Origin: Botryllus schlosseri | Lineage: Eukaryota | Direction: 5' to 3' | Assembly: GCA_051294905.1 (NCBI GenBank) | Contig: CM119371.1 | Location: 9,488,001-9,552,000, forward strand | DNA length: 64,000 bases | In this document: one piece after another, positions 1 through 64,000 of the stretch | Position numbering within the stretch: position 1 is the first letter of the stretch | How the letters are laid out: each line of letters begins with the position of its first letter | Notes under the pieces: generated by a model | Databases searched by the model: none | What the model was told of the DNA's origin: nothing | Seen by the model: only the letters and a program-made list of their open reading frames with translations | Program-made: the position numbers and the translations under genes

Positions 1-854
1 ATGTGCGAATAACTCTGCCGTATAATCGGTAGGTGCGTCGATTTAAGTTCAATCGAATATTTCACAGGTAAGCGCTGTGGACTTCAAATGTGAGCAGCGT
101 CAATTGTTGCTGCAATGCAGCTGAATCGATTATTGTGTAATTTCGAAGTTGCCTCCGGAAATCTCGTTTTTCCGCTTGAGAGGAATGGATGAAACACGGA
201 ATTGCGAATATGTCATTGGCGTTATAGCAAAGGCAGTTTAAACTGTGTCGACAAGAAAGGTTGATCCACGCGACTATGTTTGACGCAGGATATGTCACAG
301 TGCAGGGTTTTGAGTTCGTTGAAATTATAGCCAACTTCACCATATGCCGGATTATCGCCAGTGTATGCTATAGGTTTCTCGAATAGTAGAGTGGGATTAG
401 CGTCTCGTATGACCGGCTTCAGCTGTAGCCTTCGTAGATGTTATGAGAACGGGACAATGTACGTATTTGAAGGCTGAGATGCTTGTAGGCGTAATGCCGT
501 TACGATGGTGTTTCAGTGTTTCGACATGAAAAGATTTGTTCGGGTCAATACTTCTTTTATAATGTCGTTGGCGATTGCGTAGCTAGCTATGCCCTTGATT
601 TACATATTCTATTGATTCTCCTTGACAAGCACTCTCACGAGCACTCCAGATTCAATGTTTTGTTGAGCGGAAAGCAGTTACAGTGGTATAAAACCTATAT
701 ACGTCTGAGTCTACATCCTGAACTGCTAGGCTATCCGCACTGAGATACTGAATACTATTGGCGAGCTTCCCTCGGTTATTAATTCCCAATGCTGGCATGC
801 ATGCGATGCATTACGCATCAATATCATATGGCGTTTGTGGCTCTAGCCCTAGCA

Positions 855-3348
855 CAGTGGTTCTCAACCGGTGTGCCGCGGCACACTAGTGTGCCGTTTA
901 CGTCTTGCAAGTGTGCCGCGAGCGATTTCATCGAAATTTTGAAATTATGCGCAAAATAATTCTAGTCTAATCCACACGATCATCAACGTAAAATCGAGCT
1001 TGATGTGAAGTTTGTATGCGCATTTGACATATGCTCGTAATCAATATCCGCCGCGAATTACCTTTACTCATCCCGCGTGCTTTGATGGCTGAATTCTAAT
1101 CCTTATTGTCTCCCCAATCACCAGCGAGAAATGAACTCCTTTGAAAGGGACATAGCAATCCACATTGCGATTGTTAGGACCTGTTAGGTAGCGTCGCGGC
1201 ATTTTCGTTAAAATTTAGGCTTGTATAGCACTATCGTTGTGCTACCGGCGATTGATATGAGAATTGAGAAGTAAGGTTGATCAAAATGTAATAGTTAACA
1301 AACTTCCTCGCCGCTGAGGTTATTAACTTGGTTTGTTGGAAATATATTGAACTGCAGGTGGCTGCCAGTAGAACTATTGAGGTATGGCTATATATCCTCA
1401 CGCGATCTGCGTGGAAATGTACTGTATAGCCTACGCCTCTGTATTCGTTGGTGGCGATCGTGCTTGACCTCGTCGATGCGATGGTTGTTGTTGTTTGTGG
1501 TATTCATGGTGTTTGTCGACTACTATGGTCATTTACACCAGGCCGATATTCCGTATTTTTGATTCCGTATCTGCCCACTTCCAGGCTTTTTGTAAGACAT
1601 CGCTTACGTGCAGCACCGTAACTGCCGCACCCCAAACCCCCCAATTGGGGGGGCCCGAGCTCGAAGGGGGCCCAAAATATTTTCGTGAATTAGCATAAAT
1701 CATAAAGTATTTTTTGAAAATTGATGCCAATTTTTCAAAATTTTTTCGCGCTGCGCGCGAATTCATGAAGCCGTTTATCTTTATTATTGGGTATTAGGCC
1801 ATATAACATGCGACTCCAAGAAGTGTGCCAGAACGATCGGCAGCGAGAAAACCTTGGCCGAAAAGGTGAATGCCCTTATGCTGAACGAAGACGGCGTTCT
1901 ATATATAAAATACACATAGGTTTAATTGTACATAGGCGCCTAAATGACTGACGCCGAATGTTCCTGTCTTTGCAATCTGAACCTCACAAGACAAATACCA
2001 TCCCGATGGGAAAAAAATTATGCCAGTGAAGAAATACCAATTTGAAATCGTGTGCGTCTCTTAGTTTAGAAGCCTACGTTTGGGCGATTCTATATGTTTT
2101 GATATAGCAGACTGGAAGTCACGACATAACATCATGTAACGAAGTCATACCAACGGGTCCGCCCGCCAGAAGATGTTTAATTATTATTTACGGGCCACCC
2201 CGTTTTCAAGACACTTCACTCAGCTCTACCGGTAAATCTAATTACGTGAGTAGAGAGGAAAATAAATTGATAGCATAATATATATGCAATCGCCTATCTG
2301 ATTGACCGATTTTATCATAAATTATCGAAAATTTTCGCGCTTCGCGCTGGCTCACAATACAGTACAGTTGATTTCGTGACAAACGCGAACAATGTGATGG
2401 GGGGTCGTTTTATCACCCTATGGGAGCCCAAGACCCACGTTTTTGGGGGCCTGACGAGGTGCTGTTTCGTTCCTGCCAACGGGTATACGCCTGAAGATGT
2501 TTAATTATTAATGGAGTGGTCCTACCTTTTCAAACACACCTCACTCAGCTCTACCGGCAAATCTGATTACGTGAGCAGAGAGAAGATAAAAATTGATAAC
2601 AATATAGGCAATTCCCGATCATACTGACCGATTCAATCATGAATTCTAGAAATTTTTCCGCGCTTAGCGTGCTTAGGCGACAAAAGCTGATCCACCAAAC
2701 AAACTCCCAATGATAATGATAAATAGCGGTAAACAGTGTATCGCCGGAGGGGGGTCTGGGGGGCTATGCCCCCCAGAAGTTAGGTCTATAACCCTATGGG
2801 AGGCCCAAGACCAAAGTTTTTGGGGGGGCCTGACGAAGTGCTGTTACGGCCCTGCTTACGTGGATGCAATGGTTAATAAAGGCAATTGTTTGTTGCAATA
2901 AAGGCAATTGTCATTTTACTTCAATTTTCCACGTCGTATTTGTGCGACACCGGATTTTCCGTTCTAGTCAATATAAAAACCAAATAAAGGGAGAGATTAC
3001 TTGCCGTCGAAGAAGAGATGAGAGTAGCATTATCAAATATGCGTCCAGACATTGAAAGGATATGCGCAAGAAGTCAAGCGCAAATTTCGCACTGACTTTG
3101 TCTGTGATAAAATTCAATAAATTGTTTTGTTTTCGCGAAACCTGTTCAATTTAACGCAGAAACATCTTGTATTGACTGCAGAGGTGGTCACATTATTCAG
3201 CGTTATTACTGAAGTCGAATCAGTTGAGTATTCTGGTAGTTCGCAGGTGCTGTAAGCCAAAAAAGTTCAGAACGGCTGTGCTGGTGTGCCGCGAACAATT
3301 TTTCATTTCCAAAGGGTGCCGCGAGGTCAAAAAGGTTGAGAACCACTG
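855..3348. mobile_element. Non-autonomous hAT (Charlie-type) element
   Basis: TIR CAGTGGTTCTCAACC at 855 and GGTTGAGAACCACTG ending 3348. Perfect 8-bp TSD CCCTAGCA at 847-854 and 3349-3356. Contains a nested element at 1611-2854. Confidence 0.9.
1611..2854 (+). mobile_element. Non-autonomous hAT-like element, family X, copy 1 (nested)
   Basis: Imperfect TIRs CAGCACCGTAAC / GTTACGGCCCTG. Perfect 8-bp TSD CTTACGTG at 1603-1610 and 2855-2862. Near-identical copy at 35563-36864. Confidence 0.9.
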
Positions 3349-3676
3349 CCCTAGCAGATTACCACTCGACTGTTGGGAATTATGCTGCATTACGTCACGG
3401 CGACGCTGCTACTCCGATTTCGATAGCCCAAGTTTACATCAGTCAAATATTCACACGAACCACCTGCGGCGATAACTGCGGTAACTCGGCAATCATGATG
3501 TTGTGGATATTTTATTCTACGCTACTGTAATCCACTCAAAGTTTCGGGAGTTTGTGTACAATTGTGCATGCGTGCACGGACTGATTACCAGAGAACCCGG
3601 CCCTTGGAGAACCCGGCCCTACCAACCCGGCCCTTGGAGAACCCGGCCCTTGGAGAACCCGGCCCTCGGAGTATTC

Positions 3677-3985
3677 ACCGGCAATCCTAATATCCCACCT
3701 CCGGCAACCCTAATATCCTCACCATACCCCTAATATCCCACCCCCGGCAACCCTAACCCTACCCCTAATATCCTACCCTAACCCTAATATCCCACCTCCG
3801 GCAACCCTAATATCCCACCTCCACCAACCCTAATATCCCACCTCCGGCAACCCTAATATCCCACCTCCACCAACCCTAATATCCCACCTCCGGCCACCCT
3901 AATATCCCACCTCCACCAACCCTAATATCCCACCCCCGGCAACCCTAATATCCCAACCCTAACCCTAATATCCCACCTCAACCTA
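3677..3985. repeat. Telomere-like ~23-bp tandem array (AACCCTAATATCCCACCTCCGGC) with AACCCTAACCCT runs
   Basis: About 13 degenerate units, most containing CCCTAA, just inside the left TIR of the MULE element. Confidence 0.85.
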
Positions 3986-4050
3986 CAGTTGCATTGCCCT
4001 TAACAGCATGCTCTGACCAACTTCACACAATCAATTGAATCAGGTAAATG

Positions 4051-4230
4051 TCACATCTAATATAATGGAATAAAAACGACAAAATCACATCTAATATAAA
4101 TAAAAACGACAAAATCACATCTAATATAAATAAAAACGACAAAATCACATCTAATATAAATAAAAACGACAAAACCACATCTAATATAAATAAAAACGAC
4201 AAAACCACATCTAATATAAAAGAACGACAA
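4051..4230. repeat. 30-bp tandem repeat (AAAATCACATCTAATATAAATAAAAACGAC) x~6
   Basis: Directly visible. Lies just 3' of the transposase stop codon and explains the spurious repetitive ORF at 4023-4208. Confidence 0.9.
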
Positions 4231-4251
4231 AATCACAAAAATCTAATCTAA

Positions 4252-6153
4252 TCAGGTTTGTTCTTCTTCAGAAATGGGCCCATTAATCCCAGCAATGTCT
4301 TTCAGTAGTCGACGGGGTGTCTTCCTCCCTTTCTTGAATTCCCTCCACAATTTATATAACTGTCCATCGACTAATCGGCACTCCTTGCGGCGGCGTTTTT
4401 TGATCTTTCCTTCAGAGAGGAGGGCCACCTGTTCACGCGAGAACGACGCTTCCTCATTCAAGAGAAGAATGAGGCTATACATTGGCATGTTGCGCCGTCC
4501 TCGCATGTTCAGGCGGTGGTGCCATCCCTCCAAGTCATTGTTCGTACGGATTGCTGTATCGTACACACTCCAATTCCGCGGTTTGAATTTTTTGGACGTG
4601 ATCCATGTGGTTTGAAAATACTGGAACAATGGTTCTAGTTTCGGGTCCGTGTGTTTAAGCCTTAGCCTTGAAAAACTTGGCTCTATGAGCTCAGCAGGCA
4701 TATAACACAGACTCATTAACTGCTTCATAGCAGAATGAGTGGCTTTTCTCGCGAAGTAATATTTCGACAGCCCCAACTCCTTAATCTTCCGGAACACACA
4801 TTGTGTGAAGTGGAAGGAGCAACCCTTCACGTCTACTCCAGTAAGCGCCGCAGATAACGATTTCCAAATGGCCAACTCAAAGTCGCATACCACTCTTTTT
4901 ACTCGGCATTCGCCGACAGCATCAATTACTTTGTTGAGGACAGCGACATAGTCTGCTTTCCGTCTTCGCGACATTAGGGCAAACACTAAGGGTATTTGCT
5001 TTGTTGCAGTCCCAGATCGAATAAATGCATGGATGGAGAATAGTTGGTAAAAGGGTTTTCGGACAACTTTGAACGTTGCATCCACATACCACGTTTTCGA
5101 ATTTTTTAGGAGGTCCATCTGCTGCTCAGAAGCAAATATGAGGTGACGGGCCCCTTCTAGTATGACATCTCCAAGCAGAAAATTTGATGGGATGTTGTCA
5201 ATATCAAGTTCGAAGTCGATTGTCTTCGGTTCCTGCGGCCTTGAACTTGCACGCGCATAGTTGGCTTGCCTTACCAAATTGTCAAGAGGTGTCAACCCCG
5301 GCAGAGGACGCTTATTATCAAGCAGGTGCTTGCTGCACACGGCTTGAGCAATCCGTGCAGCGGATTCAAAAGGATTCTTCATAGCTGTGGACTTTGTCTC
5401 CTTAGAAATCAAGGCGCTCTTGTAGACTCCGGGAACTCCAGGGTGAATGTGAAGACTCTTGCCCTTTGTAAAATTGGCACCATGCTGCTTCACCGTTGCG
5501 GAGCAGCGATTGTCTTTCCACCGATACTTGCACCTCCAAAGTACCGAGCCATCCTTGTTTTCCTTCTTCCTGGTGTAAGAGTGACCCCGACCATCAAACA
5601 GCATATCGCATCCTCTTTCCGATACGCCCTCCACAATATTATATGTTGACTGGTCCGAGCAAGACACCTCAGAACTGATCTGAGCAGCAGAAGGGTCGGA
5701 TAGAGACGATTCAACAATATCATCTTCCTGCAAAAAAAAAACATGGTTAAAACTCGATCACATCCAACAGCATAGCATTGTTCAACTTACGTGGTTGTCA
5801 AATGGCCCAGCTTGAGTTACATCAATAACACGTGCTCCTTCCAATACACCCTCAATAAGTTGAGCACCAGCAAGGTGATTAATTGGAGAAGGGGGCGGTG
5901 GCTATAAAATAAAGATGATTAAAACCTAATAACAGAAAGCAGGTTCTTCCGAATTACTCACAAGCAAATCAGGTCGACATTCCGAACATTGGAAGTCCAC
6001 ACTACAGTCTTCTTTAACAATTCGTAAGTAGTCTTCTCGAGACATAATATCTTGTGGGCCACAAGCGATGTGCTGCCACATGCCACACCCATCGCATTTC
6101 AGAGCAGCTTCTTCATCTAAAACCTCGCTGTTACATGAAACGCAGATATCCAT
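4252..6153 (-). CDS. PHD finger-FLYWCH-MULE DDE transposase, 3 exons (6153-5962, 5901-5791, 5727-4252), 592 aa predicted
   Basis: Exon 1 is a C4HC3 PHD-like finger (CVSC..CDGCGMWQHIAC..FQCSEC). Phase-0 introns 5961-5902 (GTGAGT..TTTTATAG) and 5790-5728 (GTAAGT..TTTTGCAG). Exon 3 has FLYWCH (YTRK..WRC..C..HIH) and MULE motifs YVDATFK, VVCDFE, GCSFH, TNNDLEGWH. Confidence 0.85.
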
Positions 6154-6544
6154 CTTCTTATACTTCCTTCCCTCGCCAAGTCAAATCAATACTGAGCCGG
6201 CCACGCGTGGTCGATATGTGAAAGTCGCGTTCTTTCCCGCGCTTGGCGCTTGCGCAATCCGTGATCACGTGATCTGATCACGCCGTGACTGCGTGACCTA
6301 CGCATGCCCTGACCTCCTTACAAGACCGACAAATCAGTTGATATTAACATTATTACTTTATTAATTCATATTAATACTTGTGAATACACTTAATTTCAAA
6401 ATTTCCCAAGGAATTCACCGAGGGCCGGGTTCTCCAAGGGCCGGGTTCTCCAAGGGCCGGGTTGGTAGGGCCGGGTTCTCCAAGGGCCGGGTTCTCCGGC
6501 AACCCACGGACTGATTACACCAGCATTCAAGGACACATAATTTG

Positions 6545-9500
6545 TAGGGATGGTGTGAACGTCAGGTTCACATTCGGGTTCTGTGTGTGAACCTCAGAAA
6601 TTTAGAGGCTCACGTTCACAAACAAACCTTGGTTGGTTCTGGGCTGTGAACCTTTTTCATATGTTGCAGTTTCTCACTTTTTTTGTTGAAATTCTTTGCA
6701 TTTCAACTGGTACTACTTTATGCATAGCGCTGACAGCATACAAAAATCAACACTAACCGGGCATGCACCTGCCACTCTCAAAAATTTTGCTTGCTTTGTT
6801 ACAAAAGTCTGCTCGAAATATCCAGCTTTCCGTTTGTGAATATTTAATTACTCTCTGCTGTGAGTCTGACCCGCAATCACACAACATCAATTGCTAAATA
6901 CACTACATGTAGGTAGTCAGAGAGTGATGCTTATTCAATCAATCAATGAAATTGATGTCGTTGTCTAAAGTAAAAAATCTAGCAAGAGCATGGAGTCCAA
7001 CTCGATTTCATATGTCTATTGTATCATAAAAACCAAATACGGGCGACCGGAGTGTTGGATACTGCTGTATAACTTGTTAATAGGGTAACACCACTGAGCT
7101 ATATTAATACCCGTTTTACACTCTGCTCAATATCAACGTAGCTATACTTAGACACCTAGTACATTGTCCGGTCTATCCTAGACCGTTAAGGCGTAACTTA
7201 TATTCCCTTGGAAGTCCTCGTCGAAATTGTTGGTGAAGCGACGGGAGATATGGATTTTATGGGTTTATGATATCACTTGATTGCCCCAGTTGATACATAT
7301 GGCGACGTTTAAAACGTCAATATGTACTTCAGCATTGTGGCACTATGTGGCCATTCATACAAGCTATTACTTCACTGAAATATAGGGTTGGAATTAGCAA
7401 TATGACGTCACGTGACGTCATGAGGTTCACGTTCGCGTTCACACAGCACTTTTCAAAAAGGTTCGCGTTCACACGAACCTGAACCTTTCAGAGGTTCGCA
7501 CCATTGCTAGTGTGAACGTCAGGTTCACATTCGGCTTTTGTGTATGAATTTAGAGCAGTGGTTCTCAACCTTTTTGGCTTCGCGGACCCCTTTTGACCGT
7601 CACGGACCCTCGCGGACCCCCTCAAGTTTTAGTTCAATTTTCGCTCTATTATGGTGCAACCTTCATCTGTCTTGTGCAAATATGAACTGTAGGCTCGTGA
7701 TAAACAGCAAAATAATGATTTTTCTTGAAGATAACATCATACTCTTTATGTAGAAATTGGTGGACTTTTATTATTCCCAAGCTAATTTTGCTGCTGTCTT
7801 TCTTGAAGTACGTGTTCGTGTCTTGAAATATATGTTCATATTTTATGAACATATCACGTCCAGCATCTAGCGCAGGTACGGGCAACATACGGACCGCTGG
7901 CCGGATTCGGCCCGCGACGATATTTTGATCGGCCCGGAGAGAGTTTCTACCGTCAAAGTGAAATTCTAATCTAAAAGTATAGACAAATTTTATGCTCCAA
8001 AGAATGGATCCAAGTTTTCCAACCAGAGAAAGACTGTCATGAAACGACTTGTTCTGTTCGGGTTTACATATATATTTACGAGCAATGATTTTCGACCATG
8101 AACAATTGAACATTAACAAGACAAGGCTGCATACCAATATAACTGGTGATATGAATTTCAGGGTTGGAGCGTAGTGCTTTGATAGCAACGAAACACTCCT
8201 TGTTCATCAAAAAATCAGCCTTGTCGATAGGGCATCCGCAATAAGAATGCGCAAAATCTGATAGCCGAGCTTTAAGAGCAGGTATATCATTGTCCGATTT
8301 ATGACGAGTGTCAGCCGAAAATATTCGGGTTCATTTCAATATGAATATACTATTCAATTGTATATTAAAGTTCTGTACCTCTAAGAAGCTGCTCCATGCA
8401 TTGGGACAAATTATGGAAATACTTCGGAATTTTTTATTTCGAACGACTGTTCACTAATTTGATGAGACTGACAACTTCAAATCGAGAATGTTTCGCAGAC
8501 ATTACGAAGTCACCCTGATTAACGTTACATCTCCACATTTTTCTCCATATCAAAACGTCTCTAAACAGCAATATGTTTGTATCAGCAGGTTATTGGAAAA
8601 TTGGCAATGAAAATGAGTTTCCACACTACGATAGTCCATGTCAGACGATTATTACGATGATAGGAGTCATGAGGTTTTAGCAGTTGTGGTGCAAAACTAC
8701 CTCATGCCTTCTCAAATTATAAAAATAAAATAAAAATTAGTTTATCAACCATGTTAAAAATTTAGAGGTCTCGCGGACCCCCTGAAATTGCTTTGCGGAC
8801 CCCTAGGGGTCCGCGGACCCCCGGTTGAGAACCACTGGTTTAGAGGATCACGTTCACGTTCTGGGCTGTGAACCTTTTTGGTATATTACAGTTTATCACG
8901 TCATTATAACATCTTTTGTTGAAATTTCTGCATTTCAACTTGCATGCATGCATGCATGGTGCTGGCAGCATAACAAAAATCAACACTTAATGAGCATGCA
9001 ACTCGCCAATCTCAAATATTTTACTTGTTTGTTTTGTTAAAACAGTTTGCTCGAAATATTCATTTTCCGTTTGTGAATGTTTAGTGACTCTCTGCTGTGA
9101 GCTTGATCCGCAATCACACAGAATCAATAACGAAATACACTGCATTTAGGTAGTCGGCAAATGACGCTTATTCAACCGATCAATAAAATTGATATAAAGG
9201 CTATATCGCTGTCTAATGTAAAAATTCGAGCAGACGTACGGGACCCATCTCGATTTGATATGTTTGCTGTATCTTAAAAACTAACTCCGTGTGATTGAAG
9301 TGAAGGCTACTGCATAACATGTTTATGGAATAACATCGGTAACAAGTATAGATACCCATTTTACACTCTGCAATAGTCACACGCCAAACACAATGTCAGG
9401 TCAGGTCTAAATCGTTAAGGCGCAAGCTTAGATTCCCTCAGCAGTCCTCGTCCACATTGTTGGCTAAGCGACGAAAAATATTGATTTTATTTGATGGCAT

Positions 9501-9715
9501 TTGATAGTTCCAGTTGATACATTTGGTGACGTTTAAAAAGGAGGCGTCGCTAGGTATCGTGCACAATAATATATCACTTCACTGAAATGTAGGATTGGAA
9601 ATAGCAATATGACGTCACGTAATGTCATAGGTTCACGTTCACGCTCACACATAACCTTTCAAAAAGGTTCGCGTTCTCACGAACCTGAACCTTTCAAAGG
9701 TTCACACCATCCCCA
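6545..9715. mobile_element. Non-autonomous hAT (Ac-like TAGGGATG end) element, head-to-tail dimer of a ~950-bp unit
   Basis: TIR TAGGGATGGTGTGAAC / GTTCACACCATCCCCA. TSD ATAATTTG at 6537-6544 and 9716-9723. Unit 1 is 6545-7509. Unit 2 is 7510-9715, interrupted by 7556-8837. Confidence 0.85.
7556..8837. mobile_element. Non-autonomous hAT (Charlie-type) element, nested
   Basis: TIR CAGTGGTTCTCAACC / GGTTGAGAACCACTG. TSD ATTTAGAG / GTTTAGAG (7/8). Subterminal GCGGACCCC repeats. Confidence 0.85.
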
Positions 9716-9919
9716 ATAATTTGGTCTATCTGTTTATCACAAAAGTCCTGTCGGTCACCAGTACCATGGGGCATCATGGTTGAGTGCTCGAATTTGAATC
9801 GAATAATATACGCTTATTGATCCGAAGAGTTAATTTTTTGGGGTGGAATCATATGCAAAGTGACGTATTATAACGTCGTAAAAACTGAAGCTTAGATTTC
9901 TAGTTGTCATTTTCGCATA

Positions 9920-10253
9920 TATGACTTTTTTGAAAGTGTCCTCGGAGGACGGCTAAATGTCATTTATTTTAGAATTTGTCCTTTTGCGTGACAATTTTGG
10001 TTAAGATTTAGGAAATCAGTGGCCAAGTAACAGTTTGACGGGGTATTCGGGACTTGAGCGATAAAATGACCTTTTTTAGTCAACCAACGGAAAATCTCAT
10101 AAAAAGCCGGTAATTCGGGATATGAGCCGGAAAGTTGACGTTTTTGTTTTAGTCAACTTACCGACCACGAAGTTGTAAAAATTTACCATTTTTTCATGAT
10201 TTGAAATCTTGAAAAAGTGTCCTCTTTTCAGATTCACAAATTATGTTTACCCT
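9920..10253 (+). mobile_element. Partial copy of the TGTCCTC-repeat MITE (see 24968-25721)
   Basis: Shares GAAAGTGTCCTCGGAGGACG..AAATGTC and AAAGTGTCCTCTTTTC..ACCCTA blocks with 25022-25325. Confidence 0.65.
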
Positions 10254-10277
10254 AGCATATAGTGATCCGGCTACAGT

Positions 10278-11446
10278 TACGGTTAGTTCGGATAGCAATA
10301 ATTTTCACTATCCGGATAACGGATATATCCGTATATTTGGAATTTAGGTAACCGGTTAACCGGATAGTGAATCCTAAGTGAGATAATCGATTTCACGAGG
10401 TCTGCATGAAAAATGGATCGCAAAATCATTACACAGTGTAATTGCAGCTCTCTCCTTATAAAGCACACCGCATAAATAGTGGCATCCTGTAGCGTGGACC
10501 GGAGTTTTGTAGCGAAGAGTCCACACGTATTAAATGCTCTTTCTGCTTCCAAAAAATGGGCTGAATTATAGTAAGCGAAGCTGAATATAATAAGCAGCGC
10601 TTCCTTTTTGTCCATTCTTCTGTTTAGGTGTCCAGTACTGGATGGACGAGTAGCTGATACCGGAATTGAGGCCGACATGATGGCTCGCTCTAATTCCTCC
10701 ATGAGAAATTCACATGATCAGGCCCGTAGCCAGCCGAAAAATAAGGGGGGTGTTTTAAATAAAACGAGGTGGTCTCGATTTTTTTCGAATTTAGTATCAG
10801 CGGAAATCAATTACGCTTGCACGCACGAACATGTTTCCGGAATGCGAACATTCGATGTCATTCAGTTTCGCAATGTCACTCATTAATCACAATCGCTGAT
10901 CATAATAATCGCAGCGGCATATTGTCTCCAAACCACCAAGAGATATGAGCCAACACATGCCAGGCCCGAGACTATGGTTTGGTTACGCCAGCGATGATAT
11001 CTTTCGTACCATGCCTATTGCAGATGCGATTGTGCAGGCCAGCGATAATATCGTGAGCACCAAGCCAATGCAGATGCGATTATGAAGGCCAGTGATGATA
11101 TAATGTCCACAGAGCCTATTGCAGATGTGATTCTGCAGGCGGAACTATAGGCTTGTTGAAGACTCGAGAAACCAGGCCAGCAACGATAGCTGAGTTCGCG
11201 GCAATCAATGACCTAATGTGACGATCTTCTCAGCTGGAGATTCCGTCGCGTTACACAGTGCATTGACGTATTCTGCTAATTGGCGACACGCTTCTCGCTA
11301 CTTGGCCGCGCGAAACACCGAAAATAAGAATTATTGAAGCTTCCTAAAAGTTTAAACACATTATTACCGATACTATTTTATCCGTTTAACCGGCAGATTT
11401 ATATCCGGATATCGGATAATGAAAAAACCCGGATAATCCAACCCTA
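10278..11446. mobile_element. Non-autonomous hAT-like element with TATCCGGATA subterminal motifs
   Basis: Right end GGATAATCCAACCCTA, degenerate left end. TSD GCTACAGT (10270-10277) / GGTACAGT (11447-11454). Internal ~52-bp tandem repeat at ~10985-11140. Confidence 0.65.
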
Positions 11447-11933
11447 GGTACAGTATTTTCAATTCATTGCAGTGTTTTTGTGTAGCTTCTTTTCTTCTTT
11501 GATGGTGGAAAAACTTTAAGACCACTCATCGGTATGCGAGTGTTACGACGTTCCACCGACTTCCATATCGCTACTTATACTTGATACTACCTTCTCAAGT
11601 GCGTTTCAGACTTTCCTAAATTTCATGATCTGCTTCCACCTGAAGTACTTTTTACATTTCTTTCTTATCTCTGTTTTTACTTCTACTTCAAATTGATTGG
11701 CATTTTCGCCGTTATGTCTACTTGATTTGTGTAGCAACGCTGATTGCTATGACCATTTCTGGGTAATGATGGAACTCGGTACAGTAATGAACTATTTTAC
11801 GCCCATGCATTTACGTGTGGAAACCGTTTAACCTCGGTGATAAGCGCTATACCTGACAATACTATATGCACCAAAATATTTTGCAACTACTTGCATAATC
11901 ATTACAGCCGTTTATTTTCCACATAACTAGTAC

Positions 11934-14900
11934 ATGGCGTCGGGCCAGGTTGCTCGCGACAGTGGTTGGACGTGGCTTATAAGCCTTGGAAATGCGGTCG
12001 GATTCTTCTCGCTTACGGGAATATTTTACTGTTTCGGAGTATTTTATCCAGAGGTTATGAAGGAGTTCGATGTCAAGTACGCCCAGGTTTACCTGGTGTC
12101 AGGACTCTGCACGGGAATGATGTCGTTGGGAGGTGAGTTTTCTAGTACAGTAATAACATGGGTTCGTAACCTGGGGTTCAAGGAATTGGGGTCCATGGTT
12201 AAGGGGTTCGTGAGAAGTAAAAGCTGGGACTAGAACTAGAACTAAAAACTACGTTGTCCTTATATAAGAGATCTGTCCTTGTTTTGTCTAAATCCTCAGG
12301 GTTCACTGCGGCTCACAATAGCGCCGAGACGATTGAAACACCTATATTTTGTTTTTCTTTTGTGGTGTTTTTCTACTACAATGGTGATTTACACCTAGCC
12401 TATATTCTTTATTGTGATTCCGTAACTGCTGACTTGTAGCACTTCCCATATATAGGCTTTGTTAAGACACCACTTACGTAGATTGGACGGCGAGTGAGCG
12501 TAGATAAACCTCCAACACCTGGAAAGGAATTGTTACAAACACAAATAAGTGCATTCCAACTGGCATTTACGCCTAGCGGGGCGAGGATAATGAAGGATAG
12601 GCCTACTCATCTCTCCATAGGCCGAGAAACACTGCAGAATCAACGGTCTCCAAATTAGGCGATATTTGAAATATAACTTCCGATTTACCTGTATTCATAT
12701 CTCCGTCCCTACCCCTATTGTCAGTCACACTGGATGTTCTCATCTTCGCTTTCTTCTGATAAACCGACCTAATCCCCTTTCGACACTCTCTTTTGCTTTT
12801 CAGCCTTCTTTCTTGTGTTTGTCAAGTGGTTCGGTATCAGACGACTGGCAATGGTCTCAAGTTTTTTCTTCAGCGTGTCACTACTGGCGGCCTCCCAAAG
12901 CACCAACATCACATATTTCATTTTATTCTGTGGAGCAGCAGCCGGTAAGAGTATAATATTCTCATCATCATCATTATCCTCATTTTATCAATTGTTTTAT
13001 CGAATCAAGCGACATATTGAAAAGATAGGACGGTGCCGGTCACAGGCACCGCACACGGCACGTAGACATTTTAGCGATGTTGTTGTCTTGAGGTTAGCTC
13101 AAACGTACCTGACCATTAGCTAAATCAACTTCGTCGTGCGACAAGCATTATTCTCTAAGGGTGGTAGGTGTTGGCCAATAGCAAGGGAATAAAGTAATGT
13201 CATAAAGTGATCTTCTAGAGCAGTGGTTATCAACCTGTGGTACGCGCGTAGATTCTGTTTTTTTACGACCGAAGGGAGTTATTGGTTCAGGTGGAGTTGA
13301 TTTTGAGCGTTTTGTGGCATCGGCTCCTCGTATTCGACGCTAGCTTTTCCTGCTAGTAAGCTAGTCCCCAGCTTTTAATATTTCCTTCTAATTAGGAGTG
13401 CGACCAAGGATTTTCATCCCTAATGACTATCAAGTCGAAGAGACGAAACCGACTTATTGCGCCCATGCATGACTTTCGATGCGCTGTGAGCAAACGTATG
13501 CCACGCATCGATCAGCTAGTGCATGAGTGGCCAACCGTGGCCCGCGGGCCAAATGTGACCTGCAAGAAGATTATGAGTGGACCGCGAGATAATTCTCGAA
13601 ATTAGTTATAATATCAAATAATAAATTACTCGGGTAATTTACTGGGAACTTCCAAGACCAACCAAAAACTTGATCAGTCAGACCCCGAAATTTGGGATGC
13701 TGGTGACTTAAATACCAGTTCCGACACATTGGCGTAGCCAGGAGCCAGCAACATTTTCGTAGATCTTCCTATATGACTATAACGTATAATATTTCGTGGC
13801 AGATTTATTCTGCTTGGCATTTTTCTTAGCACTTCGCGCGATTCATAGTCACTTAATGTCTTCCTTTCTGTAGCCCTTCCTGAATATAAAAATATGCCAA
13901 AGCTACTTAATTGAGTATATTGGCAATTATGAGAGACGTGCCGCCGTCCAACATCAAACTTCGCGTCTGCACTCGCAGAGATGATGTTGAAGATTATCGG
14001 TGATGAAACTTTGACACAAAATGATAGACGCGTGTTCATCGAAATCGTCGCCATTATTATGTCCGAATAATCCTTTTTGCCAAGTGATCCCAGTGGTATA
14101 CAGAGGTGACCCGCAATATATGCGAGTGACATTAGTATTGGCCGAACTCATTCACTGACTTTGAAACATTTTTGTGCTTCGCGCGGTTACTTCAGGAGTG
14201 CATTGTGCACACTGACTTTTCATGACATAATTGTTATCGATTTTGATGCGTAGTGATATAAGTATTGTTTTCATCATTACCTAATCCGGTTCGCTCCTAT
14301 CGGGTGGCTAAATACAGGTCATCATCATTCAAGTGGCCCACGCAATGCTTCGCAAATTTCATGCGGCCCTTTAGTCGGAAAGGTTGGCCGCCCCTGAGCT
14401 AGTGGAAAATACACAAATGCAGCCATCGCAGTGAATAAATTGACTTTTGTTGTTTGTTGATAATTCATCGTTTTGTTCTTCTTGTGATTGGTGGTGAAAA
14501 AAACAGTTCCATGCATCCCATCAGTCCTGACTGATAATGCCTAGTTTAACAGAATGTGAAGTCAAATACGTGCTTATGACGTCATAACTGGTGGGAACAT
14601 TTTTGACCGCCTTAGGCACGCTTAACTTGTAGGTGGTGCGCGAGCACTGCATAAAACCTCGAAATGGTACGTGGGTGGAAAAAGGTTGGGAACCACTGTT
14701 CTAGAGAGTGGCATTCTACAGAATGTGTCCTAATTGAGTATGATCGGAGCTGCTACTTCGACGTTGTAAGCCACATTGCTTTAAATCCTTGTGGTTTAGA
14801 TTCAAAAAGCATATTATACATGGCACAAGACGTGATTTTATAAGGAGATGTCATTTTTCTTCATAACTCTTTGCCTTTCCACACGCTCTGTACAGATGAT

Positions 14901-17900
14901 TGACAGACAGACAGACCATAAAAAGTATCAGCTAACAGCTACACGCATTGACCAATTACTCTTAATTTACAGACATTTCTAATCGGTGAAGGGCTCGCTA
15001 ACACCCAATATCTAGCATAGTTGTATTGATGGTACGACGAAAGCATGTCATTTAAAAACGTAATATAATTAGTATACCATTGTCGTTGTTGAGACTTGAA
15101 AGTTGCAGCACGAATTAAGCGCATTCCGAGTACAAGAAATATTATTCCTCCCAGGCGGCCTCGTGCCCACCTTCAGATGCTTTCACCATAACTGGTCGAT
15201 GGCAAACTTGGTTCCAAGATTGTGAGCCGGCGATGTTATAAGTCTGCGGATTGATTTTCAAAATCGTGGAATGTGACCATAAAATTTTAAACGCCATGCA
15301 ATCAAAACTTTGACCAGTTGTCACGTGGAATTTAGCAGGGACAAGCATATTACGGAGAATGAAATGACACCATCGTTAATATTCGTTACGTGGGGAAAAT
15401 GAATATATTTGCTACATAATAAAATTTGACTTGGCCCTACAATCTACATGTGTCCACGGATTAGGTCGCCGGAATGCTGACGACTCTTCGCACAGACGAC
15501 TGGTCATGAATGGATTCATTCAACGTGGAACTTCCGTGCTTTTTCAGGGTTCTTCAGTGGAATTACGATCAATGTCATGTTCTTCTCGGTGACAGTATAT
15601 TACGATAAACATCGGGCTAAGGCAGCTGGCATCGCGACTGCTGGAATATCTGTCGGAGTGTTGGTGGCTGCGCCTTTATTGTCCGCATTGATCGAGGAAT
15701 ATGGTTGGAGAGGTGCGATGCTGATAACGTCTGGGATATCGTTGAACGCATGTGTGGGGATGGCTCTTTATAGGTTGGAATATTGGATCCGTAATATATA
15801 TTTTGTGCACGAGCGGCGATCTAAGATACTAATTCACAACATATGGAATATCTACATTCAAATTTCTTTTTTGAAGCATTGACTTGAAAGAAGGGATTGT
15901 GTGCCATTAACAATAACGTAGGCCTACTAGAAAGACATCATTTGATAATAACTAGGGAAAGGTGAAGCACAATAAATATGCCACGTGTGGATACATCGTG
16001 AATATTTTCATGCCGCGGCAGGAAGAATACATATCGCTGAGACGATTTTGTAGTTTCAGTTCAGCCGTAATCCTGTTGTGGTTTGATGTCGTCAGGGTCG
16101 CTGCCTTTCTTAGAAAATCGCGATTCTCTTAATTTTGCTAACCTGCGTAAATTTATATCGCTACCTTTCGATCGCGTTTTAGGTGGGTATATCCCGTTTG
16201 TTTTGGTTGAAATTAGTACACAGCTCCGTCAGAGCAGTTGTTAATCGCCCTGTACACCATTTCGGGCACAGGATTGTGGTGTTAATTTTTTTGGGGGTTT
16301 TAGCACTGAAGAAGTGGATGGGACACATTGGGACAATTTGATTGGGGCACAATGGTCCATTGACATCCAAAAGCAGATTTTACAAAACATATAAAAATAA
16401 ATAGAAGAGTCCGCAGAAGCAAGATGGTCACCAACACATAGAAAACATCTCTTGAAGTCTCACGCAATAAATGACGGACAGTAAGGTTATTTTGCCAACC
16501 CTTATAATCAATATGGATCGACGTGCTGGCAGCGATATTCGTGAAAGTTTCATTACGATTGCAAACATTCAGGATGAAAACTAAAACTGCTCTGGGACAC
16601 CCGGTTATCCATTATTTTCTTTACTCGTTCTCAGTTTCTTACTAACCGATCCGGTGTTCGTTGTGTCAATAGTGTCCCATCGGACTCTGCCTATATGGGG
16701 CACAATGGCACGTTATTTCGGCGCATTTCGAACTCATATTTCTTTCATGTTCATGTTCATCCATCGTTGAGCTGAAGTTCATTGGTATATCTGGATTTGT
16801 AATGTCTTTTACGACTAAAGTGTGATTCCTGCCCCATTGTGTCCCCCGTTCCTTTACTTCCGACGGACTTGGCATAATATGCACTCATTGCACTGCGTGG
16901 TGATGTTGGGCAATTCTAGTGACATGGATGTAGATATTATTAAAGGCGTGTTGAAGTTAATTCAACCATAACTTCTCGGCAACGCCGTCTCAGTAAGTTT
17001 GATTCTTGGCATTGTCCATTCTCGGTAATGTCCATTCTCTGTGGGGTCCATTCTCGGTAATGTCCATTTTCGGTAATAATTTTCTTGGTATTGGTTTAGT
17101 AGTACCATGATGCTTAAATTATTTTACGCTGACGAAAACGATTGGCAATATCACGGCTCATCTATCAACATTGAACGTTTAAAATCACTGAGAGAGACAG
17201 AGTTGTTTTGCGTCAACTATATCAGACCAAAAAAATAGTGGAAATATGCGGTAGAAAACAATACTATAAATAAATTGTCGATGGTCAAGTACAAAACCGC
17301 ATTTTATCATCGGGATCAGCAAAAAAAAATCACTATTTCCAGGTACCCCAATCTTTAGTTTCTTTTATATGATAGAATTGATACATCATTAAATGAACGA
17401 ACCGACGTGATGCTCACTAACGGGAGACATACGTAAATTGAAGGATGACAAATTGTTGCAGATATTGCCCGTACTCACAATAGAATATTGCACCTTCATT
17501 AAATTACTAAGAGTTTTGCGGTTGGCATTCTCGGCTATTTTTCTTCCTCGCTTACAATTGACGATTCATTCCGTCCGCCTACCAGAAGTAACATAGCTTC
17601 ATTTCCACAGACCAGTAGTCACGGAACAAGTCAGCAGCATATCCAAATGTGACGTTTACAAAAACTATGAAGATGAACAACCGCGTAAGCGAAAATGTAC
17701 AGATCGACTGACTGCAATCTTCGACTACACGTTATTTACGCGTCCCGAGTACATCTTGGTCTACGCGAGTAGTATGATGCGATACGGCCTTTATAGTAAG
17801 GTCATCTAGTCTGCACCCCCGGTTTTTTTCTCCTCCATGCTATCCGTGATTGCTGAGCGCCTAGCAGGATAGCCGCGGATACCAGTTTTCGAGTCTTTGG

Positions 17901-20900
17901 TCTGACCCGGCCGGGGATCGAACCCACGACCTACCGATCGAGAAGCCGGACGCTCAACCATTACACTATCTCGCTCGGTGATGTCCCTGCCTTTTGCATT
18001 TTTATATGCTGAATATTACTATAACCCTCGCGCTTTCTGTCAATATCCCAAGTTTCCAATACCGAACATACCAGAATACATTTTTGGGTATAATTGTCAC
18101 AATATTAATAGCATTCAAGTCCATCATCTCTATGCTGATAACAATACACAGTAGACCTATGCTACTGAAGTAATATTATTTCTCGTGCCACAGTTCGGAA
18201 CAACATTTCTTATCGTTCCGCTGGCTATGGAATCACTGGGTTTGGAACGATCGGATGGTTCGATTTTACTTTCGGTGTATTATGGAGGGGAGCTTTTCGG
18301 CAAACTGCTAAGCGGACTAATCGCCGACTGCAAGAGAATTAATAGGTTGGTAAAAATATGTCACAAATTTATATGAAGTGTAGAATCGCCCGAATTAGGC
18401 TATATTTGCCCAGTACTGTAGCGAGTCCGAAATGGATCTCCAAAAGGTGTACGCTGCAACGTCTGAGACCTTTTTTCGAGTGCGAAGCCTCGTGTATATA
18501 TTTGGTTAACTCTCGTTTCCGGTTGTATGTCCATAAACATATTCAATTCATGCCAACAGCAGCTCCATCGAATAGTGACATATAGAGAATATTGTTATGT
18601 CAAGATCGGAAGGTGGCTACTCATCGGCTTACCTTTACATATTGGTGTGTAGTTAGTGTCGCGGTTATAAATTGTACGTGGCTACGTACATACCTTCCTA
18701 CGTCCCAATACTATCGTCATTTGGTTTACAATGTTGTGTTTTATTTATACCGTTGTGTAACTCACGGGTGGTACACGGGTGCGAATGCACGCTGTTTGTC
18801 GCTAATGGTGTTCTGTACCGTGTACACTGTACAGCAGGGCCGGCCAACCCGTGGCCCGCGGGCCACATGTGACCCGCGAGAAGGTTTTGAGTGGCCCGCG
18901 ATGTAATTTCCGAAATGTCTAATATCAAAAATGAATTGCACAGATTGTGAACTTGCAAGGCCAACCAAAAATTTGATGAGTCTGGTTGCAACACTTGAGA
19001 TGTGATGACTAAAATATCAGGTCCGACGCATTGACAGATCCATCAGCCAGTCACATATTGGTATATCTTCGTATACACTACAATAAAGCAGAATAATTTG
19101 CGATAGATTTATCAAAAGTAAAAATTTTCTACAAGCTTAGCGCAACATGTTGTCACTTGATTCCTTGTTTTTAATATTGTTGCCCTTTTTATGAAAATGG
19201 AAAAACGCCTAATGTATCAGATTGAGTCGAACTATATTCGCGATTACGGGACAAAGTGTCGTTCAACATATGCGACCTTGCGTTTGCGCTCGCAGTAAGA
19301 TCGTTGACTATGAAACCTAGGCACGGAAAGATTGACGCTTGTTGGTCGCAGCTTTCGATATCGATATGTCCATGCGCCGAATAGCCCAGTCCTTGCAAAC
19401 TCAGCCCAGCGATATACGGCAGGCCCGCAATATACTCAAATGACAATATTATTGACCTATGAACTTCAAAAAAATTCGCGCTTCGCGCGGTAAGTGGCCC
19501 GCGCAATATTTCGTCAATCGAATGTGGCCCTTTGGCTGAAAAGGTTGGCCAGCCCTGCTGTACAGTGTACAAGGGCAACCACCATAAATTCTACCTTCCA
19601 TTGTAACTACAGCCCGACAGATTATAGATTCCCGATAAGGATGCCGTATCTTTTGAATATCGGTCGAGTATATCAGGGTTATCGTTGAATGTGGTAGATA
19701 TCGATTTTATCGGTATCAGTACAAATCCGATATCGTTAGGGCTCTAATCATAACACTTTATACTCCACATCGACAACGAAGCATCGGAAGCCACCAGGGC
19801 TCTTCAATGATACGAATATAATCAAGCAATCACGAGGTGCGAAAAATAAGTCTAAATAGGGCTTATAAAGATGAATTATGACCGCACTGGGCTGTTATAA
19901 TATGAGACAAGCTAGTAGTTGAAACTTTTATACACAAGCTCTGTTTCATGCCGTTTGTTGGTCCATGTTGTCTCACATGCCGGTAGAACATGTTTCCGGG
20001 CATGTTTGACACCGTTCTCTTCCTTCGGGTGTGGTGCCAGGCAGACGTTGCAGAATTGAGTTCGAAGCCCCTGCCCTATGCAATGGTGGAAATCTTTTTT
20101 ATTCACATTGTACCTGTTTATTTGTATGTGTATTGTCACCGACGTGCTGGGGGTAAGCTTCCACCAGACAGCCCCGCTTATTTTCCTGCGTCATGGTAAA
20201 TATCATTAGATTTCGCGATTTTCGTTTAGGCTACAGAGTGTCATACATCAGACCATCACCAATTATCTAATATACATTCGTTTTAGGCCATTATTCTTGG
20301 GCATTGCCTCGTTTCTTGGCACACTCGCTACCTTCGGGATGACTTTGTGCGGGACGTTCACTGCTGCCTCCGTTATGGCTTTCGTTATTGGAATGACCTA
20401 CGCGCCCTACGGTGGCCTATATGCACTCCTACATCCGGAGGTGTTCGAGTACAAACAGATTAAAAATGCTATAAGCTACGATGGCTGTATGAGCACAATA
20501 TTGACGCTGCCGGTGTTATACGTTTTAGGTAAGTTCTCGTTATTAACGGATAACGTGCTCCTTGTGCACTACGTCAAGCGGTATTTTTGATTCGGTACGT
20601 TATTTCTGACCTAATGTTTGACGTTCGATCAAATACTATATAGAGCATCTAACCACAGATTACTAACCTACCGATAGATGCGCAACACGGGACTCACGGT
20701 TGAATGTGCAGAGAGGTGTACTGCTGACCCGGCTAGAAGCAGCATAATTGGTAGTACTATAGCTGGCGATCCAAATTTGATATGTCTGGTCTTAGTCGAA
20801 AGCTAGTGTCGCACTGATTCTGGAAATAGAAACCACACGAACCACCCCAAAAATTGTCATCAAAGTCCGAAAATTGGGATTGTTCTAAATCAGTGGTTCT

Positions 20901-23358
20901 TAACCTTGTCTCCAGCGCCCCCCAGGGGCGATTTGGATTTTGAAGGGGGTGAAATGGGGGGGTGCTGAGCTCAGGGGGAGTGGCATGGGGGGCACTGAAA
21001 AAAGTGGCTTCACAGTAGGTGGTGTAGTAAGGACATATGATTATATAGTAGAACAATAGTTCCATATATCCCTGAGTTCTCATTGCAAACTGACATCGAC
21101 AAAATCTGTCAAACCAAAACCAATAAGAACCACTGTTCTAAACAATCATTCGACGCAATTGGCCAATAGCCATTGTTATGATCATTGTGCTGTGGCGCTC
21201 TCATTGTTCAGAACGATCGGCATTTGACGTCTATCTTAGAGTGGTTACATTGCCGTGACGTCATTATAATTTGTATTTTCGGAATTAATGCGTCACCAGC
21301 TTTTGATTAAGACCAGGCATATCAAATTTGGACGCTTGGATCGCCAGCTATAGGACTACCAATTATGCTGTTTTAGAAGCTCAGCAGTGGGCCTCTGCGC
21401 ATTCAACAGTGAGTCATCTATCCGTAGGTAGGTTAGTAATCTATCATAATCTGGAACGCGTTGTAACGCCGGTACTTTTCTAGTTACATCACATACAGTT
21501 ATGCAATGCAACCATTCTTTATCCTGGGTCATCGAATAGTGTTCGATATACGACACCCTTCTTGGCAGGACTGGTAAAGTCAACTGCAGTGACGCGATAC
21601 CTTTGCTTCTCAGACATCGATGAGTTTTCAATCATTTTATTTCTCCTCGTGTGACAAAGCATTGGAATAAATACGTAGGTTATAATATATTATTAAAATT
21701 GAAAACTTGAAAGTGGCTTCTGATAATTGGCGCGGGTGTGAAATTTATCAGTAAATTTATATCTTAATGTCAAAATCGAATATTTACGAAAGCAACGATG
21801 GCTTTTAGACTTGCAATTGTATTTCCAATCAGAGCACAAACTTACTAACCCTTTATCTTAACTATAGCCCTTATTTCGCTTATCTTATGAACTGGTTAGG
21901 GTTGCATTCGAAACAAACGATAGTTTAAAACTTTTTGTTCAAACCATGTTTTAAACAGTGTTTTAAATAAAGGCCTTTTTTTAACAAACAATTTCGTGTA
22001 CCACCTAAAAATAGTACATTGAACGCTCTCTCATTCGAAATTTCATGCTGGTGACGTCATATTTTGTAATACGATTGTTGATATACAATGTTCTTTCCAA
22101 TTCTCTACTAGTTGCTGACGATTACCCCTGACGAGTGTCAGCCGAAAATATTCGGGTTCATTTCAATATGAATATACTATTTAATTTCTTTTCAAGTTGT
22201 AAGATCATGCCATGATTGTGTAAATACGTGTTGTATGAGCCTACGAACAATTACCACCCGATATAGCTGACGTATACGATGTTGGGTGGTTGGAACCCTC
22301 AAAATAGTCGGTTCAGCAGCTATAGTACGTAGATATTTCTTCAAAGCAGCTATATTTACTATATATTTTCAATTGTCAATGTCAATCCACTTTGACGTCA
22401 CAATTTCAAATTCGTGACGTCATGTCCTAAAAAAAACAATAAAAAACATGTTTTAAACAACGGCCTTGTTTTAAACATGTTTGTTTCAAATAGATTTTTG
22501 TTTTAAATACAACCCTAGAACTGGTACTTAGGGCAAGCGTAAACCCGTAATTTCACCTTCACATTAAACTCCCGATTCATTTGTGGCATGGGCGAAATGG
22601 GTGTATTGACTAGAGTTCCTCCATTGGAATGAGTGAAAACGAATACACCAATCCTTATAGATGTATATGTCCCTGGTTGCAGTAATCTTGTAAACATGTA
22701 CTGCCCGTATTCGTCTTTTTAATGTGGTAGACAAAAACAGAACACATTTCATCCTTGATATAGTGCTATGACAGCATTGGTGTAGGCTAGTCGGCAGTTT
22801 TCCACGTTCTGGACTGGAAGTGATACAAATTGTATAACAGTAATGGTCGTTTCCGGGATCTTGGCCGCAAACTAAACTGTCCTTGAGATAACTTGCTACT
22901 CGAAAAGTTGCTACTCTGTCGGTTTACTACACTTGCGGTGGCTTTGGTAAAACTTAATCCAACGGATTATCAGACACAATTTTTTTGAATAGCATGAAAT
23001 AGCCTTTTCTCCCAACCTTCAAATGCTAGCGATTACGGACAGTGCTAGGCACGACGACCACCAGAATAAGTGACGAAATCCGTATTGTTTTACGTTCACA
23101 GGAGTGCTGATCGATGCAACTGGAGACGTTCGAGTGCCTTTTTACGTTTGCGGACTTTTCATATGTATTTGCGCCACGTCTCTTGTCGGTATTTATGTAC
23201 TCTTACAAAGGCGCGATTCGACCAGGGCTTTAGGGCCGGAGCCGGAGCAAAGAGCCGGAGCCCCGGAGCAGTGCATTTTAAGCGGAGACAGAGCCGGAGG
23301 CGGATCTCTAGATAAAATTCAAGTAGATCCGGATCCGGAGCTGGATCCTGTTGTTTAA
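11934..23358 (+). CDS. SLC16/monocarboxylate transporter-like MFS permease, copy A (exons 11934-12132, 12804-12944, 15548-15773, 17611-~17800, 18194-18345, 20287-20528, 23102-23358); possibly disrupted
   Basis: SLC16-type motifs DSGWTW, FGVFYPE, YYDKHRAKAAGIATAG, YGWRGA, GLIAD, LIDATGD. GT-AG exons 1-3, 5 and 6 have the same lengths as in copy B (199, 141, 226, 152, 242 nt). The exon 4 donor is uncertain because of a SINE, and the C-terminus is extended by a TE. Confidence 0.85.
13221..14698 (+). mobile_element. hAT-Charlie deletion derivative with transposase C-terminal remnant
   Basis: TIR CAGTGGTTATCAACC / GGTTGGGAACCACTG. TSD TTCTAGAG at 13213-13220 and 14699-14706. Remnant ECDQGFSSLMTIKSKRRNRL..DFRCAVSKRMPRIDQLV/ENTQMQPSQ* resembles the Charlie/Buster dimerisation tail. 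Confidence 0.85.
13522..14396 (+). mobile_element. Charlie-type MITE family Y, nested
   Basis: Ends CATGAGTGGCCAACC / GGTTGGCCGCCCCTG. TSD AGCTAGTG at 13514-13521 and 14397-14404. Splits the transposase remnant. Confidence 0.85.
17775..17979 (-). mobile_element. tRNA-derived SINE (core resembles the Meta-SINE domain)
   Basis: Minus strand has A box TAGTGTAATGG and B box GGTTCGATCC, then CAGACCAAAGACTCGAAAACTGGTATCC..GCGCTCAGCA. Related copy at ~25796-25990. The Meta-domain assignment is from memory only. Confidence 0.8.
18835..19557 (+). mobile_element. Charlie-type MITE family Y
   Basis: TIR CAGGGCCGGCCAACC / GGTTGGCCAGCCCTG. TSD CTGTACAG at 18827-18834 and 19558-19565. Further fragments at ~26740-27063 and ~34130-34800. 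Confidence 0.9.
20891..21135 (+). mobile_element. Short Charlie-type MITE, family Z deletion form
   Basis: CAGTGGTTCTTAACC..AAGAACCACTG. TSD TTCTAAAT / TTCTAAAC. Left end shared with 28121-29913. Confidence 0.75.
21897..22517. mobile_element. hAT-like MITE with TAGGGTTG ends
   Basis: TAGGGTTGCATT / AATACAACCCTA. Perfect TSD GAACTGGT at 21889-21896 and 22518-22525. Related to 54421-56329. Confidence 0.85.
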
Positions 23359-23380
23359 AAGTAAGCTCCGGCTCCGATGT
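23223..23380. mobile_element. Terminal fragment of a hAT-like MITE (CAGGG end, GGAGCCGGAGC repeats), read through in copy A's last exon
   Basis: Homology with copy B ends abruptly at 23222. What follows is CAGGGC plus GGAGCC repeats, like the CTCCG repeats at the ends of 39450-41679. The other end and TSD were not found. Confidence 0.6.
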
Positions 23381-23798
23381 AATTCAAAGATGCTATGCTA
23401 CTTCTATTGCCGTTGTCGTCGATAATCGTTCACAAAATTAAAAAATTTTGCCACCTTGGCACTACCTTTTTAGACTAACCATGTTCATGTTTGTACATAT
23501 ATCTGCAAGACGTGGGTAGGGTAGATATGCTGCGATATGCTTCGTATAATTACTGTGTTGTGAGTATTCGTCATCAGTTTGTCAAGTAGAAGTAGTTCAA
23601 TCTTCCAATCAGGAAGATAGCCTGAGGAATTTCGGGGCTGTTTTCACGGAGTACCAACATTTAATTTCCATAAAAGTTGAGTAAAGCTCAGAATTTTCGT
23701 TGCGCTTCGCGCGCAGTGGATACGGCGTTACCATTATGATTTCACGAAAGTATCGATGAATATAATTTAGGTAGCGGGTTGGCGTGATTCCGTTCACA

Positions 23799-23834
23799 CA
23801 GGGATATCTAGAACTAGACATCTAGATATCCCTG
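23799..23834. mobile_element. 36-bp hairpin micro-element
   Basis: CAGGGATATCTAGA-ACTAGACA-TCTAGATATCCCTG, flanked by perfect 8-bp TSD CGTTCACA (23791-23798, 23835-23842). Confidence 0.8.
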
Positions 23835-24967
23835 CGTTCACACCACATTGTCGCCCTTCGCCTGTATGAAATAATTCATCGCAGTATATATGGCTCATCA
23901 TAACGTTTGAAACTTATGTTTCGCAATCTAGCATTTACTTGTCATATCGTAATCTAGCATGTCCATGGCGCATCCTACCTCGGAAAAGTGGACTCTGACA
24001 TTTTTGTCAGTTTTAGAGCTGTTTCAGCATACCACCTATGAAACTTTCTGAACTAAAGGCGTAAAAACGTGTTCCACTTTTAGAACTAGTAGTTATGTTT
24101 CATTTTCAATTCCCAGTATCATATACTTTGAGTTATAATTATTATCAGTTCTTTTGTATGGATAACATACACGTTGAAGTATAAAGGCAAGTGTAGTAAT
24201 GCCTTTAATTTCCGGAAATAAAGCTACACAATATCGCATTTTTACGGTCCACCATATTTTTTATTAACGTTTGCTAATCGCGCAAAGTGTTTACACCGTA
24301 TCCCATACAACTTCTCCGTATTGCTCTTCGACTAAACTGCGGACCTTATAATATGGGGATGGCGCCATAACATGCTATTTTTTAAAACGTGCTGTTCGAG
24401 AAAACAGGATAAGTATCGCATTTCCATATCAATCCTATCATTTTCATCCCATGATGTGGACGAATGCTTATGCTATCGAAAATTGGATACCTGCTCGTAC
24501 GCATCAATGTGAATCAAGCTCGTCACCTTTCGCGTAGCTGAATTTGCACCTTTATACAATCCATGTGAACAAATTAGGATCGTTTTCAAACCTAATTACT
24601 TACTTGAGTACTTTTAAAGTCAGTCAATTCTACTTCTACTTCAAGTAGTTTTAGGTTTCTTATGGAAGAAGTACTTCTACTCGTACTTGAGTAGATTTTT
24701 TCGTCGCTACTTCTACTTCTACTTGAGTAGCTTTCTTGACTACTTTGACCACCTCTGGTCATTTGTGTGGTTCGAAAAATAAATATCACTGTGCAATGTG
24801 CATTTCAAAAATCCCGACTGATGCTTATGCGAGCTGAGTAATTTAGTTAATTAGTAATCAGGCGAATATCTAAGCGACGCAAGAAGTTGGAAAACGGTCG
24901 ATTGGGAATCGTGCAAACCACGAAACACTGTCTCCTATCTGAATTAGACGAGCAAATGCACGTTTGT

Positions 24968-25721
24968 TATGGTTACCATACGTCCTCTTTTAAGAAGATT
25001 TGTCCTCTTTTTTTACTTTCTTGAAAGTGTCCTCGGAGGACGCCCAAATGTCCTCTTTTTTAAGATTTTGTCCTCTTTTATGAGAATTTTGGCTAAATAT
25101 TAGGCAAAATTCGACTGAGATACAGTAAATCAGCACTGAAGTAACGCTCTGGTGGGTATTGGTGGAGCTGGGCCGGAAAGGTGACCTTTTCTTTTTTTAG
25201 TCCACCAACGGAAAGAAAAACCGGTATTCTGGGATTTGGGCCGTAAAGCTGACCTTTTTTTAGTCAACCGACCACGACGTGGGAAAATTTACCGTCTGAA
25301 AATTTTAGAAAAGTGTCCTCTTTTCTAGGCTTACCATATTTTGGAAATCTAAAAAGAGGAAGAGGACACTTTTTCAGAAATTTGCAACTTGCAAAACCGG
25401 AGTAGAATTCTCAAAAACCGGTGAATTTTTCCCACTCTGCAAGCGGCTGACTAAAAAAATGGTCATATTTTCGCTCCGAGCTAAAATCACCGTTTTTCAC
25501 TCCGAAATACCCGCCGGAGCGTCACTTCTATGCTAATTTGCGGCATATCACTCGCAATTTGCTTTAAATCTAACCTAAATTTTCAAAAAAGAGGACAAAA
25601 TCTCAAAAAAGGGCGTCCTCCGGGGACACTTTCAAAAAAGTCAAAAAAGAGGACAAATCCTCTTAAAAGAGGACGTATGGTAAGCCTACTCTTTTCACAT
25701 TTCCCAAATATCATAACCCTA
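24968..25721. mobile_element. hAT-like (Blackjack-type end) MITE containing an inverted copy of its own family (25326-25688)
   Basis: Inner copy TAGGCTTACCATA..TATGGTAAGCCTA with TSD CTCTTTTC (25318-25325, 25689-25696). Outer copy TATGGTTACCATACGTCCTC..ATAACCCTA, outer TSD not evident. Confidence 0.8.
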
Positions 25722-25795
25722 CTTTACGGGACTTATAATCCGGCGGGTGGCGCCCTTGCATCACGTATTTTGCGGAAATGGGACATTGTCGCATC

Positions 25796-25990
25796 TGCCG
25801 ACAACTTAGCGTAATGGTGAAGCGTTCGGCTTCTTGATCGGTAGGTCGTGGGTTCGATCCCTGGCCGGGCCAGACCAAAGACCTGACTGCTATCCATGAC
25901 TTCCCCGCTTGACGCTTAGCATTACATGGAGAGATGGTGCAAGACTTAGAAAGCGGTATAAGGCTACATCTGCACTTTCCCTTTCCAGCA
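25796..25990 (+). mobile_element. tRNA-derived SINE, diverged copy
   Basis: TAGCGTAATGG A box, GGTTCGATCC B box, CAGACCAAAGAC core. Similar to 17775-17979. Confidence 0.75.
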
Positions 25991-27572
25991 TCATGTGCAC
26001 ATCATACACTCATGGTATGCCTATGCCACAGATCGTGTGTATATGCCACAAAAATCATCAAGGACAAAAATATAGTACGTCCTTTCCTTAAACAAAAATG
26101 AACAAAAGTTAAGGGTCGCCGTTTCATAGCAAAATTATCCTTTGCATCCCATGACGCGGTCGCTTTCTTCCGATGTGGACAATTGTTACTTCCGCATAGC
26201 TCTATCTCAAGCTGTTGACAGTCCATGAGAGAGTATTTACGAGTAGTTACTTCAAAAGCACTACTTTAATTCATACTTGAGTAAATAATTCCGTCACTAC
26301 GTCGTCTTCTGCTTGACTACTTTGACCATCTCTAGACTGTCAATTGCATTCAAGTGAAACCAGACAATATAACTTCCGAGTTGTTATTGATCAATAGCGC
26401 TATCTCAGGTGATGTTTCACTCGTCTGCTCCTCATCTCACATAATACGCAAATTTTGAGCGTAAAAATGTTGAAAATTAATCACAACTGAAAATAAATAG
26501 AGAAAAACCAACTATCATTGAGGATCTTCATAATTTTATATTAGCTCACTTATATCTTCACGACAGGTAAGGCAATACGCACTAGACTACCTGGACTAAC
26601 TTTCACTGATATAATAAGATATAGATATCGGCAGTGCGTCAAATATCATGAATAATATCCATATCGGTATTGAAGAAAACATAAAACGAACTTGACTCGA
26701 GTTATTTTTTCATACGGAAATGACTCGACTCGAGTCAACCTGGGTATTGACAGCGGTATACAGAGGCGACCCGCAATATATGCAAGTGACATTAGTAGCC
26801 TATTGGCCGAACTTATTCATTTGCCTTTAAACAATTTTCGCGCTTCACACGGTTAGAGGATGAGTGCACTATGTACACTGACATTTCAAGACATAATTCT
26901 TATCGATCTTGACGCGCAGTAATATAAGTTTTGTTTTCATCGATATATAGCCTAATCCGGTGTGCTCGTATCGGACGACTGAAAAACGTCATCAACATTC
27001 AAGTGGTCCGCGCAATGTTCGCCAATCTCATGTTCGCCAATCTCGAAAAAGTTGACCGCCCCCTATTGTAATTCGGAATCTGATGCACCCCAGTACACTT
27101 CATGGTTGACAAAATTGTAGTTGAAAATTTGTGATTGATAATGAAGTATTCCAGAAAAGGAGGATTTGATTTGGAGTTAACATTTTGGCATGATTTGACT
27201 AGCCCGATACTCCGGCGATTAAAAAAGTCTGAATTTGCCTCGTGATCATGAAGGAATTCTATTAGAATAAGTGAAGTCGACGCGAGGACGCATGGAGGAG
27301 AGAGTGAAGGATGGTGAATGCATGCGTGACGGAAAGCCGTCCGGAAAAGCGGACCAAGAGTAAAACACCTGAACGATACAATATTCATGATCGGGGCGCA
27401 AATGACGAAATATGCGATAAGCGCCAAAAACCGTTGAATGAAAACACAACTAACGAATGAGAGAGATTTTCACCAAAAAATAGTTTAATTCAATAATTCC
27501 TCAGGACAGCAAATGTCAAACATTTGAATAGGCTACATCATAAACATCCGAAAGCAGTGTTACGGTTTCACT

Positions 27573-27894
27573 CAGTGGTTCCCAACCTTTTTTTAGACAC
27601 GCCCCCCTTTATGATTGTGAAAAATTTTGCGCCCCCCTTATTGCCACATCACAAAATCCAACCATGATGATAGCAACTCCAACAGATTGTTTGATGGCAT
27701 GGAAGGTTACAACTGTTGATGAGAGAATTAAAAAATATGAAATTCGGTGTATATACAGAGAAACACGCGTGAATTGGAGGCAAAGCGCGCAAAGCGCGAA
27801 ATTTTTCTTTCAGTTAACCGGCTCTTCGCGCCCCCCTTCCGAGCTTTCACATCCCCCCTCAAGGAGGAAGCGCCCCCCAGGCTGGGAACCACTG
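27573..27894. mobile_element. Charlie-type MITE
   Basis: CAGTGGTTCCCAACC / GGCTGGGAACCACTG. No clear TSD. Related fragments near 35107 and 43909. Confidence 0.65.
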
Positions 27895-28528
27895 CAGTCA
27901 CCATTAGTAGTAAGTCAGTGACATGACCCCAAATTTCAAAAAGACACATTGAGCTAATAGTTTTTTGAAAAAATCGCCCAAAAAGTTGTTCTCCACAGAA
28001 GCGATAAATGATTTCAAAGATAGGTGGTCATGCTGCTATATAACTTCTGACACAAAAGGTAATTGGCCTCCAGCGAAAACCAAATGGTCATAATAATGAA
28101 CCGAATTCCAAGGTCTACACCACTGGTTCTTAACCTTGCCCCCAGCGCCCCCCGGGGGGCGCTGGCGATTTTGAAGGGGGCGGAAACGCTCAGGGGGCGA
28201 TATGGGGGGTACTGGGCTCAGGGGGGCGGTATGGGGGGCGCTGGAGAAAAATGGCTTCGCAGTAGAAAGAGTAGATGATGTGGTGGTAGGACATATCCTT
28301 CACGAGTATTCAGAGCAAATTAACACCGAAAAATTCGTTAGATATAGCCTACAAAATGCATATCGGATTAATTTTCCATGGGCGCCTAAATGACTGGCAT
28401 CGAATGTTCCTGTCTTGGCAATCTGAACCTCAGAAGACGAATTCCATCTGGCAGAGAAAAATTATATGCCAGTGAAGAAATACCAATTTGAAACCGTGTG
28501 CGTCTTTTAGTTTAGTACGATTGGGCGA

Positions 28529-28556
28529 CAGGGATATCTAAAACTAGATATTCCTG
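28529..28556. mobile_element. 28-bp hairpin micro-element
   Basis: CAGGGATATCTA-AAAC-TAGATATTCCTG with TSD TTGGGCGA / TTGGACGA. Paralogous copies at ~2080 and ~36079 show the empty site TTGGGCGATTCTATA. Confidence 0.8.
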
Positions 28557-28695
28557 TTGGACGATTCTATATTTTTTGATATAGCAGACAGGAGGTCACG
28601 AAATAACATCATGCAACGAAGTCATACCAACGGGTTCGCTCGCCCAAATATGTTTATTCATTAGTTACGGGCCCTACAGTTACCAAGACACCTCA

Positions 28696-28854
28696 CAATG
28701 TTCGCTTTACACAGCTCACTGCGCTGACCCTTGGACAACAGTGTGTAACGACTAAAAAAGGCCATAACTTCGGATTTGTTGTGCGCAACGTAGATTTTCT
28801 GTGCGCAGAGACCGTGGCAGCACTGCGCACGTGCGCAGCTTAGAGGGAACATTG
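28696..28854. mobile_element. Small MITE with CAATGTTC..GAACATTG ends (second copy ~29922-30136)
   Basis: 7-8 bp duplication CACCTCA(C). The empty site is visible in the family X copy near 2211. The 3' end GCGCAG.TTA.AG.GAACATT is shared with 30115-30136. Confidence 0.75.
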
Positions 28855-30249
28855 CACCTCACTCAGCTCTACCGGTAAATCTGGTAACGTGAGCAGAGAG
28901 GACAAGAAATTGATAGCAATATATATGCAATTCCCGATCTTACTGACCAATTTTATCATGAATTATCGAAAGTTTTCGCGCTTCGCACTGGCTCCCAAAA
29001 AGCACAGCTGATTCCGTGCAAAAGCGAACAACGTGATGGGGGGCGGTCGGTTTATCACCCTATGGGAGTCCAAGACCCAAGTTTTTTACGGGGCCTGACG
29101 AAGTGCCGTTTCGTTCCTGCCAACGGGTATAAGCCAAGATGTATAATTATTATTGAGGGGTCCTACCTTTTCAATCACACATCGCTCAGCTTCACCGGTA
29201 AATCTGTTTACGTGAGCAGAGAGAGGATAAAAATTGATCTCAATATACATGCAATTACCGATCATATTGACCAATTCAATGATTAATTACTGAAATTTTT
29301 CGCGCTTCGCGCGTCAAGGCGAGAATAGCTGCATCAGTAAATGGACACATAATGTAGATGACTAGTATCAGCAAATACCGGATAGCCGATTGGGGTCTGG
29401 GGGCGAAGCCTCTCGGAAGTTTGGTTTATCACCCGATGGGGGGCTCAAGACCAACGTTTTTTGGGGGGCTGACGAAGTGCTGTTACGGCCCTGGTAACGA
29501 ATTAATTGTACCTACGGGCACACCCGAATATGTTTAATTATTAATTACGTGCCCTTTATTTTCCCATACAACAGCTCACTAAACGCTACTGGTAAATCTG
29601 ATTACGTGGGCTGAGAGGATAAAGAGTTTATAGCGACTTATATATGTAAATACCACCTATTCATTCATGCATTATAGAAAATTTTGGTACCTAGGGCGAC
29701 CAGGCCACACAAACTCTGCTGACCATCGAAATCACGCTATGGGGTTCTTGGGGGCGCAAGGCAATCGTTTTAGGGGTGTTGACGAAGTGCTGTTACGGCC
29801 CTCCCTCTTACTCATTGTATTTATTATATTCCTTACAATATGAGGTTGGGGGGCGCTGGAGCACGATAATTTTTGAAAGGGGGCGCTGGAGAAAAAAAGG
29901 TTAAGAACCACTGGTCTACACCAATGTTCTCTCCAAGTTTTCATGGGTGTCACTCACTGCGCGGTCCTTTGAACAACAGTGCGTAACATTTAGAGATCCG
30001 ATACTAAGGGCATTGTGTTGGCTAAAAAAACTGACATCACTTCGGCTTTTTCTGTGCTCGGCAAAGATTTTGCTGTGCGCGCAGACTTTGTCATCTGTGC
30101 GCGGCCGCGCAAGCGCGCAGATTAAAGAGAACATTACACCACATAGGCCTATACCGTTAAATCTATAGTATTCCTCTTAACGCATAAGCCATCACGAGTA
30201 AAACAAAAGGGGCATAGTAATATTCCAACTCATATCATCTAATGCACTT

Positions 30250-32140
30250 TTTCGTAACCTTTTTTCTCCAGCGCCCCCTTTCAATAATTATCGTGCTCTA
30301 GCGCCCCCCCACCTCAAATTGTAAGGACTGTAGTAAAGACGATGGGTAATAGGGAGGGCCGCAACGGCACTTCGTCAGTCCCCCTGAAACAACGATTGTC
30401 TTTCGCACCCATAGCGTGATAGACCAAACTTCTGGGGGCTTCGCCTCCAAGAACCCTGTCGCGTGATTTCGATGGTCAGCAACCTTTTGTACAATGCATG
30501 AATTAATAGGTGGTAATTGCATATATATGTAGCTCAAAACTTTTTATCCTCTCAGCCCACGTAATCAGAAGTACAGTAGCGCTGAGTGAGCTGTTGTCTT
30601 GGAAAATGATGGCCACGTAATTATTAACTAAAGATATTCGGGCGTGCCCGTACAATTACTTCGTTACATGTTGTTATTTTGTTACCTCTTGTCCGCTATA
30701 TAGTCAAAAGATATTGAAACGTATAAACGTATTAAACTAAAATAAGCACACGATTTAAAATTGGTTTCTTCACTGGCAAATAATTTTTCTCTGGTGGATG
30801 GTATTTGTCCCGTGGGGTGCAGATTGCGACGACCTGATCATTTGGCACGGGCGATATAAGCATCTATGGATAATTGGACTTATCTACATAGAAGTTTAGG
30901 GTCAACATCAGGGCAATCCTCTTCGGCTAAGGTATCTCGCTGACGATATTTTGACACACTTCTTGGAGTCCCGTATTAGCCGGAACTTCATGTGTCTTCG
31001 TGCATCTTGGCGTGGTAATGGCCGACGCCGAAATGCCTATTTCTCTTTTCTATAATTATGCGTATTTTATCGTGGGGGATTCGTCGAAACATGATGTTTA
31101 ATTTATGTTCATTCACCGGAATAACTTACGGCACCCTTTAAGATCAACCCCCTCAATTGGGGGTTTGGGTTGCAGCAGTTTCAGCCCTGGTAAGAGGTCA
31201 AAGTCCAGTCGGTCTTTTTGGGACTTTAGTATTGGATATATTTCGCGATTTAATCGCGCTCGAGGACCACTCGACTATCATAAACCATATAATATTAGTA
31301 TGTGGTATATTCGATCGTAAATCGAGATTGTTATAACAACAATCAGGTACGGTGTCATACTGTGTGGTTCGAACCATCCCGGATTCACATCTGCGATTGG
31401 CAACACGGGGAAATTAATGGTATTTGATTTTGTTTCAGTGCGTTGTGTGACTAAGTTAGTCAACTGAGAATGAGATGCATGTATCTGCTCACATTGAATT
31501 TAGTACTATACCCAGTTATTAATCTTAACATGAATGTATTCCAGACGAAGCAACTCATATTATATGACTTTTATGAGAGGTTGTGGGCAACAACACTAGA
31601 TAGAGACGATAAATAAATATTCTGACGATTTAATTGTGTAGCTCTCAAATGCAAGGATATTTAGTTATTCATTTCATGCACAAAGCTTCAAAACATATTT
31701 TATATACGAGGGGCTCTCACTCTCAAAAGTGATATACAGCGCATTCTTCTTCAATTTCCACAAGCTGTGCGCTGCTGGATATAATACCTAGTTCGAAACA
31801 TTTTGTTGAATATAACCCCAGCATGCGTGACGGCATTGTAATAATGGAAAATTGGCGATTTTAAAGTACGCGAAATTCATTATACATGGATTATAATAAT
31901 CCACTACATTTATGAAAACATATGTAGCAGGCATGTTTTGTGGAATGCTAATTTGCTCTGAATACTCATTAAGGATATGTCATACTACTACATCATCTAC
32001 TGCGAAGCCATTTTTAGTCAGCGCTCCCATATCGTCCCCTGAGCCGAGCGCCCCCCATATCGCCCACTGAGCGTAGCCGCCTCCTTCAAATTCGCCAGCG
32101 CCCCTTGGATGGCGCTGGAGGCAAAGTTGAGAACCTTTGA
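30250..32140 (-). mobile_element. Diverged reverse-orientation copy of composite family Z/X element
   Basis: AACCTTTTTTTCTCCAGCGCCCCCTT at ~30256 is the reverse complement of 29876-29903. 31990-32135 mirrors 28121-28280. The interior mirrors the family X body. Confidence 0.7.
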
Positions 32141-32587
32141 ACTAATGAGTCACTGTTTTCGGTTGGAGGCCAAAAAGCTGAGTAAAAACATCCTGGATTT
32201 TCGCCTAATCTGCGATTTCCAAAATCTCCCGATTTAGAAGTAGATGATCCGCACGCCAAAACATTGGATCTTCGTGCAAAATTACTGGATCTACAAATCC
32301 AGGATGTAGGACGCTTTTGCGTCAAACTGACGCAAAATGTAGTGATCCGTGGAAGGTTGCCATGTCAACCCACCGACTTCGTGGTAAATATTGCTTTGGC
32401 AATGCTGATTGGAATTAGCGTCGACTTTGGTCATGTGCTATGAATGCCGTCGTTTACTAGGTATACTTCTGCAATTGATTTTAAGCTACTTTGCAGCTTT
32501 AATGCATATTACTCTATAGTTTATTCACAGTTATAAGTTCTAAGGACGGCATTGCAAACTGGTACTGCAATTATTAATGCCTGTAGT

Positions 32588-33300
32588 ATGGATATTTTGG
32601 ACATCTTAGATGACAGTTCGGACGACGAGAATACAATTGTTGTGCCCATGCATTACTTGGCAGACATATCGGACCCATTTGTAAAATACTCAGAAATTGA
32701 ATTCGTTGACCGCTACAGATTTTCCAAGGGAGCTACGGTAATTCTATAGGACAAAATTAAAGACAGCCCACGGTCGGATATACGGTGTCACGCTTTCCAT
32801 CTCATGATGCAATTTATCTGCGCTCTCCGATCTTTGCTACGGGTCATTTTCAACAAACAGATGCTGACTTGATTGGTGTAAGCAGGACAACCGCACGCCG
32901 AAACATCCACTGCATTTCTCGAGCAATATCAGAGAATAGAGATTAAATTTATCCCGCTATTGGATGATTTCTTTGACATAGGTGGAGTTCCAAATGTCAT
33001 TGGTTGCATTGATGGCACCCATATCCCATAGAGTCCCCGCGTGGCTCAGCACCAGAAGTTTATCGTTGCAGGAAAGGATATTTTTCTTTGAACTGTCAAA
33101 TGGTCTGCAAGGCCACGAGAATAGTGACTAATGCTGTTGTGCGATGGCCAGAGAGTACTCATGACTCAAGAATTTTTTCAAACGTCAGATTAAAATATGA
33201 GCTCGACCAGAAAAAATACAATGGGATTTTGCTGGGAGACATAGGCTATGCTGCTCTAACAATGTACCTGATGACTCCATTAACAAATCCACAGACTGCC
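32588..33300 (+). pseudogene. Degenerate PIF/Harbinger (HARBI1-like) DDE transposase
   Basis: Across frames: EFVDRYRFSK, FATGHFQQTDADLIGVSRTT, GGVPNVIGCIDGTHIP, YRCRKGYFSLNCQMVC, VRWPESTHDSRIF, LLGDIGY..LMTPLTNP. In-frame stop at 32747-32749, frameshifts, and truncated before the catalytic E region. Confidence 0.9.
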
Positions 33301-34985
33301 CTACGCATATCGAATTCTTGCGTTCTGAAATATCTTTCTTCGTCTATCATGTCTTTTCTTTCTTTGCGCTCCTGAATCTTGGACGCCATCAGTTCAATTC
33401 TCAGCACATCGCAGCTTCTTTTATTAGGTTTGGATTGTTTTTCTGAATTGAAAGAAGTTCATATTGACTCTGCGATGAGGTAGTAACCTATCATTAAACT
33501 AACTTGTATTAGGAGGCCAATCACAAAGAAATCATTTGGAAATTCTCCTTGCCTTGTTGGCTGATTTTGTTTTTATCTGATGATGATGAATATCTGTTTC
33601 CAATTGTGGTATCCATTCGACATGAGCGATGAACCAATAATCGGTCAGTCTCTATAGTCATTAAAAACTTGTCTTCTGCAACCAGCTGATCACAAAGTGC
33701 AGAATTGGTAGTTTTCATTGTATTGTATACTAGAGCCCGACTGTTATTGGAGTTTTGGGCCGATACCGATAAAACCAATATCTAACTCCTTCACCGATAA
33801 CCACCATAGCCTATATTCAAAGTGTGTGGAATACCTTAGAATGCGCATTTCAAAAACTTCAGAGCAACTATTTGAACAGCTTCACACAGCCAATGCTATA
33901 CTTGGAAAGGAAATAAACTACAAAGGCTGCGTCAGAATACCTGTAAAGTGTAATCTATGTGAAATATATATTCGGTCTGGCTCCATTGTATACCATCTTA
34001 TAACAATTGTTACAGGATTGTAACTATGTGCATTACACTGGTAATCAGCAATCTTTCGAGCAGTCAAACACCATTTCCAATCGTTCGCAGGTACACTGCA
34101 CTAAAAAAACTCAGTACAAAGTGGAGATGTTGATGACTAGATTATAAGTTCCGGCGAATTGTCGTAGCCTGAGGCCAGCCACGTTTTTCGTAGATCTTCG
34201 TATATGACGGTAAAGTATAATATTTCATGGCAGATTCAATTGACTTGATATTCTCTTCGCATTTCGCGCGATGTATAGTCACTAGATTTCTTGCTTTTAC
34301 TATGGATACCGCTTCCTAAAAATTGAAAATACGCCCAAATTATAGAATTTTGTCTAGCCATATTCGCAATTATGAGAGAACGTGTCGTCCAATATACGAC
34401 TTTGCATGTGCGCTCGCAGAAAGATCGCCGGCAAATGATACCTTTGCACAATATGATTGCGGCATCTTCGCCAAAATCTTCGATATTTATATGTCAAAAT
34501 GCCGAGTAATCCTGTCCTTGCCAAATGAGCGGAGCGGTATACGGAGGTGACCCGCAATATATATAAGTGACATTATTATTAACCGAATTCCTTCACGAAG
34601 TTGGAAAATTTTTTGCGCTTACCGCGCTTATCACGTGAATGCACACCGAATTTTCATGACATAATTGTTATCGATTTTGATGCGTTTTGTTTTCACCGTT
34701 ACCTAATCCGGTTCGCTCCTATCAGGTCATCAACATTCAAGTGGCTCGCTCAATGGTTCGTAAATCTCATGTGCCCCTTTAACCGAAAAGTCGCCTGAGC
34801 GAAGTGAGGTTTATTGAACTCGTCATCAGTTTAATTAGTGCTGACACTTCTAAGTTTCAAAAACGGCAATAATCCTAATCATATTACGATTTGAAATGTC
34901 AAAGTTGCGTGGTAACATCCATACAACGATGATAGATTGTGACTGATACTGGACCTTGCACCGATCAGAACATTTCATTATAAGG

Positions 34986-37831
34986 CAGGTTCGGGCAAAC
35001 CTTTGCGGACGCGGGCCGCATTCAACGTCTAAATCCATTCGCGGGCCGCACAACATTAAATTGAGAATATTGGCTAAAAGGCAATATTGTTATTTAATCA
35101 TATAGCAGTGGTTCTTAAAATTTGTCAGACACGCCCCCCTTCATGATAGTGAAAGTTTCGCGCCTCCTTTCTCGTGATAAATCAGAATGCTAGCAATACC
35201 AACGAATATGTTGATGGTAATGAAGGTTATGGCTGTATAGACGAGAGCATTATCCAAATATGAAATTTCGACAATAGACAGAGCAATAACCACGAATTGG
35301 AGGCAAATCTCGTGGAGCGCGAATTTTTTTTAAATTTACTGCGGTTTCGCGCCTTGTATCAGATGCTTTAACGCCCCCAGGTAGAGAGCCACTACCATAT
35401 AGTGACCGAAGAAATATGGAGATCTTATATATTTGGATCGTCCTCAGTAACCAGTTCGTAAAGAAAAACATCCGTGGACCATGTCATTTCCGTTTTGAAT
35501 TTATCTGATATTTAGAAATAGGAGCCATTCGAAAAGCGTGCGCATCATACTAAGACTATGACCAGCACCGTAACTGCCGCACCCCAAACCCCCCAATTGG
35601 GGGGGCGAGGTCGAAGGGGGCCCAAAATTATTTCGTGAATTAGCATAAATCATAGAGTATTTTTTGAAAATTTATGCAATTTTTTCAAAAGTTTTTTGCG
35701 CTGCGCGCGAATTCAAGTAGCGGTTTTTCTATATTATTGAGTATTGGGCCATTACCGCGCCACGGACAACCATGACATACAATCAAGTTTTAGGCCATAT
35801 AACATGCGACTCCAAGAAGTGTGCCAGAACGATCGGCAGCGAGAAAAGCTTGCGCGAAAAGGTCTATGCCCTTATGCACATCGAAGGCTTAGTTATATGG
35901 GCTATACAAAATGCATATAGGTTTAATTGTCCATAGGCGCCTAAATGACTGGCGCCGAATGTTCCTGTCTTTGCAATCTGAACCACACAAGACAAATACC
36001 ATCCTGCTGGGAAAAATTTTATGCCAGTGAAGAAATACCTACTTGAAATCATGTGCGTCTCTAAGTTTAGAAGCCTACTTGGGCGATTCTATATTTTTTG
36101 ATATAGCAGACTGGAAGTCACGAAATAACATCATGTAACTAAGTCATATCAACAGGTCCGCTCGCCCGAAGATGTTTAATCATTATTTACGGGCCCTCCC
36201 GTTTTCAAGACACTTAATTCACTCAGCTCTACCGGTAAATCTAATTACGTGAGTGGAGAGGACAATAAATTGATAGCATAATATATATGCAATCGGCGAT
36301 CTGATTGACCGATTTTATCATAAATTATCGAAAATTTTCGAGCTTCGCGCTGGCTCACAATACAGTACAGATGATTTCGTGACAAACGCGAACAACGTGA
36401 TGGGGGGGGGGGTCGTTTTATCACCCTATGAGAGCCCAAGACCCACGTTTTGTGGGCCTGACGAGGTCCTGTTTCGTTCCTGCCAACGGGTGTACGCCCG
36501 AAGATGTTTATTTATTATTGAGTGGTCCTACCTATTCAAACACACCTCAATCAGCTCTACCGGCAAATCTGGTTACGTGAGCAGAGAGAAGATAAAAATT
36601 GATAACAATATATGCAATTCTTGATCATACTGACCGGTGGAATCATGAATTCTAGAAATTTTCCGCGCTTTGCGCGCTTAGGCGACAAAAGCTGATTCAC
36701 TAAACAAACTCCAAATGAACATGATTAATAGTGGTAAACAGTGTATCGGCGGAGGGGGTCTGGGCGGCGAAGCCCCCCCCCCCCAGAAGTTTGGTCTACA
36801 ACCCTATGGGGGCCCAATACCAACGTTTTTTGGGGGGGACTGACGAAGTGCTGTTACGGCCCCGACTATGACACATAATCATCATGGTAAGATATCTCAA
36901 GAAAAAATTTAGTCTATAGTCACTGCTATAATTGGATTTTTGATACGCATTTTATCAATATTGCAAATGTTACTTGAGGTATTCGGAGGCCGGACAAAAC
37001 GGTGTTGCGGACCGTGTTTTGCCCACCCCTGGACCAATCCATATTATAGTTGAGACTCTATAGAACAGGAGTGGGCAAACTTTTCAACATTCAATATCTA
37101 AATCCATTCGCCTGTCGCACTATATAAAATTGGGATTAGAAACCACGCAATATTGCTATTTGATTATACAGCGGGTATGTGGAAATTATATATTTTTATT
37201 TAAAAACAACCAACCAATGACTTGAGGATATGGTACAGGCGTCAGGAACAGTCGCGAGATTCCATAAGCTGGTCAATTTTAGTAACCAATTTTCAAAACT
37301 AGGGATGAAAGTCGGTTGTCCCGATTCTTGGAACAGGATGGAGATTGGAATTTGTGAGCAGTGATCTGTTTATAGATTTGCTGATTCTTCTTTTGGTTCA
37401 ACTCCAGGACGCACAATGCTGGTAGCGTCATAACCGTAGTTAGCTTCAATATGCTATATATCGATTTTGTAAATATAAATACTTCTGCACATACATCACC
37501 AAAAGTAATAAACTTGTTGGAGTGGCCAATGTAAAATTACACTCGTTATCCGAAAGTCATTTCCATTTTGACTTTATGTAAGGTTTAGCAATTGAAACCT
37601 TTAAAAATGCGTGGGCCTTGGGTCGGGCTATCGCACCAGCAATGAAATAAAAATATACGGAAGTCAAAATATACTCATAATTACCATGGTGAAATATGAG
37701 AAAAAGTTTAATCGAGTCCCTGCAGTAAGTAGATTTGTACTGTGCATTTTTTTCTATATTTTAAATACGATTCTTCGGCCTTTCGTGAGCCGCACAAAGC
37801 AGTGTGACGGGCCGTAGTTTGCCCACCTCTA
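34986..37831. mobile_element. Charlie-type composite: two related MITE units within one TSD, with nested inserts
   Basis: Ends CAGGTTCGGGCAAAC / GTTTGCCCACCTCTA. TSD TTATAAGG (34978-34985, 37832-37839). Internal ends TTTGCCCACCCCTG at ~37031 and CAGGAGTGGGCAAAC at 37066. Confidence 0.7.
35563..36864 (+). mobile_element. Family X non-autonomous hAT-like element, copy 2
   Basis: Colinear with 1611-2854. Has its own TSD ACTATGAC (35555-35562, 36865-36872). Confidence 0.9.
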
Positions 37832-39449
37832 TTATAAGGTCATGTCACATGCTGTGTATAATATGCCTTTTAAATCCAAGAAACAAGGATTTATATCGAA
37901 GTGCCGTACAACGTCCAAGATCGCCATTCCTAGTGTACTCAATTGAGACACGTTTTGTAGAATGCCACTCTTAAGAAGATCGATTTATCGCAGCCCAAAA
38001 GTAACCAATTGAATTACTCTCTTGCTGAACGAACACCTGCTGCCGGTTAAGAAAAAAAATTGTCCCGTGATGAAGTGCCAAGTTTGAGTAGCGCGTGTTC
38101 CGCGAAACTGATTTTCGATTAAGCTCATGGTCAGGTACGTTTGAGCCATGCCTAAGTCAAGAAGAGAAGAGATAGATACCAGAATCGATTAAATATTTAT
38201 ATGCTAAGTGCTGCTATTCCACATGATTAGTTTTGACGGCATATTCACCTGAACAAATTTTCGCGCTGCGCGCGCTCGACCTCCAGCTCTTAATTATTGC
38301 TTCATGTATAGTCTGAAAACAGCTATAACCTTCCATGCCACTACACCATGCGTTGGGATGACAAATATTCTGTTTGCACTTTTCAAGATTTTTTGATGTG
38401 ACGATTAAAGGGACGCAAAATCATCACGGTAGGACGTGCTAAAAAATAAATTGAGAGCCGCCTTTTGCTGGAGCAATAAACACGCCCGAACCGTGAGCGG
38501 TGTTTTATTGAACACTGAATGTATTTATCGCAACACAGCAATGCCATAGTAGTTTCTAGTGCAATGTCGGGAACTATATTGAAATCATATCAGATCAAAT
38601 ACTAAGGTTTCTATATTTTATGACTCCCATTTCTTTAGGGAGGCTTTTAGTAATACGGGATATCGGCCTACGTAACAGCAAAGGTTGGAAACCCCTATTT
38701 TATCAGCCGAGTTGTCCTTCACGGGGATAAAAGAGTAGGTGAAGACTTCACAGACTTATTCCCGTGTTCAGACTTCACAGTCAGTCGCCGCCGGCTACAA
38801 GAATCCGAAAGCGTAGGCGATATAAATCTCCGTATACGCTTCGCAGATTACTGCGGATGGTCACGTAATACAGCAACGTCTGCCAGTGCATATATGCGAG
38901 AGCCTATCTGCTGCATAGATATCTTTGATAAAAGCTATGTAGCTCGTAACGATAGCCGCAGCGAAGTCAGTTTGCAATCTCGTGTGAGTATAAGCCTACC
39001 CTAAACTCGACCAGATATGGTGGATGTCAGAGAGATTCATATTCTCGATTATATGTATTCTGTTCAGCGTTACTTAGTTTTGGCACAATATGATAGTCCA
39101 AAATCAACGAATCTATACTTCAAATCAATATAAGTCTCGCGGATGTCACGGTAAAGTTGTTGCTATACTGCTACAGCAGGTAATTCTTACGGGTTTCTAG
39201 ATAATACCCTGCGATTTTCTTGGTAGCATGTGATCAACGCATTTGATTGGCATTGGAGAGTGCAATTTGTCGGCCGGCGTATTCCGCGATTGAACGTTTA
39301 TGCTCGAACGACCCTGTTTTATTTGCAGTGCGTCTCAGAAGTGCGAATTGGATTTTGGATGATGGCAATGTATTGAGCAGGAAATGTCCTTTAGCCGGTT
39401 TCTGAGTGTTGTAATGTGGCGAGGATATCGATAGATGATCGATACGCAT

Positions 39450-41679
39450 CAGTGATGAGCGGAGTCTGCTTTTCCAGACTCCGAGTCCCTCCTACAACTT
39501 TGGTCTGTGAGGCAAAGTCCCTCCGACTCCGGGCAGCTCAATCCCAGACTCCGAGATAACCCGAAGAATCTTGTCCAGTCTACGAAACATCCATATCGGT
39601 AGAGGTAGTTCTTAAAAAACATTGTCGAAGAATCCCAATGATAGCAACTCTTGATAGCAACTCTTAGTTCCTCTGTCAGTGTCAGCTTCCGCTTCAAAGA
39701 TGAAGCCTCCTCATCCAACTTAGGTTTCATCGTAAATCTGGATGGCAAAACGTCGTCGGCACTCACTTTGCCATGCATTGCCCCAATTTCGATCAAGGCA
39801 TCAGCCATCTGCTTGAGGTCCTTCCCCTCAATAGAGCTCGGTGGTCTGATATCATGGGATACAAAGGAGACAACCACAACACCACGGACAAAACTTCTCC
39901 TTTGATTTCTCGCTTACTTTTTTGTTGGAAGAAAGAAAGGAACTTATCTTCAACTGCGATCCATTCTTCTTACACGCTTCGATATGTCTTCGAAGATGCG
40001 ACGTACCACTTGTCATTTGTCAACATGTGATGCTTTAGCTAAACATTGCAATTTTGACATCTCGCAAACCCAGTATACTGGCCATTATTATCATGCTTCA
40101 GAGTGAAATCCTTCCACACGTCACTTTTTTTCTGCCTCTTTGTGGGTAACCCACTTGACGTCGACGGAGGAAAACCAGTCAGTCCGAACTACCTACCACT
40201 TACATCGACGATCACATCACAGGTTTCAGTAAATTAAGTTCAGTTCCGCATCGCCATGAAACAGTTGATGGAGCTGCACTAAACAGACTTGATGCATCAC
40301 TGACGCACCGCACCGATCGACGCTCCTTGGAGTTGACTAAATGACTATTGACTTCCAATTTTAAAGCTGCTACATGATATCTGGAATTTGGAGTTTGAGA
40401 CAGACCAGCAGCAGAATCTTGTTTGCGGTGCTGATTTTTCTTATCACATCAAAGTCATTTTTCAATCAAACCAAACATTACATGACGCAAATTCAGAAGA
40501 GTTCTGGATGACTGATTACGTCAATCAATATTGAAGGAAGCGTAGTTGATGCGAGTTGCGAGCAGAGCAAAGCAGACGGTTGTAGTTATTTAGTGTGGCT
40601 GTTCAGAAATTCAGAATATTTTGTTTTTACTGGGTAAGATCAGCTTACCTCAGTGATTTATGTATTGTTAAAATCTTTGAAGCGGGCTTAGATGCTGGTA
40701 TGCCCATGTAAGCGGATCTTACTAGCGAAAATTCATCGCAACGTCATTCAATCATTATAACACATTGTATAAGTTTTTATTGTTTCAATCCAGAAACTTG
40801 CTTGTTGTATGTATATTTCTCACAGATATAAAAGTAATCTTGATGTAACACTTATTATCGATATCTCTCACTGCAGAGTAGTAAAGTAGCAAAGTACGAT
40901 GAAAGTTGCGAAAAGTTCTCACAAAAGTGGCATCACATATTATCTTGTTTCAACTGATACCAACGTTGGGAATACATTTTCACAAAATGGACCTATTACT
41001 ACGTTGAATGTCATCAAGATAATGGGATATATTCCGTTATGATCATGAACTTGCTGGAAGAATCAGGGTAGCTAAAGGTTGTACCATTGGGAAGCCCCGC
41101 TGTATGTTGCTGATTGTAAATGTTTCGCACAATTACTGGGGTAGCATGAAAATCAGTCACGAAACAAATACGCAAGGAGAATTGTGACTATAGAAGACTG
41201 CAATGACAGCAACGTTGAAGATTCTGGAGATCTTATCTCATAATACGGTGACATTCAGCTGTGGATTCAAAGACTGCATCTCAAGGCAGGGAGCAAATGA
41301 TGCACTGCGGATGATGTTGGGCGCCTTTAATTTTGTGAACTACAGACTCTGCTCAACGAAAATGCCTTGCTAGATCACTAGGTTACTCTCCAGTCCCCAA
41401 TTACAGTGCAGATGGCTGATTGCTACGCACTTGGCAATAATTTTTGCATGTTACCCTTCATATTACAACTTTACAAGGTGTCAACTGTCTGTGTTTTGGT
41501 TTGTAATCAATAGTGTCTTCTGGTCAGAGCTATCGAATGATAACGGGGGCAAAACTTACAACACTCCGGGAAACTCCGGAAAAATATCTGTAGTAAACTC
41601 CGGGTCCACTCCGAGTATCACAAAATTGGCAAAACTCCGCTCCGGATACACTCCGACTCCGCTCCGATGCTCATCACTG
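39450..41679. mobile_element. Non-autonomous hAT element with transposase remnant
   Basis: TIR CAGTGATGAGC / GCTCATCACTG. Perfect TSD ATACGCAT (39442-39449, 41680-41687). Subterminal CTCCG repeats. Confidence 0.9.
39640..40140 (-). pseudogene. hobo/Hermes-type hAT transposase N-terminal remnant (BED finger + Hermes-like DNA-binding domain)
   Basis: KSDVWKDF..ARCQNC(stop)..SGTSHLRRHIEAC (frameshifted), then DIRPPSSIEG..LIEIGAMHGKVSADDVLPSRFTM. Confidence 0.75.
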
Positions 41680-41901
41680 ATACGCATACGCTTTACCGGC
41701 AAGAGTTAGTCAATGTATATGCGTGTGTGCCTCAGATTAGAAAACATCGTATTCTTAAAATGATCGGTAACCAGACCGATTGTCGGATAGTCGCAGTCCA
41801 AAGTTTATTAAATCGCTAAAGCAGCTGGCATAGCTAAATAGTTACTCAGAGCAAATTGCAAAACGCATCATAATATGCTATTTGCAGCAGTTCGTTTATG
41901 A

Positions 41902-43198
41902 CAGTGGTTCCCAAACGGTGGGGAATTCCCCACTGGTGGGGAATTAAGTGGTTTCTAGTGGGAAATAGACGCGTTTGTTCAAAATTATCTACAGGACAGT
42001 CTTCATATTCACGGAGACACATGCGCAACTACCGTTACAATTTAACTGTTCTGGAATGTATGCATCGGAAATTATATTGCGTGTAGTTCACAAAACCTCA
42101 TTTACAACTCTGGATGGCCAATGATGGCGTCACAAACGCATCCAGCACGACTAGTCAGACGTGAAATACCGCTTTCACGAAATTTTGAGTGTTACTGATA
42201 TCGGTTCACAATACGTTTTACGTTGCAGTTATAGGCGATTGTCTTGCGTACTGCTGTGGTTGTGTGTCTACTGTAGTGAAACAAGCAAATAGCTGCTCTG
42301 TGATGTCAAAAGTGTTGGGTAGTGGGGAACAGGATCATAACTGCCGCATCCCAAATCAAGCTCGATGGGGCCCAAAATGATTTTGTGAATTGACATAAAT
42401 TATGGAGTATTTTTTTTTAAATTTATGTCACTTTTTCAATTTTTTTGCGCTGGGCGCGCGATTTAATATTGTCAAATATCTTGATTATTGGGTACCCTTC
42501 CCCCACAGAAATACGTAGATTTTATAGAAATGGAGACTTCGGCGCCGGTCATTACTGCGCCACGACGCACCAAGACATATGAAGTTATAGGCCATGTAAC
42601 ATGCGACTCCAAGACGTGTGCCAGTACGATCAGCAGCGAGAAGACCTTGGCCGAGAAGGAATGCTCGTTTGGTGACAGAAAACTTCGATATATATACAAT
42701 ATACATATATGTTTAATTGTCCATAGGTGGCTAAATGGCTGGCGCTGAATATTCATGCCCAGGCGATCTGAACCCCAGAGGACGAATGCCATCCCGCAGG
42801 GAAAAATTATTTGTCAGTAAAGCAATACCAATTTGAAATCGTGTGTTCCTTTTAGTTTTGGCGATTTCCATATCTTTTGACATAGCAGATATAGGAGGTC
42901 ACGAAATAGCATCAAGTAACGAAGTCAATATATCAACGGGTCTGCCCGAAGATGTTCAATTCATATTTAGGGGTCCGACCTTTTCCAACACACCTCACTC
43001 AGCTCTACCGGTAAATCTGTTTGCGTGAGCAGAGAGGGGATAAAAAATTGATAGCAAAATACATGCAATTCCCGATCATATTGACCGATTCAAACATGGA
43101 TTATATAAATTTTTCGCGCGTTTAAGGTCCTGGTGGGGAATGAAGGGTCGGAATAAATCTGAAGTGGGGAATGAAGACAAAAAGGTTGGGAACCACTG
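41902..43198. mobile_element. Charlie-ended element carrying family X body sequence
   Basis: CAGTGGTTCCCAAAC / GGTTGGGAACCACTG. TSD GTTTATGA (41894-41901, 43199-43206). 42335-43120 is homologous to family X. Confidence 0.85.
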
Positions 43199-43488
43199 GT
43201 TTATGAGAAGTGGTTGTCCATGAGAACGATCGGCGGCTAAGCAAGTGCCTCTATTCTGCGCTGTGCCTATGGTAAAGTTTTCATTTTAAACCTTGGATTC
43301 GTGTTGGCAAACGTACCAAAATTTTGCAAAGGAATTAATTATGAGCTTGACGATGTAGAATGTGTCTAATCCGTAAGTGTTTTGTACTCTTTTCGGCAAA
43401 AAAAACGCAGAAATACACTTTTCTGTATAGTCGCATTACAGTGAATGGTATTTTATGGTATCGAAATGGAAATTTCCATACTCCATAA

Positions 43489-44798
43489 TAGAGTTGGATC
43501 AATTGTAATTTGTAATTGAGCTGAATGTATTTAATTACATTTTTTCATGTAATTGTAATTGTAGTTGTAATTGAAGCATTTCTATTTTGTATAATTGTAA
43601 TTGTAATTTGGTAAAAATTTTGCTCAATTACAATTTCAATTACATTGTTATGGAAACCTGACAACATAAAATATTCAATCAATCAATTCGTCACACCAAT
43701 GAAAATCCGGTACGGACCAGGATGGCGACGAGGGGTCGCAACCCGCAAGGCCTTATGGCCTTAGTACACAGTCTCCACCTGTAATAGTTAGCCTATTTAC
43801 ATCTGTTTTCTATGCGTGCCGCGTTATAACTAGATAATTCAGCCATGCTGAGCTGTTTCCTATACTTCAGTAGCAACAGAAAACTGTGAATTACAATATA
43901 GGCTAAACCAGTGGTTCTCAAACTGAGGGACGTGCCCCCATGGGCGGCGTGAAACATCTGAAGGGTGCGCGAAGCTCCGGTAAGCTGAAATATTTTCCGC
44001 GCTTGACGCATTTCACCTCCATTTCATAGTTATTGCTCAGTGTATAGTCCGAATTTCATATTGGAGAATTCTCTCATCAACAGTCATAACCTTCCACACC
44101 ATCAAACTATATGTAAGGATTGCTAACATTCTGGTTTCATCGCACTCTAATGTTAATAAAATGCAATCTATTAATTTCGGAGCAAGTGAAAATGTAAATG
44201 CGAACCAAAATGTTGTATTTCATAGTTATCCGGAGGTTCTTTCCTTTTGCATTTATTTCAATTTTACACACCTTATCGGTATCATTCTTATCGCTGACTC
44301 CTTACCAACTAGGCCTACATTTTAACAACCTCACTCAGCTCCGAGTAGCCTAATCGTTTGATTGCATTTCATAAACTGTCCTGTAGCCTATTCGCTGTTG
44401 GTCGCTCAAACCTTTGGTTGTCAACAGTCGCTTGAAACATTTTTCTGTGTTTGTAGTTTTCAGTACTCATGATTAGGAATAGTTCGATTACGTTCGAATT
44501 ATTTTTATTGATTAAAGGGTATTCTACGTATCGTGGATGAAACATGAATAGCTTGAGATTGTTGCTAATATCGTCGCTACGGCTGTCGAAGAACACCACC
44601 TCTCTACCGAGTCAATTACATGTTTAACAGTAATTATAATAGTAATTGTAATTAATTACATGTTCAACAGTGATTGTAATTGTAATTGTAATTTGATATT
44701 TTTAGCATTGAGTTATTGTAATTGTAATGTAATTGAAACATTCAAGGAAGTAATTGTAATTGTAATTTAACTGAATTATTCTAATTGATCCAACTCTG
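43489..44798. mobile_element. hAT-like MITE with (ATTGTA)n subterminal arrays
   Basis: TAGAGTTGGATCAATT / AATTGATCCAACTCTG. TSD CTCCATAA / CTCCATAC. Confidence 0.8.
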
Positions 44799-45205
44799 CT
44801 CCATACCCGCCACATAATATCGTACGGCTGTAAAACACCAAGCAATTATACGTGCTTTGTGAAAAGAGTGCCAACGCTCATGAACTAGATAACAAAGCCC
44901 AAGTCTCAAATTCCGTCGGCCGCAAACCTTTGATACGCAACACTAAAACGAACATTTAAAATAAGATCTTTGCAATACGCATAGATCCGCTAAGCTGTCA
45001 ATTTCTGTTATGAGCCAATAATCACGTCACAGAAGTCCTGCAAACAGCATGTTGTGTTGTCTCTAAAATGACATGCCGCGCTGAAAACCATGAAATTACC
45101 AAAAAAACTGTTTAGTTAACCGAATTTTGATGCATGCATTTCATTCAACTATTCTCCAATGCCTGATAATTTTATAATTATCATGTTCAAATTCACAGGT
45201 CGGGT

Positions 45206-48200
45206 ATGACTTCCAATTCAATCTTTCCCGACAGTAGCTGGACGTGGTTTATATGCCTTGGAAATGCTATGGGATTCTTCTCGGTTACTGGGATATATCA
45301 TTGTTTCGGCGTGTTTTATCCGGAGGTTATGAAAGAATTCGATGTGAAGTACGCCCAGGTTTCGCTGGTGTCGGGACTCTGCACGGGAGCAATGTCGTTC
45401 GGAGGTGTGTGTTTTAAAACCGCCATAATGAATGTTGATACACCGTAATTCAGTTGCAAGCGCAAATGTCATTGCTAACAATATTGCATGGTTGATCGTG
45501 ACTAACCAAATTAGGCACAGTATGAACAGAAATCTCATTGCTTCGTGGGACAAGAAACACGCGTAAATTTAAGTTAACTTAAAGTGCGCCTGCTGGATCC
45601 GCGTAATATATGTCTGAAAAATCGTGTAACGAAAGTGGACCGTAATACAAGTTGTTTGATAAGGAATACGATAAGGATAAGGAATCATAGTATTGAATAT
45701 AGGCCTATAGTGTGAATGACCAATGGTTATTGACCAATGACCATGGTAGGTAAAACACAATGAGTACCAAAAACAACAATGAGAATAAGGTCAAGATCAA
45801 TACGTGTTAAACTGTGACAACCATATCAATCGGGCTCATTAGCTTATTCAGAGCCTAATCTAAATGCAGCCATGATTTAGTGTTGGGATCACCAACGTGG
45901 TTCCCGCGGGCGCCAGGTCGCCCGTACCAGAGGAGTCGCCCATATATAGTGGCAGTCAGTGACGCGCAGTCAGGGGGAAAAAGTGAAGCAGTGCCATACC
46001 TTTGGCCTGGATGGGAAAGCAAAATCGTCAAAACCTGTAATGATTATTCATATTTACTGAGGATGTCCATGAATACCGAAATTTGAATAGTCGTGCCTCT
46101 CCTGCGACAATGCAATTCATCTTAAACAGCTCGGAATTCGTAAAAATTCGTATTTATCAAATGCTATTGTCGCACCGATTCCGAAAATTCGAATAATAAC
46201 CATCTTAGGCATTGGAACCCCTCAAAATCGCTAAAGATTGCAAAATTCTGCTTTCTTACGAACAATGGCGGCGCAGAGAAACAATTGCCAATCCAGGCAT
46301 CGAATCTGCCTCACTCACTATTCGCTAACAATAGGACAATCGCAGCAGAGTGAAACTATAGATAACTAAGGTAAACCGTAGATGCGACACCCGCGAGCAT
46401 TACGTAACGTCACGCTCCAATTATACTCTACGGCACTGTTGTTGTTTTGCTTGGCGCTTATGCAGCAGGAGGCAGATTTCAGCATTAGGATGGTAATATC
46501 TATCCATGGGGTATGTTTAGCGAGTAGCTGCTCCGTATGGTTACTAACCAAGGTTGTTGGATCCATGCTACACAATCTGTGCTAGGAAAACGAGCAATCG
46601 AATAGAATTTTAAAGTCAATAAATAGGCCATTAAATACGGCGGCCCGAAGCGTGTTTCTTGTTTCTGTATAGATAGAAGTTCCGAGGTGTCGTATTGAAA
46701 GTAATTATACTACTAATAACGTGTTTGTATAATATCAATCAGAATAAGAAACCGCATTTCAGTTGACGCGGGCTCGGCCTCTTCAAATTCTGTAGATACC
46801 GTTATGCCGCTTAGCATGGAATCGCGGCTTGTAGTAATAGGAATTATTGTTGCTTGACAGAGGATAAATTCTTTGAATCTACTTGTAACCGTTGTGACTT
46901 GGCCGATGAAGGTGGATTTGATTGAAAGTCACTGCTCACTGACCATGTTATCTGCTGTATAATGTCCAATGACATAGAGGACAATGATGGCAAAGAAGCA
47001 AGTGATTGCTGGATATTAAATTTATACAAGGGTCACTATCATACCACCTACCAGCTATCTTCATTCAAGAAGTCAGTAATGGAATCACGCTATCCGAATA
47101 CGACAACCGAAAGATTGATGGATTTTGGTACGAATTTTAGTCGAAGCTGGTGATCCCACCAAGCATTTCATGGATGGGACTATTTCTATGAAAAGTTATC
47201 AAGGACCAAGTTTCTTCTCGACAAAATGAAATTAAATGACGATGCTGATTCCAGTCGAAGAGGATGAAAGTAAAGGTTGTGAAATTTGTGTGACATAAGA
47301 CCTACGTAACATCATTGATGATCCCTCTATTATTGCACATCTTTGCCGAAGAGACTCTGTGAATGCCTGCATGATGGAGTGACTAGCGTAACACCACAGT
47401 CAGATATCCAAATCACTGCTGGAATTTATCTCAGAAGCACAAAACTCCATAAAATCAGCGCAATGTCAATTTCATCATTTAAGCTGTCAGTGAAATGATT
47501 TTTCACATTTGACATAATTCAACAGGATGATTTGTTACCGTAAGGTGGCTTCTATTTGCCACATTTTTGACACCCAGTATTTTCAAAACATGCAGTTCAA
47601 CCAGCGGGATTCGCAGCCCATCTGCTTTCAGATGTAGGAGCACCTCTACGTACCAGATTGTCACCTACCCTCATTAAGCATTGAATTCTACAAGATAATA
47701 GTTACACACAAATATTTTCACTCTCATACTGCAAGATCCTTGTCAACGGGCAAATCTATGGTTATCTGCATCTAATAGTAACCTGGCTCGAAATGTATTG
47801 TCAACTCAGGGTCTCTCATTTGTAATTCACTGTCACAACATATATCCGTGAACAGTCGTATGATGGATGTAGAAAATCTTCATCTTGTCGTCATATCATT
47901 ACTGTTAACCTATTCAACCAGGCTTACATTATTCTAATCATATATGTTTACGACTATTTATACAATCAGATGAGACAGTGTACAACATGTTTGATGTGGG
48001 TGTGATCCGACAAGTTGAATGCGAAGGTCTCATCACACATTCCTATCCTAGTATCGCGCATGTGTAGGCTATATCTTCCATGTCATTATTGATGCTGCCT
48101 TATTTGTTATGTATTTCGGTTTGATGGAAATATAGACACTCCCTTACTGTCCTGTGACTTATGACCATTGATTCGGTTCTCTAATCCTTGTTAGGCTCTC

Positions 48201-51200
48201 CCAGGTGAAACAAATTTGGTAAAATCGCATTCTATTGCTTCCTTCTTCATGATGATATATAAAATAAATCACGAAATATGGCACATAAAAACATCAAACA
48301 CATGGACTGTTGGTTATGTCACAGTCAGATATATTTTGGCAGATTCCAACAGGTGGATAGTGACAAAATACTTCTACTTTTTCAAAGTACTCAAGTAACC
48401 TACTTCTACTTGTAAGACTTACCAGCATGGTTATGATATTTGGCTACTTCTAAACTCAGCCTAGAATAACAACTTTTTGCCTTATTGAAAATCGCTACTT
48501 TTACTTGCGTTTGAGATGAAATTAACATCATTTCTACTTCAATATCGGGTTTGTTTGCCTCCAAAATATGAATATTTGGCCAAGCCTTCCTCTTCATAAA
48601 TGAAATGAGCCACGTGGTTGGAAATTACAATGCAGATTTTACGGACCAAACCGCGGTGTTCTCCTTTGAGAGGGCCACGTGTGTTGTTGAAACTGCCCAT
48701 GCAATGTACTGAGGACTTTTGCTAACAACACACTAAACACACCAAATTTTCCTCCTTAAAGTTTCTTCTTCTTTGACTGGACTCATTAGCTTCATTGTGC
48801 CGAGCAAAATGTTTGATAAATTTGATCCTTGATAAACTTTCATAGAAATAGTCCCATGCGTGAAATGCTTCTGCGTTATCACCTGCTTCGACTGAAATTC
48901 ACATCGACTTCCATCAATCTTCTGCTTGCCGCATTGGGACAGCCGTATTCCATTACAGACTTATTGAATGAAGATAGATGGTAGGAGTATTGTGGCTATT
49001 CTGAGCGATGCACTAGGTTCCAGAGTCTTATCACCAGTTGCCACTTGCTTCCTTGTCGTCACTCTCCTGTCCTCCATATCATTATACATTATTCAGCAAT
49101 ATGATCAGCAGTGAGTAGTCTCAATCAAATCTGCCTGTCTAGGCCAAGTCGCAACAGTTGCAATTAGATTCAAACAAATAATCGTCTGTCAAGTAATAAA
49201 AATTCCTATTGTTATTAGATACGGCGTGATTCCATGTTAAGCAACATACCGATATCTACAGAATTTGAAGGGATCGAGACCGCGTCAGCTAAAATGCGGA
49301 TAGATTATTACACGTCCTAGTCATGACTTTCAATGCGACACCTCACATCAAGGAACTTCAATCTTGAGATACTGGAAATCCGCTTCGGGCAGCCGTATTT
49401 ATTGACTTTAAAATTGTATTCGATTGCTCGTTTCCCTAGCACAGATTGTATAGCATGGGTCCAATGAGCTCGGTTAGTAACCATACGAAGCAGCTGCTCG
49501 CTAAACATACCCCATGGATAGATATTACCATCCTAATGCTGAAATCTGCCTCCTGCTGCATAAGCGCCAAGCAAAATAACAACAGTGCCGTAGAGTATAA
49601 TTGGAGCGTGACGTTACGTAATGCTCGCGGGTGTCGCATCTACGGTTTACCTTAGTTATCTATAGTGAAACACGCTATCGATTTCGGAAACCGACAGCGC
49701 TGTATGAATTGTACAGTAGCGATGGCCAGGCCAACACGTTTTGCGAAACAAATGCATTCCCTTAATGATGTAGCTGCTATGTGTTTTCCGTCCATAGCTA
49801 CGGTAAATTGTGGTATGTGATAGCTACTTACATAGCCTGCGTTGTCGTTGTTTGTGCCCTTTATTGTGTTCTCAACGGCAATAGTACCGTAATTTACACC
49901 AGGTCGATATTCCATGTTTAATTCCGTATATGCCAACTTGTTGCACTGTCCACGTTTAGGTTTTGAAAGACACCGCTTACATGGAACAGATAGCGAGGAG
50001 TAGCCTAGATAGCCTGTGTGTGAAGATAGATAATCTAATGTGTATGATATACGAAACAGGGTGCCAACTCAATCAGCTAACCTAGGTTTTATTTTAAATA
50101 TTTGCGAATCTTAATCTAAGTAAATCTGCATCCCCAATCAAAATCATGAGTCTAACTTTGATTTTCCATAGTCTGCATGATGTCCTTAACCAATTTTGAT
50201 CTTAGTGAGTGGCATATTTAGGTTTGCTGATACAATGCCCATTTCAATCTTGTACAAAAGGAGATTGGGCGAGCAAATGGCAATAGAGAATATAAAACCG
50301 AAATTGGGATCTTGAATAAAATATTTTACATATTCATATATAATTTGACGTAGCTTTTGAGCAACAATTAAACACACAGCGAGGTGGTGAGTGATGACGT
50401 TGAAGAATGTAAAGAGATTGAGTACCCGATTCCGATATTCCCTGAACCACCAGCTTAATTTCTGGCGGCCTGGTTTTCGGTATGTCTAGAGCCTGTTACG
50501 TGTTCTTGTTCATGATCTATATTCGGTGTTCATAAAGTCTCCCTATTTTTCAGCCCTCTCTCTCTTGTTTGTCAAATGGTTGGGCATCAGACGGTTGGCG
50601 ATGATCTCCAGTTTTCTATTCAGCATGTCACTGTTAGCGGCGTCTCAAAGTACCAGTATCAACTCTTTTGTCTTATTCTGCGGCGCAATATCCGGTAGGA
50701 GATTATTGCTTTTTTGTAGGCTTAGAGAATTTTGTAAGGGGCTTGTGAAGTTAATGTTCAGTGTTCACATTTGTGATAGGAATGATTATTAAAAAACGCT
50801 ATTTGCAAAATAGTCTCGTTATCGGTGTTAGCCCAAAACAATACATCCACTGATCTCTCACGGTGCGATTCAATCTTTTTTGGTTTGGGTAAAAAGTTAT
50901 TTGGATGATTTTGGTGCCTTAATTCCTTGGAACGTAAACGGAGGATTTAACGATATGAATAATCATTATGTTACTACATTTTATATTGGGTATTCGTTTT
51001 CGTAAAATATTGAATATAATATACATCACAGAAAAAAATAGTTAACTTAAAATACATATAAACAAAAAACAAATTAGATATCAACAGTTTTGCAAGATAC
51101 AGAGATTCACTTTGTATAAATTGGTTGTAACCTACAATTTTTCTTATATCCTGAAAGCCAAATTTGATTGCCTAATTTCCACTCCCTAAAATCTTATGTA

Positions 51201-54200
51201 AAAAGCATCCGTTGAGTATGACAAGTCAGTGATGCGCCCTTGTACACCCATCCGTACTGGCTCATCCAGTGGACATTTTGGTGCTCCTTGTACATTGGCT
51301 GAGCAGCGCTGTCTTTTACTTCAGGAATTTTGTAAATGCAAGTCGTGGTCTGTTTTAATTTTGATCACAATTTGGTGTAGCGAATAGCTCTAATCAGTTA
51401 ATTGTTTCGTTGGATTATACCTACTTTTACCTGCCTTGTCTGGATGATCACAAAGCCCTAATTTGATTATATCCTACCAATAATGGGTTAGAAAATACCC
51501 ATCATGGCCGATAACTCATCGCTACAGCCACGCCGTTGTAGTAGGAGCATTGAATCGTGAATATACGCGATAATATTTTTCAGGATTCTGCGGCGGCTCC
51601 ACGCTCAACGTGATGTTTTATTCGGTGACCGTTTATTACAGCAAACACCGCGCGAAAGCAGCTGGCATTGCGACCGCTGGGATATCTGTGGGAGTGCTGG
51701 TGGCTGCGCCTGCGTTGTCCGCATTGATCGATGAGTATGGCTGGAGAGGTGCTATGCTGATAACGTCGGGGATATCGTTGCATGCATGTGTTGGAATGGC
51801 CACGTACCGGTAGTTATCTTGTTATATTCTCATGCACTTCAATATTTCTTGTATCACAAATGACGATTCGGATACACGTTTCAAAACAAACGTTCGTTTG
51901 CCTATAAAATCCTAATTTTAACAGACCTGTCATCACAAAAGAAATCGGCAATACTTCGAAAACTATTGTCTACAAAAACTCTGAAGTTGACGACCCTCGA
52001 AACAAAAACTGCTCAGCCCGACTGAAGTCTATCTTCGATTACACTTTATTTACGCGTCTAAGCTACATTTTGGTGTACATATCGAGTACGACCTATTGGG
52101 TCGCACGGGTAAGAGCAAGGACACTTCATGTAGATACGAATTCGAATTTCCATGATCGAGTGTTATCACGATTTACTACATGGCTTATATCATCTTTCAC
52201 AGTAAACTGTAATAACTGGTCGGATCGGTGTTCAAAAATTTGAATGCTGCTTCCAAAAGTACGTACAGGATATATATACATGTATTGAATTTTGTCATTC
52301 AATTGTCTACAAGACGAAACAAATTTTTTCCGCTTTTAACCATCGTATGGTTATTTATGAGTACAACTGCCACTGCGACAGTCAGTATGTGGGACGCACA
52401 TCTTAACGTTTGTTGGAACGCATCAAGCAGCACGTTCCAAAAGCAATAACATCGACATCATATAGCCGCTCGATCTGGAAAACCTGGCACGTCAATGCAA
52501 AATGGCGGCAAACGGCGCATCATGTAACTATGTAACAGCGCGCAATTCATCAATCGGTCGACATTTACTTGATAACCCGGTTTGCGCCCAAAACTATTCC
52601 GACGATATGCTTTCTGTTCTGTTCTAGGGCAGATCCACATTTATTAAACTGAACAATCCGGTCTTATGCCGGCAGAAAGAATATCTGCATAACCTTAAGA
52701 TTTCCCACTAGTTGCCGTTGTGTAGTTGTTGTGCATCTTGCTATCAAACGCCGATTTCTGTTCCTCAGTAATAATACATTTGCTACGTTAGCTGTATCAT
52801 TGTGTCTCACCATAGTGTCCTATATGGTGTCGACACAAGCAAATCTCACGGCTCAGTGAAACTGTATCACGTCACAATTTCCATTTGGCTACAGGCAGTT
52901 TGACGATCATTTTTGACCGGCTTACCGAGCATTAAATTTGGTAAAACGGGTATCAATCGCAAGCTGCCTCTGCACTGGTGACGAAAATATAAATTTTATT
53001 CCGCTCGCGGACCTGGAACCCCCACAATCAGCCTCAAATTTTTCATTGTTATGGAGGCTCGCATAGGGACGCAACAATGCTTTCTGGCTCTTTTTTTCTT
53101 GAGCTACTCTCTCGTTTCGCCAGACAGCATTGTTGCGTCATGAGCTACTCTCTCGTTTCGCCAGACAGCATTGTTGCGTCTCAATGCCAATCTCCATAAC
53201 AATGGAAAATTCGAGGTTGAGCGGAATAAAATTTATATTTTCGTCATCAGTGCAGAGTCAGCTTTCGATTGATACCCGTTTTACCAAATTTAATGCTCGG
53301 CAAGCCGGTCAAAAATGACCGTCAAATTGCCTGTAGCCAAATGGAAATTGTGACGGGATACAATTTCACTGAGCCGTGAGATTTGCTTTTGTCGACACCA
53401 TATTGGACACTATGGTCTCACGCTCTCATTTCCTGTTACATTACTGTAAGTTATTGCGTCATAATCCTTCATTTCGTGTTCAATTCAACTCTGTTTTATA
53501 TCCCTTATCGCCCCGGAAGCTCTTGATAAGTGGCACGCGAAAAGTTCTCAGAGTTTCAATAAACGTTCACCATTACTTTTGAAAGCAGTAAACTGTAATC
53601 ATTTCAAATGCCGGTAATGATTTTCCACCGAAGACTCCCATTTCTGTGAGATGACTGGATTATATTTGGAACTGCAGGTGTCCAGTCAATACCGAGAATG
53701 CTATTACCGAGAAGGACAATACCGAGAATAGACATTACCGAGAATGGACGATACCGAGAATGGACATTACCGAGAATGCAATATATGCAATGCCGGCATG
53801 TTATGCATATGAACAGTTCGTATGTGTGCATCACGGCGTTGCCACATTCAGTATCGATTCTTAGGTATAAATTTCTCGACAACGTCCGTTACATTAAGCT
53901 AAGATTCTTGGCATTGGCCATTCTCGGTAATGTCCATTCTCGATAATGTTCGTTCTCGGTAATGTCCATTCTCGGTAATGTCCGTTCTCGGTAATGTCCA
54001 TTCTCGGTAATAGCATTCTCGGTAATGTCCATCTCGGTAATAGCATTCTCGGTAATAGCATTCTCGGTAATAGTATGGAACCGGAACTGCATATATCGTA
54101 TTTCAATTAGGAAATGGATAGTTGGTCAAAGTACTCATCGTTGCTACTCGAGTAGAAGTAGAAGTATCACCGTAAATTTTTAATCAAGTACGGTCGGCAG

Positions 54201-57200
54201 AAGCAGTTTCCAAGACATATCAAAAGTACTTCAAGTAGAAGTAGAAAGTGTAAGGCCTGCAAAGAACTCAAGTAAGTAGTTTCAAAAAGTACATATGATC
54301 GAGGCCGCCTCACGTACCCTCGATATTGTAAGATATGTCTTCGTGACTGATGACTAACAACAGTATAAAAAGATGAAACTTTCGAAACTAGATTCAGTTG
54401 CAGTTCAAATGCCACTATATCAGGGTTGCATTTAAATCAAAAATCGATTTAAAACAAACATATTTGAACATGGCAATTGTTCAAAACATGTTTTTATCGT
54501 TTTGTTGTTGTTGTGTTTAGCGATGACGCAACGAATATTTATTATGATGTCACATTGGATCAACGTTGACAATTGAAAATGTAGGGTAAATATGACTCCT
54601 TCGACGAAACGGGCTTCCAGCCCCTATCATAAACGAACCAAAAATATCTTTAACCAGGACTACATCGTTATGTATCATTTTTACGGTCGGTGTGTCGATT
54701 ATCATCAAAACACCCATTCCGTACCGATGATATACGTATGTATATGTATAATACATGCCAGAACTGTTGAACCGACGACGTATTCGCGGCTTCCAGCCGC
54801 TGCATATCGTATACGTCGACCTTATCTGGTGCAAGTCGTCCGCAGGCTCATATTACATGCTTAGTCGGAATTATTTACGCAATTAAGGTATAATTAAACA
54901 ACGTTTGAATTTTTTTAGATGCATTCGTTTAAAACACTGTTTATAACAGAGTTCTCAAACTCAAATGTACTCTCGGATCAATTTCCTAGTATTTGATGAC
55001 GCCACAGGCCGCAGCATAAATAATGGGGATATTCAATGTATAATTTACAAGTACGCCTTATTTGACGGGACCTTGTAGCAGGCATTCCACAAACATCGTG
55101 AAAATTTAATTTACTTTTGTGCCATTCACGCTTGACACGAAAAAAAAATCACATTTTCAAATATTTGAATAAAATTATTTTTGTGCCGGGAATAATTTGT
55201 TTAAATGATGAGACATCATGCAAGAGGGTGTATCATGATTCATGACATCGTAAAACTGTCGGGATATAATATTGCAGCCAGTGAACCTTTGACGTGCCAC
55301 AATTGTATGTAGAATATTTTAAGATCTACTGAAGATTGATCTGATATCGGAGCATTTGAGCGGTGTTGCCTAATCCTGGTTTGGATATAGTCGTGATAAA
55401 GGCTATTGTTACTGTCATTGCCAAAGTCAAATCAGCGTTAGATATTGCCTTCGATAAATATTGGAACATATCAATAACAACTTAAATATTGAGCCATAGT
55501 AATAGCACTGTTTCTTAACTTTTTAGCGATCATACCCCCTGTGCTTCCAATAAGATCGTAACCCCTGTCCCTTTGCAACACAATTTTTGATGGTACCTAT
55601 AATAAATCAGAAAGCCCATTCACATAAAATCGCGCGAAGACTATTTCCCAGCTGCATAAACTGACGAAGAAAATATTCTACAGCATATAGGTCTAATCCC
55701 ACAATGCATCTCGTACCCCCTGATGTGTTGCATCGTACCGCGAAGGGGTCTACGAACCATGGTTAAGAACCCCTGGAATAGAAATGTCCAATCGCCGAAG
55801 AATTCATTGGTGTTACATCTGTGGAGCGTACCACTAGGACTAAATTACTCGTCACCGATAGTAACATGGATAAAGAGAAGAAATAACACCTAGCATGTAA
55901 CCAACTATACATCACGGGGGTCACACAATGCCAATGGTTGCCATACGGACCTGATTAGATAGCTATATACCCTACGCAACGCAAGCTACGACCTTTTGAT
56001 ATATTACTATTCCCGACGACATAGTTTCATAGATTGTTGCGTCCGTAGGATTACCAAGTCACTGTTCCGAGTCGCAAGTTATTCTCTGATTTTTAGGTTT
56101 GAACCAACACGAGTCATTTTTATTTATTCACCTAGTCAATCCGAAATCGAGTAATTTTACGAAAGGTCGCACCAAACCAAATCACAATTTTCAGTCACGA
56201 TTCATCAACGGGTCATGTTTTATCATTACGAACTAGAAATGTGACGTAATAGCATGTTTGAGACCTCTGGTTTAGAACATGTTTTAAACAAAGTATTTTA
56301 GAACACCATTGGTTTAAAATGTAACCCTAACCACTATATTGTTTTTCCTGCTTTATAGTACGGGTCTACATTTCTGCTCGTTCCTTTTGCAATGGAATAT
56401 TTGGGTTTGGGAAGACCAGATGGTTCCATTTTACTCGCGGTGTATTATGGAGGAGAGCTTGTCGGGAAACTACTAAGCGGATTGATAGCGGACTGTGAAA
56501 AAATTAACAGGTTAGTAACGCATTGACAAAAGCACAGAATCACTAAATGTTGTGACTGGAGTATCCCAGTTATGTAGGCCTACGTGGAAGTTAATGAACT
56601 TAATGATAGTAATGTAATTTCAGAATACTAATGAGAAATAGGGCAACCAATGGAAATAAGGATACTAGTCAATTATAAGGTAACTACTGTACTTACTGTA
56701 ATGACACATGAAGATACTAACGACTACAAAAGTTCAAATACGGTCATTTTAACTCCAGTTCCGAGTTACAACTCCATCTTGATACCGAATAAATCCATAT
56801 TTTGGGTGTATGACTCGTTCCGTTAATTTCGTTTGTGTATCTTTAGGTTTCAATATTCCATTAGTCTTCTTCCGCTAGCACAACATGTTCATTATGTTCG
56901 ATATTCCGCTATTGCGTCCATGCAAAAGTTAAGTCATTGACTAATCGTCGGGCGGCGGGGTTCAGCTAACTCCTGACTGTGATGCACCGCACAACTTTTG
57001 TCTCGAACAGGCGTTCATGCGCTATTATCATTGCTCTGCACTTTGACTTGACATTTATATTTGCCACGATTTTCTTTTAGGCCAATGTTTATAGGAATCG
57101 CCTCGTTTCTTGGAACAATGGCCACCTTCGGAATAACATTCTGCGGTACATTTGCTTGGGCATGTATCGGAGCTGTGTTACTAGGAATGACTTATGCGCC

Positions 57201-58147
57201 TTACGGTGGCTTATATGTGCTTCTCCACCCTGAAGTGTTCGAATATGATAAGATACCAAACGCGCTAAGCTACGATGGCTTCATCAGCACCATGTTGACA
57301 TTACCGATAATTTATCTTCTAGGTAAGTAAGTATGTTGGCATGGATGTATCCTTGTAGTAGGCTATCCATAATTCTATGTCAACTGAATTGCAGATCTTG
57401 CTGACACATTTGTACCTAGGACTAGGCTTACTCCTAAAGATAACCATTAAAGTGGGAATATGTACATTGTAAAGGTTGTTTGACATGAAACAAAGCTGGT
57501 TTGCTCTTAGCCCAACCTGAACTAACCTCAAACCTATCTTTCCTCATTCTGCCCCTGTCGATGGATATTAGCAGTGCGATTCGAGTCTGTGTCGATATTG
57601 ATCTTGATCAGTGGTGCTGAAGGGCGGCTCGCTCCATCATGCCCAGAAATCATCGGCGCTGGGCTTTCGCGAAATAGTACATGGATAAAAGGACTTAAAA
57701 ACTTTATATCTGCGTATACAAACTGAGACTATCGAATGTTTACACTCGATACTGTGACTGTTGAAGCCGCTTATCTGTGAGACGGATATGGTGCGTAAGT
57801 TAACTAGTGACAAATGACTTGAAATTGATTGCGACGTAACAATCTCATTACAACAATCTTATTGCAGCTTTGATTTCACTGCAGAGCGACGCGACATGGC
57901 CTCATTTTTCTTAATAGCTGGCGACCAAGTCAAAACTAAGAATAATGAACTAAATCCATTCAAATTTCAAAATTCAGCGATTTTTGCCAGTGTTGCGCTT
58001 AACGGTCTTCATGTATTTACAGGAGTGCTGATCGACGTGACCGGTGATGTCAGAGTGGCCTACTACGTTTGCGGATTCTTTATGTTTATTTGCTCTGGTT
58101 CCCTTCTCGGGATTTATACCTTACTAAGGAGGCGAGATCCAACGTGA
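45206..58147 (+). CDS. SLC16/monocarboxylate transporter-like MFS permease, copy B, 422 aa (exons 45206-45404, 50554-50694, 51584-51809, 51925-52108, 56359-56510, 57081-57322, 58023-58147)
   Basis: All seven GT-AG exons join in frame (1269 nt). Motifs PDSSWTW, FGVFYPE, YYSKHRAKAAGIATAG, YGWRGA, GLIAD. An acceptor-like CACAG 7 nt before the ATG suggests an upstream non-coding exon. Confidence 0.9.
46357..49664. mobile_element. Foldback element with ~900-bp TIRs, probable P-superfamily (Galileo-like), no intact ORF
   Basis: TATAGATAACTAAGG..CCTTAGTTATCTATA. 7-bp TSD GTGAAAC (46350-46356, 49665-49671). Arms ~46357-47230 and ~48810-49664. Confidence 0.8.
52811..53414. mobile_element. Near-palindromic MITE, probable P-superfamily
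   Basis: CATAGTGTCC..GGACACTATG. Arms of ~250 bp. 7-bp TSD GTCTCAC (52804-52810, 53415-53421). 41-bp tandem duplication at 53100-53180. Confidence 0.85.
53677..54082. mobile_element. Mutator-type MITE with 17-bp subterminal arrays (ATTACCGAGAATGGAC)
   Basis: GG..CC termini and perfect 9-bp TSD GGAACTGCA (53668-53676, 54083-54091). Inverted arrays at 53690-53777 and 53918-54070. Remnant at ~17003-17095. Confidence 0.9.
54421..56329. mobile_element. Nested stack: CAGGGTTG/TAACCCTA MITE > Charlie-type 54947-56269 > Charlie-type ~55506-55775
   Basis: Outer direct repeat CCACTATAT. Middle element CAGAGTTCTCAAAC / GTTTGAGACCTCTG with TSD GTTTATAA / GTTTAGAA. Innermost TSD unclear. Confidence 0.65.
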
Positions 58148-58223
58148 TCTAATCGTGGCAGATGTACTACATTGAGGTAGAGTCCATGAGCAAGGGCATT
58201 AACCAATAGCTTACTGATGTAGG

Positions 58224-60123
58224 CAGTGGCGGCTCGTGACAATATCGGGTGGTGGGGCAAGGGCTGCAAGCGACTTTTTATCAAGATGACGTCACAATGG
58301 CGTTTTCCAACGTAAACAAGTAACTTAATGATGGTACGGTAACATGAATTTCCCGGCAACAGTGATTTTACCGTATGTGCCACGAGAGGTCCGCTGGTGA
58401 GCTGTGACTTGAAGTGTGGTGACTGCGTAAACGGCGTACGGAACAAAGATTCAACACGGTTCATGTTCGCATTAGACCTGACTAATTATCTGCAGAAATG
58501 GAAATGACTATAACTCGAGAGATAGCGTAAGCCTAATTGGAAAGGTCAACGAATTCGGACAGATACGCAATTGTTATCTCATAGATTGGGCCTGTCCTAT
58601 TGAATCCAAAACATCATTGTAAAGGACTAAGAATAGCAGCCTCGGAAATTTGGTCTCGGTACAGCATAAGAGATTTTGGCCTTGAAACTGGAGACTGTAA
58701 CACGACACATACGTTTTTATTACTGTCTTATAGGTCTGCTGCGAAATCGCCTTTGAAAAATATATTACCGAATAAATACGTGGATGAAAGCCCTAAACTT
58801 GGTACACTGTTACATGACATTATCCAGAAGTGGCCTCATGGCCCTTTTCGGTATCGTACACTGTCAAAATTAATGCGAACAGACCAACACCGAATTTTGC
58901 GTAAAATTTACTGAGGAATAGGCTGATCAAGTGACGGGGGGGTTGTACGCAAATGGCTTGAAGGCCACAATTTCACGGTGAAATTGACATTGGAGAATAT
59001 ACGATCAAAGTAAATATTTGAATGCAAACTGAGAATGATATCATCATCTCACTTAACGTTACCGCAGATACACCGGCTTTTGCGTGAAATCCGCAATGTG
59101 TTGTAGGCTAAAGTGTCAGATCGGAGCATATCTTTAACATACTCGACCTTGATAACGAAATTACTGCCCTAATCATTGAGTGTCAACCTTGAGACTTGGC
59201 ACAGCGTTCGATACTAAAATCAAGACATACCGTGCAAAAGCTTATGACGGATCTAGGTAAGGAGCATCGTTAAAATCAATAGAGACCAATACCGGCTTTG
59301 CGTATAATCTGTTAGCGATAAATGACGAGTCAGCTCTCACTCGAATTAGGAAACGAAATTACCACTAACACAGTTCAGTGACAAACTTAAAACTTGGTAC
59401 AGCGTTCGATACTAACATTAAGACTTACCGTGCCAAATGTCATAACCGATCTCAGTATTGAACACCGTCAAAACCAATGGATATTAATACCGGCTTTTGA
59501 GTAAAATCTGTTTGCGATACATGACGGATCAGCACACACTCAACTTCGGAAACGGAATTACTACCCTAAACTTTAAGTAGAAACCCTGAAACTTGGGGCA
59601 GTGTTAAATACCACCATCACGACATGACATAACAAGTTTCAAGAGTTTTCATGGTGTGAAACCCCATTAAAATCGACCTATACCAGCAAAGGTCGACTAA
59701 ACGCATATGACGGTACAGAGTTCAGCTATAGATACGATTGTTACATCACACCTTAAGGGCACAGAGCTATCGTGCCCCGGTTGCTCGGTAATTTTATGAA
59801 TAGGAGAGAGTAAATCACCGTTTCTTTATTGTGCGCGGTTTTGAGAGAATAGACAGTGAAAGCTTGTTATGAGCGCTACCGGGGCAAGCCCCGGCTAGGC
59901 ATTCGCAAAGCGAAAACACAGAAAAGAATTCGATTTTCGCAGAGACTTCGCTATACATGGGCATATTGGGCATTTACAAGCGAAAGGACAAGAAGTATAC
60001 GATTTTCGCTGTGATTTCGGTTTATATAGATAGGTGTGCGTCTATAAATGGTAAAGAATTGTTATTGAACAGAATTTTAGGTGGGGCAATGCCCCAGTTG
60101 CCCTATAGGACGAGCCGCCACTG
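58224..60123 (+). mobile_element. Non-autonomous hAT-like element (CAGTGGCGG ends) with internal ~200-bp tandem repeats, family W copy 1
   Basis: TIR CAGTGGCGGCTCGT / ACGAGCCGCCACTG. Perfect TSD GATGTAGG (58216-58223, 60124-60131). Confidence 0.9.
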
Positions 60124-62798
60124 GATGTAGGCCTATACGCGTTATTCGATGTAAAATTAACCAATCGAGAAAGTAGTGAAATCAGAGAAGACATACTTGA
60201 GTACTCCAAAAAGTGAACGTACTCCGTTACTGACCTCTTTGGCCTGTGACTTACTCCGGTAGCTTATGAATGGATGTTTCCATATATAATTAAAGCCTGT
60301 TTGATTCTCGCGAGATGACGGAAAGATAACGTAGTGGTGACCTTTGCCCGTGTTCAGGTTGATACTCTGGGCTGCTCTTCCCCGTATCGCCATTCTAACG
60401 GTGACAAAAAAGCCCAGAAAAGAAGTCCCGATGAAGAACGAAAACAGAAAAAGAAATGAGAAAGACTAAAGATTAAAATCGAAAAGACTGTGACATCGGG
60501 CCGCGGTGGATGCGAGATTTGGTCATTTCGGCATCCTTCTATCTGTTCATTACATCGCGTTGTGCCTTGCGTGTCGCACTGCTCACTGTGTGAATCTTGA
60601 TAGGATAAATATATTGATTGATTATGTCGTAATCAGGTTACTTGCGGATGTAATATTGATGTTTATATAGGGCCTATACGCATAGTCTATTCACGACCAG
60701 TAAATGGCGAACAAAATAGCATCGCTCATCGTGATGTTAAAGCTGGATGCAATTGTCAATTGATTTGTCATATCAACTATAATGTACAACGATGATTTTG
60801 TAACGATTTGTTTTGGTAATAGTGAATGACAGGAATTATAGATTTGTGACGAAAGTACATCAAGCATGCTATCGTCATCGCTTTCAGAAATGTGTCCTAC
60901 AGACTTTCACACCAACCTCAACAATATAGGACCACTTGATGGATCATCGCCAGTTTACGGACTGCTGCCAACTCCGCTAATGCCAACCAGACTCGGACAA
61001 CTAGATAATTCTATTGGTCTAATTTCACTAAATCAGAGCGAAATGCCACTAATATAATTCTAATCTAATTTGTGAAATGTTCCCATGCTTTAATTCTAAT
61101 ATAATTTGTGAAATGTTTTTATGCTCTAATTCTAATCTAATTTATTGCTTTCCGGAAAATCCCTCTTTGTCCGAGGCATTTTGCAGCGAGTTAACAAGAA
61201 TATCCCTCTCTCGCAGGGAAATCCAGTGCCAAGCCGCCATCGCCTTACTTAGGCCTACACCGTGCACTTCATGCAGTCATGGTAGTTATTGTGACGAATC
61301 AAATAGCCTGTTAGCATAGTTACCATAGTAGCTTGTAGTTGCGAACAACATTCTAGTTTTCAAAACTTTACTTTAGTACGACGTTGTGCTGACAAACATG
61401 GGCGATGCTCATGGTTGCCAGACCAAAAAAGAAGTAATATTTTATTAAAGTAGTACAAATACAACGCTAAATACCATGATCATAAACGTCATTATATTTT
61501 GAACTATGAGCTGCGCACGATACCCGAAAACGCTTTTCAACGACTAACGAATCGATATTGGGGTTAGGCAGCGAAAGTCTAACTCATCCTAAAGATTGAT
61601 CATGTGGGGACGTCCTATGCCGTTTTCTAAGCGTCACGGTCTTGGCAGTGTCTGGGGCATTGCACGCCAAGGCAATATGCTTATTGATATCAACTGACTC
61701 TCCATCGATGGAATGCTGTTGCCATCGCCGAAGCCTTTTCAGCTTGTGTGGAATAGTGTTGTTGGGCAGAGGCGAATGGCTTATTTTGAAACAACAACAA
61801 TAATTTGAAACTGAAATCAATTTTAGCATTTCAAAATGCTTTAACTCGTGTTCTCCCAAAATCACAAATAAGATCGCCGGCCGCGATTGCAGTGACCCCT
61901 GGCACTGTACAAAACGAGCCAAGCTTGGTGTAGGCCTGCAGACGTTTACCATTCTCATTGTTACGGGAATGCACTGTGATTTGATATGAACTGATTTTTG
62001 CTGTATTTATTTCCCATTCTCAATTTCATTCAACTTCTAGTCTTTGCGAATTCAGTAATTCTAATTCTAATCTAATTTGGAACAAATAGTGTAGCTCTAT
62101 TGCTAATTCGGAATTATTCCCTCTCGGTCGGGTCTGTTCAACATTTCTGCTATTCACGGTCGCATTTCCATTTCATACATAGCACACGGTCGCTTTCTAG
62201 CCGGACAGTCGTAATTCATTAATTGAAATTGTATGTTTCCGGTTGCCGACACACGCTCATCTAATTATGTGTAGACGGCCGCATAATAATTATTGTTCTA
62301 CGGCCGGATGTTGGCCAGGCCACCCATGTTCTAGCTAGGTCGATGGTATTGCGACCACATTTGTGCTCAATATGTAGCGTTATATATCCGTGGCGGTATC
62401 TCGTTAAGTACGCTAATCCGGTCTGCCGAATGTTCCAGTTAGGCTATGCATGTCGAAATAACTGTAGAAATTGCCAGTTGACTTTTGCTTCGAAGGGCAC
62501 GGCATATAGACCAGACTTAAGGGATGGGATCGGGAAAAGTTTCCTGTCTGTCGTAAATGTTATCATCGGCGTGGCACGTGCATCTTGGTGTGACTGCGAT
62601 AACAGTGGTTGTCCACTGTCCAGTGCATATGTACACGATTCCGTTGCGCTGAGTAATATAGTCAAGTCAGGTATAGAAGTCATATCCAAAACAGATATAA
62701 AGTAGTCGTAAAAATGCAAGCGACGCAGGTCGCGTGGCTCAGAATGTTAGCTACCAGTGGCGGTTCCTTGCATAAGGCAATCGGGGCATTGCCTCACC

Positions 62799-64000
62799 CA
62801 GTGGCGGCTCGCGACAATATCGGGTGGTGGGGCAATGGCGGCTAGCGACATTTTATCAAGATGACGTCACAATGGCGTTTTCCAACGTAAACAAGTAACT
62901 TAATGATGGTACGGTAACATGAATTTCCCGACCACAGTGATTTTAACGTATGTGCCACGAGAGGTCTGCCGGTGAGCTGTGACTTGAAGTGTGGTAACTG
63001 CGTAAACGGCGTACGGAACAAAGATTTACCACGGTTCATGTTCGCACTTGATCTGACTAATTATCTGCAGAAATGGAAATGATTATAACTCGAGAGATTG
63101 CGAAAGCCTGACTGGAAAGGTCAGCGAGTTCGGACACATACGCAATGGTTATCTCATAGATTGGGCCTGTCATATTGAATCCGAAACATCATTCTGAAGA
63201 ACTAAGAATAGCAACCTCGGAAATTCGGTCTCGGTACAGCATAGGAGATTTTGGCCTTGGAACTGGAGACTGTAACACGACACATACGGCTTTAGTACTG
63301 TCTATAGGTCTGCTGCGAAATCGCCTTTGGAAAATATATTACCGAATAAAAACGTGGATGAAAGCCGTAAACTTAGTACACTGTTACATGACATCATCGA
63401 GAAGTAGCCTCATGGCCCTTTTCGGTATGGTACACTGTCAACATTAATACGAACAGACCAGCACTGAATTTTGTGTAAAATTTACTGAGGAATAGACTGA
63501 TCAAGTGATTACCTGTTAGCCGCCATCGAAAACGAAATAGCTATCACGCTTGACAGAGTGTTGTAAGCAAATGCCTTGAAGGCCACAATTTCACGCTGAA
63601 ATTGTCATTGGAGAATATAAAGTAAAAGTAAATATTTGAATGCAAACCGAGAATGTTAGTAAACTGTTTCATGATATCCATGATATCATCATCTCATCAC
63701 CTATCTCAGTAAGGAACACAGTTAACGTTTGCACAGATACCGGCTTTTGCGTGAATTACGCAATGCGTTGTAGGCAAAAGTGTCAGATCAGCGCACATCT
63801 CTCTCTACCATACTCGACCTTGATAACGAAATTACTGCCCTAATCATTGAGTGTCAACCTTGAGACTTGGCACAACGTTCGATACTAAAATCAAGACATA
63901 CCGTGCAAAAGCTTATGACGGATCTAGGTAAGGAGGATCGTTAAAATCAATAGAGACGAATACCGGCTCTGCGTAAAATCTGTCAGCGATAAATGACTAG
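62799..64000 (+). mobile_element. Family W copy 2 (runs off window end), inserted into an inverted family W end at 62755-62798
   Basis: Colinear with 58224-~59330. The preceding 44 nt resemble the reverse complement of the family W right terminus (60080-60123). Confidence 0.85.

Follow-up and report, generated by a model that had tools for sequence, protein, structure and literature searches.

The window, that is, the whole 64-kb stretch of DNA that was analysed, in all likelihood contains an intact, autonomous cut-and-paste MULE transposon. The element should occupy about 2.9 kb (roughly 3584-6504), lies on the minus strand, and appears to have a single three-exon gene for a 592-aa transposase, in which a Pygopus-type PHD finger is followed by a variable linker, a FLYWCH finger and a DDE/RNase-H-like core. 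The arrangement of PHD, FLYWCH and MULE would have been inherited from an old and widespread metazoan clade, and would not have been freshly assembled in the window copy. So far, the element is ordinary: it illustrates a known kind well and comes as no surprise. A preliminary description, made from the sequence, had proposed a chromatin-reading transposase at this place. It is partly supported: it was right about the architecture, and the histone-guided function stays a suggestion.

The transposase frame was the only stop-to-stop frame of more than 200 aa in the 64-kb window. Translation starts at an ATG at 6153, exon 1 contributes 64 codons, and the three joined exons (Table 1) amount to 1779 nt, or 592 codons and one terminal stop. 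Both GT-AG introns keep the reading frame. Read-through translation met two in-frame stops inside each of them, so that the exons can be joined by splicing only. The exon and intron boundaries of the preliminary description, and its 592-aa spliced product, were borne out by the reading frame and the splice signals. The Pfam domains, the intron stops and the RNA joints of the family, both discussed below, indicate that the spliced protein with PHD, FLYWCH and MULE parts is real.

Table 1. Features of the transposon and its gene, in window coordinates.
Feature	Position	Strand	Evidence
Left flanking direct repeat CACGGACTGATTAC: target site duplication and a few extra matching bases	3575..3588		Two exact occurrences
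Inverted repeat at the 3' end of the gene, 16-nt units at 3591-3671	3585..3676		Period 16, 5.2 copies; 96% complementary to 6411-6502
Minisatellite 1, 23-nt unit, 13 copies, unit contains CCCTAA	3678..3979		Tandem repeat
Minisatellite 2, 30-nt unit, 6.2 copies, directly 3' of the stop codon	4051..4237		Tandem repeat
Exon 3: FLYWCH zinc finger and MULE DDE core, 491 aa; stop TGA 4254-4252	4252..5727	-	Pfam; conserved catalytic residues; homologues
Intron 2, 63 nt, GTAAGT...T10GCAG	5728..5790	-	Two in-frame stops; joint in 5 X22 RNA reads
Exon 2: 111 nt, 37-residue linker PPPPSPINH...FDNH	5791..5901	-	No Pfam family; variable among paralogues
Intron 1, 60 nt, GTGAGT...TTATAG	5902..5961	-	Two in-frame stops; X22 joint reads; one X1 contig
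Exon 1: start codon and PHD finger (C4, C7, C20, C23, H28, C31, C56, C59)	5962..6153	-	Pfam PHD E 7.6e-5; ligands invariant in 27 sequences; predicted PHD fold
5' leader and presumed promoter	6154..6410	-	Contig-run abundance; no RNA family match
Inverted repeat at the 5' end of the gene, 16-nt units at 6421-6497	6411..6502		Complementarity; unit count; tandem repeat
Right flanking direct repeat CACGGACTGATTAC	6505..6518		Exact match to left copy

The gene is enclosed by two inverted ends of 92 nt each, and their 96% complementarity agrees with the near-identical terminal inverted repeats that had been claimed for the element. Each end is built from about five 16-nt units. There are 8 instances of the unit GAGAACCCGGCCCT in the window, compared with 0.02 expected by chance, and all of them fall within the two ends. 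Immediately outside, the 14-nt direct repeat CACGGACTGATTAC flanks the element; its two copies, at 3575 and 6505, are perfect and are the sole occurrences in the window. Complementarity of the ends begins at 3585, four bases into the left copy of this repeat, so the true target site duplication is probably formed by the outer 8-10 nt. The termini of the element are approximate, since the outermost bases are imperfectly paired and the 14-nt repeat is longer than the 8-10 nt of MULEs. Both minisatellites are placed between the stop codon and the 3' inverted end. A blastn query of the 64 kb with the segment 3560-6530 returned 12 rows, all inside 3500-6600, and hence no further copy in the window.

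Pfam detected the MULE domain (PF10551) on exon 3 with 35.7 bits, above the cut-off of 27.6 (E 1.2e-8), which places the window element among the MULEs. On the same exon, FLYWCH (PF04500) was matched over profile positions 5-62 of 62 with 21.3 bits (cut-off 23.6, E 3.1e-4), and exon 1 matched PHD with 23.1 bits (cut-off 24). No Pfam family matched exon 2. The PHD and FLYWCH scores of the window copy both lie slightly under the curated Pfam cut-offs. In homologues, FLYWCH scores above its cut-off, for example with 39.5 bits in P0009, and the FLYWCH residues C66, C75 and H93 are conserved in at least 90% of the aligned sequences.

The catalytic D, D and E residues and the (C/D)xxH motif of such transposases are defined in the accessible part of PMC5499845. 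In an alignment of 27 sequences (the window and 26 homologues), D216, D282, C303 and H306 were invariant, and E400 was conserved in at least 90% (exon 3 numbering; 101 is to be added for the spliced protein). The D/D/CxxH/E signature is thus intact, as originally described. A sequence comparison of exon 3 with the PDB gave only a chance-level match to a T-cell receptor (E 0.32), and no solved MULE transposase was found in this way.

A word-index search with exon 3 identified 90 proteins with a best identity of 54%. The named homologues among them come from amphioxus, a tunicate, a hemichordate, a crinoid, bivalves, a gastropod and a shrimp. An exhaustive search with the same exon returned 12,431 cluster representatives at E <= 0.001 and 519 at E <= 1e-30. 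Many of the word-index proteins consist of one open frame of some 600-650 aa, located on a contig 2-3 kb long, which argues that PHD, FLYWCH and MULE belong to one protein. Many homologues are annotated in NCBI merely as uncharacterized proteins.

The complete C4HC3 pattern was present within the first 140 residues of 29 of the 223 homologues fetched, and 6 more had the first six ligands only. Where the N-terminal extension was at least 60 residues long, as in 74 homologues, the full finger was found in 29 and a partial one in 5; by eye, several of the 40 extended homologues without either pattern start in the middle of the finger (for example P0101, P0118 and P0170). Pfam PHD was matched at E <= 0.01 in 12 of 40 homologues scanned (of the 90 found), with P0010 alone exceeding the cut-off. 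The family PF27108, named PHD_Pygo, was precomputed on 12 of the 90 word-index homologues, an assignment read from the homologue records and not from exon 1 of the window. When exon 1 alone was used for a word-index search among longer proteins, no candidate emerged, which is weak evidence. Judged from the homologous sequences, the N-terminal PHD fusion is the usual layout of a large metazoan MULE clade, common among relatives of the element in many marine invertebrates, and not a special feature of the window copy.

The zinc ligands of exon 1 follow the spacing C-x2-C-x12-C-x2-C-x4-H-x2-C-x24-C-x2-C, which is the C4HC3 pattern of PHD fingers. All eight ligands are invariant across the 27-sequence alignment, in which Y42 reaches at least 90% conservation. 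In a 14-sequence alignment, the same level of conservation (at least 90%) was found for W26, two residues ahead of the zinc-binding His, a position that we take to be that of the cage tryptophan in the H3K4me readers BPTF, ING2 and RAG2. The residue preceding the first Cys is not aromatic, being I3 in the window and P, D, R, T, S or V in homologues. Since W26 is the sole conserved residue at a cage position, methyl-lysine reading by the finger is not assured. In the homologues, the segment that separates the first Cys pair from the second contains a basic stretch with the consensus VRxRQEAL.

An AlphaFold2 model of exon 1, calculated from the 27-sequence alignment, had a pLDDT of 87.3 and a pTM of 0.68. 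When this model was compared with the PDB by Foldseek, no match reached E <= 0.001. The best-ranked entries were PHD fingers with a probability of 1.00, led by the PHD6 finger of MLL3 with histone H4 (E 1.4e-3). The PHD finger of Pygopus was matched with a TM of 0.72-0.76 and an rmsd of 2.1-2.4, and MLL4 PHD6, BPTF and MLL1 PHD3 were the next neighbours. The sequence matches of exon 1 in the PDB were likewise nearly all PHD fingers (KMT2C, KMT2D, SET3 and Pygo), with a best E of 0.004. A PHD fold of exon 1, as assumed in the preliminary description, is therefore predicted with confidence from the pLDDT and the nearest structures, those of the Pygo and MLL3/4 PHD fingers. The proteins that provide these best fold matches, Pygopus and MLL3/MLL4 (PHD6), are host chromatin proteins, unlike the window transposase, and at 22-31% identity to exon 1 their ligand specificity is not transferable. 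According to the model, the exon 1 finger is a credible chromatin-type PHD finger, with a ligand that cannot be read from the sequence.

In order to compare the gene model with transcripts, we used the raw RNA runs X22 and X24, picked by their species label (same species), with about 6% of X22 read, and the contig runs X1 and X15, of which X1 can only be guessed to hold RNA or DNA. The joint of exons 2 and 3 (5726/5790) was present in 5 X22 reads with 3 start places; a cut one place on (5727/5791) fits equally well. For intron 1, which links the PHD exon, the evidence consists of 1 spanning X22 read of the joint 5901/5962, with 55 letters on its shorter side, one X1 contig with the same joint, and 3 more X22 reads with short overhangs. 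The latter stop at 5901, and their 14-letter overhang equals the end of exon 1 at 13 of 14 positions; codon reading shows the single mismatch to be synonymous. The 17 reads from X24 included no splice joint.

Relative to the window copy, the joint-spanning reads have variants at 5799, 5802, 5807, 5808 and 5825, which by codon reading change residues of exon 2. Because the joint reads carry variants, they demonstrate expression of the family but not of the window copy in particular. The junction reads that the preliminary description had asked for were thus found in X22 at both joints, but they bear variants and come from paralogous copies. Several such diverged paralogous copies are represented among the sequencing runs; two X1 contigs covering 4240-4435, for example, carry 11 and 14 differences from the window.

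Insertions and deletions in the paralogous contigs track the exon/intron map. Contigs of X1 and X15 had changes of -3 and -1 nt in intron 2 and of +7 and +4 nt in intron 1. In exon 3, insertions and deletions cancel or total three (4987/4989/4992, and 5507 or 5508 together with 5510), with the exception of a minority +2 at 4822 (depth 8.1 of 70.3). The transposon family is transcribed and spliced as predicted, judged from its paralogous copies.

This attribution bears on the status of the window copy itself. It is possible, though not probable, that the copy is silent or dead in spite of its intact appearance, and that activity and transcription in the family belong to other copies. All reads and contigs over 5799-5846 show differences from the window copy, 52 of the 79 X22 reads are 90-95% alike, and 96% of the aligned X22 material continues in a way that is unlike the window. 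However, 10 of the 79 X22 reads are at least 99% alike, and the runs may derive from other individuals or strains. In addition, the 592-aa frame is fully open, conservation extends to the catalytic and the zinc-binding residues, the two ends agree at 96%, and the copies of the flanking repeat match perfectly. Far less credible is a domesticated, transposase-derived host gene in place of a mobile element, an idea that we regard as very improbable. Host genes derived from MULE and FLYWCH sequences are known in animals, as the consulted part of PMC10027918 states, and the many homologues labelled only as uncharacterized proteins would fit this idea, but the 92-nt inverted ends and the perfect direct repeat enclose the gene, and the diverged paralogous copies, such as the two X1 contigs, likewise speak against it.

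A further alternative concerns the finger. The N-terminal cross-brace zinc finger might bind to the transposon's own terminal DNA, for instance to the 16-nt units or to the minisatellites, or might recruit a host protein, and not read histones at all, which we consider rather unlikely. A parallel would be piggyBac transposase, whose C-terminal PHD-like cysteine-rich domain is reported to bind the transposon's own end DNA. The non-aromatic residue before the first Cys means that a full methyl-lysine cage is missing, the basic VRxRQEAL stretch of the homologues would suit DNA or partner binding, and the nearest structures include the partner-dependent Pygo finger (BCL9/Legless HD1) and the H4-reading PHD6 of MLL3 and MLL4. 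On the other hand, W26 is conserved at the presumed position of the cage tryptophan, the neighbours in both sequence and fold are nearly all chromatin-binding PHD fingers, and the protein already has, in FLYWCH, a dedicated DNA-binding finger.

The intact, autonomous MULE transposon that we favour can be compared with several published elements. Muta1, a MULE of the Phantom group, has a transposase of 504 aa, whose FLYWCH finger is N-terminal and whose DDE domain is C-terminal. The enzyme binds the ends of its own element, cuts the element out via double-strand breaks in which the flanking DNA forms a hairpin, and then links these ends to the target (both statements according to the accessible part of PMC5499845). 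Exon 3 of the window gene resembles Phantom and Muta1 in having FLYWCH followed by the MULE DDE core, and its 491 aa compare with the 504 aa of Muta1. The preliminary description had correctly recognized this layout, with FLYWCH on the N-terminal side of the DDE core, as typical of Phantom (PMC6446971). The target site duplication of Phantom elements measures 8-10 bp, and those found in aphids carry a minisatellite after the reading frame (PMC6446971, Table 1). In contrast to the window element, no PHD finger is listed for Phantom in the same table, a comparison made by description only.

A PHD finger is, however, the only zinc finger type listed in that table for Rehavkus, a MULE relative published with this finger and a 3' minisatellite (PMC6446971). 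Rehavkus is a Repbase group that is now placed within the MuDR/MULE superfamily. Its target site duplication is 9 bp, and its minisatellite precedes the 3' inverted end (PMC6446971). The inverted ends contain subterminal tandem repeats, according to the consulted part of a preprint (bioRxiv 10.1101/2024.12.02.626372). Rehavkus is known only from arthropods and annelids and serves as a MULE outgroup, as far as the consulted parts of PMC6446971 and PMC13359780 indicate. Compared by description only, the window element is like Rehavkus in its PHD finger, its 3' minisatellites and the tandem repeats in its ends. Its own host is a tunicate, and its protein scores above the Pfam MULE cut-off and also bears a FLYWCH finger. 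The counterpart of the 9-bp duplication of Rehavkus would lie within the 14-nt flanking direct repeat of the window, where the ends of the element are approximate.

The combination of all three domains in one protein has also been described. MULE transposases from Ciona and C. elegans contain a finger of the WRKY-GCM1/FLYWCH class, a MULE domain and a PHD finger, and Babu et al. (2006) considered such an architecture possibly widespread (PMC1702500, accessible part). In these proteins, following the same part of the paper, the PHD finger is C-terminal and the DNA-binding domain comes after two classic zinc fingers, whereas the PHD finger of the window protein is N-terminal and resides on an exon of its own. 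No description of the N-terminal PHD-FLYWCH-MULE layout was found in the literature searched, which did not extend to Repbase reports. The caution of the preliminary description about novelty was well placed, because PHD-bearing MULE relatives, namely Rehavkus, had already been published (PMC6446971). One survey saw little evidence for MULEs in chordates (PMC6446971); our word-index search retrieved clear MULE homologues from amphioxus and a tunicate.

These comparisons suggest how the transposon may work. The FLYWCH finger would recognise the repeated 16-nt units of both inverted ends. As exon 3 has the layout of Muta1, the same chemistry may be expected: the DDE core would free the element through double-strand breaks, a hairpin being formed on the flanking DNA, and the excised ends would then be joined to a new target, leaving a duplication of 8-10 nt. 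By analogy with other PHD fingers, the most likely role of the PHD finger is to anchor the transposase on a histone tail or on some chromatin protein, which could bias where or when the enzyme is active. Such tethering is the best-supported guess for the role of the finger. A steering of the transposase by histone state is something that we only infer.

A more far-reaching interpretation is tentative and, in our opinion, unlikely to hold. There may be a large, barely described clade of metazoan MULEs, present in amphioxus, tunicates, hemichordates, echinoderms, molluscs and crustaceans, whose Pygopus-type PHD finger reads H3K4 methylation or another tail mark and so steers cutting or integration to active chromatin. 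Mutator elements have a well-known preference for the 5' ends of genes. If the interpretation were true, an H3K4-reading PHD finger would be the direct molecular cause of this preference. A histone-reading module that is attached to, or partnered with, a DDE recombinase is familiar from the RAG2 PHD finger and from chromodomain integrases. A PHD-bearing MULE would then be the free-living counterpart of the RAG2 PHD finger. The likeness is by analogy only: RAG2 and the chromodomain integrases belong to other superfamilies, and the PHD finger of RAG is located on a separate subunit.

The window element is of value as a clean and apparently complete reference copy of the PHD-FLYWCH-MULE type, with defined exons, ends and subterminal repeats, for a clade that is hardly covered by published MULE surveys. 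Should its PHD finger read chromatin, it would also offer a simple system for the aiming of a DDE transposase by histone marks.

A minor observation concerns the 5' leader. Two further apparent joints in this region, 6197/6260 and 6242/6301, were considered as introns and ruled out, since other letters stand between the two sides, in one instance in contig run X15. They are replaced segments of paralogous copies. A search of 3400-6700 against Rfam gave no match at E <= 1. In the contig runs, the stretch 6211-6356 was far commoner than the coding part: X1 contained it at 605-1409, as against 13-88 elsewhere, and X15 at 560-1031, as against at most 55 elsewhere.

The 5' leader of the transposon, between the start codon and the 5'-side inverted end, contains a segment whose abundance in the contig runs is far above that of the rest of the element. 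In the contig run X1, the abundance was 605-1409 across this segment and 13-88 in the rest of the element; the corresponding values in the contig run X15 were 560-1031 and 55 or less. Within the contig runs, the segment was covered by at most 11 distinct contigs. Two palindromes, TGATCA and CACGTG, lie within the segment, which did not match any Rfam family and does not occur a second time in the rest of the 64-kb window. The segment may be common to many non-autonomous derivatives of the element, or else it may represent a separate high-copy repeat.

Features in the element and elsewhere in the window (window coordinates)
Feature	Position	Strand	Remark
Over-abundant 5' leader segment	6211-6356		roughly 150 nt; contig runs X1, X15
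Linker motif between PHD and FLYWCH fingers	5727-5680		beginning of exon 3; near columns 280-295 in alignment A1
Minisatellite	3678-3979		23-nt unit CCGGCAACCCTAATATCCCACCT, with CCCTAA inside
Inverted pair	3308-3353 and 7551-7596		46 nt, 87%; one arm on each side of the element, some way off
Open frame	39452-39913	minus	154 aa; PF10683 match

In the protein, the linker between the PHD and FLYWCH fingers is variable in the alignment with the homologues (A1), except for a short motif that is kept within it. Where the window copy has VESSLSDP, homologues belonging to several phyla have ESSIAD-P or ESNLAD-P. Protein searches with exon 3 also identified two more distant FLYWCH-MULE homologues (P0082 and P0083, 28% identity), both with a RING finger (zf-C3HC4_3) at the C-terminus in place of the N-terminal PHD finger. 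The RING finger of these proteins is a further instance of a cross-brace zinc finger joined to the FLYWCH-MULE transposase family.

On the gene strand, the minisatellite array contains short runs such as TTAGGGTTAGGG, which is the animal telomere repeat. The two arms of the inverted pair are probably oppositely oriented copies of another short repeat. The open frame on the minus strand matched the DNA-binding domain of Hermes transposase with 22.3 bits (cut-off 20.5), and probably represents a hAT element fragment.

Follow-up and report, generated by a model that had tools for sequence, protein, structure and literature searches.

A recently mobile Mutator-like transposon of Botryllus schlosseri with a predicted Pygopus-type PHD finger in its transposase

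Coupling of a chromatin-mark reader to a DDE recombinase is known from textbook cases of reader-guided recombination, the PHD finger of RAG2 and the chromodomains of retroelement integrases such as those of chromoviruses. The RAG2 finger sits on a separate subunit, unlike that of the element described here, and the chromodomains belong to retroelement integrases and have another fold. To our knowledge, the choice of chromatin targets by cut-and-paste DNA transposons is poorly understood. PHD fingers are already known in Mutator-like elements, e.g., in Rehavkus as described in PMC6446971. Phantom, a subclass among Mutator elements (Marquez and Pritham, 2010), according to PMC3169594 and PMC6446971 carries FLYWCH as an N-terminal finger ahead of a MULE DDE core, lives in animal hosts, makes target duplications of 8-10 bp, and has foldback-like or repeat-rich ends, with a minisatellite after the ORF in the aphid Phantom. 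The present element is like Phantom in these respects, its 8-bp duplication falling inside that range. It differs from Phantom, to which it is likened by description, in that two small 5′ exons encode, upstream of FLYWCH, an additional PHD finger of predicted Pygopus type and a Pro-rich linker. Rehavkus, a Repbase group placed as an outgroup or a member of MULEs, carries a PHD finger (PMC6446971; bioRxiv 10.1101/2024.12.02.626372). By description, it shares with our element a transposase with a PHD finger, a single ORF, a minisatellite before the 3′ inverted repeat and long ends holding tandem repeats. However, its duplication is listed as 9 bp in Table 1 of PMC6446971, against 8 bp here, both for the copy of the window and for 15 out of 20 derivatives, and the hosts listed there are arthropods and annelids. 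In Ciona and C. elegans, some MULE transposases have a C-terminal PHD finger (Babu et al., 2006). As in our case, PHD is fused to a DNA-binding finger of the WRKY-GCM1 superfamily and a MULE transposase, but as described in PMC1702500, theirs is an insert-containing WRKY-GCM1 domain after two classic zinc fingers, without FLYWCH, and the PHD finger is C-terminal instead of N-terminal. The caution of a first-pass annotation of this DNA, that PHD domains occur in some other DNA transposons, is thus borne out by Rehavkus and by these MULEs. A PHD-like cross-brace zinc finger is also found on the piggyBac DNA transposase; unlike the finger of the present element, it is C-terminal, and it is described as binding transposon-end DNA and not histones (PMC5861402).

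The window, i.e., the whole stretch of 64,000 nucleotides of Botryllus schlosseri that was analysed, contains a minus-strand Mutator-like DNA transposon of 2.9 kb at 3583-6504 (Table 1). Its gene and strand coordinates were all verified on the minus strand, and its terminus was set by the boundaries of derivative copies. The inverted arms at 3585-3676 and 6411-6502 are complementary at 96% over 92 nt, in line with the near-identical ends reported before. The 3′ inverted repeat is built of a tandem repeat with a period of 16 bp and 5.2 copies, and two minisatellites precede the 3′ end of the element. The marks of the Mutator superfamily (MULE), a catalytic domain with D, D, C/DxxH and E, terminal inverted repeats and a target duplication of about 8-11 bp, are all found, with CxxH in the domain and 8 bp for the duplication.

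Table 1. Features of the element, with positions in the window, strand and basis of each assignment.
Feature	Position	Strand	Basis
Left 8-bp target site duplication, CACGGACT	3575..3582	.	identical 8-mer at 6505-6512
Terminal inverted repeat, gene 3′ side, terminus GATTACCAG...	3583..3676	.	tandem array of some five 16-bp units
Minisatellite, 23-bp unit x 13, from ORF to 3′ inverted repeat	3678..3979	.	tandem-repeat scan
Minisatellite, 30-bp unit x 6.2, directly past the stop codon	4051..4237	.	tandem-repeat scan
Exon 3, FLYWCH and MULE, 491 aa and stop	4252..5727	-	ORF, Pfam, alignment
Intron 2, 63 nt, GTAAGT...T10GCAG, phase 0 (predicted)	5728..5790	-	comparison of copies only
Exon 2, Pro-rich linker, 37 aa, PPPPSPINH...FDNH	5791..5901	-	splice model; present in paralogues
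Intron 1, 60 nt, GTGAGT...TATAG, phase 0	5902..5961	-	RNA-seq joint 5901/5962
Exon 1, PHD finger, ATG, 64 aa	5962..6153	-	splice model, Pfam, AlphaFold2
5′ untranslated or promoter region (putative), from inverted repeat to ATG	6154..6410	-	position only
Terminal inverted repeat, gene 5′ side, terminus GGTTGCCGG... read inward	6411..6504	.	repeat scan and copy boundaries
Right 8-bp target site duplication, CACGGACT	6505..6512	.	read from sequence

It had been proposed that separate reading frames are joined through two phase-0 GT-AG introns and a linker exon of 111 nt. The coordinates of this model were verified, and the spliced CDS of 1779 nt gives a protein of 592 aa with no internal stop; reading through either intron meets in-frame stops. 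In the predicted order, a PHD finger and the Pro-rich linker precede the FLYWCH finger, and the MULE catalytic core comes last. Exon 2 matched no Pfam family. The frame of exon 3 is open right from the acceptor site, and near its 5′ end there is no start codon of its own that homologues use. RNA-seq evidence comes from raw-read runs under the same species label, in which 43 reads of X22 and 16 reads of X24 were aligned. The joint of intron 1, skipping 60 nt, is present in one X22 read with 55 nt on its shorter side and in one contig of X1, whose origin from RNA is a guess; in three more X22 reads, overhangs of 14 nt match the exon 1 end apart from one synonymous change. Of the two predicted junctions, that of intron 1 was therefore seen, in few reads, and that of intron 2 (5791/5727) was not listed in four raw-read runs. 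Since 42 of the 43 X22 reads align in part only and 34 are only 95-99% alike, many of them may stem from paralogues. An intron-less DNA copy as the source of the X1 joint was considered and rejected within the limits of the sample: all seven paralogous loci spanning the boundary keep intron 1, and the eighth (L023) is without the stretch at the boundary of exons 1 and 2.

Comparison of copies covers both introns. A contig of X15 spanning 5666-6080 has three indels, all within introns, intron 2 included. The exon order is kept in the paralogues L014, L016, L017, L018 and L025, and the splice sites of both introns are kept in four of them (L014, L016, L017 and L025); intron 2 of L018 keeps the acceptor and has GGAAGT as its donor. 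Exon 2 lies between exons 1 and 3 in these five loci and in L023, and donor and acceptor of intron 2 are kept even in the sister subfamily L040/L041. Purifying selection acts on the PHD exon, with dN/dS against paralogues of 0.13-0.54 in all 15 pairwise comparisons. Since paralogues repeat the order and spacing of the exons together with their splice sites, and proteins of other phyla repeat the domain order, the architecture is beyond chance. The three-exon model is thus supported, for intron 1 by thin RNA-seq and for intron 2, which is probably removed as well, by comparison.

The Phantom-like core that had been recognised in exon 3 was recovered by Pfam, MULE scoring above its cut-off (E 1.2e-8, 35.7 bits against 27.6; 4801-5091) and FLYWCH slightly below (E 3.1e-4, 21.3 bits against 23.6; exon-3 residues 37-95, 5443-5619). 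Homologues pass the FLYWCH cut-off, e.g., P0009 with 39.5 bits, and W64, C66, C75 and H93 of this finger are near-invariant in an alignment of 27 sequences. The catalytic residues, numbered within exon 3, are D216 (5080-5082), D282 (4882-4884), C303xxH306 (about 4810-4821) and E400 (4528-4530), with spacings of 66 between the two D and 118 between D and E. In the same alignment E400 is near-invariant and the others are invariant, so that the D/D/CxxH/E motif is indeed intact. A comparison of the catalytic part with solved structures found no relative, its sole match being a T-cell receptor chain (E 0.32).

Exon 1 scores slightly below the 24-bit cut-off of Pfam PHD (E 7.6e-5, 23.1 bits). All eight zinc ligands of a C4HC3 finger are present (C4, C7, C20, C23, H28, C31, C56 and C59), together with a pocket tryptophan, W26, and a helix at residues 39-48. 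The AlphaFold2 model has a mean pLDDT of 81.7, and the best matches listed by Foldseek among solved structures are all PHD fingers, led by MLL3 PHD6 and the Pygo1 PHD finger (TM 0.67-0.71 for Pygo1). The predicted model therefore supports the PHD fold that had been proposed for this exon. When a family profile of 19 sequences was compared with solved structures, Pygo2 (E 4.1e-11) and Pygo1 (1.5e-10) came first, followed by MLL1 PHD3 (4e-7). The finger of the window subfamily alone gave weak matches to solved PHD fingers (E 0.009-0.15) in which Pygopus was not first (E 0.11-0.15 for Pygo), so that the strong match is one at the family level. The precomputed annotation PF27108 (PHD_Pygo) is found on 12 homologues. 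By sequence comparison, the finger is tentatively classed here, newly, as Pygopus-type at the family level.

Like the Pygopus finger (PF27108; PDB 2vpe, 2vpd, 4up0), that of the window is a C4HC3 cross-brace with identical C-x2-C-x12-C spacing and a loop 2 that is unusually long and contains a helix, although its place is the N-terminus of a transposase, where that of Pygopus is the C-terminal end of a Wnt co-activator. The residues of Pygo1 that bind H3 were taken from the description by Fiedler et al. (2008; PMC2726290). Aligned to the window finger, they give V350/V11, D352/D13, A356/A17, I357/L18, E360/D21, W366/W26 and Y379/Y42, where the equivalents of V350, A356, I357, E360, W366 and Y379 count as kept; E10-V11-L12-D13 stands at the site of E-V-N-D in Pygo. 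Among 13 family members, V or I is found at the V350 equivalent in all, A or G at A356 in 11, a hydrophobic residue at I357 in all, an acidic one at E360 in 11, W at W366 in 12 and Y at Y379 in all. Of the K4me cage (Y341, D352 and W366), W366 has its counterpart in W26, and the wall of this methyl-lysine cage is more variable: the Tyr341 equivalent, Asp2 in the window, is aromatic in 4/13 (5/13 counting a His), and the Asp352 equivalent is Asp in 2/13. As judged from this alignment, most residues of the H3-tail pocket of Pygopus are kept and one residue of the methyl-lysine wall is without equivalent in the window. The contacts of Pygopus with BCL9 HD1 (M374, T375, A378 and L382) correspond to M37, S38, D41 and I45. 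I, V or M is found at the first in 13/13 and S or T at the second in 12/13, but Ala at the A378 equivalent in 0/13, so that the contact set is not matched.

At least 20 short derivatives have the same ends as the window element. The 8-bp duplications of 20 of them are perfect in 15, match at 7 of 8 bp in two and are missing in three. In one derivative, identity reaches 99% over 611 nt, and its PHD exon is 100% identical. Perfect duplications in at least 15 of the short derivatives indicate recent mobility of the family, and the suggestion of recent activity is thereby supported. The autonomous element itself is probably still active; among the copies scored, that in the window has the only uninterrupted exon 3 of its subfamily (>90% identity), and a copy of 92% identity has one TAA in exon 3. 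The sister subfamily L040/L041 (78% identity, 79% at the aa level) carries inverted ends of its own, and its three-exon models of 526-530 aa are intact and have no PHD finger. Searches upstream of the 72-79% subfamilies L038-L043 (tblastn at E <= 0.01; family HMM on six-frame ORFs) found no PHD exon, the best scores (E 0.07-0.09) falling on a short repeated motif. The fusion of the finger to the transposase, as first described for the window copy, is thus retained in the paralogues and absent from the sister subfamily. Because this subfamily has intact frames, the finger is not needed for keeping a coding lineage.

With exon 3 as the query, 90 homologues reached E <= 1e-3, the best of them E 3.4e-164, and PHD, FLYWCH and MULE are found in one continuous protein in 19 of them. 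Their hosts are lancelets, molluscs, a tunicate and an acorn worm, including Branchiostoma (two proteins), Tegillarca, Mytilus (two), Styela and Ptychodera. The three closest homologues (P0001-P0003; 43-54% identity) have no finger, and these may be partial gene calls. The PHD-FLYWCH-MULE design is thus common to relatives in several animal phyla. No description of this domain order was found in the literature searched, whose scope lay outside most subscription journals and Repbase Reports, and among the papers listed for Pygopus, PHD and transposase together, none was relevant by title or abstract start.

On balance, we favour, with some reserve, an autonomous cut-and-paste transposon of the Mutator superfamily (FLYWCH-MULE, Phantom-like) with an accessory Pygopus-type PHD finger, for which tethering to histone H3 is the preferred reading. 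One gene of three exons would be spliced to encode the 592-aa transposase. Its C-terminal DDE (RNase-H-like) core would cut and join DNA, leaving 8-bp target duplications, and the FLYWCH zinc finger would most likely recognise the 16-bp repeats of the inverted ends. The N-terminal finger, as an accessory module, may hold the N-terminal tail of H3, probably methylated at K4, and the transposase would then be tethered to accessible, active chromatin, its targets being steered by histone state. A bolder form, in which the finger shares true homology with that of Pygopus and actually reads methylated H3 tails, so steering a whole clade of animal Mutator transposases to active chromatin through a module in common with a Wnt co-activator, seems unlikely to us. 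Modest weight is given to the possibility that the gene model is right and the finger does not read histones, but binds DNA of the element itself (its minisatellites or the 16-bp repeats of the ends), or serves multimerisation of the transposase or contact with a host protein. The cysteine-rich domain of piggyBac, also a PHD-like cross-brace, is described as binding end DNA sequence-specifically (PMC5861402), and ends made of repeated short units could require more than one DNA-binding module; here, however, FLYWCH is already a plausible DNA-binding domain. The variation at the Tyr341 and Asp352 equivalents also fits a finger without a histone ligand, whereas the positions for the constant part of the H3 tail (I357, E360, W366 and Y379 equivalents) are the best-conserved non-ligand positions, and the nearest solved relatives by profile and fold are histone-tail readers. 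As for a partner protein, the rear face of the Pygopus finger binds BCL9 HD1 and at two of the four contacts the family has the same residue or a conservative substitute, but the residue at Ala378 is charged or polar in most members.

The remaining readings concern the gene and the copy. It is improbable that the PHD exon lies outside the working transposase, being a small ORF by itself or a 5′ exon used now and then as an alternative, and that the active enzyme is FLYWCH-MULE alone. Such an enzyme would agree with the persistence of the PHD-less sister subfamily, with the fingerless closest homologues and with the unlisted joint of intron 2; yet exon 3 is without a start codon of the kind described above, the joint of intron 1 is present in RNA, the domains are continuous in other animals, and both purifying selection on the PHD exon and splice-site conservation argue against it. 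It is highly improbable that the window copy has become either a dead relic or a gene domesticated by its host. Low RNA-seq depth and its being, among those scored, the sole copy of its subfamily with an uninterrupted exon 3 would suit this reading, whereas the intact ends and target duplication, the complete set of catalytic residues, the derivatives with mostly perfect duplications and the nearly identical one speak against it. A single-copy domesticated gene is disfavoured because the family is multi-copy.

The preferred reading, tethering through histone H3, makes the element of interest for target choice. It is an intact, apparently recently mobile candidate with a reader-like finger inside the transposase itself, the nearest solved relative of the finger at the family level, Pygopus, has a mapped histone pocket, and the PHD-less close lineage in the same genome would, if the reader model is true, serve as a natural control for an insertion-site effect. 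Because of these three properties, the question of histone steering is directly testable; they may also offer a clue to how the Pygopus finger arose. If the finger is a true homologue and a reader, Pygopus and a transposon would have exchanged a domain in ancient times, in either direction. If it binds DNA or nothing, the element is another Phantom- or Rehavkus-like MULE.

Some minor observations were made at the borders and over the window. A 14-bp duplication, CACGGACTGATTAC, was considered and rejected; the boundaries in 20 derivatives set the terminus at GATTACC/GGTTGCC, with 8-bp duplications. Rfam and tRNA scans over the whole window gave no matches. On the 5′ side of the gene, some RNA-seq depth was observed over 6204-6515.

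The element is a Mutator-like transposon that has recently been mobile, is flanked by 8-bp target duplications and carries a spliced gene for a three-module transposase. Each inverted end repeat is made up of 16-bp tandem units, about five per arm. Recent movement, as the first-pass annotation had suggested, is recorded in 20 internally deleted derivatives (0.86-1.6 kb) from the same genome, which was searched for copies over 495 Mb in 219 contigs. Their termini are asymmetric and the same in all 20, with GATTACCAG on one side and GGTTGCCGG on the other. Their 8-bp duplications are perfect in 15, match at 7 of 8 positions in two, both of which sit in a duplicated segment, and are absent in three. 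One derivative on contig C3 shares 99% identity across 611 nt, and its PHD exon is 100% identical. Thus, the family moved recently. No copy scored other than the one in the window is an uninterrupted candidate for supplying transposase; the sole other full-length member of its subfamily, on contig C13 and 92% identical, is interrupted by a single TAA in exon 3.

Features of the transposon and its gene (window positions)
Feature	Position	Strand	Description
Element	3583-6504	gene on minus	2,922 bp
Inverted end repeats	3585-3676 + 6411-6502		92 nt each, 96% complementary
Target duplication	3575-3582 + 6505-6512		8-mer CACGGACT, abuts element at both sides
Minisatellite, 30 bp x 6.2	4051-4237		between stop codon and 3' inverted repeat
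Minisatellite, 23 bp x 13	3678-3979		between stop codon and 3' inverted repeat
Exon 1	6153-5962	minus	64 aa
Intron 1	5961-5902	minus	60 nt, GTGAGT...TATAG
Exon 2	5901-5791	minus	37 aa
Intron 2	5790-5728	minus	63 nt, GTAAGT...T10GCAG
Exon 3	5727-4252	minus	491 aa + stop

The three-exon model of the transposase gene is very probably correct. The exon and intron coordinates first proposed were exact on checking; the joined frame of 592 aa is stop-free, and either intron, if translated through, meets stops. In Pfam, exon 1 matches PHD (E 7.6e-5, 23.1 bits against a cut-off of 24), exon 3 matches FLYWCH (E 3.1e-4, 21.3 bits against 23.6) and MULE (E 1.2e-8, 35.7 bits against 27.6), and exon 2 matches no family. 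The catalytic D/D/CxxH/E set, initially described as intact, held up in an alignment of 27 sequences, where D216, D282, C303 and H306 (exon-3 numbering) are invariant and E400 nearly so. Of the two predicted splice joints, 5962/5901 was seen in a few reads, and 5791/5727 (intron 2) was not among the joints listed for the four data sets, namely X22 and X24, raw RNA-seq runs labelled as this species, and contig sets X1 (presumed RNA, a software guess) and X15 (kind unspecified). The joint 5901 to 5962 skips exactly the 60 nt of intron 1, which reads CT..AC on the plus strand and GT..AG on the gene strand, and is carried by one X22 read (shorter side 55 nt) and one X1 contig (depth 8). Three further X22 reads stop at 5901, and their 14-nt overhangs reproduce the last bases of exon 1 with a single mismatch, which is synonymous in the exon-1 frame. 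RNA support is thin, with 43 X22 and 16 X24 reads aligned in total, and paralogues contribute to the former, since 42 of the 43 aligned in part only and 34 are just 95-99% alike. Relative to the window, an X15 contig over 5666-6080 has three indels (-3 at 5732, -1 at 5749, +7 at 5912), all intronic.

Related copies in the genome keep the same gene structure. By tblastn there are at least 26 matches to the PHD exon and at least 81 to exon 3 at E <= 1e-10. Five copies (L014, L016, L017, L018 and L025) retain the order and spacing of the three exons and two introns together with donors and acceptors, the one exception being the intron-2 donor of L018, GGAAGT. The introns of L014 each differ in length from the window's by 4 nt (intron 1 longer, intron 2 shorter), so that neither can be read through. 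Every one of the 15 pairs formed by six copies gives a PHD-exon dN/dS within 0.13-0.54. A zinc ligand was lost in two copies (C31Y in L015, C4S in L017).

The exon 3 protein has 90 homologues at E <= 1e-3 (best identity 54%), among them annotated proteins of Branchiostoma, Mytilus, Tegillarca, Magallana, Pecten, Gigantopelta, Saccostrea, Styela, Ptychodera, Anneissia and Palaemon. Searched with a profile of the finger, 19 of the 90 carry it at the N-terminus; 12 of these had served to build the profile, and seven, including Mytilus edulis, Tegillarca and Ptychodera, are new. The order in Pfam is PHD, FLYWCH, MULE, and the spliced window protein aligns with such continuous proteins over its whole N-terminus. 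The architecture is therefore of old standing and broadly distributed, and did not arise as a local accident. Two sister copies, L040 and L041 (78% nucleotide and 79% aa identity), have related inverted ends of their own, and intron 2 and its splice sites are also present in them; no PHD exon was detected within 3 kb of them by tblastn or the family HMM. Their 5' part gives a stop-free three-exon model of 526-530 aa, which opens with the first few residues of window exon 1 and passes directly into linker-like sequence. Given how the finger is distributed among homologues, its loss through an internal deletion would be the simplest reading. As the L040 and L041 frames are intact, the finger is not needed for maintaining an intact coding lineage. 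Two 73-74% relatives, L043 (G000:C3:18902904-18910319) and L042 (G000:C16:8890953-8898356), encode uninterrupted 593 and 567 aa, in which the exon-3 region starts with two tandem copies of its initial ~100 residues, FLYWCH part included; these would be a double-FLYWCH variant without the PHD finger.

An AlphaFold2 model of the finger (19-row alignment, mean pLDDT 81.7) shows a pair of short strands, with a helix spanning residues 39-48. In Foldseek it is matched best by H4-bound MLL3 PHD6 (E 5.4e-4) and the Pygo1 PHD (TM 0.67-0.71), followed by BPTF, MLL1 PHD3 and others. The window finger alone matches those of KMT2C, KMT2D and Set3 (E 0.004-0.013), and its subfamily by itself matches Pygo weakly (E 0.11-0.15). 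The family profile places Pygo2 (E 4.1e-11) and Pygo1 (1.5e-10) ahead of MLL1 PHD3 (4e-7), fly Pygo (9e-7) and MLL3 PHD6 (1.6e-4), and PF27108, named PHD_Pygo in the Atlas, is among the precomputed Pfam assignments of 12 homologues. Since the ligand spacing C-x2-C-x12-C is identical in Pygo1 and the window finger, positions map one to one, and the binding residues given in Fiedler et al. 2008 (PMC2726290) were compared across 13 family members. In the K4me pocket, V350 and A356 of the cavity base correspond to V11 (V or I in 13/13) and A17 (A or G in 11/13), and the cage walls D352 and Y341 to D13 (D in 2/13) and D2 (aromatic in 4/13). The T3 pocket includes A356, I357 and Y379, the latter two being L18 (hydrophobic in 13/13) and Y42 (Y in 13/13). 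E360, invariant and touching A1/R2, is D21 (acidic in 11/13), and the essential pocket divider W366 is W26 (W in 12/13). With the pocket residues mostly kept, the predicted groove that would take the constant portion of the H3 tail looks preserved. The BCL9-contact residues M374, T375, A378 and L382 correspond to M37, S38, D41 and I45, with Ala at the A378 equivalent in 0/13; methyl-state specificity and BCL9 binding look not preserved.

From family knowledge, the DDE core would perform cut-and-paste transposition, and FLYWCH, described as a WRKY-GCM1-type DNA-binding fold (PMC1702500), would bind the repeated 16-bp end units. Residue conservation suggests that the PHD finger may hold the H3 tail and tether the enzyme to accessible chromatin. 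Histone reading by the finger is put forward tentatively, at slightly short of an even chance. The main alternative, in which the finger binds DNA or protein instead, has a precedent in the cross-brace domain on the piggyBac transposase (PMC5861402) and is considered unlikely. Taken whole, a mobile element with a spliced transposase and a histone-reading finger seems a reasonably probable reading.

The element is a variant form of known kinds. Phantom has the same FLYWCH and MULE pair (PMC6446971, PMC3169594). Rehavkus shares the PHD finger and the minisatellite before the 3' repeat (PMC6446971), and its long ends with tandem repeats (bioRxiv 10.1101/2024.12.02.626372) resemble the 16-bp units. 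However, its duplications are listed as 9 bp (PMC6446971) against 8 bp here, and on this comparison of descriptions the element was not filed under Rehavkus. Other MULEs were noted in 2006 to carry a C-terminal PHD finger (PMC1702500), whereas it is N-terminal here. The early caution on novelty was justified by the fingers of Rehavkus and these MULEs. A literature search, with subscription journals and Repbase Reports outside it, found no paper on the N-terminal PHD-FLYWCH-MULE order or tying Pygopus-type fingers to transposases; PHD-FLYWCH-MULE proteins themselves already have public database entries, where they stand as uncharacterised.

Some derivatives (L013/L044, L015/L057) retain the PHD exon in full along with intron 1; their deletion starts a few bases inside exon 2 and ends at the stop codon or beyond it, so some non-autonomous copies could still encode a free PHD peptide. 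Five loci on one C3 chromosome arm (L028, L031, L032, L033 and L035; 8.08-9.38 Mb) have diverged PHD-exon matches (53-65% aa) with an exon-2-like stretch 300-400 nt downstream and no exon 3 within 3 kb; they are either clustered, related fragments or another element family. The 23-bp minisatellite unit holds CCCTAA (TTAGGG on the gene strand), a telomere-type hexamer, and is abundant elsewhere in the genome, as contig depth over 3678-3979 is extreme (up to ~20,000 in X1). The right flank, 6516-6600, is a high-copy repeat (summed contig depth ~1049 for X1 and ~929 for X15, compared with ~37 in the left flank); a stretch near 7510-7547 (about 7490-7560) resembles it, with similar translations, and another family derivative, L056, is inserted in a copy of it at a different position. 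A 46-nt inverted pair (3308-3353 and 7551-7596, 87% complementary) flanks the element at a distance and is probably part of another repeat family.

What the first reader, a model, noticed from the sequence alone, without database searches (positions are those of the whole stretch)
23799..23834. 36-bp hairpin micro-transposon with a perfect 8-bp TSD
Seen: 14-bp perfect inverted arms starting CAGGG, an 8-nt loop, and TSD CGTTCACA. A sister of 28 bp lies at 28529. Known: CAGGG ends with 8-bp TSDs are hAT hallmarks, but MITEs are typically much longer and hAT enzymes generally need subterminal sites. Inference: either a family of TIR-only elements near the physical minimum for transposition, or a stereotyped collapse product of a longer element.
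Basis: partly seen in the sequence, partly recalled or inferred. Interest (0 to 1): 0.7.

Follow-up and report, generated by a model that had tools for sequence, protein, structure and literature searches.

The report
Excision scars of P-like transposon
This 36-base hairpin between two copies of an 8-base target is most likely not a tiny jumping gene but the scar left when a longer cut-and-paste transposon, probably of the fruit-fly P-element type, jumped out and the cell joined the two leftover tips of its ends.

Summary
In detail: 14-bp perfect arms, an exact 8-bp TSD, a 28-bp sister, and empty paralogous sites for both copies. A metagenome scan gave 120 loci, or 63 independent sites, in at least one other animal; 42 of 63 have an 8-bp TSD with at most one mismatch.

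These do not behave like one mobile unit. Lengths run from 28 to 75 bp. Arms stop at 19-20 nt. 31 of 32 short forms fit two identical 3' tails joined by 1-2 nt of microhomology. All 31 long forms are distinct and carry inserts copied from the arms, three of them also from their own TSD and flank. This matches P-element excision junctions in Drosophila (PMC2895639, Table 1) and the polymerase-theta signature.

Best reading (0.75): dead excision scars of a long-stagger, P-like transposon that cut about 17-21 nt inside its ends. The parent element was not found, so P membership is unproven. An earlier scan note (e1-7810740, another genome) gave this lead, so the scan found the same kind of scar before on other DNA. 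A self-mobile 31-bp hairpin is not excluded (about 0.1).

The parts
23791..23798 (+). left copy of the 8-bp target site duplication (CGTTCACA)
   Evidence: single copy in empty paralogues
23799..23815 (+). left arm remnant, 17 nt of the transposon end (inferred donor 3' tail)
   Evidence: sequence; same end in 63 other sites
23816..23820 (+). 5-nt junction insert AGACA, a 1-mismatch copy of the right-arm sequence AGATA (templated insert, inferred)
   Evidence: sequence; these 5 letters are left out in 8, 5, 0 and 4 contigs of the four runs laid
23821..23834 (-). right arm remnant, 14 nt
23835..23842 (+). right copy of the target site duplication
23574..24757 (.). high-copy host repeat (approximate limits) in which the 36-bp scar sits
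   Evidence: summed contig depth 1e5-1e6 against about 85 in the left flank, loose ends at 23574 and 24757
28521..28528 (+). left TSD of the sister scar (TTGGGCGA)
28529..28556 (+). 28-bp sister scar: 17-nt and 13-nt arms overlapping by 2 nt (CT), with 2 later substitutions
   Evidence: within 2 mismatches of the predicted join
28557..28564 (+). right TSD of the sister scar (TTGGACGA)
28121..29913 (.). unrelated hAT-type non-autonomous element (approximate limits) hosting the sister scar
   Evidence: inverted ends; paralogues
21058..21074 (-). possible third, degraded arm (15 of 17 match); uncertain
   Evidence: blast E 0.05; alignment with host paralogues inconclusive

Best explanation
These hairpins are excision footprints, not elements. 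(1) Shown: a transposon with ends starting CAGGGATATCTAG inserted with an 8-bp duplication at many sites in at least two animal species. (2) Inferred: on excision its transposase cut one strand at the element tip and the other deep inside the terminal repeat, as the P-element enzyme does (17 nt in Drosophila). That leaves each flank with its TSD copy and an identical, non-complementary 3' tail: 19-21 nt in the metagenome host, possibly 17 nt in the window's organism. (3) Inferred: polymerase-theta-type end joining paired the last 1-2 bases of one tail with the nearest complementary base in the other tail and filled in. This gives a few recurrent lengths (20+13-1 = 32, 19+13-1 = 31, 19+14-2 = 31, 18+14-2 = 30, 17+13-2 = 28). 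Repeated prime-copy-release cycles give the one-off 36-75 bp forms, including the window's 36-mer. (4) The scars are inert and multiply further only as passengers of host repeats. The parent element and its enzyme were not found.
For: 8-bp TSD with at most 1 mismatch in 42 of 63 sites, against 0.13% of cross-site pairs. Empty paralogues in the window, in SRA contigs and for 3 metagenome sites shown. The longer arm reaches the same stop, CTCC, in 30 of 38 sites of one end type and 14 of 25 of the other; the next base is T, G, A or C in 16, 5, 5 and 1 of 27 arm ends with inserts. 31 of 32 sites of 33 bp or less lie within 2 mismatches of a join predicted from terminal microhomology. All 31 longer sites are distinct sequences. 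346 of 401 insert bases in 23 inserts are covered by 5-mers of the arms or own flanks, against 104 +/- 19 in 1000 shuffles. 3 of 12 internal arm copies run on into 7, 8 and 13 nt of their own TSD/flank, matched by no other site's flank. The shorter arm extends to 15 nt or more exactly in 21 of 31 long sites but 1 of 32 short ones, so both ends once carried the long arm. TSD decay is the same in short and long forms (mean 0.90, n = 30; 0.79, n = 24; p = 0.57; 9 sites with more than 3 mismatches dropped). Reference spectrum: P excision junctions keep both TSDs and up to 17 nt of each end, with one 30-bp join in 14 of 66 isolates and inserts in 18 of 66 (PMC2895639 Table 1, my tally). Single-nucleotide homology and templated inserts are the polymerase-theta signature at transposon breaks (PMC4490562 passages).
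Against: No parent element or P/THAP transposase was found: none in the window (150 longest of 254 stop-to-stop frames of 62 aa or more scanned with Pfam), none in 175 kb of loci, and only unpaired single-arm hits, read as chance, in prokaryote genomes and viral contigs. The arm reference and its cap were derived from the same sites, so the join prediction is partly circular. T is the commonest base after the cap, so the tail may be 1 nt longer. 9 of 12 internal arm copies show only 0-1 nt of flank match. 12 sites share one exact 32-mer and 6 one exact 31-mer, which a mobile unit would also give. The 31-locus site holds both 32- and 51-bp forms, so lengths also change after the fact. The target consensus (weak T3/A6) does not single out P. 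12 of 63 sites have a TSD with more than 2 mismatches.
Confidence: 0.75

Rival explanations
1. Transposase-independent collapse of a longer element whose inverted repeats are only 19-20 bp long (for example a hAT or Zisupton family): the repeats pair in single-stranded DNA and replication slips across, or gap repair aborts after excision, leaving only repeat sequence between the TSDs. The cap would then be the repeat length, not a cut depth.
For: Explains the TSD, the cap and long arms on both sides equally well. The window is rich in hAT-type elements with 8-bp TSDs. No P transposase was seen.
Against: Slippage should favour longer homologies than 1-2 nt (inference), yet 24 of 30 simple joins are the 1-nt or 2-nt classes at the cap. 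No sequence from inside the element is shared between sites: uncovered insert bases are short and unrelated. Iterated templated inserts with run-through into the flank point to a break with free 3' tails.
Confidence: 0.13
2. The 31/32-bp (and 28-bp) hairpins are themselves mobile TIR-only elements. Two ends cannot be synapsed within 31 bp of duplex, but a cruciform would present two 13-bp hairpin ends to a transposase, and the two strands could re-anneal after strand transfer. The long forms would be later rearrangements.
For: One exact 32-mer at 12 sites and one exact 31-mer at 6 sites of 63. A 31-bp form also seems common in the window's organism (5 letters left out at 23816 in 3 of 4 runs). 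In-place length change is real at one multi-copy site and at L015/L089. No parent was found.
Against: Several separate short classes would each need an origin that happens to be a terminal-microhomology join. 21 of 31 long forms carry long-arm sequence on both sides, which a 13-bp-stem unit lacks. Three forms contain their own flank. Long forms are not older than short ones. A dominant recurrent join is normal for P excision. There are no subterminal binding sites.
Confidence: 0.1
3. Chance palindrome or assembly artefact.
For: The metagenome loci come from short-read assemblies, which can merge the 32/51-bp forms at the multi-copy site.
Against: Chance estimate 4e-7; 63 sites with their own TSDs; the same structure in contigs of different assemblies at many sites; empty paralogues.
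Confidence: 0.01

Closest known systems
Drosophila P-element excision footprints (17-nt staggered cleavage; PMC7776569 passages; junction table PMC2895639 section 7)
   Same: Both 8-bp TSD copies kept, a capped remnant of each terminal repeat, one or two dominant short-microhomology joins of about 30-32 bp, and a tail of longer joins with templated inserts.
   Different: Different end sequence; cap at 19-20 nt rather than 17 in the metagenome host; seen here as a fossil, many-site family in non-fly animals rather than as lab isolates; parent and transposase unidentified.
Polymerase-theta end-joining scars of Tc1 excision in C. elegans (PMC4490562 passages)
   Same: Single-nucleotide homology at simple joins and inserts templated from beside the break.
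   Different: Tc1 leaves 2-nt tails at TA sites, so no hairpin remains; that study found fewer than 10 natural scars in 45 isolates.
hAT-superfamily MITEs (recalled)
   Same: 8-bp TSD and ends starting CAGGG.
   Different: MITEs carry subterminal transposase sites and are a uniform mobile unit; here there is no interior at all and half of the sites are unique.
Earlier scan note e1-7810740 (24-36 bp CAT...ATG micro-elements read as P-like scars, another genome; unchecked AI note)
   Same: Same anatomy and same reading.
   Different: Different end sequence and genome; I did not see its data.

Membership tests
P superfamily (parent element) | 7-8 bp target site duplication | tested here: met
   8 bp in 42 of 63 sites at 1 mismatch or fewer; other lengths 5-11 fit at most 2 sites
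P superfamily (parent element) | long staggered cut that leaves terminal-repeat tails on the donor | tested here: inconclusive
   capped arm remnants and join classes fit it, but the cap could be the repeat length; no parent to compare
P superfamily (parent element) | THAP plus P-type DDE transposase between these ends | not testable with these tools
   no genome held; no hit in the 150 longest window frames; parent not found
P superfamily (parent element) | ends starting CA-N-R-G (motif recalled, not found in the paper search) | tested here: met
   CAGGG; also fits the hAT motif, so not diagnostic
Polymerase-theta end-joining junction | 1-2 nt homology at simple joins | tested here: met
   31 of 32 short sites within 2 mismatches of predicted joins; partly circular
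Polymerase-theta end-joining junction | inserts templated from sequence beside the break | tested here: met
   23 of 23 inserts; 346 of 401 bases against 104 +/- 19 shuffled
Polymerase-theta end-joining junction | genetic dependence on POLQ | not testable with these tools
   needs an excision assay in POLQ-deficient cells
hAT MITE | 8-bp TSD and short terminal inverted repeats | tested here: met
hAT MITE | subterminal transposase-binding region inside the repeats | tested here: not met
   no interior sequence shared between sites
hAT MITE | copies are a uniform unit that moves intact | tested here: not met
   31 of 63 sites are longer one-off structures, 3 containing their own flank; only the short half is uniform
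hAT MITE | autonomous hAT partner with the same ends | not testable with these tools
   hAT fragment at 39450-41679 has other ends; no genome held

The most novel reading that the evidence does not exclude
The 31/32-bp hairpins are self-mobile passengers, far below the usual MITE size, that reach the transposase as an extruded cruciform whose two hairpin arms act as the two transposon ends. A scar could even become such a unit after it forms.
Probability: 0.1. Interest if true: 0.85.

Novelty: new variant of a known kind. Interest (0 to 1): 0.4.

Why it matters
If right, repeat annotation would misread these as the smallest MITEs when they are dead scars. They also let one read an uncharacterised transposase's cut depth (about 17-21 nt) from genome sequence alone, and they suggest that the long stagger known from the fly P element operates in other animals with a family-specific depth. 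They form a natural archive of germline end-joining products, dozens of sites from one break structure, where a C. elegans survey found fewer than 10 natural scars. The same 13-nt end in two species whose other DNA barely aligns gives a handle for finding the parent family. If the mobile reading were right instead, it would redefine the minimum size of a DNA transposon.

Tried and rejected
Whole-genome census: no genome is held for this window, and the metagenome contigs are not held as searchable records.

Parent search, all negative:
- viral contigs: 0 hits with a 20-nt arm, 0 with both arms, 8 single-arm hits with a 17/18-nt pattern, none paired with a TSD;
- prokaryote genomes: 1 single-arm hit in a 58% GC bacterial contig, rejected as chance;
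- flanks of the 120 loci: extra arms were almost all parts of compound scars;
- window frames against Pfam: no P or THAP family.

Papers: 9 searches. The 13-nt end is in no paper of the library; no paper on TIR-only hAT elements or on natural P-type footprint families turned up (listings only). The library lacks most subscription papers and Repbase, so this is no proof of novelty. No supplements were read.

My first reading, a mobile 31/32-bp unit at 65%, was dropped after the tests. The G that follows internal arm copies at several sites was rejected as evidence of flank run-through, since the arm's own last base explains it. Copy number from summed contig depth was not used, because the tool says it is no copy number. 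SRA runs with small word shares were not used, except X20 and X5, which were laid. The third arm at 21058-21074 stayed unresolved. The target consensus did not separate P from hAT. The host taxon was not determined.

Full report
Observation. The feature is as described. Window 23799-23834 has 14-bp perfect inverted arms around 8 nt and the same 8 bases, CGTTCACA, on both sides. It folds with z = -5.8, and a rough chance estimate is 4e-7 per window. The sister at 28529-28556 is 28 bp with a one-mismatch 8-bp duplication. A scan for short palindromes with a 7/8-bp duplication found these two and one unrelated 61-bp stretch, and nothing in 3 shuffles.

Both are insertions. The sister lies in a hAT-type non-autonomous element; 4 paralogous stretches in the window lack the insert and 2 of them show the target once. 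The 36-mer lies in a repeat of very high copy number, about 23574-24757. In all 4 runs laid, contigs skip exactly 44 bp (7, 7, 3 and 1 contigs at one joint, 1, 1, 1 and 0 at the neighbouring one). These are paralogues, so allele polymorphism at this locus is untested. The same call shows 5 letters left out at 23816 in 8, 5, 0 and 4 contigs, which points to a 31-bp form in this organism; its exact letters were not shown.

The family elsewhere. No genome is held. Outside the hairpins these loci share only hAT-type element ends with the window, so they come from another species. The window itself is animal-like intron DNA with transporter exons and MULE, hAT and Harbinger-type remains; earlier notes on this genome also call it an animal (unchecked). 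Clustering by flanks gives 63 independent sites; one holds 31 loci and one 6, as passengers of host repeats or the same site in several assemblies. An 8-bp TSD with at most one mismatch is present at 42 of 63 sites (51 at two mismatches) against 0.13% of cross-site pairs, and no other length fits more than 2 sites. Three empty paralogues were displayed.

Anatomy. Taking the longest form at each site, lengths are 28-75 bp, with 16 sites at 31 and 13 at 32. Two end types differ by one A: the arm continues GAAACTCC (20 nt) or GAACTCC (19 nt). The longer arm reaches CTCC in 30 of 38 and 14 of 25 sites. In 27 arm ends followed by an insert the next base is T, G, A or C 16, 5, 5 and 1 times, and no interior sequence is shared between sites. 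The reference arms came from these data, so the cap rests on the variable bases after it; the T excess allows a 1-nt longer tail.

Change of reading. Until I favoured a mobile short unit. I tested that idea on my own sites. P transposase cuts 17 bp inside its repeats and makes 8-bp TSDs (PMC7776569, passages). In Rad51-mutant flies the repaired donor keeps both TSDs and up to 17 nt of each end; by my tally of Table 1, one 30-bp join makes up 14 of 66 isolates, a 32-bp join 5, and joins with inserts 18 (PMC2895639, passages and section 7). Single-base homology and templated inserts mark polymerase-theta repair of transposon breaks (PMC4490562, passages). The zebrafish THAP9 preprint (10.1101/2024.03.22.586318, passages) confirms P-like elements with 8-bp TSDs outside flies but gave no footprint lengths in the passages seen.

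Tests. (a) Joining two identical tails by terminal microhomology predicts 32, 31, 31, 30 and 28 bp products. 31 of 32 short sites lie within 2 mismatches of one (12 exact 32-mers, 6 and 2 exact 31-mers), and the window's 28-mer matches the 17+13-2 product. This is partly circular. (b) All 31 long sites are distinct, and 346 of 401 insert bases are covered by arm or own-flank 5-mers against 104 +/- 19 in shuffles. (c) Of 12 internal arm copies, 3 continue into 7, 8 and 13 nt of that site's own TSD and flank, matched by no other site; 9 show 0-1 nt. Such DNA cannot travel with a mobile unit. (d) The shorter arm matches 15 nt or more exactly in 21 of 31 long sites and 1 of 32 short sites, so both ends once had the long arm. 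(e) TSD decay does not differ between short and long forms (0.90 versus 0.79 mismatches, p = 0.57, after dropping 9 sites with more than 3 mismatches), so long forms are not visibly later derivatives. The window's 36-mer reads as 17 nt of left arm, a 5-nt near-copy of the right arm, and 14 nt of right arm, which is the simplest two-step product.

Against. The parent was not found, and the main scan could not have shown it. The 32- and 31-mers recur exactly, as a mobile unit would. At the 31-locus site both 51- and 32-bp forms occur, and L015/L089 differ as 31 and 49 bp, so deletions also happen later. 12 of 63 sites have a poor TSD. The target preference is weak and does not separate P from hAT. 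The 17-nt figure for the window's organism rests on two copies and one doubtful arm.

Mechanism and odds. Shown: insertion with an 8-bp duplication, capped arms, microhomology joins, templated inserts. Inferred: a staggered cut 17-21 nt inside the ends, repair by polymerase-theta-type joining, a P-superfamily parent. I give 0.75 to excision scars of a long-stagger transposon, 0.13 to collapse of an element with 19-20 bp repeats without such a cut, and 0.10 to a self-mobile hairpin. It works like a P footprint; membership of the parent in the P superfamily is not established, because the transposase was not seen.

Novelty. P footprints are long known from fly genetics. In 9 paper searches I found no description of this end sequence or of natural P-type scar families in other animals (listings only), but the library omits Repbase and most subscription journals. 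The scan itself noted the same kind of scar in another genome. I rate it a new variant of a known kind, interest 0.4.

Noticed in passing
window 21058-21074 (-): Possible third degraded arm (15 of 17 match) inside a short hAT-type element; about 28 extra bases relative to two paralogues by eye, but the host sequence itself resembles the arm.
   Followed up: partly
L105, L025, L018, L041, L003, L010: Arm position 13 is C instead of G at 6 of 63 sites, in both end types; either a variant parent end or a hairpin mutation hot spot. Unexplained.
   Followed up: partly
L049:1174-1196 (same site L075): A 23-bp short join of the same arms, next to a hAT-type end and without a clear TSD; a class the scan pattern would miss.
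   Followed up: partly
L004 site (31 loci): One scar was carried along in a multi-copy host repeat as a 51-bp form that shortens to 32 bp by loss between direct repeats.
   Followed up: partly
window 3585-6502: Mutator-like element with tandem-repeat inverted ends, a 501-aa FLYWCH plus MULE frame (4255-5757, -) and a PHD-finger fragment (5929-6180, -).
   Followed up: no
window 39450-41679: hAT element with an 8-bp TSD and a Hermes DNA-binding-domain fragment; its ends differ from the scar family.
   Followed up: no
window 33013-33372: DDE_Tnp_4 (Harbinger-type, label recalled) transposase fragment.
   Followed up: no
window 15481-15879, 18155-18373, 51574-51810: MFS transporter exons; the exon near 15540 has an 80% identical copy near 51576, suggesting a tandem gene pair.
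   Followed up: no
window 46355-49666, 52809-53416, 24968-25688, 29513-30652: Several foldback elements with long inverted arms (271 bp at 96%, 198 bp at 95%).
   Followed up: no
window 855-3348, 7556-8837, 20891-21135, 28121-29913, 41902-43198: A family of hAT-type non-autonomous elements with CAGTGGTT ends and 8-bp TSDs; the same end type occurs in the metagenome host.
   Followed up: partly
window 25311-25371: 61-bp palindromic stretch with a one-mismatch 8-bp duplication inside a foldback element; other ends, not examined.
   Followed up: no
window 23574-24757: The host repeat is single in this window but has summed contig depth thousands of times the flank; its right end (about 24600-24757) is deeper still. 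Family not identified.
   Followed up: no
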